Of a stretch of DNA of 64,000 nucleotides, positions 1 through 64,000 are shown piece after piece. The stretch's first letter is position 1, and each line of letters begins with the position of its first letter. Below the pieces are notes generated by a model. It had not been told where the DNA came from. It did not search any database and was given only the letters and a program-made list of their open reading frames with translations. The DNA is from Bacteroidota bacterium (GTDB lineage Bacteria > Bacteroidota > Bacteroidia > NS11-12g > UBA955), in the NCBI GenBank assembly GCA_027490055.1, contig JAIXYV010000106.1, positions 30,802-94,801 of the forward strand. Direction: 5' to 3'. The position numbers and the translations under genes are program-made.

Positions 1-1495
1 AGACAATGTAATAAAATTAGAAACTGAAAATGACCGCATTACAGGGGTTATTACAAGTATGGGATATGCTATAAAAGGCAAATCGGTGGTCGTAACATCC
101 GGTACTTTTCTAAATGGTCTTATACATATAGGCACTAAAAACTTTGGTGGTGGTAGAATGGCAGAAAGTAATAGTGTGGGAATTACTGCAGATTTAATAC
201 ATCTAGGTTTCGAAGCTGGACGAATGAAGACCGGAACACCCCCAAGAGTAGATGGTCGATCTCTAGATTACTCGAAAATGGAAGAACAGGAAGGCGATTC
301 AGAAGCAGGTAAGTTTTCTTTTTCGAGCATTACAAAGCCACTTTCCCAGCAAAGATCCTGCTTTATAACCTATACAAATGATACAGTACATGAGATACTA
401 AGAGAAGGTTTTGATCGTTCGCCAATGTTTAACGGCAGCATTCAAGGTCTGGGTCCACGTTATTGCCCATCCATTGAAGATAAAATAAACCGGTTCGCTG
501 AACGAGATAGACATCAAATCTTTGTGGAGCCAGAAGGTTGGAACACCATAGAAATGTATATTAATGGCTTCTCGACCTCCCTTCCTGAAGACATTCAGTT
601 GAAAGCAATCAAACAAATACCAGGTTTTGAACATGCAAAAATCTTCAGACCAGGTTATGCCATTGAATACGATTACTTCCCACCTACTCAATTAAAACAT
701 ACTTTAGAAACCAAACTTATCAATAATCTTTACTTTGCCGGACAAATCAATGGTACAACAGGCTATGAGGAAGCGGCATGTCAAGGTTTAATGGCTGGTA
801 TTAATGCAGCGCTTAAAGTCCAGGAAAAAGAAGAATTTGTTCTGTCGCGTGCAGATGCCTACATAGGCGTTTTAATAGATGATCTAATTAATAAAGGTAC
901 AGAAGAACCTTATCGAATGTTTACATCAAGGGCTGAGTTCAGAATATTGCTCAGACAAGATAATGCTGACGATAGATTAACAGAAAAAGGTTACAGTATT
1001 GGTTTGGCAAGTGAAGATAGACTTAAAGCATTACATGAGAAAAGGGAAAAAATTAACTCTATACTACATTTTGTAAAAACAACCTCAGTAGAACCTTCAT
1101 TGGTAAATGATATATTGGATCAAAAACAAACACCTATTTTAGACCAAAAGGTTAAGCTAGACAAGTTAGTATTGCGACCGCAGTTATCCATCAGTGACTT
1201 TGAACAAATCTATCAAACGCTATCAAACTCCGAATCAGAGATAAAAGAACAGGCAGAGATTCTTATAAAGTACGAATCATACATTGATAAAGAGAAACAA
1301 ACAGCTGATAAATTAAACCGACTGGAGAACTATAAACTTAGCAAAGAATTTGATTACAGTCAACTTAAATCTCTAAGTACCGAAAGTAGAGAAAAACTAA
1401 ATAAAATTAAACCAGAGAGCATTGGTCAGGCCTCTAGAATAAGTGGTGTTTCACCATCTGATATTTCCGTTCTTTTAATACATTTGGGTAGATGA
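1..1495 (+). CDS. mnmG: tRNA uridine 5-carboxymethylaminomethyl modification enzyme MnmG (GidA), C-terminal ~495 aa; the 5' end lies outside the window
   Basis: The frame is open from nt 2 ([39 protein letters not shown]...). The FAD-binding and C-terminal helical regions typical of MnmG are recognisable ([20 protein letters not shown]..., C-terminal ...[23 protein letters not shown]). Confidence 0.9.
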
Positions 1496-2877
1496 AAAAT
1501 ATCTTAGCTATTTTGACTTGTTTGGCACTTTATTCTTGTGCCAGTATATCACCTCTTTCTGGAGGAAAAGCTGATGAGGCTCCTCCCCTATTATTAAATT
1601 CAAATATTACAAAAACCGAATTTAAAAGTAATACTATACAATTAGAATTTGATGAGTATATCGAAACAGATAATCCTTCAGATAATATAAAAATCTATCC
1701 CCAACATACGACATTCAAAACAAGTATTAATAAAAGAAAGTTAACTATTAAACTTGATTCATCCCTACATGAAAATACCACTTATGTTTTAAGTATAAAA
1801 AAAGGGGTTAAAGACGTTCATGCAGGCAATGGTTTCGAGTATAAAAAGATATTCAGTACAGGTGAAAGTTTAGATACAGGATACATTAAAGTACGGGTTA
1901 AAAATTATAAGAAATATAAAAACATCAAAATTGCGCTTCTAGAAGATCTACCGAGTGATAGTTTAAGGGTTATTAGTAAATCTTATAGTTATAATCTTAC
2001 AAGCGAAACAAATGAGTTTTTTGGCTTAAAAAATAAAAAATATCATATCTGGCTATTTACGGATGCAAATTCTGATAATAAACCAGATTGGTATCAACCT
2101 ATCAATTTCATTAATAATATAAGAACTGATTCGCTCTATGAAATTGAAATAAACGATTGGAATAAAGCTTTTGAAATAAAAAGAATTACTACAGATAATC
2201 AATACTCGAAAATTTATTATAACAACAATCCTCACTATTATTTTCATTTATATGATATCTTAGGAAAACAACTTGAGAATGCGGTATATTTAACTGAAGA
2301 CAGCGCTCTTATATATAACCTGAAGTACAACACTATTAAATCTGATACAGTTAAAAGATTTAATCTTAATAATGAAAAGAAGGATATTGTTCTTAATAAT
2401 CTTCAAATTATTAAAATGAAGAATAGATACACTGTTTATTATAATAAACCTCAATACTATACTGACTATTCGAATTACAGACCTTTAATGCGTGATAAAA
2501 CAATTTATACAGTGTTACCGGAGTTGATACAAATCTATGTTCCACAGGAAGAAAAAATGGATAGTTTTTCTTTAAAAAACATTGCCATCCAGGAACATTC
2601 AAAATTATCCTACTTAGAATTTGAAATAAAAGATAAGTTTAATCAATTGTATGATGTAAAAATAAGTAAAGATGATAAAACTATTATATCGCTTTTTGAT
2701 GTAAAAAAGTACGAGATTTTTTTAGAACCTGGACAATATAAAATTGAAGTTTATAAAAGAAGTTTTACAAATATTTTCAATCCATTTGAATTTAAAAATT
2801 CCAGCAGTCCAATATACGCAAAAGACTTGATTTTAAAGGCATCTTGGGACGAAATACTTTCAATTATTCCACAATAA
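1492..2877 (+). CDS. Hypothetical Lys/Asn-rich lipoprotein (461 aa), overlapping the mnmG stop by 4 nt (ATGA)
   Basis: The ORF has a lipoprotein signal (LTCLALYSC, lipobox Cys). It is AT-rich with a low-complexity K/N/Y-rich composition and no recognisable catalytic motifs. The ATGA overlap suggests translational coupling to mnmG. Confidence 0.5.
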
Positions 2878-3272
2878 TTTTCAACAAAATTAACAACACT
2901 CTATGTAGAAATATTAGTATTTACGTGGAACAAAAAAATAGAGAAATTTAATGTCTATAAACACGAAAAAAAGTGAAGAAAAATAGAATAAATAGTCAGG
3001 TTATCATCAAATCGACTATTGTATTAAATAATCATTAACATTAATGTTGATTTGTTGATGACTGATTAAAAAACCTAGTAAATACAAGGCTTAACATTAA
3101 AAATTATTCGTTGAAAAATATGGTACATCTAATTTTATTCAATAAAAAAACTAGAAAAAATACAAGTTATCCCGATATCAACACGACTATAATATTACTA
3201 AATAATTATTTTAAATATATTTTTTATTATTAATCTGTTCATAAGCCTGGTTGGATAGATGAAACTTTAAAT

Positions 3273-3280
3273 TATTTTTG
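3273..3280 (+). promoter_or_regulatory. Bacteroidetes sigma-A -7 box (TATTTTTG = TAnnTTTG) 4 nt upstream of the pheS ATG
   Basis: The sequence matches the Bacteroidetes -7 consensus TAnnTTTG. The same motif recurs upstream of many genes in this window. Confidence 0.45.
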
Positions 3281-3284
3281 TGCC

Positions 3285-4304
3285 ATGAGTATCCTTGAAA
3301 AAATAGAAACTTTAAAACAGCAAGCAAGCGAACATATTATCGATCAACAAGAAAAGGTTGAAGAGTTCCGCTTGAAGTTTTTATCAAAAAAAGGTGAATT
3401 AAATGAATTGTTCGAAGAATTTAAAAAAGTTTCCGGCGAAGAAAAAAAAGAGCTGGGTAAACAGTTAAATATTTTAAGACAGCAAATAGAATCACTCTAC
3501 AACGACGCTAAAGAGAAATTTAGTTCCACAGAAAAAAAATTTTCCGCTAACGCGGATGAGACATTACCTGTTAATGCCTATAAAATTGGATCTTTACATC
3601 CAATTTCAATTGTAAAAAATGACATTATCAGCATTTTTGAAAAGATAGGTTTTAACGTAGAAAATGGTCCGGAAATAGAAGATGACTGGCATAATTTTAC
3701 GGCTTTAAATTTCGCGGAAAATCATCCGGCGCGCGATATGCAGGACACCTTCTTTGTGGAAAAAAAACCAAAAGGAAATTTTGCTCTTAGAACTCATACC
3801 AGCAGTGTTCAGGTGCGTTTGATGGAGTACACAAAGCCGCCAATTAGAGCTTTGATGCCAGGTAGAGTTTATAGAAATGAGGATGTATCGGCAAGATCCA
3901 ATTGCTTTTTTCATCAGATAGAGGGACTTTATATTGATGAGAATGTGAGTTTCGCGGATCTTAAACAGACGCTCTATTATTTTGTTTCTCAATTTTTCGG
4001 AGAGCGCGAAATTCGTTTCAGACCATCATACTTTCCTTTCACTGAGCCAAGCGCAGAGATGGATATATATTTAGGAACCGCCACCGAGCAAGATAAGCGT
4101 TTAACAAAGGGTACAGGATGGTTGGAAATTCTGGGATGTGGTATGGTAGATCCTAATGTTTTGGAGAACTGCGGCATTGATTCAAGTAAATATACCGGTT
4201 ATGCTTTTGGTATGGGCATAGATAGGATTACCATGTTGAGATATGGTATTAAAGATATCCGTCAGATGTTTGAAAATGATGTTCGTTTTCTGGAACAGTT
4301 TTAA
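3285..4304 (+). CDS. pheS: Phenylalanine--tRNA ligase alpha subunit
   Basis: The 339-aa product has class II aaRS motifs (FRPSYFPFTEPSAEMD, GWLEILGCGMVDPNVL, GYAFGMGIDRITMLRYGIKDIR). Confidence 0.93.
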   Translation: MSILEKIETLKQQASEHIIDQQEKVEEFRLKFLSKKGELNELFEEFKKVSGEEKKELGKQLNILRQQIESLYNDAKEKFSSTEKKFSANADETLPVNAYKIGSLHPISIVKNDIISIFEKIGFNVENGPEIEDDWHNFTALNFAENHPARDMQDTFFVEKKPKGNFALRTHTSSVQVRLMEYTKPPIRALMPGRVYRNEDVSARSNCFFHQIEGLYIDENVSFADLKQTLYYFVSQFFGEREIRFRPSYFPFTEPSAEMDIYLGTATEQDKRLTKGTGWLEILGCGMVDPNVLENCGIDSSKYTGYAFGMGIDRITMLRYGIKDIRQMFENDVRFLEQF

Positions 4305-5035
4305 AAATTCCACGCATTTCTAAGCTTGGCATATCCAGCTCTGCTAACAGAGAGTTTTGTGCCATTTTCCATAACTAAATATACGGTATCCGAACCTGAA
4401 TTTTTTAGTTCAGATATTGATTTAATATTGACAATGTAAGAGCGGTGAATCCTTATGAATTTAACTGGGTTTAAGTGTTTCTCATAGAAGCTCATGGTTT
4501 TCTTTTTCACATAAATTTGATTCATGGTATGTAGTTTCACATAATCATCATATGATTCAATGAAAAGAATATCATTGGTTTGAAGTATTAAAATATTCCC
4601 ATTGTGTTTAATAACAATACGTTCAGAAAATGGATGGTGATCAATAGAGGTAGATGCTTCTGGATTGGAGAGAAAATGCTTAATCTTTTCAGCAGCAATG
4701 CATTTTTTAAGAGCCATTAAGAACCTATCTTTACTAAAGGGTTTTAGTAAATAGTCTACTGCATTTGATTCGAAGGCTTTTATAGCATATTCATCATAGG
4801 CTGTTGTAAAAATCACTAAAGGACTTTCATCCAGAACTTCAAGCATTTCAAATCCATTTATTTTGGGCATATTTATATCCAGAAATATCAGATCTGGTTG
4901 ATATTGCTGGATTTGCTTAATGCCTTCAAATCCATCGCCGCATTCAGAGACAATTGTAATATCAGCTTGATCTTCCAGATATTCTTTTATTAAGTTTCTG
5001 GCCAAAGGCTCATCATCAATAATTATAACTTTCAT
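4301..5035 (-). CDS. LytTR-family two-component response regulator (REC + LytTR DNA-binding domain)
   Basis: MKVIIIDDEPLARNLIKEYL...DLIFLDINMP is a receiver domain. The C-terminus carries a LytTR domain (IFIESYDDYVKLHT...RIHRSYIVN). The likely start is the M at 5035, not the upstream M of the ORF track, and it overlaps the kinase stop by 4 nt. Confidence 0.85.
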   Translation of the reverse strand: MKVIIIDDEPLARNLIKEYLEDQADITIVSECGDGFEGIKQIQQYQPDLIFLDINMPKINGFEMLEVLDESPLVIFTTAYDEYAIKAFESNAVDYLLKPFSKDRFLMALKKCIAAEKIKHFLSNPEASTSIDHHPFSERIVIKHNGNILILQTNDILFIESYDDYVKLHTMNQIYVKKKTMSFYEKHLNPVKFIRIHRSYIVNIKSISELKNSGSDTVYLVMENGTKLSVSRAGYAKLRNAWNF

Positions 5036-6063
5036 TTTATTTGAGGGATAGTTAGTTCGACACAAAACACATTGTTTAAGTGACTAATTTTAAGCAAATC
5101 TGCCCGGCCATATAAGAGAAAAAGTCGCCTACTTAGTGCATTTAAACCAAAGCCCAGGCCTTTGTTTTTTATAACGGAATCTTGTTCATAAGGGTTACAC
5201 ACCTTGATAAATAAGTCGGTATTTATTAAAGAGATAGTTACTTCGATACATGTTTCTCCTAATGATTCGTATACACCGTATTTCATAGCATTTTCAATAA
5301 GGGGTAATAGAATTAATGGCGGTATTAATGCATTTTCAGCCGATTTTGTCACTTCCATTTTAGTAACAAGTCTATTTTCAAAACGAACTTTCTCAATATC
5401 AAGATAGAGTTGAATATGTTGTAGTTCCTGACTAAGACTTATGGTAGCATTAAGATCTTTTTTAATCGTGCCCCTGAGAAAATCCGACAATTGCTGAATC
5501 ATGGTTCTTGCTTTTTCGGGTTGTTTAGTGGCCAAAGCACTAACAGAGTTTAGGGTATTGAACAAAAAATGCGGCTGTAACTGTTGTCTGATGCCCGATA
5601 GTTCGGCTTCTTTAGCCAGCTTTTGAATTTCTAATCGTCTTGTGTTTTCCTCATTTCTATAGATATTTAATTGAGTCATCCACATTGACAAAGCACTAAG
5701 AGTAATAAGAAAAGCAGCCAGTAAAAAACGGAGTAGCTTAGTCGAGTTAAATAGGTAGATAAAACGCGTATCGTAATTTATAACTAAAGGAATGAGGAAA
5801 TTGGCAGCAACATACCAGATACTTGCAAGCAAAAGGCACCAGAGAAAAACATACCATGCTTTTCCTGGTCCCGGTTGATAATAAATTAGAATATTGTTTA
5901 CTATTAGTGCTGTAAGAAGCAGAAGGAAATTACTAATTAGCGAATCTAATAATGCAGATTTAAAACTAATATCGGCCTGTTTTAAAATAAGAACATGTAA
6001 GCTTGCCCAGAGTATCCAGAAAAGTAAAAACCTCAGCGTATAATTCTTTATCCCAGAGCGCAA
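5032..6063 (-). CDS. Sensor histidine kinase, LytS/YehU-type (His_kinase PF06580-like) with a multi-TM sensor
   Basis: The N-terminal half has 5-6 hydrophobic helices. The H-box QLQPHFLFNTLNSV is typical of LytS-type kinases, and there is a C-terminal HATPase region (ENAMKYG...GLGFGL). Confidence 0.8.
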   Translation of the reverse strand: MRSGIKNYTLRFLLFWILWASLHVLILKQADISFKSALLDSLISNFLLLLTALIVNNILIYYQPGPGKAWYVFLWCLLLASIWYVAANFLIPLVINYDTRFIYLFNSTKLLRFLLAAFLITLSALSMWMTQLNIYRNEENTRRLEIQKLAKEAELSGIRQQLQPHFLFNTLNSVSALATKQPEKARTMIQQLSDFLRGTIKKDLNATISLSQELQHIQLYLDIEKVRFENRLVTKMEVTKSAENALIPPLILLPLIENAMKYGVYESLGETCIEVTISLINTDLFIKVCNPYEQDSVIKNKGLGFGLNALSRRLFLLYGRADLLKISHLNNVFCVELTIPQIK

Positions 6064-6075
6064 TTCTGTTGTGTT

Positions 6076-6816
6076 TTAAAAACTTTTGATATCAATTCCA
6101 CCAAGCACACTGGTTCCTCTAATGATTAGTACACTTTCTCCGCTTGGCAGTGTGTTTTGTTGTATTCTTTTATCTTCAATTCCTCCGAAAATAGCCACAA
6201 CTTCAGATCTTATTTCCCAATGAGGTGGGACAATTAGTTTGGTTCCGCCGAGAACATTTACTAATTCCAAAGAAGCCTGTCCATTGATAATGGATTGTGA
6301 CAGGTTGATTTCAGCACCACCCAGAACGCATACAACTTCGCCGCCCTTAAAATCTTTAGAAGTAACATTTTTGCGAACACCTCCAAATACAGCAACAGTA
6401 TCTAAGTAGTCTTCACTGGTATATGGCATTCCTGCATACATTTTGTCTTCCTTCCAATCGAAACCTTCCCATTTTTTGTTTTTTTTTCCGAATATCATAA
6501 TAAGTCCCATACCAATAATGAATACCGGCCAGAAGAATTGACCAATTGCTAAGTTATAGAAGAATTCATCCGTTAAAAAGATACAACCTATAAATGCTAC
6601 AATCCACCAGGCATTGTTTTTAAAATTGTGTTTGAAACCTATGTAAACACCAATAGTTATCATAAGCATTTGCCAGGAGAATAACCAATCCGGGAATATT
6701 ACGCCTGTTTTACGCAGTAAGAGCATAACACCAACAGCCACAACCACAACACCAGCCATTCTTTTGCCATTTTGATTGCGTTTTTCAAAAGTGATTTCAT
6801 TTTTATTTAGAGCCAT
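6076..6816 (-). CDS. LiaF-like membrane protein (N-terminal TM helices plus a C-terminal repeated GG beta-strand domain, DUF2154/DUF4097-like)
   Basis: There are 3-4 TM helices followed by repeated ...VFGG/VLGG/IFGG/VLGG strands. The gene lies immediately downstream of, and co-oriented with, the kinase-regulator pair. Confidence 0.5.
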   Translation of the reverse strand: MALNKNEITFEKRNQNGKRMAGVVVVAVGVMLLLRKTGVIFPDWLFSWQMLMITIGVYIGFKHNFKNNAWWIVAFIGCIFLTDEFFYNLAIGQFFWPVFIIGMGLIMIFGKKNKKWEGFDWKEDKMYAGMPYTSEDYLDTVAVFGGVRKNVTSKDFKGGEVVCVLGGAEINLSQSIINGQASLELVNVLGGTKLIVPPHWEIRSEVVAIFGGIEDKRIQQNTLPSGESVLIIRGTSVLGGIDIKSF

Positions 6817-6951
6817 AATTATTTATTTAATGATGCAAATCAAGCACAAGCTTATGCATATCACAAACAAAAATAGGTGTTTGACAAGAAAAATAGGCGA
6901 ATAAACAAAAATAGCGGGTGAGTAACGTCAAATACTTAAAAAGCCATACTT

Positions 6952-7383
6952 TTGTTCAATATGAAAACCGGTTATTTGTTATTGATTGCAGTATTTTGTC
7001 TTCAAACACTTTCATGTAAGTCAGGCGATGTTTACAAAAGGGACAAAGATCTCTCGATAATCTTTGGAAGTGGAGGTGGATTTACCGGTGCAACAGAGCA
7101 ATATGAAATTAATGGCAAGGGATCTTTAATTAAAGTTAGTTTACCGGGAGATACCACTAAACTACCATCAATATCTAAAAGCCAGAGACGGTATTTGCGT
7201 CAATTAGTTAATTCAGATTCACTGAGTAGAATTAGCTATAATACCTACGCCAATATGACATCTTTCATATATGTGAAGGTGAAAGATAAGCCGCTTTATA
7301 GCTTTCATTGGAATGGCGAAAGTAAATCTTTACAAGCACCATTATTCGCCTTAGATAGTTTTCTTAATACTTTAGTTAAGTAG
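6952..7383 (+). CDS. Hypothetical lipoprotein (143 aa)
   Basis: The product has a signal peptide with a lipobox (LQTLSC) and no recognisable domain. Confidence 0.45.
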   Translation: MFNMKTGYLLLIAVFCLQTLSCKSGDVYKRDKDLSIIFGSGGGFTGATEQYEINGKGSLIKVSLPGDTTKLPSISKSQRRYLRQLVNSDSLSRISYNTYANMTSFIYVKVKDKPLYSFHWNGESKSLQAPLFALDSFLNTLVK

Positions 7384-7412
7384 ACGGGGCACTTAAGGAA
7401 ACAAAACTTTAG

Positions 7413-7420
7413 TATCTTTG
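7413..7420 (+). promoter_or_regulatory. -7 box TATCTTTG, 11 nt upstream of the bshA ATG
   Basis: The sequence matches TAnnTTTG. Confidence 0.4.
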
Positions 7421-7431
7421 TAAGCATTAAG

Positions 7432-8568
7432 ATGAATATAGGAATTGTCTGTTATCCGACTTTTGGCGGAAGTGGCGTTGTAGCCACCGAATTAGGAAAA
7501 GCATTGGCCGCAAAGGGATATAACGTACATTTTATCAGTTACAGTCAGCCAGCCAGACTGGATTTTTTTAATCCCAATGTGTTTTTTCACGAGGTATCTA
7601 TCTACAAATATCCTTTATTTGAATATGTGCCATATGAAACCATATTAGCCAGTAAAATAGTCGATATAGTTAAGCAGTACAAATTACAGATTCTGCATGT
7701 TCACTATGCTATTCCGCATGCGAGTGCTGCCTTAATGGCGAAAAATATTTTAGTAGAACAGGGGATCAATATTCCGATTGTTACCACTTTGCACGGAACA
7801 GATATTACTTTAGTTGGAAAAGATCCAACATACGAGCCGGTAGTGTCTTATTCAATCAATCATTCAGATGCTGTCACGGCCGTTTCTGAAAGTCTGAAGC
7901 AAGATACGATTAAGAATTTTCATATTCAGCGCCCTATTCACGTTGTGCCCAATTTCATCGATTTCTCCAGATTCACTAAGCAGAAAAAAGAGCATTTCAA
8001 GATGGCTATTGCACCTAACAATGAAAAGATCCTGGTGCATACCTCTAATTTCAGGAAGGTTAAAAGAGTAGAGGATGTTGTTAAGGTATTTGCTTTGCTG
8101 GCAGATAAGATTCCGAGCAAGCTTTTGTTAATTGGGGATGGTCCGGAGCGTATGAACATTGAATTGATGGCAAGAGAAATGGGTGTATGCGACAGAATCA
8201 CATTTTTGGGCAAGCAAGATCAGATCGAAGAGATTTTATCGGTTTGTGATTTGTTTTTACTGACTTCAGAAACAGAAAGTTTCGGATTGGCAGCATTAGA
8301 AGCTATGGCATGCGAAGTGCCGGTTATTTCTTCCAACTCAGGCGGTATACCAGAAGTAAACATAGATGGGGTTACCGGATACATGAGCAATGTTGGAGAT
8401 GTTGAAGACATGGCTAAGAATGCCTTAAAGATACTTTCTGATGAAGCGATTCTTGTTCAATTTAAAGCCAATGCATTAAAACGCGCTCAGGAGTTCCATA
8501 TCGATAAAATATTACCGATGTATGAGAATGTCTATCTTAGCTTAATTAGCGCACCAGTGGCCCCATAA
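7432..8568 (+). CDS. bshA: N-acetyl-alpha-D-glucosaminyl L-malate synthase (GT4 glycosyltransferase, bacillithiol biosynthesis)
   Basis: The N-terminus MNIGIVCYPTFGGSGVVATELGKALAAKGYNVHFISY is characteristic of BshA. The product has a GT4 fold and the C-terminal EAMACEVPVISSNSGGIPE motif. Confidence 0.8.
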   Translation: MNIGIVCYPTFGGSGVVATELGKALAAKGYNVHFISYSQPARLDFFNPNVFFHEVSIYKYPLFEYVPYETILASKIVDIVKQYKLQILHVHYAIPHASAALMAKNILVEQGINIPIVTTLHGTDITLVGKDPTYEPVVSYSINHSDAVTAVSESLKQDTIKNFHIQRPIHVVPNFIDFSRFTKQKKEHFKMAIAPNNEKILVHTSNFRKVKRVEDVVKVFALLADKIPSKLLLIGDGPERMNIELMAREMGVCDRITFLGKQDQIEEILSVCDLFLLTSETESFGLAALEAMACEVPVISSNSGGIPEVNIDGVTGYMSNVGDVEDMAKNALKILSDEAILVQFKANALKRAQEFHIDKILPMYENVYLSLISAPVAP

Positions 8569-8571
8569 ACG

Positions 8572-8598
8572 GCTTAATTGGGCCGCTTTTTTTACAGT
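8572..8598 (+). terminator. Weak hairpin plus T7 run after bshA
   Basis: In acggcttaattgggccgcttttttt the stem cggc/gccg is only 4 bp, so this is marginal. Confidence 0.3.
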
Positions 8599-8671
8599 AT
8601 TCTCATAAAAAGAAGACTTTTTATCTAAAAATCTTATTAATTTTTGATTTATAAGCCTGAATGGTTTTAAT

Positions 8672-11600
8672 TTGGATCATCTAACATCCATGTTTAAAAA
8701 ATTATTATTTGCTGCATTGGTTATACCGGTGTTTCAAATGCATTCACAGAGTAAATCCGGCAAGGCGCAAGAGCCTTCAAAAGCGCCGGGTACATTTTCA
8801 CAAATTGTTTCCGGACTAGGTTTCAGGAGTATCGGTCCGGCCGTTACTTCGGGCAGAATTGTCGATTTATGCGTTAATCCGCAAAACACTTCACAGTGGT
8901 ATATCGCAGCTGGCAGTGGTGGTGTATGGAAAACAGACAATGCGGGCACAACCTTTTATCCGGTTTTCGAGACTCAGGCGTCTTTTTCAATTGGGTGTAT
9001 CACCATGGATCCATCTAATCAAAATACAATTTGGGTTGGTAGTGGCGAGAACAATAACCAAAGAAGTGTGGCATATGGCGATGGTGTTTACAAGAGTGAA
9101 GATGGTGGAAAGACCTGGAAAAATGTAGGGTTAAAGCTCAGCGAGCATATTGGTATGATTACCGTAGATCCTAATAACAGTCAGGTTGTTTATGTGGCCG
9201 CTTATGGTCCGCTTTGGAGTGCGGGTGGCGACAGAGGAATCTATAAAACTACAGATGGTGGTAAAACCTGGAACCGTATTTTATTTGTCAGTGATAATAC
9301 TGGGTTTAATGAAATTCATATTGATAAGAAGCGTCCAAATATCATGTATGCCACAGCCCATCAGAGAAGAAGACATGAGTGGACCTATTTAGGTGGCGGT
9401 CCGGAATCTGCTATATACAAAAGTATTGATAACGGAAGCACCTGGACTAAGCTGGACAATGGCTTACCAAAAGGCGATGTGGGTCGTATCGGACTGGCTA
9501 TTCCAGATGCTAATACCGATATAGTTTATGCCTTGATAGAAGCTTCTGAAGGCAATGGCGGTTTGTTTAAATCAACTGACCGAGGTGCGAGCTGGACTAA
9601 GCAATCGGGTCATACCACGGCAGGTAATTATTACAATGAAATATTTGCTGATCCGGTAAATCCAGATAAAATTTATTCTATGAATAACTGGGCTGTAGTA
9701 AGTAGCGATGGCGGTAAAACCTTCAAAGGTATTGGCGAGCGCAGCAAGCACGTAGACAACCACGTGATTTGGGTTGATCCAAAAAACACCTCACATTATT
9801 TGATGGGATGTGATGGCGGATTATACGAGACCTGGGATGAAGCGGCGACTTGGAATTACAAAGCCAATTTGTCAATTACCCAGTTTTACAGAGTAAGTAC
9901 TGATAATGCCTTGCCATTTTACAACATCTATGGAGGTACTCAGGATAATAATACATTGGGCGGACCGTCTAGAACCATGAGCGCTAGTGGAATACATAAT
10001 TACGACTGGTTTGTAACGGTAGGGGGAGATGGTTTTAAGACGGTTGTAGACACTAAGAATCCAGATATCGTATATTCTCAATGGCAGTATGGCGGCTTGG
10101 TAAGATTTAACCGTAAAACAGGAGAGGCATTAGATATTAAACCTCAGGAAAAACAGGGAGAACCAGCCTACAGGTATAACTGGGATGCACCAATTGTATT
10201 AAGTAATTTTGAGAATAAGACTTTGTATTTTGCTGCACAGAAGGTATTTAAAAGTACAGACATGGGTAATACCTGGGAAATTATCAGTCCGGATTTATCA
10301 AGAGGAATAGACAGAAATAAACTAAGTGTAATGGGCAAGGTATGGAGCGTTGATGCAGTGGCTAAGAACCAATCGACCAGTATCTATGGCAACGTAACTG
10401 CTTTGGCGGAATCTCCTAAAAATGCTTTGTTGCTGTATGCCGGAACCGATGATGGTTTAATTCATGTAACAAATGACGGTGGTAAATCCTGGTATAAAAC
10501 AGAACAAATAAGCGGTGTTCCAGCTCAATCTCTGGTGCAAAATATATACGCTTCTAAGCACGACGAGAAATTGGTTTATGCCGTGATTAATAATCACAGA
10601 AATGGCGATTTCAAACCTTATTTAGTCAAGTCAGTTGACCAAGGCAGAACATGGACTTTAGTTAATGGCAATTTACCGGAGCGCGGCTCATTGCAATGTT
10701 TGGCAGAGGATCACAAGAATAGAAATCTCTTGTTTTGCGGAACTGATTTTGGTGTTTTTGCCAGTATTGATGCTGGAAAAACCTGGGATAAAATGAGTGG
10801 TTTACCAACCATTTGTGTCAAAGAAATTGCGATTCAAGAGCGTGAGAATGATTTAGTATTAGCAACTTTTGGAAGAGGTTTTTATGTACTGGATGATTAT
10901 TCATCTTTGCAGAACTTTGAGATTGTTAAACAGGCATTAGAAACTAAGCCTGCTGTCATTTTTCCTATCAAAGACGGGTTAGTATTTATGCAGTCGACGC
11001 CACTTGGGCATAAAGGCAAATCGTTCCAGGGAGAAAGTTTTTTCACTGCCGAAAATCCTCCTGTTGGTGCTGTGATTTCATATTACATCAAAGATGATTA
11101 CAAAACCATCAAGAGCTTAAGAAAAGATAGAGAAGAAAAGCAAAGCAATGATTATTACCCATCGGCAGATAGTTTGAGAATAGAAGACAGTGAGCCAGAG
11201 GCCTACATTCTGGCAGTAATAAAAGATGCTGAGGGCAATATTATCAGACAATTTAAACGCGCTGCAGCAAAGGGACATCAGCGATTGGTGTGGAATGGCA
11301 GAATGGAGCGTACCAGTCCTATTACGTTTTACACACCAGATCCGAGCAATCCGTATGAAGGAGAAGATCAGGGACCAATGGCATTGCCAGGCGATTATAC
11401 TATAGAGTTGCACCTGGTAAAAAATTATCAGATTAGTTTATTGACAGGACCAATAGGATTCAAGATTAAAACCTTACATCCAATGAAATCTGATATGAAT
11501 TTTAACAGAGAATTAGCCGATTTCAGAAGGGTTGTTTTGGGCGTGGATGCTTATTGTTCAGAGATTAAAAACAGATTAAGTTTTGTTAAGCAGGGTATTA

Positions 11601-11944
11601 ATCAGATCAGTCAGCAAGACTTGTTAAGACAAATCGGTTTAATTGAAGAGCAGATGAAAAAATATAATTTAATGATGCATGGTGATGGCAGCATGGCGTC
11701 TAGAGAATTTGAGACATTACCGGGATTAATAGGTTCTTTGGAAGGTATTGTAGGAAATTTATGGGCGACAACCGAAACGCCAACCACTACTTACACCAGC
11801 AGACTTAAAGAGATTAAAGTTAACTTCAAATCTGTTTATCAGCTGGTTCAGGACATAGACACTTTAATGAAGTCGCTTGAACTTCAGTTAGATAAGAACA
11901 AATTCCCATATACTCCGGGAAGGTTGCCAGACTGGAAGGAGTAA
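8672..11944 (+). CDS. Secreted BNR/Asp-box repeat glycosyl-hydrolase-like protein (sortilin/VPS10-type beta-propeller), 1090 aa
   Basis: The product has a signal peptide and at least 9 Asp-box motifs of the SxDxGxTW type (SEDGGKTWKNV, TTDGGKTWNRI, SIDNGSTWTKL, STDRGASWTKQ, TNDGGKSWYKT, SVDQGRTWTLV, SIDAGKTWDKM...). Confidence 0.8.
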   Translation: MDHLTSMFKKLLFAALVIPVFQMHSQSKSGKAQEPSKAPGTFSQIVSGLGFRSIGPAVTSGRIVDLCVNPQNTSQWYIAAGSGGVWKTDNAGTTFYPVFETQASFSIGCITMDPSNQNTIWVGSGENNNQRSVAYGDGVYKSEDGGKTWKNVGLKLSEHIGMITVDPNNSQVVYVAAYGPLWSAGGDRGIYKTTDGGKTWNRILFVSDNTGFNEIHIDKKRPNIMYATAHQRRRHEWTYLGGGPESAIYKSIDNGSTWTKLDNGLPKGDVGRIGLAIPDANTDIVYALIEASEGNGGLFKSTDRGASWTKQSGHTTAGNYYNEIFADPVNPDKIYSMNNWAVVSSDGGKTFKGIGERSKHVDNHVIWVDPKNTSHYLMGCDGGLYETWDEAATWNYKANLSITQFYRVSTDNALPFYNIYGGTQDNNTLGGPSRTMSASGIHNYDWFVTVGGDGFKTVVDTKNPDIVYSQWQYGGLVRFNRKTGEALDIKPQEKQGEPAYRYNWDAPIVLSNFENKTLYFAAQKVFKSTDMGNTWEIISPDLSRGIDRNKLSVMGKVWSVDAVAKNQSTSIYGNVTALAESPKNALLLYAGTDDGLIHVTNDGGKSWYKTEQISGVPAQSLVQNIYASKHDEKLVYAVINNHRNGDFKPYLVKSVDQGRTWTLVNGNLPERGSLQCLAEDHKNRNLLFCGTDFGVFASIDAGKTWDKMSGLPTICVKEIAIQERENDLVLATFGRGFYVLDDYSSLQNFEIVKQALETKPAVIFPIKDGLVFMQSTPLGHKGKSFQGESFFTAENPPVGAVISYYIKDDYKTIKSLRKDREEKQSNDYYPSADSLRIEDSEPEAYILAVIKDAEGNIIRQFKRAAAKGHQRLVWNGRMERTSPITFYTPDPSNPYEGEDQGPMALPGDYTIELHLVKNYQISLLTGPIGFKIKTLHPMKSDMNFNRELADFRRVVLGVDAYCSEIKNRLSFVKQGINQISQQDLLRQIGLIEEQMKKYNLMMHGDGSMASREFETLPGLIGSLEGIVGNLWATTETPTTTYTSRLKEIKVNFKSVYQLVQDIDTLMKSLELQLDKNKFPYTPGRLPDWKE

Positions 11945-11965
11945 ATTTTGTAAACAAAACTATAA

Positions 11966-12013
11966 TTGGCGTGTTTTAACAAGGGATTTAGGTTAAAGCA
12001 CGCCAATTTTTTT
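11966..12013 (+). terminator. Rho-independent terminator downstream of the BNR gene
   Basis: A 15-bp stem with one mismatch (ttggcgtgttttaac / gttaaagcacgccaa) has an 11-nt loop and is followed by a T7 run. Confidence 0.6.
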
Positions 12014-12075
12014 ATGGCTAAAAATGCCTTATTTTTACCCACTTAAATAAAGAATAAAATAATTTATAATATCAA

Positions 12076-14580
12076 TTGAAGCGGATAATCCTTATAGCAG
12101 TTATTTTGAGCAATTTTATATCGCTAAAGGCTTCGCATATAGTGGGTGGGGAGATATTTTACACCTTTGATGGTAGATCAGGGACAAACAACAACTATAC
12201 AGTCACTTTAAACTTATTTGTAGACTGTAATAATGGCACTCCTCAGTCGATTGAGCAGGACAAATCTGCCAGTTTTAATGTCTTCAGGGTTAATCAATCT
12301 AACTACTCATTGTTTACCAGTTATAGTCTTACCAATAGTAGAACTGGTCCTGTGCGTGTTTCGGATATTTCTTACAAGTGTATTAAAAACATTCCTGATA
12401 TCTGTGTCGATAAATACACTTATACTATAAAAATGAGCTTACCAGTTACAACATTGGGGTACGTTATTACATTTGAAAGGTGTTGCAGAAATTCGACCAC
12501 TACCAATATTTTAAATCCAGGAACTACGGGCGCAACTTATTGGACAAAGATCCCAGGAAGTAATTTAGTATCCAGCGATAACAGTCCTCAGTTTAAGTAT
12601 ACCCCGCCAACTTTTATTTGTTTAAATGCCCCTTTAACTTTCGACCATAGCGCTACTGATAAGGATGGTGATTCTTTGGTGTACGAATTGTATACACCAT
12701 ATGAAGGTGCCAGCAGAAACAATCCAATTCCCAGACCAAGCGCCTCTACTAATCCTGCCAATTTCAGCACTATTTCATGGTCGTCAGGTTCGGGGTATTC
12801 TGTGATTAATCAGATAGATGGAAATCCTTCACTTACTATCAATAGAAAAACTGGCAAACTCACTTTGACACCAACGGTGGCAGGACAGTTTGTGATTGGC
12901 ATAAAAGTATTAGAATATCGCAATGGTGTTTTAATAGGAGAAACAAAGCGGGATGTTCAGTTTAATGCCATTACCTGTGTGTTTGAGGTCGTATCATCCT
13001 TTTATTTGCCATCGGTTTTATGTTCAGCCAGTGAATTGAGTATATTGAATCAAAGTCAGGGTGCTACCAGTTATTCATGGGATTTTGGGGTTGTTACCAG
13101 AAAGGATGATACCTCTAATTTAAAGTCGCCGAAATACAAATACGATACATCCGGAAATTTTGAGATCCGTTTGGTGGCCCGGACGACAAAGTGTGCAGAT
13201 ACATTTTATACAGATGTTTATGTCAAGAAGAATTTTATAGTTGAATTGCCCAAGGATACTCTGTATTGCGGAAAATTTACCAAGACACTCAGCAGTAATA
13301 TACCTAATAAATCCAAGTTATGGAATACCGGCGATACTGGGGTAAGCATCACGGTCAATAAACAGGGTATTTATTGGTTAAAAGTATCTGATGACCCTTG
13401 CGTATCTGTAGATTCTACCGTCATCATTAATGATTTGAGTAAAGTTTATGTAGGACGTGATTCGGTAATCTGTACAGATAAATTTAAACCCTATAATTAT
13501 TTGGGACCTCCTGGCTATAAGTCGTACCAGTGGAGCACCGGTCAGGTAAACGATACATTAAGTGTTGCAAAACCCGGTACCTATTGGCTAAGAACTGTAA
13601 ACAGCAATCAATGTTCATCGGCAGATACATTAGAGATTATTGATTATTCGCCGCCCATATTTGACATTAGAGATACTATTTTCTGTCGCAATACAACAGT
13701 AACATTAGATGCCTTGAATCTCAATTCAGCCACACAGGCAGAGAGTAAATATGTATGGAGTAATGGCTCAAATAGCAGCAGCATAACTGTTGGCAGCATT
13801 GGTCAATACACGGTGTTAGTTAGTAATAAGTATTGTCAGCAAAGCGACACAGCAGTCTTAACTTATATTCAGACTGGCTTGGAATTGGGGCCTGATACTT
13901 TTTACTGCGGACCTGTTAACAGAACAGTGTATGCGCAAAATAATTTTATCAGTTACTTGTGGCAGGATGGAACAACTAACAGTTATGACCAGGCCTTATT
14001 ACCCGGAAAGTATAAAGTAACGATTGTTTCTAAAGATGGATGTGTAGAATCTGATTCTATGATGATCATACAGTATCCTGTTTTGGATCCAGGTTTGGGT
14101 GATGACACAACAGTGTGTATTTCATCAGAAATTTATCTCACAGCAGCAGATGGTATGAGCAGTTATTTGTGGAACAATGGAGCCACATCACAAAAGATTT
14201 CGGCCATGGAAAAGGGGCTCTTTACTGTGACGGTAAGCAACAGTCAGGGTTGTATAGCCAGTGATAGTGTGATGGTAAGCACCGATCCGAATGCAGTGCC
14301 GAATGAATTGTTTATGCCAGATGCCTTTACGCCGAATGACGATGGCACCAATGATGTATTTCCCTCCAACAGGTATAACAATCTAAACTCGTATTACCGT
14401 TTAAAAATCTTTAATCGCTGGGGAGAAGAGATCTTCGAAACTCAAGTAACCGGAGTGCAATGGGACGGCACTTTTAATGGCCAGTTAGCGCCACAGGATG
14501 TGTATGTCTTTTTGGTAAGTTCGGTAGGGTGTGATGGCATGGAGCGCCATTTCAGGGGCACTTTCAATTTACTTCGTTAA
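12076..14580 (+). CDS. Cell-surface protein with a T9SS type B sorting domain (gliding motility-associated C-terminal domain); 834 aa with tandem Cys-containing ~65-aa repeats
   Basis: It has a TTG start and a signal peptide. The C-terminus ...FTPNDDGTNDVF...KIFNRWGEEIFET...WDGTFNG...YVF is a canonical type B/CHU_C domain. The central region has 5 repeats of the pattern C..Y.W..G.T...I.V...G.Y.V.V....C...D...I. Confidence 0.8.
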   Translation: MKRIILIAVILSNFISLKASHIVGGEIFYTFDGRSGTNNNYTVTLNLFVDCNNGTPQSIEQDKSASFNVFRVNQSNYSLFTSYSLTNSRTGPVRVSDISYKCIKNIPDICVDKYTYTIKMSLPVTTLGYVITFERCCRNSTTTNILNPGTTGATYWTKIPGSNLVSSDNSPQFKYTPPTFICLNAPLTFDHSATDKDGDSLVYELYTPYEGASRNNPIPRPSASTNPANFSTISWSSGSGYSVINQIDGNPSLTINRKTGKLTLTPTVAGQFVIGIKVLEYRNGVLIGETKRDVQFNAITCVFEVVSSFYLPSVLCSASELSILNQSQGATSYSWDFGVVTRKDDTSNLKSPKYKYDTSGNFEIRLVARTTKCADTFYTDVYVKKNFIVELPKDTLYCGKFTKTLSSNIPNKSKLWNTGDTGVSITVNKQGIYWLKVSDDPCVSVDSTVIINDLSKVYVGRDSVICTDKFKPYNYLGPPGYKSYQWSTGQVNDTLSVAKPGTYWLRTVNSNQCSSADTLEIIDYSPPIFDIRDTIFCRNTTVTLDALNLNSATQAESKYVWSNGSNSSSITVGSIGQYTVLVSNKYCQQSDTAVLTYIQTGLELGPDTFYCGPVNRTVYAQNNFISYLWQDGTTNSYDQALLPGKYKVTIVSKDGCVESDSMMIIQYPVLDPGLGDDTTVCISSEIYLTAADGMSSYLWNNGATSQKISAMEKGLFTVTVSNSQGCIASDSVMVSTDPNAVPNELFMPDAFTPNDDGTNDVFPSNRYNNLNSYYRLKIFNRWGEEIFETQVTGVQWDGTFNGQLAPQDVYVFLVSSVGCDGMERHFRGTFNLLR

Positions 14581-14630
14581 AATTAAATCTTTAGTAATCT
14601 GTCGTTTAAAACAATTTATTTGTCGATAAC

Positions 14631-14653
14631 AGTACTATGTATTGCATAGTACT
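14631..14653. promoter_or_regulatory. Perfect 9-bp inverted repeat (AGTACTATG-tattg-CATAGTACT) overlapping the -35 region of the padR promoter; probable PadR auto-operator
   Basis: The palindrome is read directly from the sequence and is centred ~30 nt upstream of the padR -7 box. Confidence 0.45.
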
Positions 14654-14665
14654 ATAATTTTATTA

Positions 14666-14673
14666 TACCTTTG
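14666..14673 (+). promoter_or_regulatory. -7 box TACCTTTG, 4 nt upstream of the padR ATG (14678)
   Basis: The sequence matches TAnnTTTG. Confidence 0.45.
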
Positions 14674-14677
14674 CAGC

Positions 14678-15004
14678 ATGGATTTAGAGAATACCCGTTC
14701 GCAGATGCGCAAAGGCATATTGGAATACTGCATTCTCAGTATTATCGGACAGCGCGAGTGTTACGCATCGGATATTATAGAAGAGATGAAGAAAGCCAGG
14801 TTGATAGTGGTGGAGGGCACTTTGTATCCATTGCTTACCAGACTAAAGAATGCAGGCTTATTGCAGTATAAGTGGGAAGAATCTAAATCTGGTCCGCCGC
14901 GCAAGTATTACGCATTAACAACAGAAGGAACATTATTCATTAGTGAGCTCACACAAACCTGGGATGAATTGAGCACAGCAGTAAACACCATTAGACAAAA
15001 ATAA
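14678..15004 (+). CDS. PadR-family transcriptional regulator (~108 aa)
   Basis: The winged helix-turn-helix region GILEYCILSIIGQRECYASDIIEEM...GTLYPLLTRLKNAGLL...KYYALTTEG is typical of PadR. The start is chosen at MDLENT, and the ORF-track start at 14642 is probably too far upstream. Confidence 0.85.
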   Translation: MDLENTRSQMRKGILEYCILSIIGQRECYASDIIEEMKKARLIVVEGTLYPLLTRLKNAGLLQYKWEESKSGPPRKYYALTTEGTLFISELTQTWDELSTAVNTIRQK

Positions 15005-15016
15005 AAACACTACAAT

Positions 15017-16525
15017 ATGAACAAAATCATCAGTGCCAACATTAACGGCTTCATTTTTAGCGTCGACGAGAAAGCTTACGAGCATTTGAGGCAGTATCTG
15101 GACAGCATCAGACAGAAGGTAAAGAATGAGGAGGTAATGACGGATATAGAGAACCGTATTGCGGAGTTATTTGATTACAAGATCAAGAACGGATCGCAGG
15201 CGATTTTAATGAAAGATGTGGAAGAGATTATTAGTCAGATAGGCTCGCCGGAGCAATTTGGCGGAGAGGAGCACGAAGAAGAAAAGACACAGCGTGCTGA
15301 AACCAGCAGTTTTCAGCGCCGCAAGTACCGTCGTCTATACCGCAACGAAGATGATAAAATGATAGGCGGTGTTTGTAGCGGATTAGCGGCCTATTTTGGG
15401 ATAGACCCCATGTTGGTGCGAGTAGCATTTGCCTTATCCTTTTTTGCTTTCGGCACAGGCTTTTTGTTATATATATTTTTGATGGTAATAGTACCAAAAG
15501 CGGTTACACCTTCAGAGAAATTGGAGATGATGGGAGAGCCGGTAGATTTTAATAACTTGGGCAAGACCATTGAGAAAGACATCAAGGATGCTTATGACAG
15601 ATACCGTCCGGAGGTAAAAACTGGCTTTGAGCGATTTTTAGAGATAGCAGTTAAGATTGGAGGCATTGTGCTGTTCATTTTTGTGCTTAGCATCATAATA
15701 CCTACCGGCTTTGGAGTTTTTGCCTCTATCGGGCTCGTATCATGGTTTTTGCCAGTAATAAGCAGCTACATCTTCGTGAGCGAAACACAAGCCATCATTA
15801 TTTTAATTGGTTTAATATTATTTTTACTGGTGCCTTTGGTGAGTGTGGCTTACAAGATCATTCAATTTTTATTTAAGACCAGACCCATGCACAGGGGTTT
15901 ATCAATTGCATTATCTGTTTTTTGGTTTATTGGATTTTGCTTGTTGGCTTACAGTACCTACAATACCGCCTCACAGTTTTCAAACAGCACATCCGTCAGC
16001 AGTAACGACACTATAGCAACTCAGGGCACTTTAGTAATAAGGGCCAAGAATACCGGCAGTGATTCAGAATTTGAATTCAGGGCCAATGGCGTGAATTATA
16101 CGCATTTTCAGAGTGAAGATGATTTACGTGAATTTTTAGACGACAGAATAGGCAGGAACATAGAACTCAGTATTGTCAGATCGTACGTCAATCAAGCAGT
16201 GGTGAGTGTAATCAAGCGATCGAATGGTGCTAATCGCAGAGAAGCATATATGAATTCTGAGAATATTTTATACCATTACGAAATCAAGGATTCCATCATC
16301 ACATTGGACGATTTTTTTAGATTAGACAGACAGAGTTTATGGCGCAATCAACGTGTAAAGATTGTGATTGCGGTACCGGTTGCACAGAAGTTCATTATCG
16401 ACAGCAGTTGTGAGCCAATATTTGAGGAGGACAATATCGAGCGCGGCACCAGAGCGCGTGATGAAGATTCGATATACGACAAGACTCTGGAGCTGAATGA
16501 CAAAGGGGTTTTAGCGGGGAAGTAG
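15017..16525 (+). CDS. PspC-domain membrane protein (502 aa) in a PadR-PspC envelope-stress-type module
   Basis: The PspC motif is DKMIGGVCSGLAAYFGIDPMLVRVAFAL. It is followed by multiple TM helices and a C-terminal soluble domain. Confidence 0.75.
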   Translation: MNKIISANINGFIFSVDEKAYEHLRQYLDSIRQKVKNEEVMTDIENRIAELFDYKIKNGSQAILMKDVEEIISQIGSPEQFGGEEHEEEKTQRAETSSFQRRKYRRLYRNEDDKMIGGVCSGLAAYFGIDPMLVRVAFALSFFAFGTGFLLYIFLMVIVPKAVTPSEKLEMMGEPVDFNNLGKTIEKDIKDAYDRYRPEVKTGFERFLEIAVKIGGIVLFIFVLSIIIPTGFGVFASIGLVSWFLPVISSYIFVSETQAIIILIGLILFLLVPLVSVAYKIIQFLFKTRPMHRGLSIALSVFWFIGFCLLAYSTYNTASQFSNSTSVSSNDTIATQGTLVIRAKNTGSDSEFEFRANGVNYTHFQSEDDLREFLDDRIGRNIELSIVRSYVNQAVVSVIKRSNGANRREAYMNSENILYHYEIKDSIITLDDFFRLDRQSLWRNQRVKIVIAVPVAQKFIIDSSCEPIFEEDNIERGTRARDEDSIYDKTLELNDKGVLAGK

Positions 16526-16544
16526 GTTGTTTGAATAAGGCTAC

Positions 16545-16760
16545 CTAGAACAATAAATATCCCAATTTGAAATGGAATAACGAGCTTTTCCTTGTTGGAC
16601 TAAAACCATAAACACTCGGATTAATTGAAGTACCTGGTTGTGGATGAATCTTTTCAAAATTGTGATTATAGCTTCCTTCAATGCCGATTGATATTCTATT
16701 TTTGATTATGTAATTTATAATTAATCCTGCAGTGTAACCCTCCCTAAAACTAGTACGGAT
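16545..16760 (-). pseudogene. Start-less ~70-codon fragment resembling the C-terminal half of the adjacent 224-aa OMP-like gene (paralog remnant)
   Basis: The minus-strand translation is ...TSFREGYTAGLIINYIIKNRISIGIEGSYNHNFEKIHPQPGTSINPSVYGFSPTRKSSLFHFKLGYLLF*. It shares FREGY and (V/I)GIE(T/G)(Q/S)YNH(F/N)FE(S/K) with the 16857..17531 product. Stop codons lie in-frame just upstream and there is no start codon. Confidence 0.4.
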
Positions 16761-16856
16761 TAAAAGTCAAATATTTCAATTTTGCGGTCCTCCTCGTATT
16801 AGTGCGTTTCTAAAGTAGAAAATCCAGGGTCTATTTGTAGAAAATATGCTTCAAAT

Positions 16857-17531
16857 TCATTTTCTCTTCCAATCTATGGTAATCCCTAATTTAAAAGCAA
16901 TATTAATGACATTCTTATTGACTTTATGTTCCGGTATTTGGTCTATTTTATAATTAGAATTATCATAAGGTTTCTTGGACTCAAAAAAGTGATTATATTG
17001 GGTTTCAATTCCGACAGTAAATACTCTTCCAATCACTCTGTTCAGATCGAATCCGAATCCGATAGAAGGACTGAGATATTCATAATTGATCACTGTGTAG
17101 TGATGCCACCCATAGCCTTCTTCAATGTAAATACGTTCATATCCTTCTCTGAAACCAAGGCTGAGCTGCGGAATAAAATTCATTTTTGTTTTTTCATGGT
17201 AAAAAAACCTGCCATAGTGAATAGATCCCCCTATGCTTAGTCTATTAATTACGTCATTTCTTAAGGAAATTTTTCCTTCAGGATAGTAAAGCTCATGTAA
17301 ATAGGAGGAAATACCATAGTAATTTCGTCTTGATATTAAATAGATTTTTGCGAATGTCACCTTAGGTTCATTAGTGTAGAAGAACCGCACATTCTGATCC
17401 TCCATATACCATGGAACCGATTTTCCAATCTCTATGGATATCCTTTTCAGAGAATCTATGGGACTTGTCTGTGAATATGAATACATTACATTCACAGACA
17501 AGCTAATTACGATTAAAGGTCTTATATTCAT
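16857..17531 (-). CDS. Hypothetical secreted/outer-membrane beta-barrel-like protein (224 aa)
   Basis: The product has a signal peptide. Alternating aromatic/hydrophobic beta-strand patterning runs throughout, and it ends in aromatic-rich ...AFKLGITIDWKRK. Confidence 0.45.
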   Translation of the reverse strand: MNIRPLIVISLSVNVMYSYSQTSPIDSLKRISIEIGKSVPWYMEDQNVRFFYTNEPKVTFAKIYLISRRNYYGISSYLHELYYPEGKISLRNDVINRLSIGGSIHYGRFFYHEKTKMNFIPQLSLGFREGYERIYIEEGYGWHHYTVINYEYLSPSIGFGFDLNRVIGRVFTVGIETQYNHFFESKKPYDNSNYKIDQIPEHKVNKNVINIAFKLGITIDWKRK

Positions 17532-17836
17532 AGCTTTAAAATTTTATATCTAAAATTAACTTCTTCAAAGTTAATACAAAGAGAATAGATTCCTGAACCA
17601 AGACTGCTAATATCTATTGAACTTAATTCTTCCATATTGCTTTCTAAGGATAGAACATTTACGCCAAATTGGTTTACGATGTTAATTTTAACCGGAATCC
17701 ATTTGGAATAATTATACAGAATCCCCCAATTTATATTAATTTTATCATTTGAAGGATTTGGATATAATGTGGAAAAGCCGATGATATTGACCCCTCTGTG
17801 CCGAAGTAAATTAACCCCCTGTAGATAAATGTTCAA
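17528..17836 (-). pseudogene. Orphan T9SS type A C-terminal sorting domain-only ORF (102 aa, TTG start); probable 3' remnant of a lost cargo gene
   Basis: The product is essentially only a Por secretion-tail domain (...STLYPNPSNDKININ...GIYSLCINFEEVNFRYKILKL). The upstream in-frame open stretch is only ~30 codons before a stop and contains no ATG. Confidence 0.45.
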
Positions 17837-17910
17837 AATTGATGAATAGTTTGAAATTAAAATGTCAATTACTTTTTGAGGAGTGTTAGCAGAGAAGTAG
17901 GTTGTTTTAA

Positions 17911-19464
17911 TTACCCACTCCAGTTTTCTCTATCCAGACTTCTGTAGTGAATGGCTTCGGCCAGGTGATGGGTTTGAATGTCAACTGAGTTGTCTAAATC
18001 GGCTATGGTGCGAGCTACTTTCAGAATCCTGTCGTAGGCGCGGGCGCTTAGGTTGAGGCGTTGCATAGCGGTCTTGAGCAAGTTATTGCCAGCATCTGTA
18101 ATAGCGCATAAAACTTTGATCTGATTGCCCGGCATCTGGGCATTGCAATAGATGCCTTCCCGTTTCTGATACCGCTCAAGTTGAATGGCTCTGGCATTGA
18201 TAACCCTTTGTCTGACAATGGTACTTTTTTCGTTATTTCTTTTCGATGAAGATAGTTCCTCAAAACTCACTGGTGTTACCTCGATATGGATATCAATTCT
18301 GTCTAATAGCGGTCCGCTGATTTTACTGAGGTATTTCTGCACCACTACAGAGCCACAGGAACATTCTCTGTCAGGGTGGTTGTAGTAGCCACAGGGGCAG
18401 GGATTCATACTGGCCACGAGCATAAATCCAGCGGGATAATCGACCGAGAATTTGGCTCTGGCGATGTTCACTTTCCTGTCTTCGAGGGGCTGTCGCATCA
18501 CTTCAAGAACGGTGCGTTTAAATTCTGGTAATTCATCTAAAAAAAGAACGCCATTGTGGGCCAGAGAAATTTCGCCTGGTTGCGGGGTATTGCCACCGCC
18601 TACCAATGCCACATCGCTGATTGTATGATGGGGTGCTCTGAATGGTCGATGTACCACTAAGCCCTTACCATCGTTTAAACGGCCAGCAACAGAGTGAATT
18701 TTGGTCGTTTCCAGGGCTTCACTTAAAGTCATGGGTGGCAAAATACCCGGCAGGCGTTTTGCGAGCATGGTTTTACCAGCGCCGGGCGGACCGATCAAAA
18801 TGATATTATGACCACCAGCTGCGGCTATTTCCATAGCGCGTTTGATGTTTTCCTGACCTTGCACATCGGCAAAGTCGAGGTCGAAGTCGCTTGCCGCCTG
18901 CTCGAAATCGATGGCAGATAAATCGCTTTCAGGTTCAAGATCAGAAGTACCATTAAAAAACTCCAGCAATTCAGACAGATTCTCGACACCGATAACATCT
19001 AAACCAGAGACTATGGCGGCTTCTCTGGCATTTTGTTTGGGAAGAATAAATCCTTTAAATCCATCGTCTCGCGCCTGAATAGCAATAGGCAGAGCACCTC
19101 TGATAGGTAGCACACTGCCATCCATGGACAATTCCCCCATAATGATATAGTCTTCAATATTACTGGTATTCTTAATTTGATGATCGGCTGCAAGTACAGC
19201 GATGGCGATTGTAAGATCGTAGGCACTGCCTTCTTTACGGATATCAGCAGGGGCCATATTCACCACAATTTTCTTTCGCGGGAAGTCTCGGCCATTATTT
19301 TTAAAGGCAGTGGTAATACGGGTCCAGCTTTCTTTAACTGCATTATCTGGCAGGCCCACCATGATAAATTTGGCGCCATCGCCACTGACATTTACTTCAA
19401 CTGTAATGGTACAGGCATTGATGCCGAATACGGCAGATCCAAAGGTTCTTATAAACATACTCAA
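17911..19464 (-). CDS. comM: YifB/ComM-family Mg-chelatase-like AAA+ ATPase
   Basis: The product has an N-terminal Lon-protease-like S5 domain (FGINACTITVEVNVSGDGAKFIMVGLPDNAVKES), Walker A (ILIGPPGAGKTML), Walker B (GVLFLDELPEF) and a Cys cluster (CPCGYY...CSC). Confidence 0.9.
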   Translation of the reverse strand: MSMFIRTFGSAVFGINACTITVEVNVSGDGAKFIMVGLPDNAVKESWTRITTAFKNNGRDFPRKKIVVNMAPADIRKEGSAYDLTIAIAVLAADHQIKNTSNIEDYIIMGELSMDGSVLPIRGALPIAIQARDDGFKGFILPKQNAREAAIVSGLDVIGVENLSELLEFFNGTSDLEPESDLSAIDFEQAASDFDLDFADVQGQENIKRAMEIAAAGGHNIILIGPPGAGKTMLAKRLPGILPPMTLSEALETTKIHSVAGRLNDGKGLVVHRPFRAPHHTISDVALVGGGNTPQPGEISLAHNGVLFLDELPEFKRTVLEVMRQPLEDRKVNIARAKFSVDYPAGFMLVASMNPCPCGYYNHPDRECSCGSVVVQKYLSKISGPLLDRIDIHIEVTPVSFEELSSSKRNNEKSTIVRQRVINARAIQLERYQKREGIYCNAQMPGNQIKVLCAITDAGNNLLKTAMQRLNLSARAYDRILKVARTIADLDNSVDIQTHHLAEAIHYRSLDRENWSG

Positions 19465-19624
19465 TTTTTAGTCGAAGCTAAAAATTGTATTTCAGAATAA
19501 TAGACTCGTAGACAAAGAATTAGGTGTCTTTTAAAAAATAAAAGTCAAATCGTGCAGCATTTTTGACACAACGGTCGTCTATAGAAGTGTAGATTAGTAA
19601 ATTTTTTCATAATAGAAGGCGAAA

Positions 19625-19654
19625 GGGCACATTGAATGTGTCCTTTTTCTTTTT
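19625..19654. terminator. Hairpin (8-bp stem with one GU, 3-nt loop) flanked by a T-run on the + strand and a weaker T-run on the - strand, between gmhA and comM
   Basis: The sequence gggcacattgaatgtgtcc is followed by tttttcttttt. It sits where a terminator for the minus-strand dsbD-gmhA transcript is expected, but the better T-run is on the + strand, so the orientation is ambiguous. Confidence 0.4.
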
Positions 19655-19662
19655 ATGAAAAT

Positions 19663-20229
19663 TTAGAGATTGTTCTCGATATAGTCGATAAGACTATGGA
19701 TGCATTTGATATGAATTTCCTGGGCTCTATCGGCGAAGTCAGAATGCGGGGCTCTGATTTCTACATCACATAATTCAGCCATTGCGCCACCGTTTTTTCC
19801 GGTTAGTCCTACTACTTTCATGCCTTTAGCATGAGCAGTTTCAATAGCTTTAAGCACATTTTTAGAATTACCACTGGTACTGATAGCTAATAGAACATCA
19901 CCTTTATTACCAAGGGCTTCGAGGTATCTTGAAAACACAAAATCGTAGCCATAATCGTTACCCACGCAAGCCATATGACTGGCGTCAGAGATAGCGATAG
20001 CTGGAATAGCGGGACGATTGTCTCGGTATCTGCCGGTGAGTTCTTCAGCAAAGTGCATGGCATCACAGAGACTGCCACCATTGCCACAGCTAAGAATTTT
20101 ACCACCATTTTTGATAGCCTCTACCATCAATTGCCCAGCTTTTTCTATAGCGATGAAATTATCTTCATTGGATAGGAAGCTGTTTAAAACAGACTGAGCT
20201 TCGAGGAAATGTTGTTTTATCTGACTCAT
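19663..20229 (-). CDS. gmhA: SIS-domain phosphoheptose isomerase (GmhA-like)
   Basis: SIS motifs are present ([23 protein letters not shown]..., [16 protein letters not shown]). Confidence 0.75.
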
Positions 20230-22397
20230 GGATTAGGGTTACGTTTTTTAAATTCAGCCAAACCATTTTCCAGGTATTTCAGGAACTCTTCGGTATCGAA
20301 TTGCTTTTTATTGATTTCGCTACCAACAGGAGTTTGAAGAAGATTTTCTTTACCATCCAGTAAGCAATATAGAGGTTGAGAAGTAGCACCGAAGTAGCAT
20401 ATTTCAATTTCGGCATTTTTCTTACCGAGTGTAGTGATTTTCTTTTTGCTATATCTGCCAATGAATTGTTCAGAGGCTGGCAGTTGTATGGTTTTGTCGT
20501 CTACATAGAGAGAAGCGATTACAAATTCTTCGCGCAGCATTTTAAGCACACGCGGATCACTCCATACCATTTCTTCCATTTTACGACAGTTAACGCAACC
20601 GTGACCGGTAAAGTCGATGAACAAAGGTTTCTTTAGTTCTTTAGAGCAACTAACAGCTTCATCATAGTCATAATAGCCGTTGAGTCCATGAGGCAGGTGA
20701 AGTTTATCGGCATAGCTAGGTTTTTTGCAGATATTACCGCTTAGACCATTAGCATCTCTGATGCTTCTATTGATATCAAATTCCTGAGTACTCATTGGCG
20801 GCAGGTAGCCTGAAAGGTATTTCAATGGTGCACCCCAAAGACCAGGGATCATGTACACCACAAAAGACAGAACTAAAACACCCATTAGGAGGCGAGGCAC
20901 TTTCAGGAACTTAAGATCGGAGTCGTGGGCAAATTTTAATTTACCTAAAAGGTACAAGCCCATCAGTCCGAAGATGATAATCCACAGTGCCAGATAGACA
21001 TCGCGGTTGAGGATATGCCAGTGGTAGGTTTGATCGGCGATGCTTAAAAACTTGAGGGCGAAAGCCAGTTCAAGAAAACCGATACATACTTTAACACTAT
21101 TGAGCCAGCCTCCGCTTTTAGGCAGAGAATTGAGCCATGATGGGAAGAGCGCGAATAGTGTAAACGGCAGGGCAAAGGCCAGACCGAAACCAAACATAGC
21201 AACAACTGGTCTTAGAAATTCACCACCAGCACTTTTTACGAGTACGTTACCAACGATTGGTCCGGTACAAGAAAAAGACACAATTGCCAGGGTGAGGGCC
21301 ATAAAGAAGGCACCGTAGTATCCACCTTTATCCGCTTCGCGGTCGGCTTTATTGGCGATAGACGAAGGCAGAACGATTTCGAAAGCACCAAAGAAAGAGA
21401 AGGCAAAAATAATAAAGATGACAAAGAAGAGAATATTGGGTAACCAGTGGGTTGAAATCACATTACCGGCGTCGGCACCAAAAGCAAAAGCTACAATGGT
21501 ACCAAGAACTGTGTAGATAAAGATGATTGAAAGTCCGAAGAACATGGCGGTAAGACGGGCTTTCAGTTTACCGCGTTTATCGTTGGTAAAGAAGGCCACG
21601 GTCATAGGGATCATTGGGAACACGCAAGGTGTAAGCAGACCGACTAAGCCAGAGAGGAAGGCAAGAAGAAACAGGCCCCAGTAGTCGACATTATCGGTAT
21701 CGGCGCCCTGACCATTAAAAGTTTTTTTAACGCAAGCGGCGGTATCAGCAAAGCTTGAGAGTTTATAATTGCAAGAAGGACAATCAGAGTTGGTGGTATC
21801 AGCAGGAGAGACGGCGGGGTTAGCTGGAATAATTGCAGCAGTATCGGCAGGCACTACCTCAGGTTCGGCAGACGTTTCAGCGGTTTGATCGCAGGTCATT
21901 TCCTTGCCAGAGGCGGTAAATCCGGCAGAGAAGCGCAAAGGATTCATCATACCAAAGTTAAAGCAGGTACTTTCTGTGCACCATTGACCCTCGTATGTTC
22001 CAGAGATTTTTCCAGTATTTTTAATGACCTTTATTTTCTGACGGAATTCAGCTTTATTGAAGAATTCGCCCACTTCACATTTGAAGATTTCGTCCATGAA
22101 GTGCTTATCGCCAACGCTGTAAAGCTCACCGACTTTGCAGAACGCTTTTGAATCGTCGAAGTTAATAACGAATTTAAGCGGACCGAATTCACATTTGCTG
22201 TAGGTACTGTATAGATGAAATCCAGCAGGAATATCACATTTAAAGATCACTTCAATAACATCACCGGTTTTGGGGTTATTATTACTAAAGGACACTTTAA
22301 GGACAGGAGGAGCTGGTTCGGCAGGCGCTTGAGCGAGCACAGAGCTTGAAACAAGGAGCGTAATCAGGCTTAAACAGAAAAGTTTAAATTGATGCAT
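20226..22397 (-). CDS. dsbD: Thiol:disulfide interchange protein DsbD (N-terminal DsbD-alpha domain, central TM transporter with CxxC, C-terminal thioredoxin-like domain)
   Basis: The product has a signal peptide, a central 8-TM region with [10 protein letters not shown], and a C-terminal thioredoxin fold with [13 protein letters not shown]. Its stop overlaps the gmhA start (ATGA). Confidence 0.85.
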
Positions 22398-22555
22398 AAT
22401 AAATATATGGGTTACAAAAATAAGGGACTTAATTGGAGAAACAATAAAATTAGGGTAGAGTGAAATTTTAGCGGATTAAATAGCGTTTATAGTATATATG
22501 TTGACAAAAATAAGGGCTAAAAAGTTGTCTGAGGTATAAATTTGTAGGTTTAGGT

Positions 22556-23794
22556 ATGAAAAAGAGTCTTTCTGCATTTGTTCTCGTGTTGATGAGTACG
22601 TTGGTTTTACGGTCGCAAACCCAGACCATAAAACAGTATATTGATAGTTTCAAGCAGGTGGCCATGATAGAAATGGTAGAGTACAAGATACCGGCGAGTA
22701 TTACATTGGCGCAGGGACTATTGGAGAGTGGCAGTGGGAATAGCAGGTTAGCCAAGCAGGGAAATAACCATTTCGGTATAAAGTGTAAAAAAGACTGGAC
22801 AGGTTGTACGATATTAGAAGACGATGATGCTTTACAAGAGTGTTTCAGGTGTTACAAGACCGCAGAAGAGAGTTATAAGGATCATTCGAGATTTTTAAAA
22901 GAGAATAAGCGCTATGCAGCTTTGTTTCAATTAAGCATAACGGATTATAAGGGATGGGCTGCTGGATTATTAGCGGCTGGGTATGCTACCAATCAGAAGT
23001 ATTCAGAGTTATTAATCAGAACCATAGAGAAAAACGGCTTAGCCAGTTTTGATACATTAATTGTAAACGGTTTTAATCCTTATTCGACCGTAGTTCCGGC
23101 CAAGATAGAGATAGTAGATAATAAAGTACCTTCTACAGTAGTGCAGCCAAATCAGACAGTGAGCAGTATTGCAGAGGCCAGTGACAAGACCGCTAGGAAG
23201 ATTAGCAAGTACAATGATTTAACGTATCACAAGCAGATAGAGCCTGGGGATGTATTATATTTAAAACCAAAGAAGCGCAAGGCAAGTGTAGAGAGTCACA
23301 AGGTCGGCGAGGGAGAGACCATGTGGGAGATATCACAGAAGTATGCTATAAAGATCAACTCCTTATATAAGAAGAATTTGATGGTGCCTGGTACAGAGCC
23401 AAAGGCTGGAGTTGTATTGCAGCTGCAGAGCAAGGCCGCATCGAGGCCAGATACAGGCAGGGTAGAGTTAAAGAAAGAAATGGAGAATGAATACCATACG
23501 GTAGGTGCCGGTGAGACCTTATATAGTATAAGCAGGATTTATGGGATTAAGGTTGAGGAACTGATTGCTATGAATAGCATTATTAATAATCAGATACAAC
23601 CTGGGCAGAGGTTACTAGTTAAAAAGACTCAGGGGGCACAAACAGGAAGTGTCAAGCACACAGTTCAGGCTGGAGAAACATTATACAGTATATCAAAGCG
23701 TTACAATGTAACGGTATCATCAATAAAGAGTATTAACAATTTGACAAGCGATAGTTTAACTATTGGTCAGGTTTTAGAAATACAAAAGCCTTAG
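22556..23794 (+). CDS. Secreted mannosyl-glycoprotein endo-beta-N-acetylglucosaminidase (FlgJ-like glucosaminidase domain) with three C-terminal LysM domains
   Basis: The product has a signal peptide. The glucosaminidase region is ...ITLAQGLLESGSGNSRLAKQGNNHFGIKC...YATNQKYSELLI. The LysM repeats are HKVGEGETMWEISQKY, YHTVGAGETLYSISRIYG and HTVQAGETLYSISKRYN. Confidence 0.8.
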   Translation: MKKSLSAFVLVLMSTLVLRSQTQTIKQYIDSFKQVAMIEMVEYKIPASITLAQGLLESGSGNSRLAKQGNNHFGIKCKKDWTGCTILEDDDALQECFRCYKTAEESYKDHSRFLKENKRYAALFQLSITDYKGWAAGLLAAGYATNQKYSELLIRTIEKNGLASFDTLIVNGFNPYSTVVPAKIEIVDNKVPSTVVQPNQTVSSIAEASDKTARKISKYNDLTYHKQIEPGDVLYLKPKKRKASVESHKVGEGETMWEISQKYAIKINSLYKKNLMVPGTEPKAGVVLQLQSKAASRPDTGRVELKKEMENEYHTVGAGETLYSISRIYGIKVEELIAMNSIINNQIQPGQRLLVKKTQGAQTGSVKHTVQAGETLYSISKRYNVTVSSIKSINNLTSDSLTIGQVLEIQKP

Positions 23795-23945
23795 AGCATT
23801 CTATTTACTTACTTTCAAGGCATTAAGGTTAGAAAAACCTTCAATATCATTTTTTTGTCATTTTAAGGGTTAAATACTAAAATAAATTTTTTTTATTTGA
23901 TAACTTGTTTATTTTTGGACCAAAATAATTATTAGAATTCGCATT

Positions 23946-26900
23946 ATGAAAAGATTAATTACAAATTTAAAGGCTCTGAAACTCATGCTAGCGGCCCCGT
24001 TATTGGGACTGTTTGGTATGACAGCCAGTGCTCAAGCGCCGTGGTGTGACGGATTTCACATGTACAACAACACGACTTACTACTCGTCGTCTAACTACAT
24101 CTTTGCATTAGATCAAATTAGAATCAGCAGTGGTGGTACTGTGTTGTTCAATGTTCCAGCAGATGGATTCAGCGGTGGTAGCACTTGCGGATCTGAATGG
24201 AGATTAGCTAACCCTACTTCAAGAGCGATCGACCTGACAGCAGGTAACTCTTACACAGTAGAGGCTAGTGGATCAAGTGGATCTTATGCTTACGGTGGAT
24301 CTATTGGTGTTTTCGTTGACTACAACAACGACAAAGACTTTTTAGATGCTGGTGAGTATCAAGGTGCATTCACAGTACCTGGTACTGTTCAGACTCCATC
24401 TACTTTAGGTTCAAGAACTTTTACAGTTCCTTGTAACATTACTCCAAGTGCAACTAGATTGCGTGTAGTTGGTAACTATTCTGGTTATCCAATGAACCAA
24501 TCTTATGGTTGTTCTACATGTAGTGGACCTCCTTATTATGGTGAGACTGTTGACTTTTCAATCAACTTAGTATTACCTACAAGTGTATCTGCTAACTTTA
24601 TCGCTCCAACTAACACTTGGGTTAAAGTAGTTAACAAATTCATCAACAGCAATCAGTCTGGTTACACAGAACATGCATGGGATGCTAACAACGATGGTTC
24701 TTATGAGCAAAGAAGCGTAGTTCCAAACTACAGCAATCCTCAGTTCATGTGGACTACTCCAGGTACTAAATGTGTTAAATTGAGATCTACTAACTGTTTA
24801 GGTAGAGATTCAATCGTAAAATGTTTCAACGTTCAATCTCCTACTGCAGTTCCTGTAGTGGATTTTGTTGCTGACAGAGTAACTATCGAGCAATACCAGT
24901 CAATGAGATTGTTTGACTTATCTACTAACGGTCCTTGGTCATGGACTTGGGATGTATATGATTCAACTACATATGCTTCATCAGGTTACTATCCAAACTT
25001 AACAGATGGTGATTTATATTCAGATCCATGGGGTAACGGTAACAATGAGTTCACTCAGAATCCTGAGTTTGCTTTTGACATCCCAGGTTGCTATACTATC
25101 GTAATGACTTGTAAGAACGACGTTGGTCCTTCTGCAACAAAAAGAAAAGTATGTTATGTAACAGTAACATTACCTACACAATATAACTTAGGTTATGGTA
25201 CTTATGGTCCTAACAACGATAACGTAGTTGGTAGCACTAGTGGTACTATCTTCGATGATGGTGGTCCAAATCTTAACTATGGTAACAACCAAGGTTTAGG
25301 TTCACGTTCATTCTTACAAATCACACCTTGTAATGCAAAGAAAATTGTATTAACAATGTCAAGATTGAAGTTCAAAGATGCTGGTGACAAATTAAGCGTT
25401 TGGGATGGTAAATCTCCAGGCGGTCCTGGTACTACATTACTTGCTACTTGGTCAGTTGGTGCAAAAGCGCCTCAGAAAGTAACTGCAACCAGCGGTAGCA
25501 TGTATTTATTATTTGAAGCTGATGCAGCTGGTGTAGACTCAGGTTATGCTGGTTCTTACACTTCAGAACTTGGCCCAGCTACTTTACCTAGTCCAGCATT
25601 CACACCTAACACTGTACCTAGCTACAACAGCACACCTGTTAAGTTCACCAACACTACTCAAAACATTGTGGGTGTACCTACATGGGAATGGACAATTGAT
25701 GGTGCTCAGGTTGCCAACAATACTAAAAAAGACTTCAACTACACCTTCTACACAGATGGTCAGTATGATGTTTGTTTAGAAATCAAATCTTGTGTTGGTA
25801 ACAACAAATCTTGCCAAAAGATTGATGTTATCACTCCAAACACTCAAACCAGCTTAGACTTTATCGCTACAAACCGTCGTCCGAACATCAACGTAGATTT
25901 CTCTACATTGATCCCGGTTTCAGATAATGCTAACAGATTCGAGTGGACAATCTTCCCGACTTCTTACACTTTAATGAACCCACCAGCTTCTCCATCTACT
26001 TACGGTGCAGGTTTCGTTAAATACAATGCAACTCCTGGTGATTCAATTCCAAAACCAAGACTGAAGTTTACAGCTCCTGGTTGTTACACAATCACTTTGA
26101 AAGCATACAATTCATTAGATCCTACCAATACTTCTAGAACAATTGTTAAAAACAAATTCATTTGCGCTCTAGACTATTGCAAACCATCTTCTTACATTTT
26201 AAGTTCAGACGTAGGAATCAACAGAGTACGTATTGTTGATGGAACTACTGACCTGATCAACAACTATTCTACTTCAGGTGACGTTGCTTACACTGATTAC
26301 AGTGCAACTGTAAAAGCTAACTTAACTTATGGTAAAACATACACTTTAGAAGTATCAAGAACTAGCAACGTTGACCCAGCTAACAGAAAAGGTTGGATTG
26401 ACTGGAACATCGACGGTGACTTTGATGATGCAGGTGAGCAGATTTTCTTCGAAACCAGCACATACAATCAAGTTTACACTACTACATTCACTGTTCCTGC
26501 ATTGTCAGCTTCATTTGAAGGTTTAACTAAAATGCGTATTGCAGCTAACTATAACAACGAAAGCACTACTGCTTGTGGTCCAATCACAGCTGGTGAATAC
26601 GAAGATTACGGTTTAGTATTAGCAAACGACAATACACCTCCAGTAATTACCTTAACAGGTAGCGATACTGTAAGAATCGAGGTAGGTTCTTCATACACTG
26701 ATGCTGGTGCAACTGCATTCGATGCTTCAGAAGGTAACATCACAGGTAACCTTGTAATGACTACTGACTTAGATGCAGCAGTAACAGGTTTATACACTGT
26801 TGAGTACAACGTAACTGACAAATCTGGTAACAAAGCAGTTCCTGCTATCCGTACCATCATTGTTGTTAACGACTTAACAAAACCAATCTTAACTCTGAAC

Positions 26901-28139
26901 CCAGGTGCTCCTGGTTGTATCGAGGCTGACAGAGACAATCTGCCATATGTTGATCCAGGTGCAACTGCAACTGACAACAAAGCGCCTTTCAATCTGACAT
27001 CTTCTATTGTAACTTCAGGTTCTGTTGATACAAGAACAATTGGCAACTATGTAATCACTTACTATGTACAAGACGTAGCTGGTAACTCTGTAACTAAAAC
27101 AAGAAACGTTTGTGTTGAAGATACCAAAAAGCCTACTATCTTATCTTTAGGTGATACTTCAGTTCAAATTGGTAGTGTTTGGTTAGATCAGACTTCAGTT
27201 GAAGACAGATATGACAACAACCCAGTATTAACTAAAGAGTGGGGCTTCAACGGTCCGGTTAACACTTTAGTAAGAAGAACTTACCCTGTAACCTACTATG
27301 CAGTAGATCAAAGCGGTAACCAAGCTACTCCAGTAGTGAGAAACTACAGAGTTGACGACTTCATTGCTCCAGTTATTAGCTTAAACACTTTTGACATTGT
27401 AAACCATGAAGTAAGAACTCCATACAATTCAGTTGCTGCTTCAGTAACTGATAACTACTACCCAGCTGGTCAAGTAAGTTTAGTGAAAATTTCTAGCAAC
27501 GTTAACCCTAACGTATTAGGAACTTACACTGAAGTATTTGAAGCTATCGACGGTTCTGGTAACGTTACAACTAAAACAAGAACTGTTATGGTTGTTGATA
27601 CAAAAGCTCCAAGAATCTGGGGTGAAATCATCCACGGTTGCGTAGGTGAAAACATCTGGCCAATGTGGGGTATTTCAACTACTGACAACTACTACAGTCC
27701 AGCTCAGTTGAAGCCACTTGTTGAGGTTGTTAACCAAAACGTAAATATTTGGGAAGAAGGTATCTACACTATCACTTACAGAGTAACTGATCCAAGTGGA
27801 AATACTTCTAACGAATTCACTAGAATGGTATACTTCACCTACTGGCCTAAATGTACTAACAGTACAGTATCAGTTGATGATTTAAAATCAGTAGAAGAAA
27901 GAGTAAGCGTATACCCTAACCCAAGTAACGGTATCGTAAACATCGACCTGCAAGGTGCATTAGTACAAACTGCAACACTTGAAGTTTACAATGCTATGGG
28001 TCAGTTAGTAGTAAGCAAAAACTACAACGAAGTAAGCGGTAAATTTGATGTAGACTTAAGCGGTAATGCAGCTGGTGTTTACACTATCAAGTTAATTGCT
28101 AACGGCGAAGTAGTAACTAAGCGCGTAGTACTTCAGTAA
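23946..28139 (+). CDS. T9SS cargo protein, paralog A (1397 aa): signal peptide, N-terminal GEVED-type module, CUB-like domain, second GEVED region, 5 Ig-like (DUF5011/HYR-type) repeats and a T9SS type A C-terminal sorting domain
   Basis: The sorting domain is ...VSVYPNPSNGIVNIDLQGALVQTATLEVYNAMGQLV...AGVYTIKLIANGEVVTKRVVLQ. GEVED-like motifs are present (GETVDFSINL, GEYEDYGLVL). The Ig-like repeats start PPVITLTGSDTVRIEVGSSYTDAGATAFDASEGNITG... Confidence 0.85.
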   Translation: MKRLITNLKALKLMLAAPLLGLFGMTASAQAPWCDGFHMYNNTTYYSSSNYIFALDQIRISSGGTVLFNVPADGFSGGSTCGSEWRLANPTSRAIDLTAGNSYTVEASGSSGSYAYGGSIGVFVDYNNDKDFLDAGEYQGAFTVPGTVQTPSTLGSRTFTVPCNITPSATRLRVVGNYSGYPMNQSYGCSTCSGPPYYGETVDFSINLVLPTSVSANFIAPTNTWVKVVNKFINSNQSGYTEHAWDANNDGSYEQRSVVPNYSNPQFMWTTPGTKCVKLRSTNCLGRDSIVKCFNVQSPTAVPVVDFVADRVTIEQYQSMRLFDLSTNGPWSWTWDVYDSTTYASSGYYPNLTDGDLYSDPWGNGNNEFTQNPEFAFDIPGCYTIVMTCKNDVGPSATKRKVCYVTVTLPTQYNLGYGTYGPNNDNVVGSTSGTIFDDGGPNLNYGNNQGLGSRSFLQITPCNAKKIVLTMSRLKFKDAGDKLSVWDGKSPGGPGTTLLATWSVGAKAPQKVTATSGSMYLLFEADAAGVDSGYAGSYTSELGPATLPSPAFTPNTVPSYNSTPVKFTNTTQNIVGVPTWEWTIDGAQVANNTKKDFNYTFYTDGQYDVCLEIKSCVGNNKSCQKIDVITPNTQTSLDFIATNRRPNINVDFSTLIPVSDNANRFEWTIFPTSYTLMNPPASPSTYGAGFVKYNATPGDSIPKPRLKFTAPGCYTITLKAYNSLDPTNTSRTIVKNKFICALDYCKPSSYILSSDVGINRVRIVDGTTDLINNYSTSGDVAYTDYSATVKANLTYGKTYTLEVSRTSNVDPANRKGWIDWNIDGDFDDAGEQIFFETSTYNQVYTTTFTVPALSASFEGLTKMRIAANYNNESTTACGPITAGEYEDYGLVLANDNTPPVITLTGSDTVRIEVGSSYTDAGATAFDASEGNITGNLVMTTDLDAAVTGLYTVEYNVTDKSGNKAVPAIRTIIVVNDLTKPILTLNPGAPGCIEADRDNLPYVDPGATATDNKAPFNLTSSIVTSGSVDTRTIGNYVITYYVQDVAGNSVTKTRNVCVEDTKKPTILSLGDTSVQIGSVWLDQTSVEDRYDNNPVLTKEWGFNGPVNTLVRRTYPVTYYAVDQSGNQATPVVRNYRVDDFIAPVISLNTFDIVNHEVRTPYNSVAASVTDNYYPAGQVSLVKISSNVNPNVLGTYTEVFEAIDGSGNVTTKTRTVMVVDTKAPRIWGEIIHGCVGENIWPMWGISTTDNYYSPAQLKPLVEVVNQNVNIWEEGIYTITYRVTDPSGNTSNEFTRMVYFTYWPKCTNSTVSVDDLKSVEERVSVYPNPSNGIVNIDLQGALVQTATLEVYNAMGQLVVSKNYNEVSGKFDVDLSGNAAGVYTIKLIANGEVVTKRVVLQ

Positions 28140-28160
28140 TTAATCAATCATTCATAATAA

Positions 28161-28192
28161 AGCGCACCGGCTCTGGCTGGTGCGCTTTTTTT
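28161..28192 (+). terminator. Rho-independent terminator after paralog A
   Basis: The stem gcgcacc...ggtgcgc (7 bp plus extension) is followed by a T7 run. Confidence 0.7.
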
Positions 28193-28480
28193 ATGCAGTC
28201 ATTTTCCTGTCATATTAGTGTTGGAACCAAGTCATTTTTGTTAATTTTGATTTTATTTATTAAAAATATTATTACATTTGAATATTAAATCAATTGTAAT
28301 TGAATGTTGAACTTGTGATTTGAATCAATCATTTTATTTATATTTATTCTAAATAAGATATCAAGGTTTTGAAAAACAATTCTCTATACAGCTCATTTAT
28401 TAATAATTTAACTTTTTGCAACTATGTGAAAAAAAATTATTAAGAAATTGATATTAAATTGCCAACCTATTAAAAAAAAT

Positions 28481-31400
28481 ATGAATAAGTTTACTAATTA
28501 CTACAATGAAAAGATGGGCTTTGCCCGGTACTTTGTACTGGCATTGTTTCTTCTTTTAGGAGTCAGTACTGCATCTGCTCAGTATTGTGCATCCAACGCA
28601 ACATCAACGGCAGACGAGGATATCGCCTCGGTTTATTTGAAAGGTAACACGGTAACATTAAACAATGTTTCTGCTGCTCCAACCTGTCAGACATACACCG
28701 ATTGGACTGCCTTAACACCTGTTGATTTATCTGCAGGAAGACAGTATTCAATTGTTATCACTGAAAGTACTTGTAACGGTCACTATACTTATGCATGTAA
28801 TGCATGGATTGACTACAACAAGAACAATACTTTTGAGTCTGGTGAGGCTGTAGCTCCAACTTCTCAATCTAAAAATGGTGCTAACGCTGTATTTACTTAC
28901 ACTTGGACAGTACCATGTAACATCACACCTGGAAACACCAGAATGAGAGTTGTTATGATTGAGGGTGCGGTTTCAAACCCTTCAAGTGCCTGCGGTACTT
29001 ATACCTGGGGAGAGACTGAAGATTACACAGTTAACTTACAGTTACCAACCTCAGTGAATGCCAACTTTATCGCACCAAGTTCAGCTTGGGTAAAGGCGGT
29101 AGTTAAATTTATCAATCAGAACCCAACAGGGTATATTTCACATTCTTGGAATGCCAACAACGATGCCACTATCGAGGCTCCGAATAGCGTAAACTTTAAT
29201 TATACATGGACTACTCCAGGTAACAAATGTGTTAAATTAAAGTCTACAAACTGTTTGGGCTCTGATTCAATTGTTAAGTGTTTGAATGTTGTTGCACCAA
29301 CTGCAGTGCCTGTTGCGGATTTTGTTGCTGACAGAGTAACAATTGAGCAATATGGTTCAATGAGATTATATGATTTATCATCTAATGGTCCTTGGGATTG
29401 GACATGGGATGTTTATGATTCAACTACTTATGCCTCTTCAGGTTTCTATCCAAGTTTAGCAACAGGTGAGCTTTATTCAGATCCATGGGGTAATGGAAAC
29501 AATGAATTCTCACAGAATCCTGAGTTCGCATTCGACTATCCTGGTTGTTATACTATTGTATTGACAAGTAAGAACGATGTTGGCCCTTCAGTTACTAAAA
29601 GAAAAGTTTGTTATATAACAGTAACATTACCTACTCAATACAACTTAGGTTACGGTACTTATGGTCCTAACAACGACAACGTAGTTGGTAGTTCAGCAGG
29701 TACAATATTTGATGATGGCGGTCCGGGTTTAAACTATGGTAACAACCAAGGTTTAGGTTCACGTTCATTCCTTCAGATCACCCCATGTAACGCTAAAAAG
29801 ATCACTTTGAAAATGACAACTTTGAAATTCAAAGATGCGGGTGATAAATTAAGAGTTTGGGATGGTAAGACTCCAGGTGGTCCTGGTACAACATTATTAG
29901 CTACCTGGACCATGGGTTCAAAAGCTCCAGCAGCAGTAGTTGCTACCAGCGGTAGCATGTATTTATTATTTGAAGCAGATGCTGCAGGTGTAGATTCAGG
30001 TTATGCTGGTTCTTATACTTCAGAACTTGGTCCAGCTACTGTACCAGTTCCAGCTTTCTCTCCAAATTCAGTACCTAGCTATAACAGCACGCCAATATTC
30101 TTTACTAACACTACTCAAAATATTGTTGGTGTTCCTACATGGGAATGGACAATTGATGGCGCTCAGGTTAATAATAATACTGGCAAAGATTTCCGTTATA
30201 CTTTCTATACTGATGGTCAGTATGAAGTATGTGCTGAGATCAAATCTTGTGTTGGTAACAATAAGACTTGTAAAACCATTGATGTAATCACACCGAATCA
30301 ACAAACAATGTTGGATTTCACTGCTTCAAGCAGAAGACCTAACATTAACGTAGATATCGTATCATTGATTCCTTCAAGCGATAATGCTAACAGATTTGAG
30401 TGGACAATCTTCCCGACTTCTTATACTTTAATGAACCCACCAGCTTCTCCATCTACTTATGGAACTGGTTTCGTTAAATACAATGCAACTCCTGGTGATT
30501 CAATTCCAAAACCAAGACTGAAGTTTAATTCACCTGGTTGTTATACAATCACTTTGAAAGCTTACAATTCATTGGATCCTACCAATACTACAAAAACAGT
30601 AGTAAAGAATAAATTCATCTGTGCTTTAGACTATTGTTTACCTGCTTCTTACATCTTAAGTACTGATGTTGGAATCAACAGAGTTCGTGTTGTTGATGGT
30701 ACAAATGACCTTATCAATAACTACACTACATCTGGTGATGTATCTTATACTGATTATAGCAGCACTGTAAAAGCTAATTTAACATACGGTAAATCTTATA
30801 CTATTGAAGTATCAAGAACTGGAAATGTTGACCCGGCTAACAGAAAAGCTTGGATTGACTGGAACATCGACGGTGACTTTGATGATGCAGGTGAGCAAAT
30901 CCTTACTGAGTCTAGCTCTTACAACCAGGTTTACAGCACTACATTTACAGTACCAGCATTATCTGCTTCGTTTGAAGGTTCAACAAGATTACGTGTTGCT
31001 ACTAATTATAACAACGAAAATACTACTGCTTGTGGACCGATTACAGCTGGTGAGTACGAAGATTACGGTATCGTTTTAGCGAATGACAACATGCCTCCGG
31101 TCATTACTTTATTAGGTAGTGATACAGTGAGAATCGAAGTTGGTTCTAACTATACTGACGCTGGTGCAACTGCCTATGATGCTTCAGAAGGTAATATCAG
31201 CAGCAGTTTAGTAATGACTACTGACTTAGATGCAGCGGTTACAGGTTTATACACTGTAGAGTACAATGTAACGGACAAATCTGGCAACAGAGCAGTTCCG
31301 GCTATTCGTACAATCATTGTAGTTAACGACTTAACTAAGCCAATCTTAACGCTTAACCCAGGAACTTCTGGTTGTATTGAAGCAAGAAGAGATAATCTTC

Positions 31401-32596
31401 CATACGTTGATCCAGGTGCAACTGCAACTGATAACAAAGCGCCATTCAATTTGAATTCTTCAATTGTTACTACTGGTACAGTTGATACAAGAACAATTGG
31501 CAACTATGTAATCACTTACTATGTGCAAGACGTAGCTGGTAACTCTGTAACAAAAACAAGAAACGTTTGTGTTGAAGATACCAAAGCTCCAATGGTAGAA
31601 GTTCTAGGTGATACTTCAATTCAGATCGGAAGTGTTTGGATTGATCAGACATCTGCAACTGATGCCTATGATTTGACTCCAACTCTTAACAAAACATGGT
31701 GGACAGTACCAGTTAATACTTTAATAAGAGCTACATACAGCGTAACTTATGAAGCAGTTGACGGTTCAGGTAATATTTCGAATCCAGCTACTGTAAGACA
31801 TTACAGAGTTGATGACTTCATTCCTCCTGTTATTAGTTTAAACACATTTGATATAGTTCAGCATGAGGTAAGAACGCCTTACAACTCTATTGCTGCAACT
31901 GTTTCTGATAACTACTATAGCTCAGGTCAGGTTTCAATCATCAGAAAATCAAGCAATGTTAATTACAATGTTTTAGGCACATATACCGAAGTATTCGAAG
32001 CTATCGATGGATCAGGTAACATTTCAACTAAAACCAGAACAGTTAAAGTGGTAGATACAAAATCTCCTACACTTTGGGGTCAGGTTATCCATGGTTGCGT
32101 TGGTGAAAACATCTGGCCAATGTGGGGTCTGTCAACTACTGACAACTACTACAGTCCAAGTCAGTTATTACCATTAGTAGAAGTGGTTAGTCAAAACGTA
32201 AACATTTGGGAAGAAGGTATCTACTCTATCACTTACAGAGTAACCGACCCAAGTGGTAATACATCTGAAGAGTTCACCAGATTGGCGTACTTCACTTACT
32301 GGCCAAAATGTTACAACAGTACAGTATCAGTTGATGATCTGAAATCTGTTGAAGAGAAAGTAAGCGTATACCCTAACCCAAGTAACGGTATCGTAAACAT
32401 CGACCTGCAAGGTGCATTAGCGCAAACTGCAACCCTTGAAGTTTACAATGCAATGGGTCAGCTGGTAGCAAGCAAAAACTACAGCGAAGTAAGCGGTAAA
32501 TTTGATGTAGACTTAAGAGGTAATGCAGCTGGTGTTTACACTATCAAGTTAATTGCTAACGGCGAAGTAGTAACTAAACGCGTAGTGCTTCAGTAA
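28481..32596 (+). CDS. T9SS cargo protein, paralog B (~1372 aa from MNKFTNYY; the ORF-track start at 28448 is probably spurious): same architecture as paralog A with a divergent N-terminal module
   Basis: The signal peptide is FVLALFLLLGVSTASAQ. From ~aa 200 onward it aligns with paralog A at ~85-90% identity. The C-terminal sorting domain is near-identical to A. Confidence 0.85.
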   Translation: MNKFTNYYNEKMGFARYFVLALFLLLGVSTASAQYCASNATSTADEDIASVYLKGNTVTLNNVSAAPTCQTYTDWTALTPVDLSAGRQYSIVITESTCNGHYTYACNAWIDYNKNNTFESGEAVAPTSQSKNGANAVFTYTWTVPCNITPGNTRMRVVMIEGAVSNPSSACGTYTWGETEDYTVNLQLPTSVNANFIAPSSAWVKAVVKFINQNPTGYISHSWNANNDATIEAPNSVNFNYTWTTPGNKCVKLKSTNCLGSDSIVKCLNVVAPTAVPVADFVADRVTIEQYGSMRLYDLSSNGPWDWTWDVYDSTTYASSGFYPSLATGELYSDPWGNGNNEFSQNPEFAFDYPGCYTIVLTSKNDVGPSVTKRKVCYITVTLPTQYNLGYGTYGPNNDNVVGSSAGTIFDDGGPGLNYGNNQGLGSRSFLQITPCNAKKITLKMTTLKFKDAGDKLRVWDGKTPGGPGTTLLATWTMGSKAPAAVVATSGSMYLLFEADAAGVDSGYAGSYTSELGPATVPVPAFSPNSVPSYNSTPIFFTNTTQNIVGVPTWEWTIDGAQVNNNTGKDFRYTFYTDGQYEVCAEIKSCVGNNKTCKTIDVITPNQQTMLDFTASSRRPNINVDIVSLIPSSDNANRFEWTIFPTSYTLMNPPASPSTYGTGFVKYNATPGDSIPKPRLKFNSPGCYTITLKAYNSLDPTNTTKTVVKNKFICALDYCLPASYILSTDVGINRVRVVDGTNDLINNYTTSGDVSYTDYSSTVKANLTYGKSYTIEVSRTGNVDPANRKAWIDWNIDGDFDDAGEQILTESSSYNQVYSTTFTVPALSASFEGSTRLRVATNYNNENTTACGPITAGEYEDYGIVLANDNMPPVITLLGSDTVRIEVGSNYTDAGATAYDASEGNISSSLVMTTDLDAAVTGLYTVEYNVTDKSGNRAVPAIRTIIVVNDLTKPILTLNPGTSGCIEARRDNLPYVDPGATATDNKAPFNLNSSIVTTGTVDTRTIGNYVITYYVQDVAGNSVTKTRNVCVEDTKAPMVEVLGDTSIQIGSVWIDQTSATDAYDLTPTLNKTWWTVPVNTLIRATYSVTYEAVDGSGNISNPATVRHYRVDDFIPPVISLNTFDIVQHEVRTPYNSIAATVSDNYYSSGQVSIIRKSSNVNYNVLGTYTEVFEAIDGSGNISTKTRTVKVVDTKSPTLWGQVIHGCVGENIWPMWGLSTTDNYYSPSQLLPLVEVVSQNVNIWEEGIYSITYRVTDPSGNTSEEFTRLAYFTYWPKCYNSTVSVDDLKSVEEKVSVYPNPSNGIVNIDLQGALAQTATLEVYNAMGQLVASKNYSEVSGKFDVDLRGNAAGVYTIKLIANGEVVTKRVVLQ

Positions 32597-32616
32597 TTAA
32601 TCTAATTTTATAATAG

Positions 32617-32648
32617 AAAAGCACCGGTTAAACGCCGGTGCTTTTTTT
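32617..32648 (+). terminator. Rho-independent terminator after paralog B
   Basis: In aaaagcaccgg-ttaaacg-ccggtgcttttttt the stem is 7-11 bp with a 7-nt loop and a T7 run. Confidence 0.75.
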
Positions 32649-32852
32649 ATGGAATCAATTTTTAACATGACATCGTTATCTCATGAATTGAAATAGATAT
32701 AAATATTAGTTTAAGCGCGGCATTCTTTGAAATCAGAGATTATCTCATGAATCCAAATTCAATAGTTTAAAGCCCATTAGACGACTTTAAATTATCAATC
32801 ATAGAAATTGTGGCAACACTACTTTAAATCGCCGCAAATCGCCAGAAAAACC

Positions 32853-33254
32853 TTAATCCAGGTCATCTATAATATCTGTTGGTTCATCAGAAGACCGGTA
32901 ACCATAAATACTAATAACCGTAGAATAGATAGCCATTACACCAATGCCTGCGGCTAATGCGATATTACCCAAAGGCCAATGCATAATTTTAAGAATAGCA
33001 CCTAGAACAATAGTAAAGCTTGCCAAAGGGCGAAGAATGTATATTAACTTCTTAACGGAATTGCTTAATCTATCTGATTTTAGTTTTTCAGATTCATTAA
33101 AAAATATTGACAATAAAAACCAAAGCAACAAGAAAGCACTGGGCAAAAGTCTGTATACCATTCCCAAAAAATAATTGCCATTATAATCCCATACCTGTTG
33201 TAAAGCAATCAGGAAGAATGCCAACCACAAAAGAATGGTTCTGAAATGTGTCAT
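32853..33254 (-). CDS. Hypothetical 4-TM membrane protein (133 aa), 3 nt downstream of glyA
   Basis: Four hydrophobic helices are visible, with no recognisable motif. Confidence 0.45.
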   Translation of the reverse strand: MTHFRTILLWLAFFLIALQQVWDYNGNYFLGMVYRLLPSAFLLLWFLLSIFFNESEKLKSDRLSNSVKKLIYILRPLASFTIVLGAILKIMHWPLGNIALAAGIGVMAIYSTVISIYGYRSSDEPTDIIDDLD

Positions 33255-33257
33255 AGA

Positions 33258-34541
33258 TTAACTGTATAACGGAAAACGCTTCATCAGAGTATTAACCTGT
33301 GTGCGAATTTCCATTAATTTAGCATCATCTGAATGGTTCATCAAAGCCTGGTCTATTAGTTCGGCGATGGTTTCCATATCTGATTCTTTCATGCCGCGTG
33401 TAGTAACGGCAGGTGTTCCTAATCTGATACCAGAGGTAACGAAAGGAGAACGAGTTTCGAAAGGCACAGTATTTTTGTTGATAGTGATATCACATTTAAC
33501 CAGTGTATTTTCGGCCAATTTACCAGTGATAGTGTCACCTTTAGGGCGAAGATCGATGAGCATTAAATGATTATCGGTACCACCAGAAATAATTTTATAA
33601 CCTCTTTTAACCATTGCTTCGGCCAAAGCAGCAGCGTTAGCTTTTACTTGCTGCATATAGGTTTTATATTCAGGAGCTAATGCTTCACCAAAAGCAATCG
33701 CTTTAGCTGCGATAACATGTTCTAATGGTCCGCCTTGAGTACCCGGAAAAACAGCACCGTCCAGAACAGCACTCATCATTTTAGGCTCACCTTTTGGTGT
33801 TTTCAGTCCCCAAGGGTTCTCAAAATCTTTACCCATCATGATAATACCACCTCTTGGCCCTCTTAAAGTTTTATGAGTAGTAGAGGTAACAATATGACAA
33901 TGCGGCATAGGGTTGTTTAGTAAGCCAGCAGCTATTAATCCTGCGGGGTGAGAAATATCGGCAAGTAGTAGAGCCCCAACGCTGTCGGCTATTTCTCTTA
34001 GTTTTTTATAATCCCAGTCTCTACTGTAAGAAGAGGCACCACAAATAATTAATTTTGGATTTTCTCTTTTAGCTATTTCTTCAATTTTATTGAAATCGAT
34101 GCGCCCATCAGTTTCTTCAACACCGTAAAAACTTGGAACATATAATTTTCCAGAGAAGTTAACGGGAGATCCGTGGGTTAAATGACCACCGTGACTGAGA
34201 TCAAAGCCTAGAATTTTATCTCCAGGATTTAGGCAAGCCAGCATTACAGCAGCATTTGCTTGGGCACCGCTATGAGGCTGTACATTGGCCCATTCTGCGC
34301 CAAAAAGTTGCTTTAATCTATCAATAGCAAGTTGTTCAACCTGATCGACAATCTCGCAACCACCATAATATCTTTTACCTGGCAGACCCTCGGCATATTT
34401 GTTTGTAAGAACAGAGCCCATGGCTTCCATTACCTGTTTAGAAACAAAATTTTCAGAGGCAATTAATTCAATGCCATGTTCCTGACGGTTTAATTCTTTT
34501 TGAATTAAATCAAATACAATAGTATCTCTTTGTGCGTTCAT
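33258..34541 (-). CDS. glyA: Serine hydroxymethyltransferase
   Basis: Recognisable segments include ...[11 protein letters not shown]...[12 protein letters not shown]..., the PLP-binding [14 protein letters not shown], and ...[14 protein letters not shown]. The start is chosen at MNAQRDT. Confidence 0.93.
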
Positions 34542-34607
34542 TATTAAGGGCAAAGATATTTAAACTTTTTAAATTCTTATTTTTTTGTAAAAATTCATTT
34601 AGATTAA

Positions 34608-34615
34608 TATATTTG
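34608..34615 (+). promoter_or_regulatory. -7 box TATATTTG, 5 nt upstream of the TTG start of the 2420-aa gene
   Basis: The sequence matches TAnnTTTG. Confidence 0.4.
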
Positions 34616-34620
34616 TTGTC

Positions 34621-37600
34621 TTGAAGAAAAAGTACTTTTCAAAAAACACTTTTTTTCTATTTTGTTCTTTGTTTATGGCATTGATTATCAATGCTCAGGG
34701 GAATAGATTGTCTTTTGTGGTTACCGGACCGAAGAATCTTTCCATCTGCGGGGTTAATGATTCAGCCTTTGTTGAAGCCTACAATATCTCGTCAGGACCA
34801 GTTAACAACATTACAATTAAACTAATTTTACCATCAGGCATCAATTATGTCAAAGGTTCTTTCTTTGGCACTGGTATTAGCGAAGCCAATGTTACAAATC
34901 TCAATCAACCTATTTTTAATGTTCCCAATTTATTATTAGCTAAGAATACAAAATTCAGGGTATTGCTAACGGCAGATTGCAACTTACTTACCTTTCTAAA
35001 TAACAGCAGTACGCCAACAGTAAGTTTGCGGGCAGATTATACGGGTAATTTTGATGTTGGCAGTTCAATACCGTATTCTGTAAGGGTGCCATCTGTGCAA
35101 TACGGCACTGTAACGAACCTATCATATACAGGTGATGTAGCTACCAAATTCACAAGAAGTATCACCATTGGAAATTATGGCAAAGGACCATTACGAGAGA
35201 TAAAACTTACCAGATATAATGGAAAGGATATTCAAACATTCTTTGTTAACAAAGGGAATACCGTATACAAGGGAGATACAGTAATAACCACATTTAACAC
35301 CAATCATTTCAAAACGGTAGGCAATCTTGACACATTTCTTGATCAGAATGAAACAATCACATTTACAGATTCCAATTTAATTAAAGCCTGTAAATTACTT
35401 AATACTAATTTCGAATTAAGTTGGGGTTGTGGTGGAAAATCCTGCCAGGTTAGTAAGTTATCAGGCTCTGCTTTAATCAGCAATAAAACACCAACATTAA
35501 AGGCAATTCCCTTGCCTGTTTATCCAACATGTTATAACAACAATACGTTTAAATCCGAAGTCCGTTTTGTGAATATCGGTAATATGCCTGCGATAGCTCC
35601 CCGACTTGCAATATCCTCCAACTATTACTATATGTTCTCGAGTTTTGATACTGGATCGATACGCATGAAAGTTGGTTTTAAGGGTACCTGGTACAAACCA
35701 ATCAAGGACAGCACAACGGGTTCATATAACTTAGGTTATTATGGCTGTATCGGTTTATATCCGATTGGATTATTCAGAGTTAAATGTCCGGATTTAAAAC
35801 CGAATGATACGGTCTATCTGACATGGAATACCATATCGTGTACACCACCCCCTTGTAGCAACGCCAGTATGGTGGTCAATAGCTGGGCTTATTATGCCGA
35901 TTTTAAAGATCAGTGTAAGAATCTGAAAACAGTTCCATGGGCCTGGGGAAAGGTTTACGACCAGCACTATTTTACGGGTTCTACTTTTAGTCCGACCGAC
36001 CTTATAGCCAATCAAACCGGCGAGTTCAGAACTTATATCAATTCAGCAAGTCTGTTAAATCGCAATTCATCTGCCTCCTACATAGTAGATATCATTTTAC
36101 CGAAGGGTCTCACTCACAGCAAGCAAAAGAAAGATTTCTATTTTATCAATTCAGATTTAACTGCCAACTGGAATCCAGACAGTATTGTTCAGAAAGGCGA
36201 TACTGTGAGGGCCTATTTTCCGCATCCTGTTCCAATCAATTTAACAGGTGCAGAATTGGTATATTATTTAAAAGCCGATTGTTCTAAGAGTGGTGCCAAT
36301 GGCAACCAAAACATTACTACTCAAATACGCTATATACCAGATAGAACCTGTGGAAGTAAAGAATGGATATTTTTGTATTGCCAGACACAGCAAATAAAAA
36401 TACATTGTATCAGTAATTGTGCTGGCGGTATGAAGTTCAGAAATTTTAAAGTACAAAGGATAAGTTTCGGAAGACCAGACAATGACAATGATGGAAAACC
36501 TGACGCCAGTGGTAGTTTAGATACATTAAGAGTAAGGGAAGAACGTTGCATTTATGGAGACACCATCCAGGCAGAGTATTTCGGAATAGTTAAACGGACT
36601 AGCTCGATAATTACCTGGAGAAATGCTTATATTGAAAGTACAATAACCAATGGCAGGAATCTTGACGTGGCGGGCATTCAATTATTGGTTTGGCGTCGTG
36701 GCGTAACCTTGTCTCTCAATTGTAATCAGATTAAAAGCTGGAAGACAGTGAGTGGTACAACCGCTACATTTAAAATTGATATCAGCACAGATTCAATGCC
36801 TAATTGTGTGTCTTCAGGATTTAGGTACAGCAATGATGATAGTGTGGTAGTGAAAGTAAAGTACAGGGTCAACGGTAATCTTGGTGCTACCATTCAGAAT
36901 TTAAATTTCAGCAATAGGTTTTATACCAGCAATGTCAATAATCCGACCAGCAATACCAACAAGTTTCAATGTGATACTTTTTCTGGCCAGATGATACTGG
37001 CAGGGTATTTTTTCACTACCTGTTGCAGTGATAATTATCAATTAAATTCGTGCGGTACTGTTAGCGTCAATAATTATTTTTATCTTGGTTTAGGCGGAAA
37101 CAGTTATGGCGGCAATAACTATTTTCCATATGAGTATCGAAATTTTGCAAAATTACGATCCATAAGATTTTATATGCCTGCCGGCATGAAAATGAAAAAC
37201 GCCTATATTGGCCAGTACCGTACAAGTGGTTCTAACAGGACCACATTAGAGACAAAAGATTCGTTGCGACCATTGAACATCAATGCGAATCCGATGGTCT
37301 TTGAAGTAGGCAAATTTTTCAAGGATTCGACAGGAGGTGTTATTAATCTGAGTGATGATGGTTTCCATGGCTATTTTGTAGCACAGATGGATCCTACATG
37401 CGAGATTCAGACTGGTGATCCTAACCTTATTAAATACGATTTTGTTTTTGAGCGCAAAGGCATATTTGGTAATACTTTAGATACGATAAGTTCAGGATTT
37501 ACAGACAAACTGATTTACAACAAACCTGTCTTTACTGTTAAACCCGTATCACCAACAATTTATGCGGCACAGGATACTGCAGAGTGGGAATTAGTATTCA

Positions 37601-40600
37601 CAAATTATTCTGCCAGTTTCAGTAATACCAACTCTTGGTTTGCGCCCGATAACAGTGGAGCTATTAAAGTGGTTCAGATCAGAGATGGCGGAACAAAAGA
37701 CACCTTGATGCCTTCAAAAAATGGGGTTTATAAGTTAGGAACAATACCTTTTAACACCACCCGAAAATTTAAAGTTAGGGCCATTTATAATTCTTGTAAG
37801 AAGGACAGTGTAATCTTGTATGCTGGCTGGAATTGCGCAGGCTATCCGAATGATTTAGCCAGTTATCCTTGCGTAAAAGAGCGAATACCATTGTATCTTG
37901 AACCACAGAACACACAGTATCAGGTGACATTAACAGATTCTGTCAGAGTGGCTGATTTATGTGCCTCTACACCCTACACCATGACCATAGAGAATATTGG
38001 TGCTACAGCGGGTTATTCTACAAAAGCCATCATTAATTTACCTATTGGAATGACAGTGGATCCTGGCTCCTGTTATATCCGTTATCCGCATAAGAATGCT
38101 AAGTCATCTTTATCTAATCCAGTATTAAAAAGTGGTACCACCTATGAGTGGAACTTATCTGGATTAAATACCACTATAGCCAATGGTTTTAAAGGGGTAA
38201 GCGATACTAATAAAAACAAAATAATCATCTATTTCAGAGTAAAAACTTCTTGTGATTATTCGAGTGGAAATTATATTCGAGCAAGTGCTTCCGGCAATAT
38301 AAAATGTGGCGATCCAATCATGGTTTATCCAGCCATTAGCAATCCATTAAACATTAAAGGTGTAACACGTCCATATTATACCTTACTGAAGGTTGAATCT
38401 GACTCTATTTTTCCTTGTGAAAAGCCAAGTAAAGTTCGAGTAAAAATTATTAATCTTGGTCCGGGTAAAACAGGCTCTGAAGACAAGTATCAAGCTATAT
38501 TGGTTCCAGGATTAAGCTACAACAGTAGTATGTATACAGCAAGCTATAACGCGCCTGTAGACAGTTTAACCACTACCAGAAACATTAACGGTGCAACAGA
38601 AGTAGAATTTAGTTTAAGAGATAGCATACAGCCTGGTGACAGTATGTATTTTGATTTCGGATTTAATAGCGATGGCAGATTTTTGAATTGCGGGACAGTT
38701 GACTTATACAGTCAGGCAGCAGTTAAACAAGAGGTAACTTGTGTATCCAATAATTCGAAGTGTAAAATCAATGTTGTTACCGGTAATAATTTACTGAAGC
38801 CGACTGTAGTAAAAGGGTCAGTTGGCTTTTCTGGTTTAAAAACTAAAATATTAAGTACAGCAAACGATTCAGAAATCCTATCGATGCAATACCGCATCAC
38901 GAATACCAGTTTCAGAATTGCATCGCCCAATACTATAGTTTATAAACTGGTCTATGATAAAAACAGTTCGGGTACAGTCAATTCTGGTGATATCGTTGCC
39001 TTTACAGATACGATTAAAACAGGCTTAGGTAAAAACAACTTTACAGATATTACTAAAACGATTAAAGTAAAAGCAGGACAGTCGTGTGCCCTATTTATTG
39101 CCTTAGATTCTGCCAGTTGCAGTTGTGGCTTTGCTTATGCAAAATTTCCGGTTCCGGGATTGCAGAATGCTGGCATAGATCAATCACTTTGTAGCGGTGA
39201 TACAATCAAGCTAGGTGTTACCAAAGTAAACGGTTACCGATATCTTTGGACCCCAGGAAGTGAGTTTATTTCTGATACAGTAGCTCAGCCAGTTGCTGTG
39301 ATGGAGAACACAGATAGTGCAGGAATTTTTAAGAATTATATTCTTACAACCTATAGAGGATTCTGCAATAGTAAAGACACTGTAAAAGTGGAGATTTATA
39401 AGTTACCAGCATTAAGATTACTGCAAAAAGACACATCAATTTGTGATGGAAATCAGGTTGTTTTAAAAGCAGTTTCTAAAGGAGGAACAGGTTTGCATAC
39501 CATCAAATGGAGTCCTGCTAAAACAGTGAAAGACAGCACAAAATTTACCACTTCCACCAAACCTTTAAAGACGCAAACGTATGTTGCCAGCATTGTAGAC
39601 GCTAAGCAATGCAAAGCAAAGGACAGTATGCGCATAGTGGTTTATCAGAATCCAATAGCAAAATTCACTTATCCTGAAACTTGTTTAAATTTACCATTGT
39701 TGTTAAGTGATAGCAGCAAAGTTAGTGGAGATACTATCAGTCTGCGAAAGTGGAACTTTAATGGTATTGATACCACGCAGATTAAAGACTGGTTGATAGA
39801 TTTACAAGGTAATTCAGATGCTTTAGTTTCCTTAACTATCAGAAGTGGATTTGGCTGTGAAGATACGATCGTTAAAACAGTGTATTTGAATCCATATGTT
39901 GTTGCAGATTTTTCGACCAAAGATGTATGTTTTGGAGACTCTGTAAAATTTGTCAATCTTAGCACACTATCAAAAGGCGTAATACAATCTAATATTTGGG
40001 ATTTCGGCGATGCTATAACCAGCGTAAAGACTCAAACCAAACATTTATACAATGCTGCAGACACTTATCAGGTAAAGCTTATCTCAATTAGTGATAAAAA
40101 TTGCAACGATACCATTGCAAAATCTGTAATTGTTTATCCGCGACCATCAACAGCATTTAGTATAAGTAATGTATGTCTTAAGGACAGTATTCATGCTTTT
40201 AATAGCTCAACAATTGTAAATGATTCTATTACCAGTCAGTGGTGGTATATTAATAAGGATACGATAAGTCAACAGCATTTAACATATTTATTGAGCTATG
40301 ATACATCGTATATTTTAACATTAAAGACATCAACAGCATTTGGCTGCAGAGACAGTTTAAGTAAATCAGTAGAGGTATACACAAATCCTAAAGCGCTATT
40401 TAATGTTAATCCTGTTTGTGAAGGCAAGAAGAGCACTGTTATCAGTAGTTCAAGCATTAGAAAAGGTGCTATTTCGTCCTACAATTATGCAGTTAGTGAT
40501 GGCAATAGTTTTACCAATCAGAATTTTGTCCATCAATTTGCCAAAGGCGATACTTTTGATATTAGATTAATTGTTACTTCTTCTAACAATTGCAGAGATA

Positions 40601-41883
40601 CATTAACTAAACAAGCCATAGTGTATCCTCGAATTGTACCTTCATTTAAGGTATCGGATACTTGTGTATCGGCAATGGCAGTGATAAGAGACCGGTCCAC
40701 ATTTGTCAATACCGGAATCAGTCGCTGGGTATACGATTTTGGTAATGGCGATTCGGCCTTTATCAGCAATCCATTTTATCAGTACTCAGCACCTGGCACT
40801 TATACTATAAGACAAACAGTTACCAGCAGAGAAGGATGCGTTTATGACACTACAGGTAAGGTGACTATTTATCCATTACCAAAACCTGATTTCAGAGATA
40901 CTAATAAGTGTGTCGATAACCAATTTAATTTCTTTTCAAAGTCGACCATAAGTTCGGGCACCATTAATACGTATAAATGGCATTTTGGGGACAATACCAA
41001 CTCTGTATTAAGAGATCCGGGTCATGTGTTTCCGGGAGCTGGCAACTATATAGTGAAGTTAATTGCGTCTAGTAATTTTGGCTGTGTCGATTCGATTGAA
41101 AAATCGATTGTAAGTTACCCTCCGGTACAGGTAAAATTTGGTGTTTACAATGTTTGTTTAGGAGACCCAATTGAATTTACCGATAGCAGTATCGTTCCGT
41201 CTTCGAGCATTAAACAGTACCAGTGGTGGTTTGGGGACAATGATACCTCTATGCAAAAGCAACCTTGGCACACCTATAAAACCGACGACACATTTAAAGT
41301 AAAACTGAGGATCACAACAGCTTATGATTGTGATTACGATAGCAGCACAACACTCACTGTTTATCCGGTGCCAACAGCAAATTTCAAGACCGATCCAGAT
41401 CAGGGTACCATAGTTAATCCAGAGATCCAGATTACAGATTTTAGTACTGGCGCAGATACCTTGATTTATGACTTAGGGGATGGTACTTTCTCAATGATGA
41501 GAAACCTTGTAAACAGTTATCCGGATAGTGGTACATTTACCTTGAGACAAACAGTATGGAACACCTTTGGTTGTCGGGATACCTTTATAAAAACAATTAC
41601 TATACGCTACTTATTCGTATTCAATACACCAACGGCATTTAGTCCAAATAACGATGGAATTAATGATGTATTTGCCCCTGGTGGGATAGGCTATACCAAA
41701 TATTCTATGTGGATTTATAACCGCTGGGGTGAAATGATCTATGAAACAACCGACGGTAAGGGTTGGGATGGTACCTATGCTGGAGAAGATGTCATGACGG
41801 ATGTCTATGCCGTTAGGTATAAAGTCAAAGATTTTAAGGGAAGGAATCACTATTACAGTGCTACCTTTACTTTGTTGAGATAG
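34621..41883 (+). CDS. Giant cell-surface protein (2420 aa): signal peptide, ~1500-aa Cys-rich N-terminal region of unknown fold, ~9 tandem PKD-type domains and a T9SS type B sorting domain
   Basis: The C-terminus ...FSPNNDGINDVFAPGG...IYNRWGEMIYET..GWDGTYAGEDVMTDVYAVRY is a type B sorting domain. Repeated ~85-aa units of the form ...F..GD....(N/S)....HxY...G.Y.V.L......C.D.. are PKD-like. Confidence 0.8.
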   Translation: MKKKYFSKNTFFLFCSLFMALIINAQGNRLSFVVTGPKNLSICGVNDSAFVEAYNISSGPVNNITIKLILPSGINYVKGSFFGTGISEANVTNLNQPIFNVPNLLLAKNTKFRVLLTADCNLLTFLNNSSTPTVSLRADYTGNFDVGSSIPYSVRVPSVQYGTVTNLSYTGDVATKFTRSITIGNYGKGPLREIKLTRYNGKDIQTFFVNKGNTVYKGDTVITTFNTNHFKTVGNLDTFLDQNETITFTDSNLIKACKLLNTNFELSWGCGGKSCQVSKLSGSALISNKTPTLKAIPLPVYPTCYNNNTFKSEVRFVNIGNMPAIAPRLAISSNYYYMFSSFDTGSIRMKVGFKGTWYKPIKDSTTGSYNLGYYGCIGLYPIGLFRVKCPDLKPNDTVYLTWNTISCTPPPCSNASMVVNSWAYYADFKDQCKNLKTVPWAWGKVYDQHYFTGSTFSPTDLIANQTGEFRTYINSASLLNRNSSASYIVDIILPKGLTHSKQKKDFYFINSDLTANWNPDSIVQKGDTVRAYFPHPVPINLTGAELVYYLKADCSKSGANGNQNITTQIRYIPDRTCGSKEWIFLYCQTQQIKIHCISNCAGGMKFRNFKVQRISFGRPDNDNDGKPDASGSLDTLRVREERCIYGDTIQAEYFGIVKRTSSIITWRNAYIESTITNGRNLDVAGIQLLVWRRGVTLSLNCNQIKSWKTVSGTTATFKIDISTDSMPNCVSSGFRYSNDDSVVVKVKYRVNGNLGATIQNLNFSNRFYTSNVNNPTSNTNKFQCDTFSGQMILAGYFFTTCCSDNYQLNSCGTVSVNNYFYLGLGGNSYGGNNYFPYEYRNFAKLRSIRFYMPAGMKMKNAYIGQYRTSGSNRTTLETKDSLRPLNINANPMVFEVGKFFKDSTGGVINLSDDGFHGYFVAQMDPTCEIQTGDPNLIKYDFVFERKGIFGNTLDTISSGFTDKLIYNKPVFTVKPVSPTIYAAQDTAEWELVFTNYSASFSNTNSWFAPDNSGAIKVVQIRDGGTKDTLMPSKNGVYKLGTIPFNTTRKFKVRAIYNSCKKDSVILYAGWNCAGYPNDLASYPCVKERIPLYLEPQNTQYQVTLTDSVRVADLCASTPYTMTIENIGATAGYSTKAIINLPIGMTVDPGSCYIRYPHKNAKSSLSNPVLKSGTTYEWNLSGLNTTIANGFKGVSDTNKNKIIIYFRVKTSCDYSSGNYIRASASGNIKCGDPIMVYPAISNPLNIKGVTRPYYTLLKVESDSIFPCEKPSKVRVKIINLGPGKTGSEDKYQAILVPGLSYNSSMYTASYNAPVDSLTTTRNINGATEVEFSLRDSIQPGDSMYFDFGFNSDGRFLNCGTVDLYSQAAVKQEVTCVSNNSKCKINVVTGNNLLKPTVVKGSVGFSGLKTKILSTANDSEILSMQYRITNTSFRIASPNTIVYKLVYDKNSSGTVNSGDIVAFTDTIKTGLGKNNFTDITKTIKVKAGQSCALFIALDSASCSCGFAYAKFPVPGLQNAGIDQSLCSGDTIKLGVTKVNGYRYLWTPGSEFISDTVAQPVAVMENTDSAGIFKNYILTTYRGFCNSKDTVKVEIYKLPALRLLQKDTSICDGNQVVLKAVSKGGTGLHTIKWSPAKTVKDSTKFTTSTKPLKTQTYVASIVDAKQCKAKDSMRIVVYQNPIAKFTYPETCLNLPLLLSDSSKVSGDTISLRKWNFNGIDTTQIKDWLIDLQGNSDALVSLTIRSGFGCEDTIVKTVYLNPYVVADFSTKDVCFGDSVKFVNLSTLSKGVIQSNIWDFGDAITSVKTQTKHLYNAADTYQVKLISISDKNCNDTIAKSVIVYPRPSTAFSISNVCLKDSIHAFNSSTIVNDSITSQWWYINKDTISQQHLTYLLSYDTSYILTLKTSTAFGCRDSLSKSVEVYTNPKALFNVNPVCEGKKSTVISSSSIRKGAISSYNYAVSDGNSFTNQNFVHQFAKGDTFDIRLIVTSSNNCRDTLTKQAIVYPRIVPSFKVSDTCVSAMAVIRDRSTFVNTGISRWVYDFGNGDSAFISNPFYQYSAPGTYTIRQTVTSREGCVYDTTGKVTIYPLPKPDFRDTNKCVDNQFNFFSKSTISSGTINTYKWHFGDNTNSVLRDPGHVFPGAGNYIVKLIASSNFGCVDSIEKSIVSYPPVQVKFGVYNVCLGDPIEFTDSSIVPSSSIKQYQWWFGDNDTSMQKQPWHTYKTDDTFKVKLRITTAYDCDYDSSTTLTVYPVPTANFKTDPDQGTIVNPEIQITDFSTGADTLIYDLGDGTFSMMRNLVNSYPDSGTFTLRQTVWNTFGCRDTFIKTITIRYLFVFNTPTAFSPNNDGINDVFAPGGIGYTKYSMWIYNRWGEMIYETTDGKGWDGTYAGEDVMTDVYAVRYKVKDFKGRNHYYSATFTLLR

Positions 41884-41914
41884 CAGCTCATTTTTCTATT
41901 TCACTTTAATATTG

Positions 41915-41922
41915 TATATTTG
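41915..41922 (+). promoter_or_regulatory. -7 box TATATTTG upstream of the small T9SS cargo gene
   Basis: The sequence matches TAnnTTTG. Confidence 0.4.
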
Positions 41923-41932
41923 CAATACAACA

Positions 41933-42547
41933 TTGAAAAGCAAATATTTAAAGATTAAGTTTTTAACTGTTTTTTTGTTTTGGGTATGTGCACTTAATGC
42001 ACAGTTTACACCAAAATTGAATCGTTTCAGTGCTCAGCACAGAGACGGAATAGTGTATCTCGACTGGGTGATGTCCAGTGGAAGTGTTTGCCTTGGAATT
42101 TCAATAGAGAAGAGTGAAGATTCCATCAATTTCAAAGAGATTGGAAGTATCAGTGGTTTTTGTGGCAATTTAACGAAGCCTATGTCTTATGCTTTTCAGG
42201 ATGAATCACCCTTACTTAATAAAAAAATATACTACCGTTTAAGCTATCCTGGATTAGGCCATTCTCACTATATCAGCATTGTTGTCATCGATGTCAAAAA
42301 GAACGATTATGAGGTAAATCCCAATCCTTCATCAGGCCTTTCAAAAATCAATTTTTACAATCCCAAAGGCGAATTGCATCATATAAAAGTACTTAATTTA
42401 TCAGGTGTTGAGGTATTAAAGTTAGAAACCACTAACGAAGTATTTGAGATAGAATCCGGCTTATTGGAAGCGGGTATTTATCAGTTTATGATCTTCAACG
42501 ATTCGCTCAGCAATGTTGTCAACGGACGCCTGATTATTGCTCAGTGA
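41933..42547 (+). CDS. Small secreted protein (~204 aa, TTG start) with a T9SS type A C-terminal sorting domain
   Basis: The signal peptide is KSKYLKIKFLTVFLFWVCALNA. The C-terminus ...VNPNPSSGLSKINF...GIYQFMIFNDSLSNVVNGRLIIAQ is a Por secretion tail. Confidence 0.65.
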   Translation: MKSKYLKIKFLTVFLFWVCALNAQFTPKLNRFSAQHRDGIVYLDWVMSSGSVCLGISIEKSEDSINFKEIGSISGFCGNLTKPMSYAFQDESPLLNKKIYYRLSYPGLGHSHYISIVVIDVKKNDYEVNPNPSSGLSKINFYNPKGELHHIKVLNLSGVEVLKLETTNEVFEIESGLLEAGIYQFMIFNDSLSNVVNGRLIIAQ

Positions 42548-42550
42548 TTG

Positions 42551-43375
42551 TTAATTTCCAACCAATAAATTCATAGCAGCTTTCAGGCTGCATTTCTGGT
42601 ATTTTGAATAAGCTTCTGCGGCTTTAATTCTAATAGCCTGATGACTTTGTTTTTTGCAGTAAGCAACAATAGCATCGTGAACGGTATAGGCCTCCGGGCA
42701 CATTAATCCGGTGGTCCATACCAGGGCATTTCCACCTGCCTTAATAATAAAAGGTTTAAAGTAATCGCGACTCCTGCAGGCCAGAATAATACAATCTCTT
42801 TTTTTGCCATCGGTATTATAGATGGAATCGGTAATGTCAAAATCCATAAGTCCATCATGACCGATATAGGCTATCAGTTGAGCATTGCCATTAGTACCAA
42901 TAACTTTTTGATTATAGTGGATGGTATCTTTAAGTTGACCAGATACACTGTAAAGGAAATCTCTGGTGCAATTTTTAATATAGCGACCGTTATAGGCATC
43001 TGCCAGCAGGAATTTGCCAGTACTTAAGTGCTGAAAAAGCAATCGTTCCAGCAAGATAGAATCCTTTGTGATAGAGTCATTGAGCGATATCTTTTTAAGC
43101 AATTTCCATTCAGTACTTTTTTTAAAGTAGGATTTTATGCCATAGCCACAACCCCAGTATAGATTTGAATTAGGCTGGTTGCCCATGCCAATTTTTGCAG
43201 GAACAGGAACGATGCCCTGGTATTCATTATCACACAGAGCAACCAGAATATGTACTGAGGGAATGATTGTATCACGATTATGAATGTTTTTAGGGCTTGG
43301 GTGCTCTGAAGATTGAGCACCGAGCAAATGAAATTGAAACAGAAGAAAATAAATACCAAGTAAAAACTTATGCAT
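42551..43375 (-). CDS. Hypothetical secreted protein (274 aa) with no family assignment possible from sequence
   Basis: The product has a signal peptide (LLGIYFLLFQFHLLGAQS) and conserved-looking Cys/His/Asp positions, but no motif I can place. Confidence 0.45.
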   Translation of the reverse strand: MHKFLLGIYFLLFQFHLLGAQSSEHPSPKNIHNRDTIIPSVHILVALCDNEYQGIVPVPAKIGMGNQPNSNLYWGCGYGIKSYFKKSTEWKLLKKISLNDSITKDSILLERLLFQHLSTGKFLLADAYNGRYIKNCTRDFLYSVSGQLKDTIHYNQKVIGTNGNAQLIAYIGHDGLMDFDITDSIYNTDGKKRDCIILACRSRDYFKPFIIKAGGNALVWTTGLMCPEAYTVHDAIVAYCKKQSHQAIRIKAAEAYSKYQKCSLKAAMNLLVGN

Positions 43376-43440
43376 ACCACCAATAACGCTTTATCGAGTT
43401 AAAAATTGCCAATAAGTGACTTGAAAAATAGCAGGAATTG

Positions 43441-43448
43441 TATCTTTG
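43441..43448 (+). promoter_or_regulatory. -7 box TATCTTTG ending 4 nt before the rarA ATG (possible leaderless or near-leaderless mRNA)
   Basis: The sequence matches TAnnTTTG immediately adjacent to the start codon. Confidence 0.4.
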
Positions 43449-43452
43449 CAAC

Positions 43453-44712
43453 ATGCAACATGTACCATTAGCTGAGCGGGTAAGACCAAGACGCCTTGAA
43501 GATTATATTGGGCAGGAACACCTTACGGGTCATGGAGCACCTTTAAAGAATTATTTAGATTCGGGTACTATTCCAAGTATGATTTTCTGGGGACCACCCG
43601 GCGTTGGAAAGACAACTCTGGCGCGAATAATCGGAGAAACTCTTCAGTTACCCTATGTGCAATTAAGTGCCATCAATGCTGGTGTTGCAGATGTCAGAAA
43701 AATTATTGCAGATTCGAAAGAACAGGGACGAATTTTATTGTTTCTGGATGAGATACACAGATTTAATAAAAGTCAGCAAGATGCTTTACTTGGAGCAGTT
43801 GAGTCAGGCAATATTTTACTGATTGGAGCAACAACAGAAAATCCATCATTTGAGGTTAACAATGCTTTGCTGTCCAGATGTCAGGTCTATGTTTTACAAG
43901 ATTTGAGTGCAGATAATTTATTGAGTATGGCGCAGCAAGCCATTAGCAAAGATGAATTTTTGCAATCTAAACAAACCAGTATTGCAGAGCATTCTGCCCT
44001 ATTGCAGTTTAGTGGCGGCGATGGCAGAAAACTACTCAATATCATCGATATGATAGCCATGCATGAGCAGGCACCAGTAGTGATAGATGACAATAAAGTG
44101 AAGAACATTCTTCAGAATAAACAAATAGTTTATGACAAAGCTGGAGAAGAGCATTACAACATCATTTCTGCTTTTATAAAAAGCATCAGAGGCAGTGATC
44201 CTAATGCGGCAGTTTATTATCTGGCAAGGATGCTGGAGGGTGGAGAAAAGCCAGAGTTTATAGCCAGAAGACTCTTGATACTAGCTTCAGAAGATATAGG
44301 AAATGCCAATCCAACGGCATTGGTCTTAGCCACCACAACAATGACGGCTGTTCAGACAATTGGTATGCCCGAGGGAAGAATCATACTATCACAATGCGCC
44401 ACTTATCTGGCATGCAGCATGAAAAGCAACGCCTCGTATCTGGCGATAAACAATGCCATGGAACTGGTTCAGAAGACAGGTGCCCTGGCCGTTCCGTTAC
44501 ATTTGCGAAATGCTCCAACCAAGTTGATGAAATCTATGGATTATGGTAAAGAATATGAATACGCTCATTCGCATCCGGGTAATTTTATTGAGCAGGAATT
44601 TTTACCAGATTCGATTCGTGGGGCAAAGTTTTTTGAACCAGGAAATAACGCCCGGGAAAATGAGATGCGAGACTTCTTAAAGAAACGCTGGAAAGACAAG
44701 TATGGATATTAG
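43453..44712 (+). CDS. rarA: Replication-associated recombination protein A (MgsA/RarA AAA+ ATPase)
   Basis: Motifs present are Walker A (GPPGVGKTTLARII), Walker B (ILFLDEIHRFNKSQQDALL), MgsA C-terminal helical domains (...ISAFIKSIRGSDPNAAVYYLARML...), and the MRPRxLxDxxGQxHL N-terminal motif (ERVRPRRLEDYIGQEHL). Confidence 0.9.
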   Translation: MQHVPLAERVRPRRLEDYIGQEHLTGHGAPLKNYLDSGTIPSMIFWGPPGVGKTTLARIIGETLQLPYVQLSAINAGVADVRKIIADSKEQGRILLFLDEIHRFNKSQQDALLGAVESGNILLIGATTENPSFEVNNALLSRCQVYVLQDLSADNLLSMAQQAISKDEFLQSKQTSIAEHSALLQFSGGDGRKLLNIIDMIAMHEQAPVVIDDNKVKNILQNKQIVYDKAGEEHYNIISAFIKSIRGSDPNAAVYYLARMLEGGEKPEFIARRLLILASEDIGNANPTALVLATTTMTAVQTIGMPEGRIILSQCATYLACSMKSNASYLAINNAMELVQKTGALAVPLHLRNAPTKLMKSMDYGKEYEYAHSHPGNFIEQEFLPDSIRGAKFFEPGNNARENEMRDFLKKRWKDKYGY

Positions 44713-44810
44713 AACTATCTAATATACAAGTCTTTATCTATTTATTTTAACACCTTAGGCTTTTATAAATCACCTTTTTGATTGTGGATGGAAAAACGAC
44801 AAAAAATCGT

Positions 44811-44818
44811 TACCTTTG
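44811..44818 (+). promoter_or_regulatory. -7 box TACCTTTG, 21 nt upstream of the ileS ATG
   Basis: The sequence matches TAnnTTTG. Confidence 0.45.
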
Positions 44819-44839
44819 CACATTTTATAAAATTTTAGC

Positions 44840-47800
44840 ATGTATCGCACTCTAAAACACGTTAACTGGCCGGCCATCGAGGAAGAGATTATGAAGCAAT
44901 GGGAGAAGGACAATACCTTCACCAGGAGTATTGAATCTCGTCCTGAGAGCAAGCGTTTTGTGTTTTACGAGGGTCCGCCCAGCGCTAATGGAATGCCTGG
45001 CATACATCACGTGATGGCCAGAGCAATCAAGGATGTATTTTGTCGTTACAAGACATTACAGGGATACAGAGTTGAGAGAAAAGGAGGCTGGGATACACAC
45101 GGACTTCCAATCGAATTACAAGTAGAGAAGCGTTTAGGCATCACAAAAGAAGACATCGGAAAAAGTATCAGTGTTGAGCAATACAACAAAGAATGCCGAA
45201 AAGATGTCATGGAATTTAAGGACAAGTGGGATGATTTGACAACCAAAATGGGTTATTGGGTCGACCTCGATCATCCTTACATCACATACGAGAACGATTA
45301 TATTGAAACACTTTGGCATTTGTTAAAACGCCTGCACGACAAAGGTTTTCTTTACAAGGGCCATACCATACAACCATTCAGTCCGGCTGCTGGTACAGGC
45401 CTCTCATCACACGAACTTAATCAACCTGGCACATACAAGCCGGTAAAAGATACAACAGCAGTTGCTCAGTTTAAAATAGAATCAGAAGATTTACAAAAGC
45501 TGAATACCTTGTACGGTTCTCATGCTTCAGAGGCATATTTTCTGGCATGGACAACCACACCTTGGACACTGCCTAGCAATACTGCCCTTGCGGTAGGAAA
45601 GAACATCGACTATGTCATGGTTAACACCTACAATCAGTACAGTCACCAAGCTGTAACCGTGATCTTAGCAGAGGCTTTATTAAGCAAGCATTTTAATCAA
45701 ACTGCAGCAGAACTTACTTTAAGCGATTACAAAGCGGGTGATAAACTAATTCCATTTGAAGTCATCGGCAAAGTGAAAGGTTCTGAACTGTCTGGCATTC
45801 GTTATGAGCAGTTACTGCCTTTTGAAGTAAATGCTAAAGACCAGATAGATGGTGATGCTTTTAAAGTTATCATTGGCGATTTTGTAACGACTGAAGACGG
45901 TACAGGTATAGTGCATATAGCACCGAGTTTTGGTGCTGACGACTTCAGGGTTGCCAAGCAGAACGGCATTGGGTCATTGACCATGGTAGACAAGCGCGGT
46001 AAGTTTCTCACAGGCATTCAAGACGGCGTGTTTCTGTATGGCGATGAATATGTCAAAGAAGACTATCTGAACGAAACAGAAAAGCAGTTAGCCACAGAGC
46101 AACAAAGATTGCATTTGCAGGGCTTTATGAAAGACACCAGCAAACTCAATTATCTCAGTGTAGACGATAGAATTGCTTTAAAACTTCAGAACGAAAACAA
46201 GTTATTTAAGAAGGAAAAATATGAGCATACTTATCCGCATTGCTGGAGAACAGATAAGCCAATTTTATATTATCCTTTAGAGAGCTGGTTTATCAAAACC
46301 ACAGCTGTAAAAGATAAATTAGTTGAATTCAATAAAACCATCAACTGGAAACCGGCATCAACCGGAGAGGGTAGATTTGGTAACTGGTTGGAGAATCTGG
46401 TAGACTGGAATTTAAGTCGCAGCAGATACTGGGGCACACCACTTCCAATCTGGAGAACAGAAGAAGGTAGCGAAGAGGTATGCATAGGTTCGGTTGATGA
46501 GCTATTTTCAGAAGTTGAAAAAGCGAATGCACAACTTGGATTGCAGCAGGTATTAAATCGCGATGATTTTGATTTGCACAAACCATTTGTCGATCAGATT
46601 ACATTAGTATCAGCCAGCGGTCAGCCTATGAAACGCGAGAGTGATTTGATAGATGTTTGGTTTGATAGTGGAGCAATGCCATATGCTCAATGGGGATTAA
46701 AGAACATGGATAAATGGGCTGAGAATTTTCCAGCTGATTTTATCGCAGAGGGAGTCGATCAGACAAGAGGCTGGTTCTTTACTTTACACGCCATTGCGGT
46801 TATGTTATTTGATTCGGTTGCCTACAAAAATGTAGTAGCAAACGGACTTGTACTGGACAAGAATGGCAACAAGATGAGCAAGCGTCTGGGCAATGCAATC
46901 GATCCGTTTACGACAATTTCTACCTATGGTGCTGATGCTACCAGATGGTATATGATGACCAATAGTGATCCATGGGACAATTTGAAATTTGACATTGAAG
47001 GGATAGGAGAGACTCAGAGAAAGTTCTTTGGAACTTTGTATAATACGTATTCATTCTTTGCCATTTATGCCAATATAGATCAGTACGAGTACAACAAAGC
47101 ATCGGTGTTAAATGTTAATGAGTTGAGCGAGTTAGATCGCTGGATTTTATCTAAACTTAATACTCTGGTTCAAATGGTGTGCAAGAGCATGGATGATTAT
47201 GATCCAACGCCTGCAGCAAGGGCAATAGAAACTTTTGTCTGCGACGATTTAAGTAATTGGTATGTTAGATTATCAAGACGTCGTTTCTGGAAGGGCGAGA
47301 TGAACAGCGATAAGCAGGCAGCGTATGATACTTTGCATACTTGTTTGACTACGGTTGCTCAGTTAGCCAGTCCGTATGCACCATTCTTTAGCGATTGGTT
47401 ATATGGCAGTTTGAATCCATCACTCAATGGCAGTTCGGTGCATCTGAGCGATATGACTGAAGTTAACTCAGTTTTAATCGACAAAGAACTTGAAGTGACC
47501 ATGCAATTGGCTCAGGACATTAGCAGCATGGTTTTAGGTTTAAGAAAGAAGCAGAACATCAGAGTGAGACAGCCATTGCAGAAAATCATGGTTCCTGCTA
47601 TGGATGCAGCCTTTAAGCAAAGATTAGAGCATGTTAAGGCCTTAATCCTGTCTGAAGTAAATATTAAAGAGATTGAGTATCTGGAGGCAGACAATGCCAT
47701 TTTAGTAAAAGGAATAAAACCTAATTTCAAGGCTCTTGGTCCGAAGATAGGAGCTAATATGAAGGCATTGACGGCTGCTGTAGCTGCAATGGATCAGGCT

Positions 47801-48229
47801 CAGATCAGAACCATCGAAACAGAAGGAAAGATAGCACTAAATCTGGGACAAACAGAGTTTGAACTCATCCTGGCCGATGTTGAAATTACATCACAAGACA
47901 TACCAGGCTGGTTAGTTAGCAGTTATAACGGACTGACTGTTGCTATGGATATTACTATTACAGAATCATTAAAGAAAGAAGGCATAGCGAGAGAGTTTGT
48001 AAACAGGTTACAGAATCTGCGTAAAGACACCGGATTAGATGTAACCGACAGAATAGCAGTGACAGTCGATACAGATGAAACCACACTAAATGCTATACTG
48101 GATTTTAAATTGTATATTTGCAGCGAAATTTTAGCAGATACTCTGATACCATCGGAAGGCATGTTAGAAGGAACTGAAATAGAAATAGAAGGCATTATCT
48201 GCAAAATAAAATTAGAAAAAAATGGCTAA
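44840..48229 (+). CDS. ileS: Isoleucine--tRNA ligase (long Bacteroidetes/eukaryote-like type, 1129 aa)
   Basis: The class I motifs are HIGH (PSANGMPGIHHVMARAIKD) and KMSKS (GNKMSKRLGN), and the editing domain is present. Confidence 0.93.
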   Translation: MYRTLKHVNWPAIEEEIMKQWEKDNTFTRSIESRPESKRFVFYEGPPSANGMPGIHHVMARAIKDVFCRYKTLQGYRVERKGGWDTHGLPIELQVEKRLGITKEDIGKSISVEQYNKECRKDVMEFKDKWDDLTTKMGYWVDLDHPYITYENDYIETLWHLLKRLHDKGFLYKGHTIQPFSPAAGTGLSSHELNQPGTYKPVKDTTAVAQFKIESEDLQKLNTLYGSHASEAYFLAWTTTPWTLPSNTALAVGKNIDYVMVNTYNQYSHQAVTVILAEALLSKHFNQTAAELTLSDYKAGDKLIPFEVIGKVKGSELSGIRYEQLLPFEVNAKDQIDGDAFKVIIGDFVTTEDGTGIVHIAPSFGADDFRVAKQNGIGSLTMVDKRGKFLTGIQDGVFLYGDEYVKEDYLNETEKQLATEQQRLHLQGFMKDTSKLNYLSVDDRIALKLQNENKLFKKEKYEHTYPHCWRTDKPILYYPLESWFIKTTAVKDKLVEFNKTINWKPASTGEGRFGNWLENLVDWNLSRSRYWGTPLPIWRTEEGSEEVCIGSVDELFSEVEKANAQLGLQQVLNRDDFDLHKPFVDQITLVSASGQPMKRESDLIDVWFDSGAMPYAQWGLKNMDKWAENFPADFIAEGVDQTRGWFFTLHAIAVMLFDSVAYKNVVANGLVLDKNGNKMSKRLGNAIDPFTTISTYGADATRWYMMTNSDPWDNLKFDIEGIGETQRKFFGTLYNTYSFFAIYANIDQYEYNKASVLNVNELSELDRWILSKLNTLVQMVCKSMDDYDPTPAARAIETFVCDDLSNWYVRLSRRRFWKGEMNSDKQAAYDTLHTCLTTVAQLASPYAPFFSDWLYGSLNPSLNGSSVHLSDMTEVNSVLIDKELEVTMQLAQDISSMVLGLRKKQNIRVRQPLQKIMVPAMDAAFKQRLEHVKALILSEVNIKEIEYLEADNAILVKGIKPNFKALGPKIGANMKALTAAVAAMDQAQIRTIETEGKIALNLGQTEFELILADVEITSQDIPGWLVSSYNGLTVAMDITITESLKKEGIAREFVNRLQNLRKDTGLDVTDRIAVTVDTDETTLNAILDFKLYICSEILADTLIPSEGMLEGTEIEIEGIICKIKLEKNG

Positions 48230-48623
48230 GAAAAAAGTAGAAGAAAAAGAAAAAACACGCTACAGCGACGTTGATCTGCAAGAGTTCAAGCAAATCATTT
48301 TAGGTAAGCTAGAAGTGGCAAAAGACGAATTTGGCAAAATGCAGAGATCGTTACAAAATCCGAATGAAAACGGAGATGAGAATACCTCTAACCAGTATTT
48401 GACACTGGATGATGGCGCCAGTACTTTTGAAAAAGAAAACTTGAATCAGCTGGCTGCCAGACAGAAGAAATTTATTGATAACCTTGAAGCGGCACTTATC
48501 AGAATTGAGAATAAGACTTATGGCGTATGCAGAGTTACAGGTAAGTTAATTCAGAAAGAAAGATTAAAAGCTGTACCACATGCTACTTTGAGCATGGAGG
48601 CAAAATTAAATCAATACAAATAG
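48222..48623 (+). CDS. DksA/TraR-family protein (133 aa) with a degenerate zinc finger carrying a single Cys; the start overlaps the ileS stop by 8 nt
   Basis: The coiled-coil N-terminus and C-terminal ...KTYGVCRVTGKLIQKERLKAVPHATLSMEAK resemble Bacteroidetes DksA-like proteins that lack the Cys4 motif. Confidence 0.7.
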   Translation: MAKKKVEEKEKTRYSDVDLQEFKQIILGKLEVAKDEFGKMQRSLQNPNENGDENTSNQYLTLDDGASTFEKENLNQLAARQKKFIDNLEAALIRIENKTYGVCRVTGKLIQKERLKAVPHATLSMEAKLNQYK

Positions 48624-48627
48624 TCGC

Positions 48628-49335
48628 TTGTCAAACGAAATTAACACAGAGAACAAGAGTATTCCTGCGATAAAATGGGTATTGCCTTTTGTTGCGTTGT
48701 TTCTGGTCATTTTACTTGATCAGTGGTTGAAGTATTGGATTAAAAACACCATGATTCTTCACACTGAGAGGAAGATTTTCGGAGATTGGTTTATATTGCA
48801 TTTCACCGAAAACGAAGGCATGGCATTTGGCATGAAGTTTTTTGATGTCTATGGAAAATATGCCTTGACAATTCTTAGAATCGGGGTCTCTATTTTTGGT
48901 TTCTGGTATTTAATCACTCACATCCGTAAGCATGCCAACACATTCTTTTTAGTATGTGTAGCGTTAATTTTAGGAGGTGCAATTGGTAATATTATCGATT
49001 GTGTTTTCTACGGTGTCATTTATCATGACATGAACCAGTACAACGGGGGTTTCTTACTGGGTTGGGTAGTTGATATGTTGTATTTCCCAATAGTTGAAAC
49101 ACACTATCCAAGCTGGTCGCCAATAAAACCTGGACAGGAATTCGTTTTCTTCAGTCCGGTGTTTAACTTAGCAGACGCTGCAATCAGTATTGGTGTTGTG
49201 TCTATTATTATTTTTCAGAAGAGATTTTTCAGGCAGGGTGAAGAGGTTGAAGCAGCGACTGAGCCTGCAACTGTTGAACCAGCCAACGATACTAATAACA
49301 CAGAAAATTCTGAAAACAAAAATGAAAGCATTTAA
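48628..49335 (+). CDS. lspA: Lipoprotein signal peptidase II
   Basis: The 4-TM product has conserved LspA segments (GGAIGNIIDCVFYG, FNLADAAISIGV). It has a TTG start and a C-terminal low-complexity tail. Confidence 0.85.
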   Translation: MSNEINTENKSIPAIKWVLPFVALFLVILLDQWLKYWIKNTMILHTERKIFGDWFILHFTENEGMAFGMKFFDVYGKYALTILRIGVSIFGFWYLITHIRKHANTFFLVCVALILGGAIGNIIDCVFYGVIYHDMNQYNGGFLLGWVVDMLYFPIVETHYPSWSPIKPGQEFVFFSPVFNLADAAISIGVVSIIIFQKRFFRQGEEVEAATEPATVEPANDTNNTENSENKNESI

Positions 49336-50209
49336 AGTAGCACTGAGTAAATTTTTAGTTTTACTCAGTATGTTTTATACCGGGTCACAATTGACAGCCC
49401 AGGCAGACGGTATTTTATGGAAAGTAAGTGGCAACGGACTAAGCAAACCAAGTTATATTTTCGGAACCATTCATTTATATTGTAATCCAGAGAACTTATT
49501 AACTCAGCCTTTGGTTGATGCAGCAAAAGCTTCTGATGTGGTTGCCATGGAGCTTAATCTGAATGATTACAACACCTTAGTTGCTATTTATACATCGAGC
49601 ATGGCTCCGGTTAAAAAACCGTTAAGCGAGATGCTCACCAAAGCGCAGTATAAAACGGTAGATAGTGCAATTAGAGTGGTCTTAAAAGATTCTATATCTA
49701 CCTATAATGCTAAATCACCTATCGCCATGATGGGGTATTTATACGGCAGCAATGATGTAATGGGTTGTGCCCAGCCTATGCCAGTGGATTTTTCTATTGC
49801 TCAGTTAGCCAAACAATTAGGAAAAGAAACCTATGGGTTGGAAAGTTTCGAGTTTCAGGATAGTGTTTTGAAAGCCATTCCAGACAGTATACAGGTAAAA
49901 TGGTTAATGGATTTTTGTGGCAATATGGGTAAATCTAAAAAAGAGTTCGGAGATTTTATCAGTAGTTATGATGCACAATTGAGTAACAAATTGTACGAGC
50001 TATCTGTAACGGTATCACCAGAGTTTGAGCTATACAAAGAATTGCTATTGACTGATCGCAATAATTCATGGGTGAATTTCCTGAAAGAGAACATGACATC
50101 TTACGCTATTTTCACTGCCGTTGGTGCAGGTCATTTAGGTGGAGATGATGGATTAATTGCACAATTGAAAAAGGCCGGATATACTTTAACACCTATATCC
50201 ATCAAATAA
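49322..50209 (+). CDS. TraB/GumN-family protein (signal peptide, ~295 aa)
   Basis: The start is chosen at MKAFKVALSKFLVLL. The region ...LWKVSGNGLSKPSYIFGTIHLYC... and the C-terminal ...IFTAVGAGHLGGDDGLIAQLKKAGYTLTPI are typical of GumN/TraB. Confidence 0.7.
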   Translation: MKAFKVALSKFLVLLSMFYTGSQLTAQADGILWKVSGNGLSKPSYIFGTIHLYCNPENLLTQPLVDAAKASDVVAMELNLNDYNTLVAIYTSSMAPVKKPLSEMLTKAQYKTVDSAIRVVLKDSISTYNAKSPIAMMGYLYGSNDVMGCAQPMPVDFSIAQLAKQLGKETYGLESFEFQDSVLKAIPDSIQVKWLMDFCGNMGKSKKEFGDFISSYDAQLSNKLYELSVTVSPEFELYKELLLTDRNNSWVNFLKENMTSYAIFTAVGAGHLGGDDGLIAQLKKAGYTLTPISIK

Positions 50210-50219
50210 TATTTCGAAT

Positions 50220-50876
50220 ATGATGAAAGTTTTAAGATTTTATATTTTATACAGACTGTATGTAGCTGTAGCATTAGTAGTAGGCGGAGTTTTGTCGCAT
50301 GTTTATGGCGATCCTATTCTCGCATGGATATTATATATTCTGGCCTTCTTTTCCATTTTGCTGCACTTTCTAATTGGTCCGATGCGTCTGGTTAAAGATT
50401 CTGTTGAAAGTGGCAATGTTGAAGAGGCAGTAGAATTAATTAATAAAGTAAAATATCCTAAATTACTGGTTAAGCCAATTCGTTCGGCATATTACATGTT
50501 GCAGAGTACATTAAATCTGGCTACCAACGATTTAAGCAGTGCGGAGAACAATATCAGAAAGTCTTTAAGTACAACTTCATCATTAACTGGTGATATGCGT
50601 GGTACTAACCTTATGCAGCTCGGTTTTATTCAGCTTAGACAGGGTAAGACAAAAGAAGGCAGAGCTAATTTACTGGAAGCAGTAAAAGCAGGTATACCAG
50701 ACAAAGAAAGTTTAGCCAGTGTGTATTTACAATTGTGTTCTATCGAGATTCAAAGACAGCAGAACAGAGCAGGTAAAGCGTATTTCAAGAAAGCGAAGGA
50801 TTTAAATCCTAAGAACAAAGAGGTAGCTGATCAGATCAGAATGATGGAAAAAACCATTAGTCGTTTACCTGGATAA
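50220..50876 (+). CDS. TPR-repeat membrane protein (two N-terminal TM helices plus a TPR-like C-terminal region)
   Basis: The product has two hydrophobic helices and a helical repeat region (...MQLGFIQLRQGKTKEGRANLLEAVKAG...). Confidence 0.55.
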   Translation: MMKVLRFYILYRLYVAVALVVGGVLSHVYGDPILAWILYILAFFSILLHFLIGPMRLVKDSVESGNVEEAVELINKVKYPKLLVKPIRSAYYMLQSTLNLATNDLSSAENNIRKSLSTTSSLTGDMRGTNLMQLGFIQLRQGKTKEGRANLLEAVKAGIPDKESLASVYLQLCSIEIQRQQNRAGKAYFKKAKDLNPKNKEVADQIRMMEKTISRLPG

Positions 50877-50905
50877 AAAAAAGCAGTCCTTGCAGACTGC
50901 CTTTT
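50875..50905. terminator. Bidirectional terminator-like hairpin between the convergent TPR gene (+) and OMP gene (-)
   Basis: The arrangement is A8, then gcagtc-cttgca-gactgc, then cttttag. Confidence 0.45.
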
Positions 50906-50932
50906 AGATTGTTATTATAAAAATTCACTAAA

Positions 50933-51868
50933 TCAGATTCCGAACAGGCAGACACCGAAAGAGAAGAGGTGCTGACCTGGGTTTTGCCCCTGAGCATAGG
51001 CCGAATTGGCGAACATGTCAGTAAGGCTATATTTGGCATACAGAGCGATATTATCAAGACCAACACGCACAACAGCGTTCATTTGAGTATCATTGATTTT
51101 AATATCCGTATCATTTTTTTGCTTGAATTCGAGAGAGTTTCTATCGCCTTTGAGAACCACTTTACTTCGGCCGTTAAAACCAAATTCTACACCAGCAGCA
51201 AGGCTAAACTTATCGTTTTTACCATGGAATTCGAGCATAACAGGAACGGTTAAATAACGAACATCCAGGCGGTTTTTATCATAGTTATTGATACTGTCAT
51301 TATAAGCATTGAGGTGTCCATTGTTATCAATGTATTGTACCTGTTGTTTGTTCGAATATTTCAGGTAGTAGTTATTAATATGCAGGCCATAACTCAAAAG
51401 AACCTGATTGTTGTAGAGGTTCATATCCTGGCGTATGATACCGATATTGATGTTGGCGCTTTTTCGCAGCTCTGGTTTAAATGAAACACCACCGGCATTG
51501 TCATTCATAGTGCTTGCAAATCCGATATCAAAACTTGGTAAAAATGACGTTTCGATGAAGTGAGATCTTTCTTCTTTATTATTGGATTTAACATGAAAGA
51601 CTTTCTTACCGCTGGAGTCCTCTTTACTGATAGTGGTGTTATCAGACAATCTGATATCATCTGTATAACTCACTTTCACTACAATTTTCTTCTTGTTAAG
51701 AGAGTCTTTGAATTTAACTGTGGTAGTGCTTTCGTCGCCAAGAGGCATAACGGCAACTGTCTTGTTTTTGTAGGTGATTTTAACGCTGTCTGAACTTGAT
51801 TGTGCTTTAGCTAGCAGGCCTGAGCAAGCGATCAGTAAGGTGGTGATTATGAATTGAATTGTTTTCAT
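50933..51868 (-). CDS. Outer-membrane beta-barrel protein (311 aa), downstream partner of the ECF sigma/anti-sigma pair
   Basis: The product has a signal peptide, alternating beta-strand patterning and a C-terminal aromatic ...HLFSFGVCLFGI. Confidence 0.55.
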   Translation of the reverse strand: MKTIQFIITTLLIACSGLLAKAQSSSDSVKITYKNKTVAVMPLGDESTTTVKFKDSLNKKKIVVKVSYTDDIRLSDNTTISKEDSSGKKVFHVKSNNKEERSHFIETSFLPSFDIGFASTMNDNAGGVSFKPELRKSANINIGIIRQDMNLYNNQVLLSYGLHINNYYLKYSNKQQVQYIDNNGHLNAYNDSINNYDKNRLDVRYLTVPVMLEFHGKNDKFSLAAGVEFGFNGRSKVVLKGDRNSLEFKQKNDTDIKINDTQMNAVVRVGLDNIALYAKYSLTDMFANSAYAQGQNPGQHLFSFGVCLFGI

Positions 51869-51886
51869 GATGATTAATAGGTGGTA

Positions 51887-52675
51887 TTAAAATCCTGCGA
51901 TGATTTGATATTTTCTGTTTTCAATGATGATTTTTTTGGAGGTTCTGGTGGTAGAATCGTTTTCGATTTTAATGCGTGAGCCACCAGTAATTCTGGAAAA
52001 GAGAGAGGTTTTTTCTGCCTGAATAGAGGTTTTGGTATTTGGTTCATTTTCGATACTTACCAGGATGGTTTCAGAGATCGGAGCAATTGGTTTAATTTCT
52101 GGCGATGACTTTTCTGGCAGGGTTTGATTAACCAATTTCTGATTGATTGGTGGATCAATGACTATTGGATCGATCTCTTGAGGAAGATGTGTTTCTGGTG
52201 AAACTTGTTCAGGTATTTCGAGGTTTTTGTGGGCAATAAATCGCACTTTTTCTTTGAGTGGCACAACGGTGTCTTCTGGTGATTTAAATGGGGTATTGAC
52301 TGAATTAGGTTGTAGCGCAGGTGTTTGAATGACAGGTTTTTTGCCAACAGGTTTGGTATCTGCAAATGATTTGTCTGAGCCAGATTGATTGAGCAGTATA
52401 GCGGTACCAATACTTAGAACCAGGGCAGCAGCAGCAGCATATCTAAAATGGATGGGAATGATACGGGCCGTTTTCTTTTTAAGAGGAGCCAGGTTCAAAG
52501 GCGCTTCATCCTGATCTGGAGTCAGAACTGTTTTTTGCCAGGCCATCCATAATTTACTATACGCTTCATCGGCATGAATTGCTTCGAGTAATCGTTCTCT
52601 TTCCGTTCCGGTGATTTCACCTTCGAGGAGCTGAAACAGAATTTCATCAATATTGTTGTCGTTGATCGGTTTCAT
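51887..52675 (-). CDS. Anti-sigma factor (single TM helix, Pro-rich periplasmic tail)
   Basis: The gene overlaps the sigma gene by 4 nt. An N-terminal cytoplasmic helix region is followed by the TM helix AAAALVLSIGTAILL and a P/E/I-rich C-terminus. Confidence 0.6.
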   Translation of the reverse strand: MKPINDNNIDEILFQLLEGEITGTERERLLEAIHADEAYSKLWMAWQKTVLTPDQDEAPLNLAPLKKKTARIIPIHFRYAAAAALVLSIGTAILLNQSGSDKSFADTKPVGKKPVIQTPALQPNSVNTPFKSPEDTVVPLKEKVRFIAHKNLEIPEQVSPETHLPQEIDPIVIDPPINQKLVNQTLPEKSSPEIKPIAPISETILVSIENEPNTKTSIQAEKTSLFSRITGGSRIKIENDSTTRTSKKIIIENRKYQIIAGF

Positions 52676-53154
52676 ATAATATTTTCTATACTAACGAGGT
52701 AATTTTTTAAGGTTTGTCTTGCTCTGAAGATGTATACTTTCACTTGCGATTCATTGAGTCCGGTAATATTGCCTATTTCAGCATAATCGTAGCCTTCGTA
52801 ATCGCGGAGCATAATAACAGAGCGTTGAATTTCTGGTAGCTTCTGAATGGCCGAATTCAGGATACTTTTAAGATCCGGCTGAGCGGCTTCTTTTCCTTTT
52901 TCGCGGTATGATTCAGGCATTTCTACCATTTTCTTTTCTCTGCGTATTCCATCAATCATTTTTCTGTAAGCGGTGGTAAAGAGCCATGACTTGCATTTTT
53001 CGAATTCCACCTTTTTCAGATTGAGCCAGAGGCTTTCAAAAGTGTCTTGCACAATGTTTTCTGCATCTTCTCTAACGTTCAGATTTTTTTTTATAAACCT
53101 GAACAGGGCAGAAGCATGCAAATCAACGGATGTGTTGTACTCTTTTTCTGTCAT
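52672..53154 (-). CDS. ECF (sigma-70 family group IV) RNA polymerase sigma factor
   Basis: Region 2 (DAENIVQDTFESLWLNL) and region 4 helix-turn-helix (VIMLRDYEGYDYAEIGNITGLNESQVKVYIFRARQTLK) are recognisable. Confidence 0.85.
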   Translation of the reverse strand: MTEKEYNTSVDLHASALFRFIKKNLNVREDAENIVQDTFESLWLNLKKVEFEKCKSWLFTTAYRKMIDGIRREKKMVEMPESYREKGKEAAQPDLKSILNSAIQKLPEIQRSVIMLRDYEGYDYAEIGNITGLNESQVKVYIFRARQTLKNYLVSIENII

Positions 53155-53208
53155 CTGTTATGTTTGAAACGAAGAATACAAAGATATAGTTACAGGGTAT
53201 GCAAAAAA

Positions 53209-53862
53209 TTATTTAAAGCCCCATAGCAGAACGGCTTTCTTATTGTTTTGCAGGATACTATCAATCTTTGTCATCCCTGAATTAGAGAAGGCAGGACAGC
53301 CCCAACCTTCGGGGGTGCCATTGGGATAAACTTCGTGGTCTGTTACATCGCCCCAGCCATGCATGACGATGGTCCGCTTAAGCGCATTAGAATTTGATGA
53401 CTCCAGTCCGTGCAGTATATATTTCACATTAATACCCCATGAGCTGTAGCCTCTGGCGCCAATTTTAAATTTTCCTAAAGAGCTACGGTGACTTTCGAAA
53501 TCGTTGCTGAATTCCGGGTTGTTTTTACTGTAGTCCCAACCCCAGGGCATGTCGCCGCAACCATGACTTACAAGCAGGCTATCGGTGATAGAGTCTTTTT
53601 GAAGATCAACCAAAAAGGCCCGCTTTTTTCCGGAGTGAATACTGTAATCAATAAAAATAGCAAAGCAGGTATCCATTTTGTTTTTCCGGCAATAGCGCAA
53701 GGCTTCAGAGATTTTTGAAGCATAGGATTTGACGGGTATGCTATCTGTTTTGTCCGTTAAGAAAGCAATCTTTGAAAGTGGTCCGTGAGAGGACGCGAAT
53801 CTGAAAGACCCTAAAAATATTAAGGTGCATAGTATTAGAAGGACTAAAATCAGTCGGTACAT
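53209..53862 (-). CDS. Murein L,D-transpeptidase catalytic-domain family protein (YkuD-like), secreted
   Basis: The product has a signal peptide and a SHGCGDM motif matching the YkuD catalytic (S/T)HGC signature. This assignment is an inference. Confidence 0.5.
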   Translation of the reverse strand: MYRLILVLLILCTLIFLGSFRFASSHGPLSKIAFLTDKTDSIPVKSYASKISEALRYCRKNKMDTCFAIFIDYSIHSGKKRAFLVDLQKDSITDSLLVSHGCGDMPWGWDYSKNNPEFSNDFESHRSSLGKFKIGARGYSSWGINVKYILHGLESSNSNALKRTIVMHGWGDVTDHEVYPNGTPEGWGCPAFSNSGMTKIDSILQNNKKAVLLWGFK

Positions 53863-54009
53863 TTTTTAGACATGAACTTAAATATTGCTCATTTATTGTC
53901 ATACATCTGTCAATTTCGATAGAAATCCTACAGATATGCGCCATTCATCTAATAAGTCAGCAAAGAATTGATTTTAAATCTATCATTGTTAAAACAATTA
54001 AATACTAAT

Positions 54010-54387
54010 ATGACACTTTCTACTACCATTCTAAGAACCGGAACAGGTTTGTTACTGATGTTTGTATTGATTTTCAGCGCCTGTTCAAAAGAAGAAACCA
54101 CTACCACAACTCCAGCAGTTGTAACCAAATCACTTAACAAGGGAACACTCACGCCAAAGAAATGGTATAGTGAGGGCAGTTCTGTCATTCACGATTTTAA
54201 AGCCAATGGTGCATACAATGTATCAGGCTCATGGGCCTGGGTAAAGACCAGCGACACCATGCAGATTGTGACGCAATCAGGTTTTCCGGCAGTTTACTGG
54301 AAAATTTACTGGAACACAGAAACAGAAATGAGTGCAGAGCGCGTCGATCAGAAAGTGAAAATGTTGTTCAAGGACAAGGCCTGGTAA
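54010..54387 (+). CDS. Small lipoprotein paralog 1 (~125 aa; start at MTLSTTIL, lipobox IFSAC)
   Basis: It shares the pattern W(Y)..G(G)S.IH.FK.NG.Y..SG.WAW......M.I.T..G....YWKIYWNT.TEMS..RV with the next gene. Confidence 0.5.
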   Translation: MTLSTTILRTGTGLLLMFVLIFSACSKEETTTTTPAVVTKSLNKGTLTPKKWYSEGSSVIHDFKANGAYNVSGSWAWVKTSDTMQIVTQSGFPAVYWKIYWNTETEMSAERVDQKVKMLFKDKAW

Positions 54388-54503
54388 GATTTTCATCTTG
54401 TCTGTGCAAAAAGCAGACAGTGATGTGGAAATTATTCTACTAAATATTTGAATAGTCAAAATGTAACCTATACTTTTGACGATTAACAATATATAATTTC
54501 CAT

Positions 54504-54857
54504 ATGAGTAAAATTTTTTCCATTTCAATGCTTGCATTGGCATTAGTAAGCACATTTACTGCTTGTAAAAAAGACGATGATTCATCATCAGCAAAAACCC
54601 TTAACAAAACAACCTTAACCAACAATACCACCTGGTACAACCAAGGCGGTTCTATTATTCACATTTTCAAATCCAATGGTGTGTATTCTAACTCAGGCAC
54701 CTGGGCTTGGAAGAACGGATCGGACACTATGGAGATTGCTACAGTTGCAGGAGGTGCAAAAACCTACTGGAAAATTTACTGGAATACCTCTACGGAGATG
54801 AGCTGCCAGAGAGTTAATACCAGCTCTGCAGAGCTATATAAAAGTCAGCTTTGGTAA
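54504..54857 (+). CDS. Small lipoprotein paralog 2 (117 aa, lipobox TFTAC)
   Basis: It is a tandem paralog of 54010..54387, about 45% identical over the mature region by eye. Confidence 0.5.
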   Translation: MSKIFSISMLALALVSTFTACKKDDDSSSAKTLNKTTLTNNTTWYNQGGSIIHIFKSNGVYSNSGTWAWKNGSDTMEIATVAGGAKTYWKIYWNTSTEMSCQRVNTSSAELYKSQLW

Positions 54858-54872
54858 GACATTTCAATTGAT

Positions 54873-54908
54873 AAAAAAAGCCGGAGCGTTTGTTCCGGCT
54901 TTTTTTAT
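54873..54908 (+). terminator. Rho-independent terminator after the lipoprotein pair
   Basis: The arrangement is aaaaaaa, then gccgga-gcgtttgt-tccggc, then ttttttt. Confidence 0.75.
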
Positions 54909-54975
54909 TCCATCAAAGTGGAAAGTATGTCGAATCAGTTCAAAATATGTGCATTGGTTTAGCTTTAAAAAAGTA

Positions 54976-54983
54976 TAATTTTG
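54976..54983 (+). promoter_or_regulatory. -7 box TAATTTTG, 4 nt upstream of the thyA ATG
   Basis: The sequence matches TAnnTTTG. Confidence 0.45.
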
Positions 54984-54987
54984 AAGC

Positions 54988-55785
54988 ATGTCAAATCAGT
55001 ATGAAATATTTCTGGAACATGTGTACCGCAATGGTCTGATGAAGAGCGACAGAACAGGTACCGGCACTAAGAGTGTTTTCGGTTATCAGATGCGATTTGA
55101 TTTGAACGAAGGATTTCCGTTAGTAACTACTAAAAAGGTCCATTTAAAGTCGATTATTCACGAACTATTATGGTTTTTGAAGGGTGAGACCAATATTGCC
55201 TATTTAAAAGAAAATGGCGTAAGCATCTGGGACGAGTGGGCTGATGCAGACGGTAATCTTGGTCCGGTTTACGGCAAACAGTGGCGCTCCTGGTCGGGAC
55301 CAGACGGCAAGGTCATAGACCAGATTACAGAAGTTGTTGAAACTCTAAAAAAGAATCCGGATAGCAGACGCATGATAGTTTCTGCCTGGAATCCATCAGA
55401 CTTACCACATATGGCATTGGCTCCTTGTCATTGTTTATTTCAGTTTTATGTCGCTGATGGTAAACTATCTTGCCAGTTATACCAGCGCAGTGCCGATATT
55501 TTCCTGGGAGTTCCTTTTAACATTGCCTCATACGCCTTACTAACGATGATGCTGGCCCAGGTTTGCGGATTAGGCTATGGTGATTTTGTTCATACCTTTG
55601 GCGATGCTCATATTTACACCAACCATTTCGAGCAGGTAGAACTACAATTAAGCAGAGAGGTAAGAACCTACCCTAAGATGCTTATTAATCCTGATATTAA
55701 GTCTGTGTTTGATTTCAAATATGAAGATTTCAAACTAGAAGCATACGATCCACATCCTGCCATTAAAGCACCAGTTGCAGTTTAA
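54988..55785 (+). CDS. thyA: Thymidylate synthase (ThyA type)
   Basis: Canonical ThyA segments are present (RTGTGT, the catalytic Cys in [14 protein letters not shown], and ...DAHIYTNH...). Confidence 0.95.
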
Positions 55786-55796
55786 CCCTCACGACA

Positions 55797-56675
55797 TTGA
55801 ATCCAGAAAAAAAATACAAAAAAAGAACCTCCTTTTGGCCGACTATCATTAGCATGTCGCTGGTTTTATTTATAGTTGGTTTACTAGGTGTTATTTCTAT
55901 TTATGCCAAACACATGGCAGAGTTTTATCAAGGTAATTTTGAAGTCTTTGTATACTACACCGACACTACAGGAACAGAGGGTGCAAAGAAGACCGAGCAA
56001 TTGATAAAAACCAGAAACTATGTTAACAGCACCGTATTTATCGATCGTGAAATAGCAGCCAGAAAAGAGATTGCAAAAACAGGCAATGACTTCATCAAGA
56101 CACTGGGTTACAATCCAATTCCACATACTTTACAAATCAATATTAAGCCTGAATTTGCAGAAGAGGGGAAGCTCGATTTAATTGAAAGCCAGTTACGCCT
56201 GCTTCCCAATGTTGACGATGTTAACTATGCCAAAGACGATCTTGGCAAAAATATCCTGGCTCAAATCAATCAGAACTTTAGAACTGTAGAAATAATATTA
56301 CTGACAATAGCCGGAATTTTACTGATGATAAGTTTGGCACTCATTAACAGCACTGTTCGTATCAACATGTTTGCCCGTCGTTTTCTAATTAAGAGCATGC
56401 AGTATGTAGGGGCCTCTGACTGGTTTATTATCCGTCCATTTTTAGGCATGTATATCGTGTATGCTTGCATATCAGTGCTTATATCATTGGGGATGTTGTT
56501 TGGCATCATTTATCTGGCAGAAACACATCTTAATCAAAATAACTGGCAATTATTTTTACCGAAGTATTTACTATTAGCAGGATTTTTATTAGTTTTGGCG
56601 GTAGTAATATCTGTGGTGAGTGTTTATTTCTCTACCAGAAGGTATTTAAAATTAAAAATAGATCAACTTTACTAA
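55797..56675 (+). CDS. ftsX: Cell division protein FtsX-like permease (292 aa)
   Basis: An N-terminal TM helix and a periplasmic domain are followed by a C-terminal 3-TM bundle (FtsX fold), with the typical size and arrangement for a Bacteroidetes ftsX. Confidence 0.7.
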   Translation: MNPEKKYKKRTSFWPTIISMSLVLFIVGLLGVISIYAKHMAEFYQGNFEVFVYYTDTTGTEGAKKTEQLIKTRNYVNSTVFIDREIAARKEIAKTGNDFIKTLGYNPIPHTLQINIKPEFAEEGKLDLIESQLRLLPNVDDVNYAKDDLGKNILAQINQNFRTVEIILLTIAGILLMISLALINSTVRINMFARRFLIKSMQYVGASDWFIIRPFLGMYIVYACISVLISLGMLFGIIYLAETHLNQNNWQLFLPKYLLLAGFLLVLAVVISVVSVYFSTRRYLKLKIDQLY

Positions 56676-56685
56676 ATCAAATTGT

Positions 56686-56964
56686 ATGGCAGCGCCTCAA
56701 AAAAATAAAGTATCAAAAACCGCAGAGAAGAAAGTGGTTAATCAGTTCATGGTTTTCAAGAAACAGAACTATATGTTATTGTTAGCTAGCTTAGCGGTTA
56801 TCGTTATTGGTTTTATCGTGATGGGCAGTGGTAAAGACAAACCATTTGATGATCCTACAAAAATTACTGTAGCGCCAATTATCGTCATATTAGGTTTTGC
56901 TTTAGGGGTATTTTCTATCCTATTCACACCTAAATCTAACGACAATCAGGAAGCAGGCAAGTGA
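56686..56964 (+). CDS. Small 2-TM membrane protein (DUF3098-like), 92 aa
   Basis: Two hydrophobic helices are visible. The gene overlaps the uppP start. Confidence 0.45.
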   Translation: MAAPQKNKVSKTAEKKVVNQFMVFKKQNYMLLLASLAVIVIGFIVMGSGKDKPFDDPTKITVAPIIVILGFALGVFSILFTPKSNDNQEAGK

Positions 56965-57776
56965 GTCTTTTTGAAGCCATCATCGTTGCCATTATAGAAG
57001 GTCTAACCGAGTATCTTCCGGTATCTTCTACGGCTCATATGATTTTTACAAGCACATTATTCGGCAACGAAAAAGATGAGTTTGTAAAAATGTTTCAGGT
57101 ATCCATTCAATTTGGTGCCATTCTGGCTGTGGTTGTTGCCTATTGGCGTAAATTCTTCGACTTTTCCAATTTCCAGTTTTATTTAAAATTAGCTTTAGCA
57201 GTTATTCCAGCTTTGGTGCTTGGTTATCTGTTTGATGATGCTATAGAAGCCGTGCTCGAAAAACCAGTTCCTATTGCTATCGTAATGGTATGTGGCGGTG
57301 TTATTTTGCTATTAATTGACCGTTGGTTCAAAACACCAGTTATTAATGACGAGAAACAGATTCCAGTTAAATCTGCTGTTACAATTGGTTTTTGGCAGTG
57401 TCTTGCTATGATGCCAGGCGTTAGCAGATCGGCGGCCTCTATCATTGGAGGTATGCAACAAAAGTTGAGCAGAACCACTGCAGCAGAATTTTCTTTCTTT
57501 CTGGCCGTACCTACCATGTTAGCCGTTACTGCCTATTCGGTGTTTTTAAAAGACTGGAATTACAATGGCACTGAAATGAAAGGCATTGGTATGATTTTGA
57601 TTAATAACGACAATCTTAAGGTGTTTGTTATAGGTAATCTTGTAGCCTTTATTGTCGCATTATTAGCCATTAAAACCTTTGTCAGTTTTTTGAATAAATA
57701 CGGCTTTAAGCCATTCGCCTGGTACCGAATTCTTGTAGGTATCGTTTTACTGATTGTTTTTTACACTCAGAATTAA
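56961..57776 (+). CDS. uppP: Undecaprenyl-diphosphatase (BacA/UppP)
   Basis: Conserved segments are MSLFEAIIVAIIEGLTEYLPVSSTAHM and ...PGVSRSAASIIGG... Confidence 0.9.
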   Translation: MSLFEAIIVAIIEGLTEYLPVSSTAHMIFTSTLFGNEKDEFVKMFQVSIQFGAILAVVVAYWRKFFDFSNFQFYLKLALAVIPALVLGYLFDDAIEAVLEKPVPIAIVMVCGGVILLLIDRWFKTPVINDEKQIPVKSAVTIGFWQCLAMMPGVSRSAASIIGGMQQKLSRTTAAEFSFFLAVPTMLAVTAYSVFLKDWNYNGTEMKGIGMILINNDNLKVFVIGNLVAFIVALLAIKTFVSFLNKYGFKPFAWYRILVGIVLLIVFYTQN

Positions 57777-58834
57777 TCCACCCAGTCTGCTATAAACAAG
57801 TTGGTATCTCTGGTGCCACCGTTGTTTCTATTGCTGCTCCACACCAGTTTTTTACCGTTAGGACTGAACATAGGGAAGGCATTAAAATTGCTTTCATCGG
57901 TAATTTTTGTAAGGTTGCTACCATCGATGTCAATCATATACAACTGGAAGGCATAGCCTCTTGGTGAGGCGTGGTTACTTGAGAATATAATTTTCTTACC
58001 AGAAGGGTGGAAGAAAGGCGCCCAGTTGGCTTTGCCTAAACGCGTAATTTGACGCAAATTCTGGCCGTTAGTATCCACTACATAGATTTCCATATTGGTT
58101 GGCGCTACGAGGCCCTGAGACAGTAAATCTTTGTATTCTTTGATCTCTTCCTCAGTCTGTGGTCTGGAGGCTCTGAAGACTAATTGTTTTCCATCTGGAG
58201 AGAAGAAGGCACCGCCATCATAGCCTAAACCAAAGGTGATTTGTTTTAAACCGCTTCCGTCGATATTCATAGTGTACAATTCCAAATCACCAGTGCGGGT
58301 ACTTGTAAAAACTATTTTATCACCTTTAGGACTGACAGTAGCTTCGGCATCATATCCCATAGAATCGGTTAATTGTTTTATCACTTTTCCTTTAAGATCA
58401 GATACGAAAATATCAAACTCAGGATATACAGGCCATACATATTTAGCTTTCGGGTTGTATGGTGCTGTTGCCGGGCAGGTATCCATGTAATGATGGGTAC
58501 TGGCAAATAAGATAGATTTATCACCGGGCATGAAGTAAGAGCAGGTGGTGCGACCGCGACCAGTACTTATTAATTGAGCCTGATAAGTCTGCATTTGCTT
58601 AGCCGCTCTCTTGATGTTCATGTTATAAATCTGGTCACATTTTAAACCCCATTTAGGATTGTTGGTTTGGAAACTCAGAAATTTACCATCAAAGCTAAAA
58701 TACGCCTCTGCGTTGTCTCCACCGAAAGTGAGCTGTTGAATATTTTTTAAATGAACTTCTTTAGCAGTGTCTTTAGGTTGAGCAGTGACTAATAAAGGAA
58801 ATATTAGGAAGCAAAGGGACAGTGATTTAAACAT
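57773..58834 (-). CDS. Secreted TolB-like beta-propeller (PD40 repeat) protein, 353 aa
   Basis: The product has a signal peptide and repeated PD40-type units (...SPKGDKIVFTSTRTGDLELYTMNIDGSGLKQIT..., ...SPDGKQLVFRASR...). Its 3' end overlaps the uppP 3' end by 4 nt in a convergent arrangement. Confidence 0.65.
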   Translation of the reverse strand: MFKSLSLCFLIFPLLVTAQPKDTAKEVHLKNIQQLTFGGDNAEAYFSFDGKFLSFQTNNPKWGLKCDQIYNMNIKRAAKQMQTYQAQLISTGRGRTTCSYFMPGDKSILFASTHHYMDTCPATAPYNPKAKYVWPVYPEFDIFVSDLKGKVIKQLTDSMGYDAEATVSPKGDKIVFTSTRTGDLELYTMNIDGSGLKQITFGLGYDGGAFFSPDGKQLVFRASRPQTEEEIKEYKDLLSQGLVAPTNMEIYVVDTNGQNLRQITRLGKANWAPFFHPSGKKIIFSSNHASPRGYAFQLYMIDIDGSNLTKITDESNFNAFPMFSPNGKKLVWSSNRNNGGTRDTNLFIADWVD

Positions 58835-58966
58835 TGATAGGTTAAAATTAATGTCGCAAAGTTATTACTATAGATGTAAATATCTCTAAAAACTTATTGA
58901 AAAATATTTGGTTAAACGATTGAATAACAATGTTTAACAATTTGTTCTATACCTTAATCAAGAAAA

Positions 58967-60139
58967 TTAATAGGTGAAGGACCCATGCTGACTGATGATG
59001 CTGAGTTGTCTGGCTGGAGCAGCTTCAACACGACCAATGATTTTAGCATTGATATTAAACTGAGCAGAGATAGCTATAAGACTTGCTGCTACTCTCTCTG
59101 GCACATAAAGTTCTAAGCGGTGTCCCATGTTAAACACTTTGTACATTTCATCCCACGAAGTCTGACTTTGTTCCTGAATGGTTTTAAACAGCACTGGCGT
59201 TTCGAATAAATTATCCTTGATGATGTGCATAGGGTCTTTCACAAAATGGAGCACTTTAGTTTGCGCGCCACCTGTGCAGTGAATCATACCATGGATATCC
59301 GCTTTATGTTCTGCAAGCATTGCTTTAACGAGCGGTGCGTATGTGCGGGTAGGTGACAATACCATCTGACCAGCATTGAGTGGAATACCTGGAACAGCAT
59401 CTGTCAGTTTGAGTTTACCTGTGTAGGCCAGAGAAGCACTGAGAAGATCGTCGTAGGTTTCAGGGTATTTTTCGCGGTAAACGGCATCAAACACATCATG
59501 TCTGGCAGAGGTTAGTCCGTTACTACCCATACCGCCATTGTAATTTTTCTCGTAGGTGGCTTGACCGTCACTGGCGAATGCTACAATGACATCGCCTGGT
59601 TGAATATTGTGATTAGAAATGATCTCAGAGCGTTTAGCGCGTGCTGTCACTGTTGAATCAACGATAATGGTTTTTACTAAATCGCCAACATCTGCAGTTT
59701 CGCCGCCGCCACTGATAATATTGACACCAAAAGGACGAAGACTTTCTATAAATTCTTCGGTACCGTTGATGATTTCGGCAATCACTTCACCTGGAATTCT
59801 TTTTTTATTTCTGCCGATGGTACTTGAAAGCAGGAAATTATCAGTTATACCAATACAAAGCAGATCATCGATGTTCATGACGATGGCATCCTGAGCGATA
59901 CCTTTCCAAACAGAAATATCGCCGGTTTCTTTCCAGTAGAGGTAAGCCAGACTGCTTTTGGTACCAGCGCCATCAGCGTGAATAACATTGCAGAAGGCGT
60001 CATCCTGACCAAGAATATCGGGAATAACTTTACAGAAAGCCTGTGGGAACAAACCCTTGTCTACATTGGCAATGGCTTTATGAACATCTTCTTTTTGAGA
60101 AGAGACTCCTCTTTCGGCGTATTTATCTGTTGTTTGCAT
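58967..60139 (-). CDS. purM: Phosphoribosylformylglycinamidine cyclo-ligase (AIR synthetase), long Bacteroidetes form
   Basis: PurM N-terminal segments (...VIHADGAGTKSSLAYLYW..., ...DDLLCIGITDN...) and the C-terminal domain (...GMIHCTGGAQTKVL...) are present. The start is chosen at MQTTDKY. Confidence 0.8.
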   Translation of the reverse strand: MQTTDKYAERGVSSQKEDVHKAIANVDKGLFPQAFCKVIPDILGQDDAFCNVIHADGAGTKSSLAYLYWKETGDISVWKGIAQDAIVMNIDDLLCIGITDNFLLSSTIGRNKKRIPGEVIAEIINGTEEFIESLRPFGVNIISGGGETADVGDLVKTIIVDSTVTARAKRSEIISNHNIQPGDVIVAFASDGQATYEKNYNGGMGSNGLTSARHDVFDAVYREKYPETYDDLLSASLAYTGKLKLTDAVPGIPLNAGQMVLSPTRTYAPLVKAMLAEHKADIHGMIHCTGGAQTKVLHFVKDPMHIIKDNLFETPVLFKTIQEQSQTSWDEMYKVFNMGHRLELYVPERVAASLIAISAQFNINAKIIGRVEAAPARQLSIISQHGSFTY

Positions 60140-60203
60140 GAACACTGCAAAAATACTAAAAATCTGCAAGTCACACGAATTTAAAAAAGCTTAATTAAGC
60201 CTG

Positions 60204-61760
60204 TTAGTTGATGGGTAATCCCACCGAGAAAACAATGTTTGAACTTCTGATATTGTTGGTAACGGCATAAGACTGACCATTAGCAGAATTATTAGAATCC
60301 AGCGTATACGGCACAGTATAGAAGGCGCTTCTGCTATTGACATAGGCGATATCAAAGGCATAGGCTTTGGTTTTAATACCGAAGCCAAGGGTATAAATAT
60401 TATTAACCAAATCTTTGACATATGGCACAGCACCGTTGCGATACGGACTAGGATTGCGGGCATACCCAGCTCTGAAGCGGTAATTGTCCAAGATATATTC
60501 TGCGCCTACTCTTAGGTTAACTGCGCTTGAATTAAGCAAACTCCGTATTCGCAGGTTTTCTTGAGTGAAATTATAGTCAGAGGCATTGGCTTTGGTCGGA
60601 CTAAGATTGGCGCTTGCGTAGTTAACCACTTCCAAATCAAGGGCAATGAACCCAGTGTTTTTATCTATGAGTGCCAGACTGAAAATATTTCTTGAGGGTG
60701 ATGTTACTTTGTAATTATAGATAGCGGAAGGCGTGCTCATTTTCTGACCTACTCTGAGACTGTCAAATGGGTCGCGAGCCCCAAAGTCGTATGCCGTAGC
60801 AATCGTATAGTTATAAGAATCCTTTAGATTGTATACAGTTGGGGAGTGGAAGGCATAGCCAATTCTTACGTATTCGTTAGGCGAAAAATTGACCCCTATT
60901 TTTGCATTTAATCCTAAGCCACTGGTTTTAACATATTCGTTCAATTCAACAGATTTAATATCTTTCACCGGACTATTTCTCACATCTGTCTCGAGGAAGG
61001 TGCTATTGCTGATGTATCGCACACTTTTGGCGCCTACACTTATTCCGAATAATAGTTTATGCTGATAGTTGGCTGCGAAACTGACATTATAATCATTGAT
61101 AGCTCCTTTAGTGAGCAAACTGCCAAGCTGATTCACTTTTATGGGTGCATTTGCGCCATAAGCAGAGATATATCTAGGGGTTGGACTAAGCGTATCTTTA
61201 TCAATCGCCCAGGTTGAGTAGGCGAGATGTTCAATAGAATAACGACTAAATTCTCTGGGTGTATAGCCAAACTCGTTGGCGCGGTCGGCCCAGTTCTGAG
61301 TAATACTACTGGAACTATTGACTGCATTATACAAACTGCGGTTGTGCAGGTTATTAAGTCGGTTCATGTTAAAACCCAAAGTAAAACTTACAAATCCTGT
61401 TGGTTTTTTATTTTCGAAATCCTCTCCGGGAATTACAAATGCGAATCCCACATTGGGCAAATTAAAATTGAATTTTTTATCGGTTAAATCTTTATTGATA
61501 TAAGTAGCAGTATTTTTTACATTGTAGAAAGATGTACTAAATCCGAACTGAGATTTTCTAAATCGGGCCATACCGGCGGGATTGAAGGCAGCGCAGGAAA
61601 GATCGGCGCCTACAGATCCGAATGCACCTGCTATACCGTAAGAACGAGCAGTACTTCCAATAGATTGAGCAGAATATCTGATAGCATCTGCTTCATTTTG
61701 AGCAATGATATTGTCTGCCAGAAAAAAAGAAAGTACCGTTACTACTATTTTAAATTTCAT
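60204..61760 (-). CDS. FadL/OMPP1-family-like outer-membrane beta-barrel protein (518 aa)
   Basis: The product has a signal peptide. The N-terminal ...IRYSAQSIGSTARSYGIAGAFGSVGADLSCAAFNPAGMARF motif is typical of FadL-like (and PorV-like) barrels, and the C-terminal aromatic ends in ...FSVGLPIN. Confidence 0.55.
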   Translation of the reverse strand: MKFKIVVTVLSFFLADNIIAQNEADAIRYSAQSIGSTARSYGIAGAFGSVGADLSCAAFNPAGMARFRKSQFGFSTSFYNVKNTATYINKDLTDKKFNFNLPNVGFAFVIPGEDFENKKPTGFVSFTLGFNMNRLNNLHNRSLYNAVNSSSSITQNWADRANEFGYTPREFSRYSIEHLAYSTWAIDKDTLSPTPRYISAYGANAPIKVNQLGSLLTKGAINDYNVSFAANYQHKLLFGISVGAKSVRYISNSTFLETDVRNSPVKDIKSVELNEYVKTSGLGLNAKIGVNFSPNEYVRIGYAFHSPTVYNLKDSYNYTIATAYDFGARDPFDSLRVGQKMSTPSAIYNYKVTSPSRNIFSLALIDKNTGFIALDLEVVNYASANLSPTKANASDYNFTQENLRIRSLLNSSAVNLRVGAEYILDNYRFRAGYARNPSPYRNGAVPYVKDLVNNIYTLGFGIKTKAYAFDIAYVNSRSAFYTVPYTLDSNNSANGQSYAVTNNIRSSNIVFSVGLPIN

Positions 61761-61762
61761 TA

Positions 61763-62620
61763 TTATCTTCTTCGAGTACTACCCCCTGAACCTCCTGAAC
61801 TGCGGTCGCTGCTACCCCCTGAATTGCCGCCTGAACTTCTTGAACCGCTGCTACCTGAACCCGAACTTCTGTCGCTACTACCATTGCCATACCATTTGTC
61901 ATTGCCAGAAGAACTATTGTTATTGCGCGAATTGTTTTGAGGTTGAGTAACAGTAGTATTGGAAGAAGGAACATTGTTAGAGGATCCTGTTCTTCTGTGG
62001 CTGTTGGGGTAAGTTGTCTGATTATTTCTGCTTGGTTGATTGTAGTAATAGTAGTTATTGTAATGAGGGTTGAAGTAACCATAATTATAACCATAACCGT
62101 AACCATAGCCATAAGAACACGGATTAAAGAAATAAGGATTGTGATAGTAACTTGGGTAATAGCCATACATCCATGAATTACCCCAGCCGTTTGAGAAGAA
62201 AGGGTTGTAGAAAGGCATATTGTAGCCGTAATAAGGAGAAAACGGACTGTTAAAACCACCCATGTAGCCAAAGCGGGGATCGACATAAGCCATACCCAAT
62301 GACCATCCGTTAAACATGTTGTAAGAGACACTTGGCACTATAGTCGGACGATAAGCATCGTAATGAAATCTTCTTGATGTGCCGAAATTTCTGAAACGAT
62401 TAGCATAAGAATTGGTATAGTTACCAGCATTGCTGGGTTCTGATTTTTCGTTCGATTCGGCATATGAGCGCAGAGCAGGAGGTGGTTCTGCTTTCTTTCT
62501 TGTATCTGAAGCTGTGAAGTACACATCATCAGTTCGGCCTGTCACTGTGGAAGCCTGTTTTTGTATGGTACAGGAAACAATCAGAAGGCTAAGAGACGAG
62601 AAATAAAGAAAATGTTTCAT
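61763..62620 (-). CDS. Extremely Tyr/Gly/Asn/Ser-rich low-complexity lipoprotein (285 aa), 2 nt upstream of the FadL-like OMP gene
   Basis: The lipobox is LLIVSC. The central region is ...PYYGYNMPFYNPFFSNGWGNSWMYGYYPSYYHNPYFFNPCSYGYGYGYGYNYGYFNPHYNNYYYYNQ..., and the C-terminal tail is SG/SR-rich (...SSGSGSSGSRSSGGNSGGSSDRSSGGSGGSTRRR). Confidence 0.55.
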   Translation of the reverse strand: MKHFLYFSSLSLLIVSCTIQKQASTVTGRTDDVYFTASDTRKKAEPPPALRSYAESNEKSEPSNAGNYTNSYANRFRNFGTSRRFHYDAYRPTIVPSVSYNMFNGWSLGMAYVDPRFGYMGGFNSPFSPYYGYNMPFYNPFFSNGWGNSWMYGYYPSYYHNPYFFNPCSYGYGYGYGYNYGYFNPHYNNYYYYNQPSRNNQTTYPNSHRRTGSSNNVPSSNTTVTQPQNNSRNNNSSSGNDKWYGNGSSDRSSGSGSSGSRSSGGNSGGSSDRSSGGSGGSTRRR

Positions 62621-62659
62621 AAGCTCATATTTTTGTTAGGCGCAAAGGCATTTTATAAA

Positions 62660-62667
62660 TACTTTTG
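62660..62667 (+). promoter_or_regulatory. -7 box TACTTTTG upstream of proS
   Basis: The sequence matches TAnnTTTG, 39 nt before the ATG. Confidence 0.4.
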
Positions 62668-62706
62668 CACTATCAAATTTACAAGAATTATTCCAAAAAT
62701 ACTAAT

Positions 62707-64000
62707 ATGGCTTTCGAGAAGGTAAAAAGAAGTGATAACTACAGCGAATGGTACAATAACCTGGTTAAAAACGCTGATTTGGCTGAACATGCAGACGTAA
62801 AAGGATGTATGGTAATTAAGCCCTATGGTTATGCTATCTGGGAGAAAATGCAGGCACAACTCGACAAAATGTTTAAGCAAACGGGTCACGTTAACGCCTA
62901 TTTTCCTTTACTGATTCCTAAATCATTTTTTGAAAAAGAAGAGAAGAATGCCGAAGGTTTTGCTAAAGAATGTGCTGTTGTAACACATTACCGATTAAAG
63001 GTTGATGAGAATCATAAAATCATTGTTGATCCGGAAGCAAAACTGGAAGAAGAATTGATTATTCGTCCGACCAGTGAGGCCATTATCTGGAATACTTACA
63101 AAGGCTGGATTCAGAGCTACAGAGATTTGCCATTACTGATCAATCAGTGGGCGAATGTGATGCGTTGGGAAATGCGTACTCGTTTGTTTTTAAGAACCTC
63201 TGAGTTCTTATGGCAGGAGGGTCATACCGCCCACAGCACAGCCGAAGAGGCTTTAGTAGAAACCAAGCAGATGTTGGATGTGTATGCTGAATTTGCTGAA
63301 AATTTCTTAGCGGTGCCAGTAATGAAAGGTGTTAAAACCGAGAACGAGCGTTTTGCAGGTGCTGTTGAAACGTATTGTATAGAAGGTTTGATGCAGGATG
63401 GAAAAGCTTTACAAATGGGAACTTCACACTTCCTTGGACAGAACTTTGCCAAAGCATTTGATGTTAAATTTCAGACCAAAGAAGGTAAATTAGAATATGT
63501 TTGGGCCACCAGCTGGGGCGTTTCTACCCGATTAATGGGTGCTTTAGTAATGGCTCATAGCGATGACGAAGGTTTGGTGCTGCCTCCAAAACTGGCGCCA
63601 ATACAAGTAGTAATCGTTCCGATCTATCGTTCTGACGAAGAATTTGAAAAAGTGTCTGCCGCTGCCGCTGCCATTAAAAAGCAATTGGAAGCATTAGATA
63701 TCAGCGTTAAGTTTGACAACCGCGATACCCACAAACCAGGTTATAAATTTGCTGAATGGGAATTGAAAGGTGTGCCTTTAAGAATTGGTATTGGTCCGAG
63801 AGACCTTGAAAACGGCACGGTTGAATTAGCCCGCCGAGACACCAAAGAAAAATCTGTTGTAGCCATTGAAGGCATAGATGCTCATGTAAAGAACCTCCTG
63901 AACGAGATTCAGGAAGCTATTTACAACAGAGCCTTAGAGTTCAGAAATACCAGCATCCATCAGGTAAACACCTGGGATGAGTTTCTTGATGCAATCAATA
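62707..64000 (+). CDS. proS: Proline--tRNA ligase, eukaryote/archaeal-type (N-terminal ~430 aa; the 3' end lies outside the window)
   Basis: The N-terminus [49 protein letters not shown]... matches the class II ProRS of Bacteroidetes. This CDS is not in the supplied ORF track because it runs off the window. Confidence 0.9.

Follow-up and report, generated by a model that had tools for sequence, protein, structure and literature searches.

The window analysed here, a 64,000-nucleotide stretch of DNA from a Bacteroidota bacterium, contains a minus-strand operon of two genes, which encode a 285-aa lipoprotein and a 518-aa β-barrel of the FadL family. Both genes are shown to be real and conserved. 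The best explanation, to which we assign a probability of about 0.45, is that this is a genuine operon for an outer membrane (OM) module composed of a lipid-anchored, disordered protein and a FadL-type barrel. The two open reading frames (ORFs), the lipobox LLIVSC, the very short gap between the genes, and the position of purM downstream are all as originally predicted. The TAA stop codon of the lipoprotein gene is followed by the dinucleotide TA and then by the ATG of the barrel ORF, leaving a gap of 2 nt. Upstream and divergent lies proS, whose translation matches the Pfam families tRNA-synt_2b and HGTP_anticodon. A scan for sigma-70 consensus promoters and terminators, which excludes Bacteroidota promoter types, gave no match in the proS/lipoprotein intergenic region; with fewer matches than in shuffled sequences, it is uninformative. 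We found no second barrel of the same family within the window.

Table 1. Features of the proS-lipoprotein-barrel locus, in window coordinates.
Feature	Position	Strand	Remarks
purM	58967..60169	-	Downstream of barrel; AIRS/AIRS_C domains
Barrel gene, FadL family, 518 aa	60204..61760	-	Pfam Toluene_X, AF2, Foldseek, 148 homologues
NPAG motif (aa 60-63), predicted N-terminal hatch of barrel	61572..61583	-	N60, P61, G63 invariant in 52 sequences
Lipoprotein gene, 285 aa	61763..62620	-	ORF, 22 homologues, alignment A1
Polar Ser/Gly/Asn/Arg tail (aa 206-285)	61766..62005	-	Invariant RR (209-210), W243, C-terminal STRRR
Tyr/Asn/Gly/Pro/Phe-rich tract (aa 91-205)	62006..62350	-	71% Y/G/N/F/P/W
YANRFRNF motif (aa 72-79)	62384..62407	-	Y72, R75, F79 invariant in A1
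DDVYF motif (aa 31-35)	62516..62530	-	14 residues past lipid Cys; D31, Y34, F35 invariant in A1
Signal peptide and lipobox LLIVSC (aa 1-17)	62570..62620	-	Cys17, predicted lipidation site, invariant in A1
Intergenic region, proS / lipoprotein gene	62621..62706		86 nt, divergent; presumed shared promoter region
proS (prolyl-tRNA synthetase, 5' part)	62707..64000	+	Extends past window end; divergent from lipoprotein gene

Over the low-complexity DNA, several ORFs overlap on the two strands, including the anticipated mirror ORFs on the plus strand (61665-61940, 61705-61950, and 61937-62176), and the 285-aa ORF could in principle be a spurious frame across repetitive sequence. However, rather than being absent or non-conserved in relatives, it has 22 homologues in the same frame with identities of 37-95%, and their alignment (A1) contains 30 invariant columns, among them the lipobox Cys17, residues of the DDVYF motif, Y72/R75/F79, and the C-terminal RRR. 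In addition, the lipoprotein at the equivalent position in Flavobacterium johnsoniae, Fjoh_4940, has been detected by mass spectrometry. The conservation data rule out a spurious ORF, and we put the chance of an artefact close to nil. The supposed DNA repeats also failed to appear. The tail of the lipoprotein had been attributed to imperfect tandem repeats of ~24 nt, but TRF reported only a 9-nt array of 2.2 copies and a 6-nt array of 6.5 copies (YGYGYG), and when periods were scanned over the final 180 nt, with codon shuffles as reference, 24 nt reached z=1.6. A single period signal, itself weak, stands out in the tail: a 66-nt duplication in which GSSDRSSG occurs twice (21/36 nt identical). 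Thus, the tail is compositionally biased and is no DNA repeat array.

The signal peptide, lipobox, and invariant Cys mark the 285-aa protein as a putative bacterial lipoprotein, that is, a substrate of signal peptidase II (SPII). Its YANRFRNF motif is the local version of a family-wide Y-[AS]-x-R-[IL]-[RK]-R-F motif. The aromatic tract contains 23% Tyr, 14% Asn, 12% Gly, and 11% Pro, and the tail that follows contains 32% Ser, 19% Gly, 15% Asn, and 11% Arg. The best 86-aa stretch reaches 28% Tyr and 81% Y/G/N/F/P/W, compared with 16% and 51% for the next ORFs in the window, so the lipoprotein is the composition outlier of the window. An AF2 model (mean pLDDT 37, pTM 0.15) is without a confident domain, and the protein is predicted to be largely disordered; a Pfam / NCBIfam scan of the 285-aa sequence found no family match. 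Thus, composition and modelling agree with the earlier description of an unusual aromatic- and Gly-rich, low-complexity lipoprotein. The further label "prion-like", which was based on composition, fits less well. The proline content of the tract and its invariant positions (NSPFSPYYG..MP..PF, P156, N161, and P162) point to a specific interaction rather than to pure composition.

The gene pair is widespread. A barrel-based scan with a 15-sequence alignment identified 80 further GTDB loci, for 89 related loci overall, and the order of divergent proS, partner, and barrel is found in nearly all of them. For example, it is kept in close relatives, in Hymenobacter, in a Flavobacterium MAG, in Ferruginibacter, and in a Bacteroidia MAG, and lineages with the trio include Flavobacteriales, Chitinophagales, Saprospiraceae, Bacteroidales, Marinilabiliales, and Hymenobacter. 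Linkage of partner and barrel holds in ~85/89 loci from many Bacteroidota orders. Thus, the tight gene pair stands as predicted, but it is not an oddity of one genome, nor is the barrel unlinked elsewhere: the pair recurs beside proS across many Bacteroidota lineages. The gene downstream of the barrel differs in every other lineage examined (GIY-YIG, LpxK, Cas6, miaA, and others), and purM is therefore not a conserved part of the module. In a scripted census of the 89 loci, 75 partner proteins were complete and had a lipobox (73 unique sequences), and the median gap to the barrel gene was 38 nt. Of two apparent exceptions, one is a non-lipidated variant with a signal for signal peptidase I (SPI) and the other a frameshifted assembly; since some members have no lipid Cys, lipid anchoring is not universal. 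Taken together, lipoprotein and barrel very probably form a conserved functional pair.

The partner proteins share a set of short signatures. A DDVY[YF]-like motif lies 9 to 15 residues (about 11) after the lipid Cys in 55 of the 73 unique proteins, a motif of the type Y-x-x-R-h-R-x-F occurs in 50/73 and is invariant in an alignment of mainstream members (A4), and 69/73 have a basic C-terminus, with at least two of the last five residues being Arg or Lys. Common to the partners are a Tyr/Trp/Gly-rich tract and a Gly/Ser tail that closes in Arg-Arg. When the window subfamily (A1) was compared to the mainstream (A4) with hhalign, the probability was 98.5%, with only the N-terminal ~41 columns aligning, so that the wider "family" rests on synteny, short motifs, and composition. 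Similarly, an HMM of the window subfamily, run against 1.84 billion representatives, retrieved only 42 clusters and does not reach the mainstream family. Eight partner proteins drawn from different orders matched no family in Pfam or NCBIfam. In the literature we found no described family and no periplasmic Tyr-rich disordered lipoprotein, only a passing mention of Fjoh_4940/4941 in a proteomic context, with no published description of family, motifs, disorder, or phylogeny. Our reading is that the partner proteins are an undescribed family.

The barrel can be placed more firmly. It matches Pfam Toluene_X/FadL (PF03349) with 32.3 bits against a cut-off of 29.7 (E 4.9e-8), a small margin, and precomputed PF03349 hits are present in many of its 148 homologues. 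Its AF2 model (pLDDT 90.4) has helices in its N-terminal part (residues 23-66) and long strands thereafter, with large loop insertions. Using this model in Foldseek, the top 26 matches were all FadL, TodX, CymD, or BamG (probability 1.00, TM 0.55-0.65), with FadL at E 2e-15, FadL, TodX, and BamG together spanning 1e-13 to 1e-15, and the BamG of three species at about 1e-13. We are therefore confident that the predicted structure is a FadL fold with an N-terminal hatch. Cleavage of the signal peptide (aa 1-20) would leave the invariant Q21 at the mature N-terminus, and the hatch region (aa 21-66) is conserved, including Q21, D25, R28, and the NPAG motif. The corresponding NPA motif is functionally important in FadL, as reflected in PDB entries for the mutants N33A, P34A, and delta-NPA. 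A Pfam score above threshold, the fold, and the invariant NPA(G) thus agree with the predicted membership of the FadL family. The sequence itself had no PDB match at E<=10 and its N-terminal 92 residues gave chance matches only, but a profile of the barrel family (A2) matched the P. aeruginosa FadL homologue 3dwo, TbuX, and PorV (E 0.006 for PorV), and no BamG chain at E<=10.

Pfam, the best Foldseek matches (E about 1e-15), and the hatch motif all link the window barrel to FadL, TodX, and TbuX, but it differs from them in several respects: identity is only 10-15%, it carries the large insertions, and it has an invariant Gln at the mature N-terminus and an apparently longer N-terminal segment. 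Moreover, classical FadL genes have no partner gene, whereas the window barrel family has an obligatory one. PorV, the shuttle of type IX secretion, is likewise a Bacteroidota-specific FadL-like barrel and binds polypeptide cargo, but the proposed "PorV-like" character of the window barrel is weak: its NCBIfam PorV2 score is 16.2 bits against a cut-off of 325, Foldseek TM values to PorV are 0.40-0.44 (E 8e-6) compared with 0.60-0.65 for FadL/BamG, and the window pair has no porU neighbour. Cargo of the type IX secretion system is encoded in the window's genome. The barrel is best explained as belonging to neither the BamG nor the PorV clade but to a third clade of FadL proteins in Bacteroidota.

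The layout of the window module resembles that of BamG-BamH. In BAM structures, BamH docks on the FadL-like BamG through its lipidated N-tail (PMC12611786, PMC12578637). As in the window, a lipoprotein is paired with a FadL-fold barrel (14-stranded in BamG) whose N-terminus is highly conserved, and in BamG2-BamH2 (Bt1785/1786) barrel and lipoprotein genes are adjacent. This raises the alternative that the window pair is a BAM accessory, a paralogue of BamG/BamH akin to BamG2/BamH2 that aids assembly of OM proteins (OMPs) or lipoproteins. Foldseek matches to three solved BamG chains are as good as those to FadL, BamG2/BamH2 likewise form a barrel-lipoprotein operon, and the abundance of Fjoh_4941, the F. 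johnsoniae barrel, is significantly altered in strains depleted of BAM subunits. However, a drop in an OMP upon BAM depletion is expected of any BAM client, and the profile that matched the FadL homologue, TbuX, and PorV missed BamG. The window barrel is ~100 residues larger than BamG and not orthologous to it (Fjoh_1412 / Bt4367 / P. gingivalis BamG). BamH is a surface lipoprotein with an export signal, folded into two domains and having a carbohydrate-binding-like fold, whereas the window partner is predicted to be disordered and is without such a signal. In F. johnsoniae, BamG and BamH are Fjoh_1412 and Fjoh_0823, both distinct from Fjoh_4940/4941, and the published BAM preparation lists BamA with only five partner subunits (BamD, G, H, M, and P), with neither Fjoh_4940 nor Fjoh_4941 among them. 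A role as a BAM accessory is thus improbable.

The original prediction instead envisaged a dedicated export or surface-display pair, in which the barrel would export or present the lipoprotein and the aromatic/Gly-rich tract would form an adhesive or prion-like surface coat. It is true that FadL-like barrels of Bacteroidota carry surface lipoproteins (as in BamG-BamH) or secreted cargo (as in PorV) on the extracellular side, that the window barrel has long strands with large loop insertions, and that its conserved N-terminus (Q21, D25, R28) could protrude via a lateral opening, as in BamG. Yet Bacteroidota surface lipoproteins follow a rule of at least two acidic residues within ~6 positions after the lipid Cys (PMC12578637), and none of the 73 partner proteins carries this export signal; in the window, the six residues after Cys17 are TIQKQA, none of them acidic. 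Surface display is therefore not supported. In addition, Fjoh_4940 was classed as a periplasm-facing lipoprotein (PMC12045153 supplement), variants with SPI signals and no lipid anchor exist, the similarity to PorV is weak, and 11% Pro with invariant positions is atypical of amyloid or prion domains. We consider surface display or export unlikely, and the partner proteins probably face the periplasm, as their sequences suggest.

The F. johnsoniae locus provides a view of the pair at the protein level. Fjoh_4939 is the Pro-tRNA ligase, Fjoh_4940 an SPII lipoprotein, and Fjoh_4941 a 55-kDa FadL-like OMP (PMC12045153), reproducing the proS-lipoprotein-barrel neighbourhood of the window. Of the six Fjoh_4941 tryptic peptides that are listed, three can be aligned in colinear order with a Flavobacterium member of the barrel family, with scores above all shuffles. 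Judged by synteny and by these peptides, Fjoh_4940/4941 is the orthologous pair, and the composition of Fjoh_4940 can be approximated from the homologue in a Flavobacterium MAG. Upon depletion of TamL, Fjoh_4941 rises 5.6-fold and Fjoh_4940 2.6-fold, and the authors of that study suggest a functional link (PMC12045153). This joint response bears on another alternative, namely that there is no complex at all: the barrel would be an ordinary FadL-type importer of fatty acids or other hydrophobic compounds, consistent with its Pfam match, NPA(G) motif, and fold, and the lipoprotein an independent envelope protein, for example a periplasmic spacer or tether, that shares only the promoter. On the other hand, both F. 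johnsoniae proteins rise together, the intergenic gaps are short, and adjacency and order are kept across orders while all neighbours but proS change. Independent proteins are thus a somewhat better contender than surface display, but still an unlikely one.

We favour the module of a lipid-anchored disordered protein and a FadL-type barrel, and suggest that the two proteins may form a complex. By analogy with the BamH N-tail on BamG, the conserved N-proximal motifs of the lipoprotein could dock on the barrel, and the Tyr/Arg-rich disordered chain, anchored in the inner leaflet of the OM, would then extend into the periplasm. The most likely job would be envelope homeostasis, as suggested by analogy and by one proteomic response. 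For example, the chain could receive or buffer hydrophobic cargo or lipids passing the FadL-type channel, or it could act as a multivalent tether or scaffold whose cationic tip reaches anionic partners, for instance peptidoglycan, phospholipid, or acidic residues conserved in the barrel. Any such specific mechanism is tentative, and we would bet against the details. In Proteobacteria, OM lipoproteins are also functionally tied to β-barrels, as in RcsF-OmpA/C/F, where the RcsF linker is disordered, and LptE-LptD, but these have no sequence or fold relation to the window pair. FadL barrels have a hatch of their own that plugs them, and nothing in the window pair points to threading of the lipoprotein through the barrel.

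The Bacteroidota OM is built differently from that of Proteobacteria, and BAM structures have revealed FadL-like barrels recruited as docking platforms for lipoproteins. The window pair looks like a further widespread module of this kind: its range covers gut Bacteroidales as well as Flavobacteriales, Chitinophagales, and Cytophagales, and its F. johnsoniae counterparts are expressed and react to OM lipid stress (TamL depletion). Should the pair turn out to matter for the traffic of lipids or hydrophobic compounds or for the architecture of the envelope, it would supply a missing piece in our picture of Bacteroidota OM maintenance. More speculatively, and with long odds, the partner could represent a new class of envelope protein, an OM-anchored Tyr/Arg "sticker" chain nucleated on a barrel, which might form a gel- or condensate-like layer or, through its cationic tip, a bridge from the OM to peptidoglycan or to the inner membrane, and so act as a general path or buffer for lipids and hydrophobic molecules in transit through the Bacteroidota periplasm; this would be a housekeeping role with as broad a spread in the phylum as that of the recently found BamG/BamH subunits. 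Low-complexity domains of the FUS/FET proteins combine a Tyr-rich tract with an Arg/Gly-rich tract. The window protein shares this compositional grammar only, with a Tyr/Gly/Ser/Asn tract followed by an Arg-containing Gly/Ser tract; unlike FUS/FET, to which it has no homology, it is bacterial, secreted, lipid-anchored, and Pro-rich, with invariant motifs. A conserved, lipid-anchored, FUS-like disordered protein is unusual in a bacterial envelope.

Both genes are real. The possibility that the lipoprotein is a spurious open reading frame is excluded by its conservation: its 22 database homologues (37-95% identity), all from Bacteroidota metagenome bins, annotated 'hypothetical' and free of Pfam domains, give an alignment with 30 invariant columns. 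These include the lipid-bearing cysteine, five positions of GRTDDVYFT (G28, D31, Y34, F35 and T36), Y72, R75 and F79, a run within the aromatic tract (NSPFSPYYG..MP..PF, P156, N161 and P162), and R209, R210 and the last three arginines. Because invariant positions sit inside the 'low-complexity' tract, selection acts on sequence as well as on composition. A stable fold is not predicted, as an AlphaFold model built with the homologue alignment reached a mean pLDDT of 37 and a pTM of 0.15.

Genes of the lipoprotein-barrel pair and other features in the window
Feature	Position	Strand	Remark
Lipoprotein gene	ATG 62620, TAA 61765-61763	-	285-codon ORF
Barrel gene	ATG 61760, end 60204	-	518-codon ORF; 2 bases past the lipoprotein TAA
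purM	60169-58967	-	next gene after the barrel
TolB-like PD40 beta-propeller protein	57773-58834	-	signal peptide; beyond purM
BacA/UppP (undecaprenyl-diphosphatase)	56961-57776	+	near the pair, downstream side
proS	start 62707, to window edge at 64000	+	86 nt upstream of the lipoprotein, opposite strand
Three very large proteins (1411, 1388 and 2426 aa)	23904-28139, 28430-32596, 34603-41883	+	Ig-like, GEVED, PKD domains

The lipoprotein begins with MKHFLYFSSLSLLIVSC, a lipoprotein signal with its cysteine at position 17. Residues 91-205 are 71% Y/G/N/F/P/W (Tyr 23%), and residues 206-285 are dominated by Ser (32%), Gly (19%), Asn (15%) and Arg (11%), ending in STRRR. Its composition sets it clearly apart from the rest of the window's 112 six-frame ORFs, with 28% Tyr and 81% Y/G/N/F/P/W in its best 86-residue stretch, against at most 16% and 51% in the others. 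The original prediction of a Tyr/Gly/Asn-rich lipoprotein was accurate in this respect, except for its proposal that the tail arises from ~24-nt tandem DNA repeats: TRF detected no such array, only a 9-nt unit in 2.2 copies and a 6-nt YGYGYG run, and a period scan of the tail against codon shuffles gave z=1.6 at 24 nt, its sole weak signal being a 66-nt duplication. The tail in the window thus reflects biased composition and is not repeat-encoded. Tails of some family members do hold genuine tandem repeats, as in the partner protein (positional counterpart of the lipoprotein) of a Bacteroidia MAG (L007:3369-4955), whose polar tail contains a near-perfect protein repeat in four copies (KQMESTPRPRQNYQYESTPPSSNP).

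In close relatives a divergent proS is followed by the lipoprotein and then the barrel, and the same order was found in all four distant barrel homologues examined (25-33% identity; Hymenobacter sediminicola, a 1.7-Mb Bacteroidia contig, a Flavobacterium MAG and a Ferruginibacter MAG), with varying neighbours on the far side of the pair. The middle genes of these four loci encode proteins of 214-528 aa that have no homology to the lipoprotein detectable by ordinary search. They are nevertheless built like it, with a lipobox, D(D/G)(V/I)Y(Y/F/N) a short way past the cysteine, a Tyr/Trp/Gly-rich stretch, a polar tail and a basic C-terminus. When one genome from each GTDB species was scanned, at least 528 barrel relatives turned up, and the best 80 of these loci, which were kept, span Bacteroidales, Flavobacteriales, Chitinophagales, Saprospiraceae, Lentimicrobiaceae, Marinilabiliales (Labilibaculum, Marinifilum) and others. 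The taxon labels of loci L012, L015, L078, L056 and L070 are not to be taken at face value; several pair-bearing GTDB representative MAGs carry implausible names such as 'Chitinophaga pinensis isolate MH-08apr19-138', 'Chryseobacterium gleum' and 'uncultured Bifidobacteriaceae'.

A scripted census of 89 loci in all yielded 75 complete partner proteins with a lipobox, which reduce to 73 unique sequences. Of these 73, 55 carry a DDVY-like motif between +9 and +15, 50 have one resembling Y-[AS]-x-R-[IL]-[RK]-R-F, and 69 have at least two Arg/Lys within the last five residues; across the census the richest 60-residue window is usually 70-95% Y/W/F/G/N/P. The remainder were mostly truncated contigs or misses of the start-site rule. 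Two apparent exceptions were inspected: L054 is an assembly with Ns and a frameshift, while the protein at L042:3387-4541 (uncultured Saprospiraceae), like P0154 and P0198 in our alignment of mainstream partner proteins (A4), lacks the lipobox cysteine and has an ordinary signal peptide cleaved just before DDLYY/DDVYY. Not all members of the family are therefore lipid-anchored.

The lipoprotein and barrel genes make up a conserved operon. That they merely adjoin as independent neighbours is made less likely by their close spacing (median gap 38 nt in the census) and by a linkage that persists in several orders. Our preferred reading is that they form a conserved functional pair, with a probability of about 0.9. 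This module of a barrel and a disordered lipoprotein next to proS occurs in many Bacteroidota lineages and is more general than first proposed. At every one of the 89 loci whose contig extends far enough, proS is divergent and upstream; it stays divergently adjacent at essentially all Bacteroidota loci examined (the window and L001-L089), and it may have a common divergent promoter region with the pair. Other neighbours vary, and the further envelope genes of the window, encoding BacA/UppP and the TolB-like PD40 protein, are not kept beside the pair elsewhere.

A Bacteroidaceae-type partner protein used as query matched 428 further proteins, none with a Pfam domain and all unnamed save two automatic low-complexity mis-annotations. 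Their alignment has a well-conserved core of ~70 residues (DDYYDYEYATRIRRF...YYD.YYTN.YWY..NPY.YG.S.Y.GY.WW). Profile-profile comparison joined this mainstream group to the window's short subfamily with 98.5% probability over the N-terminal 41 columns only, and an HMM of the latter reached only 42 clusters among 1.84 billion representatives. Because profile similarity and HMM reach are limited, it is the combination of position, architecture and motifs that unites the family. The family is absent from Pfam and NCBIfam, and the module gives an active field something definite to test.

The barrel has 148 homologues, passes Pfam Toluene_X narrowly (32.3 bits against 29.7) and is modelled with a pLDDT of 90.4. 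Foldseek against the PDB matched this model to FadL, TodX/TbuX-type channels and three solved BamG chains (E 1e-13 to 1e-15, TM 0.55-0.65), with PorV far behind (TM 0.40-0.44). The N-terminal hatch is best conserved, including Q21 (the first mature residue), D25, R28, A38, R39, G45, G51, D53 and N60-P61-x-G63. Distant members end in an aromatic F, and an aromatic C-terminal residue is typical of outer-membrane protein beta-signals; in the window's clade the C-terminus (...VGLPIN, ...ISLD or ...FNID) looks like a short extension, recalling the BamG C-tail, which reportedly touches BamD.

In the Bacteroidota BAM complex, the FadL-like barrel BamG is the docking site of the surface lipoprotein BamH, which binds via its lipidated N-terminal tail, and a paralogous bamG2-bamH2 operon exists (two 2025 papers, PMC12611786, PMC12578637). 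The barrel itself is not BamG: among PDB entries its profile matches TbuX, PorV and a homologue of FadL, and no BamG chain, and in Flavobacterium johnsoniae BamG is Fjoh_1412 and BamH Fjoh_0823. The module could instead be a paralogue pair of BAM, but the sequence tests, the subunits present in purified BAM and the predicted unfolded state of the partner protein all weaken this reading. We liken the functional pair to the FadL-like barrel/lipoprotein pairs of BAM, as a new variant.

In F. johnsoniae, Fjoh_4939 is proline-tRNA ligase, Fjoh_4940 an SPII 'periplasm-facing lipoprotein, function unknown' and Fjoh_4941 a FadL-like OMP; the authors suggested a functional link between the last two from gene proximity (PMC12045153). 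Fjoh_4941 (A5FA29) is listed as a 55-kDa OMP in the proteomic tables of the BAM paper, and of the six tryptic peptides given for it there, three show a colinear alignment, contiguous for two, with the Flavobacterium member of the barrel family, their scores exceeding every shuffle. Together with the matching neighbourhood, this identifies Fjoh_4940/4941 as the orthologous pair. It had already been noticed, though not characterised, in one proteomic study; we found no other literature on it.

What the original prediction observed was correct apart from the DNA repeats, and its interpretation was half right: the pair with a FadL-like barrel is real, and the further suggestion, that the barrel helps present the lipoprotein on the cell surface, is weakened. 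Under the rule that acidic residues after the lipid cysteine form the export signal (PMC12578637), none of the 73 partner proteins has two or more such residues in the six positions after it. By default, the lipoprotein is therefore predicted to be anchored in the outer membrane's inner leaflet and to face the periplasm; non-lipidated variants and the published classification as periplasm-facing likewise argue against display. By analogy with BamG-BamH, short conserved motifs near the lipid anchor would dock on the barrel, with both the long Tyr/Gly tract and the Arg-Arg-tipped Ser/Gly tail reaching into the periplasm. The most economical guess is a role in envelope/lipid homeostasis or in handling hydrophobic molecules, because the FadL scaffold is kept, including an invariant NPA(G), and because both proteins rise on depletion of TamL, an outer-membrane homeostasis factor (Fjoh_4940 2.6-fold, Fjoh_4941 5.6-fold; PMC12045153). 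As a whole, this mechanism is tentative and rather doubtful. Multivalent 'sticker' proteins are likewise composed of Tyr plus Arg, so the lipoprotein may also act as a scaffold, gel or tether.

For purM, the ORF given in the table begins with TTG, and an in-frame ATG 10 codons on (MQTTDKYAERG...) looks likelier; its use would widen the barrel-purM gap to ~64 nt. The product scores 107 bits against TIGR00878, well under the cut-off of 236, and so is a divergent long-form PurM. The three very large proteins bear type IX secretion C-terminal signals (Por_Secre_tail, CHU_C), which indicates that the source organism is a T9SS-bearing member of the Bacteroidota.
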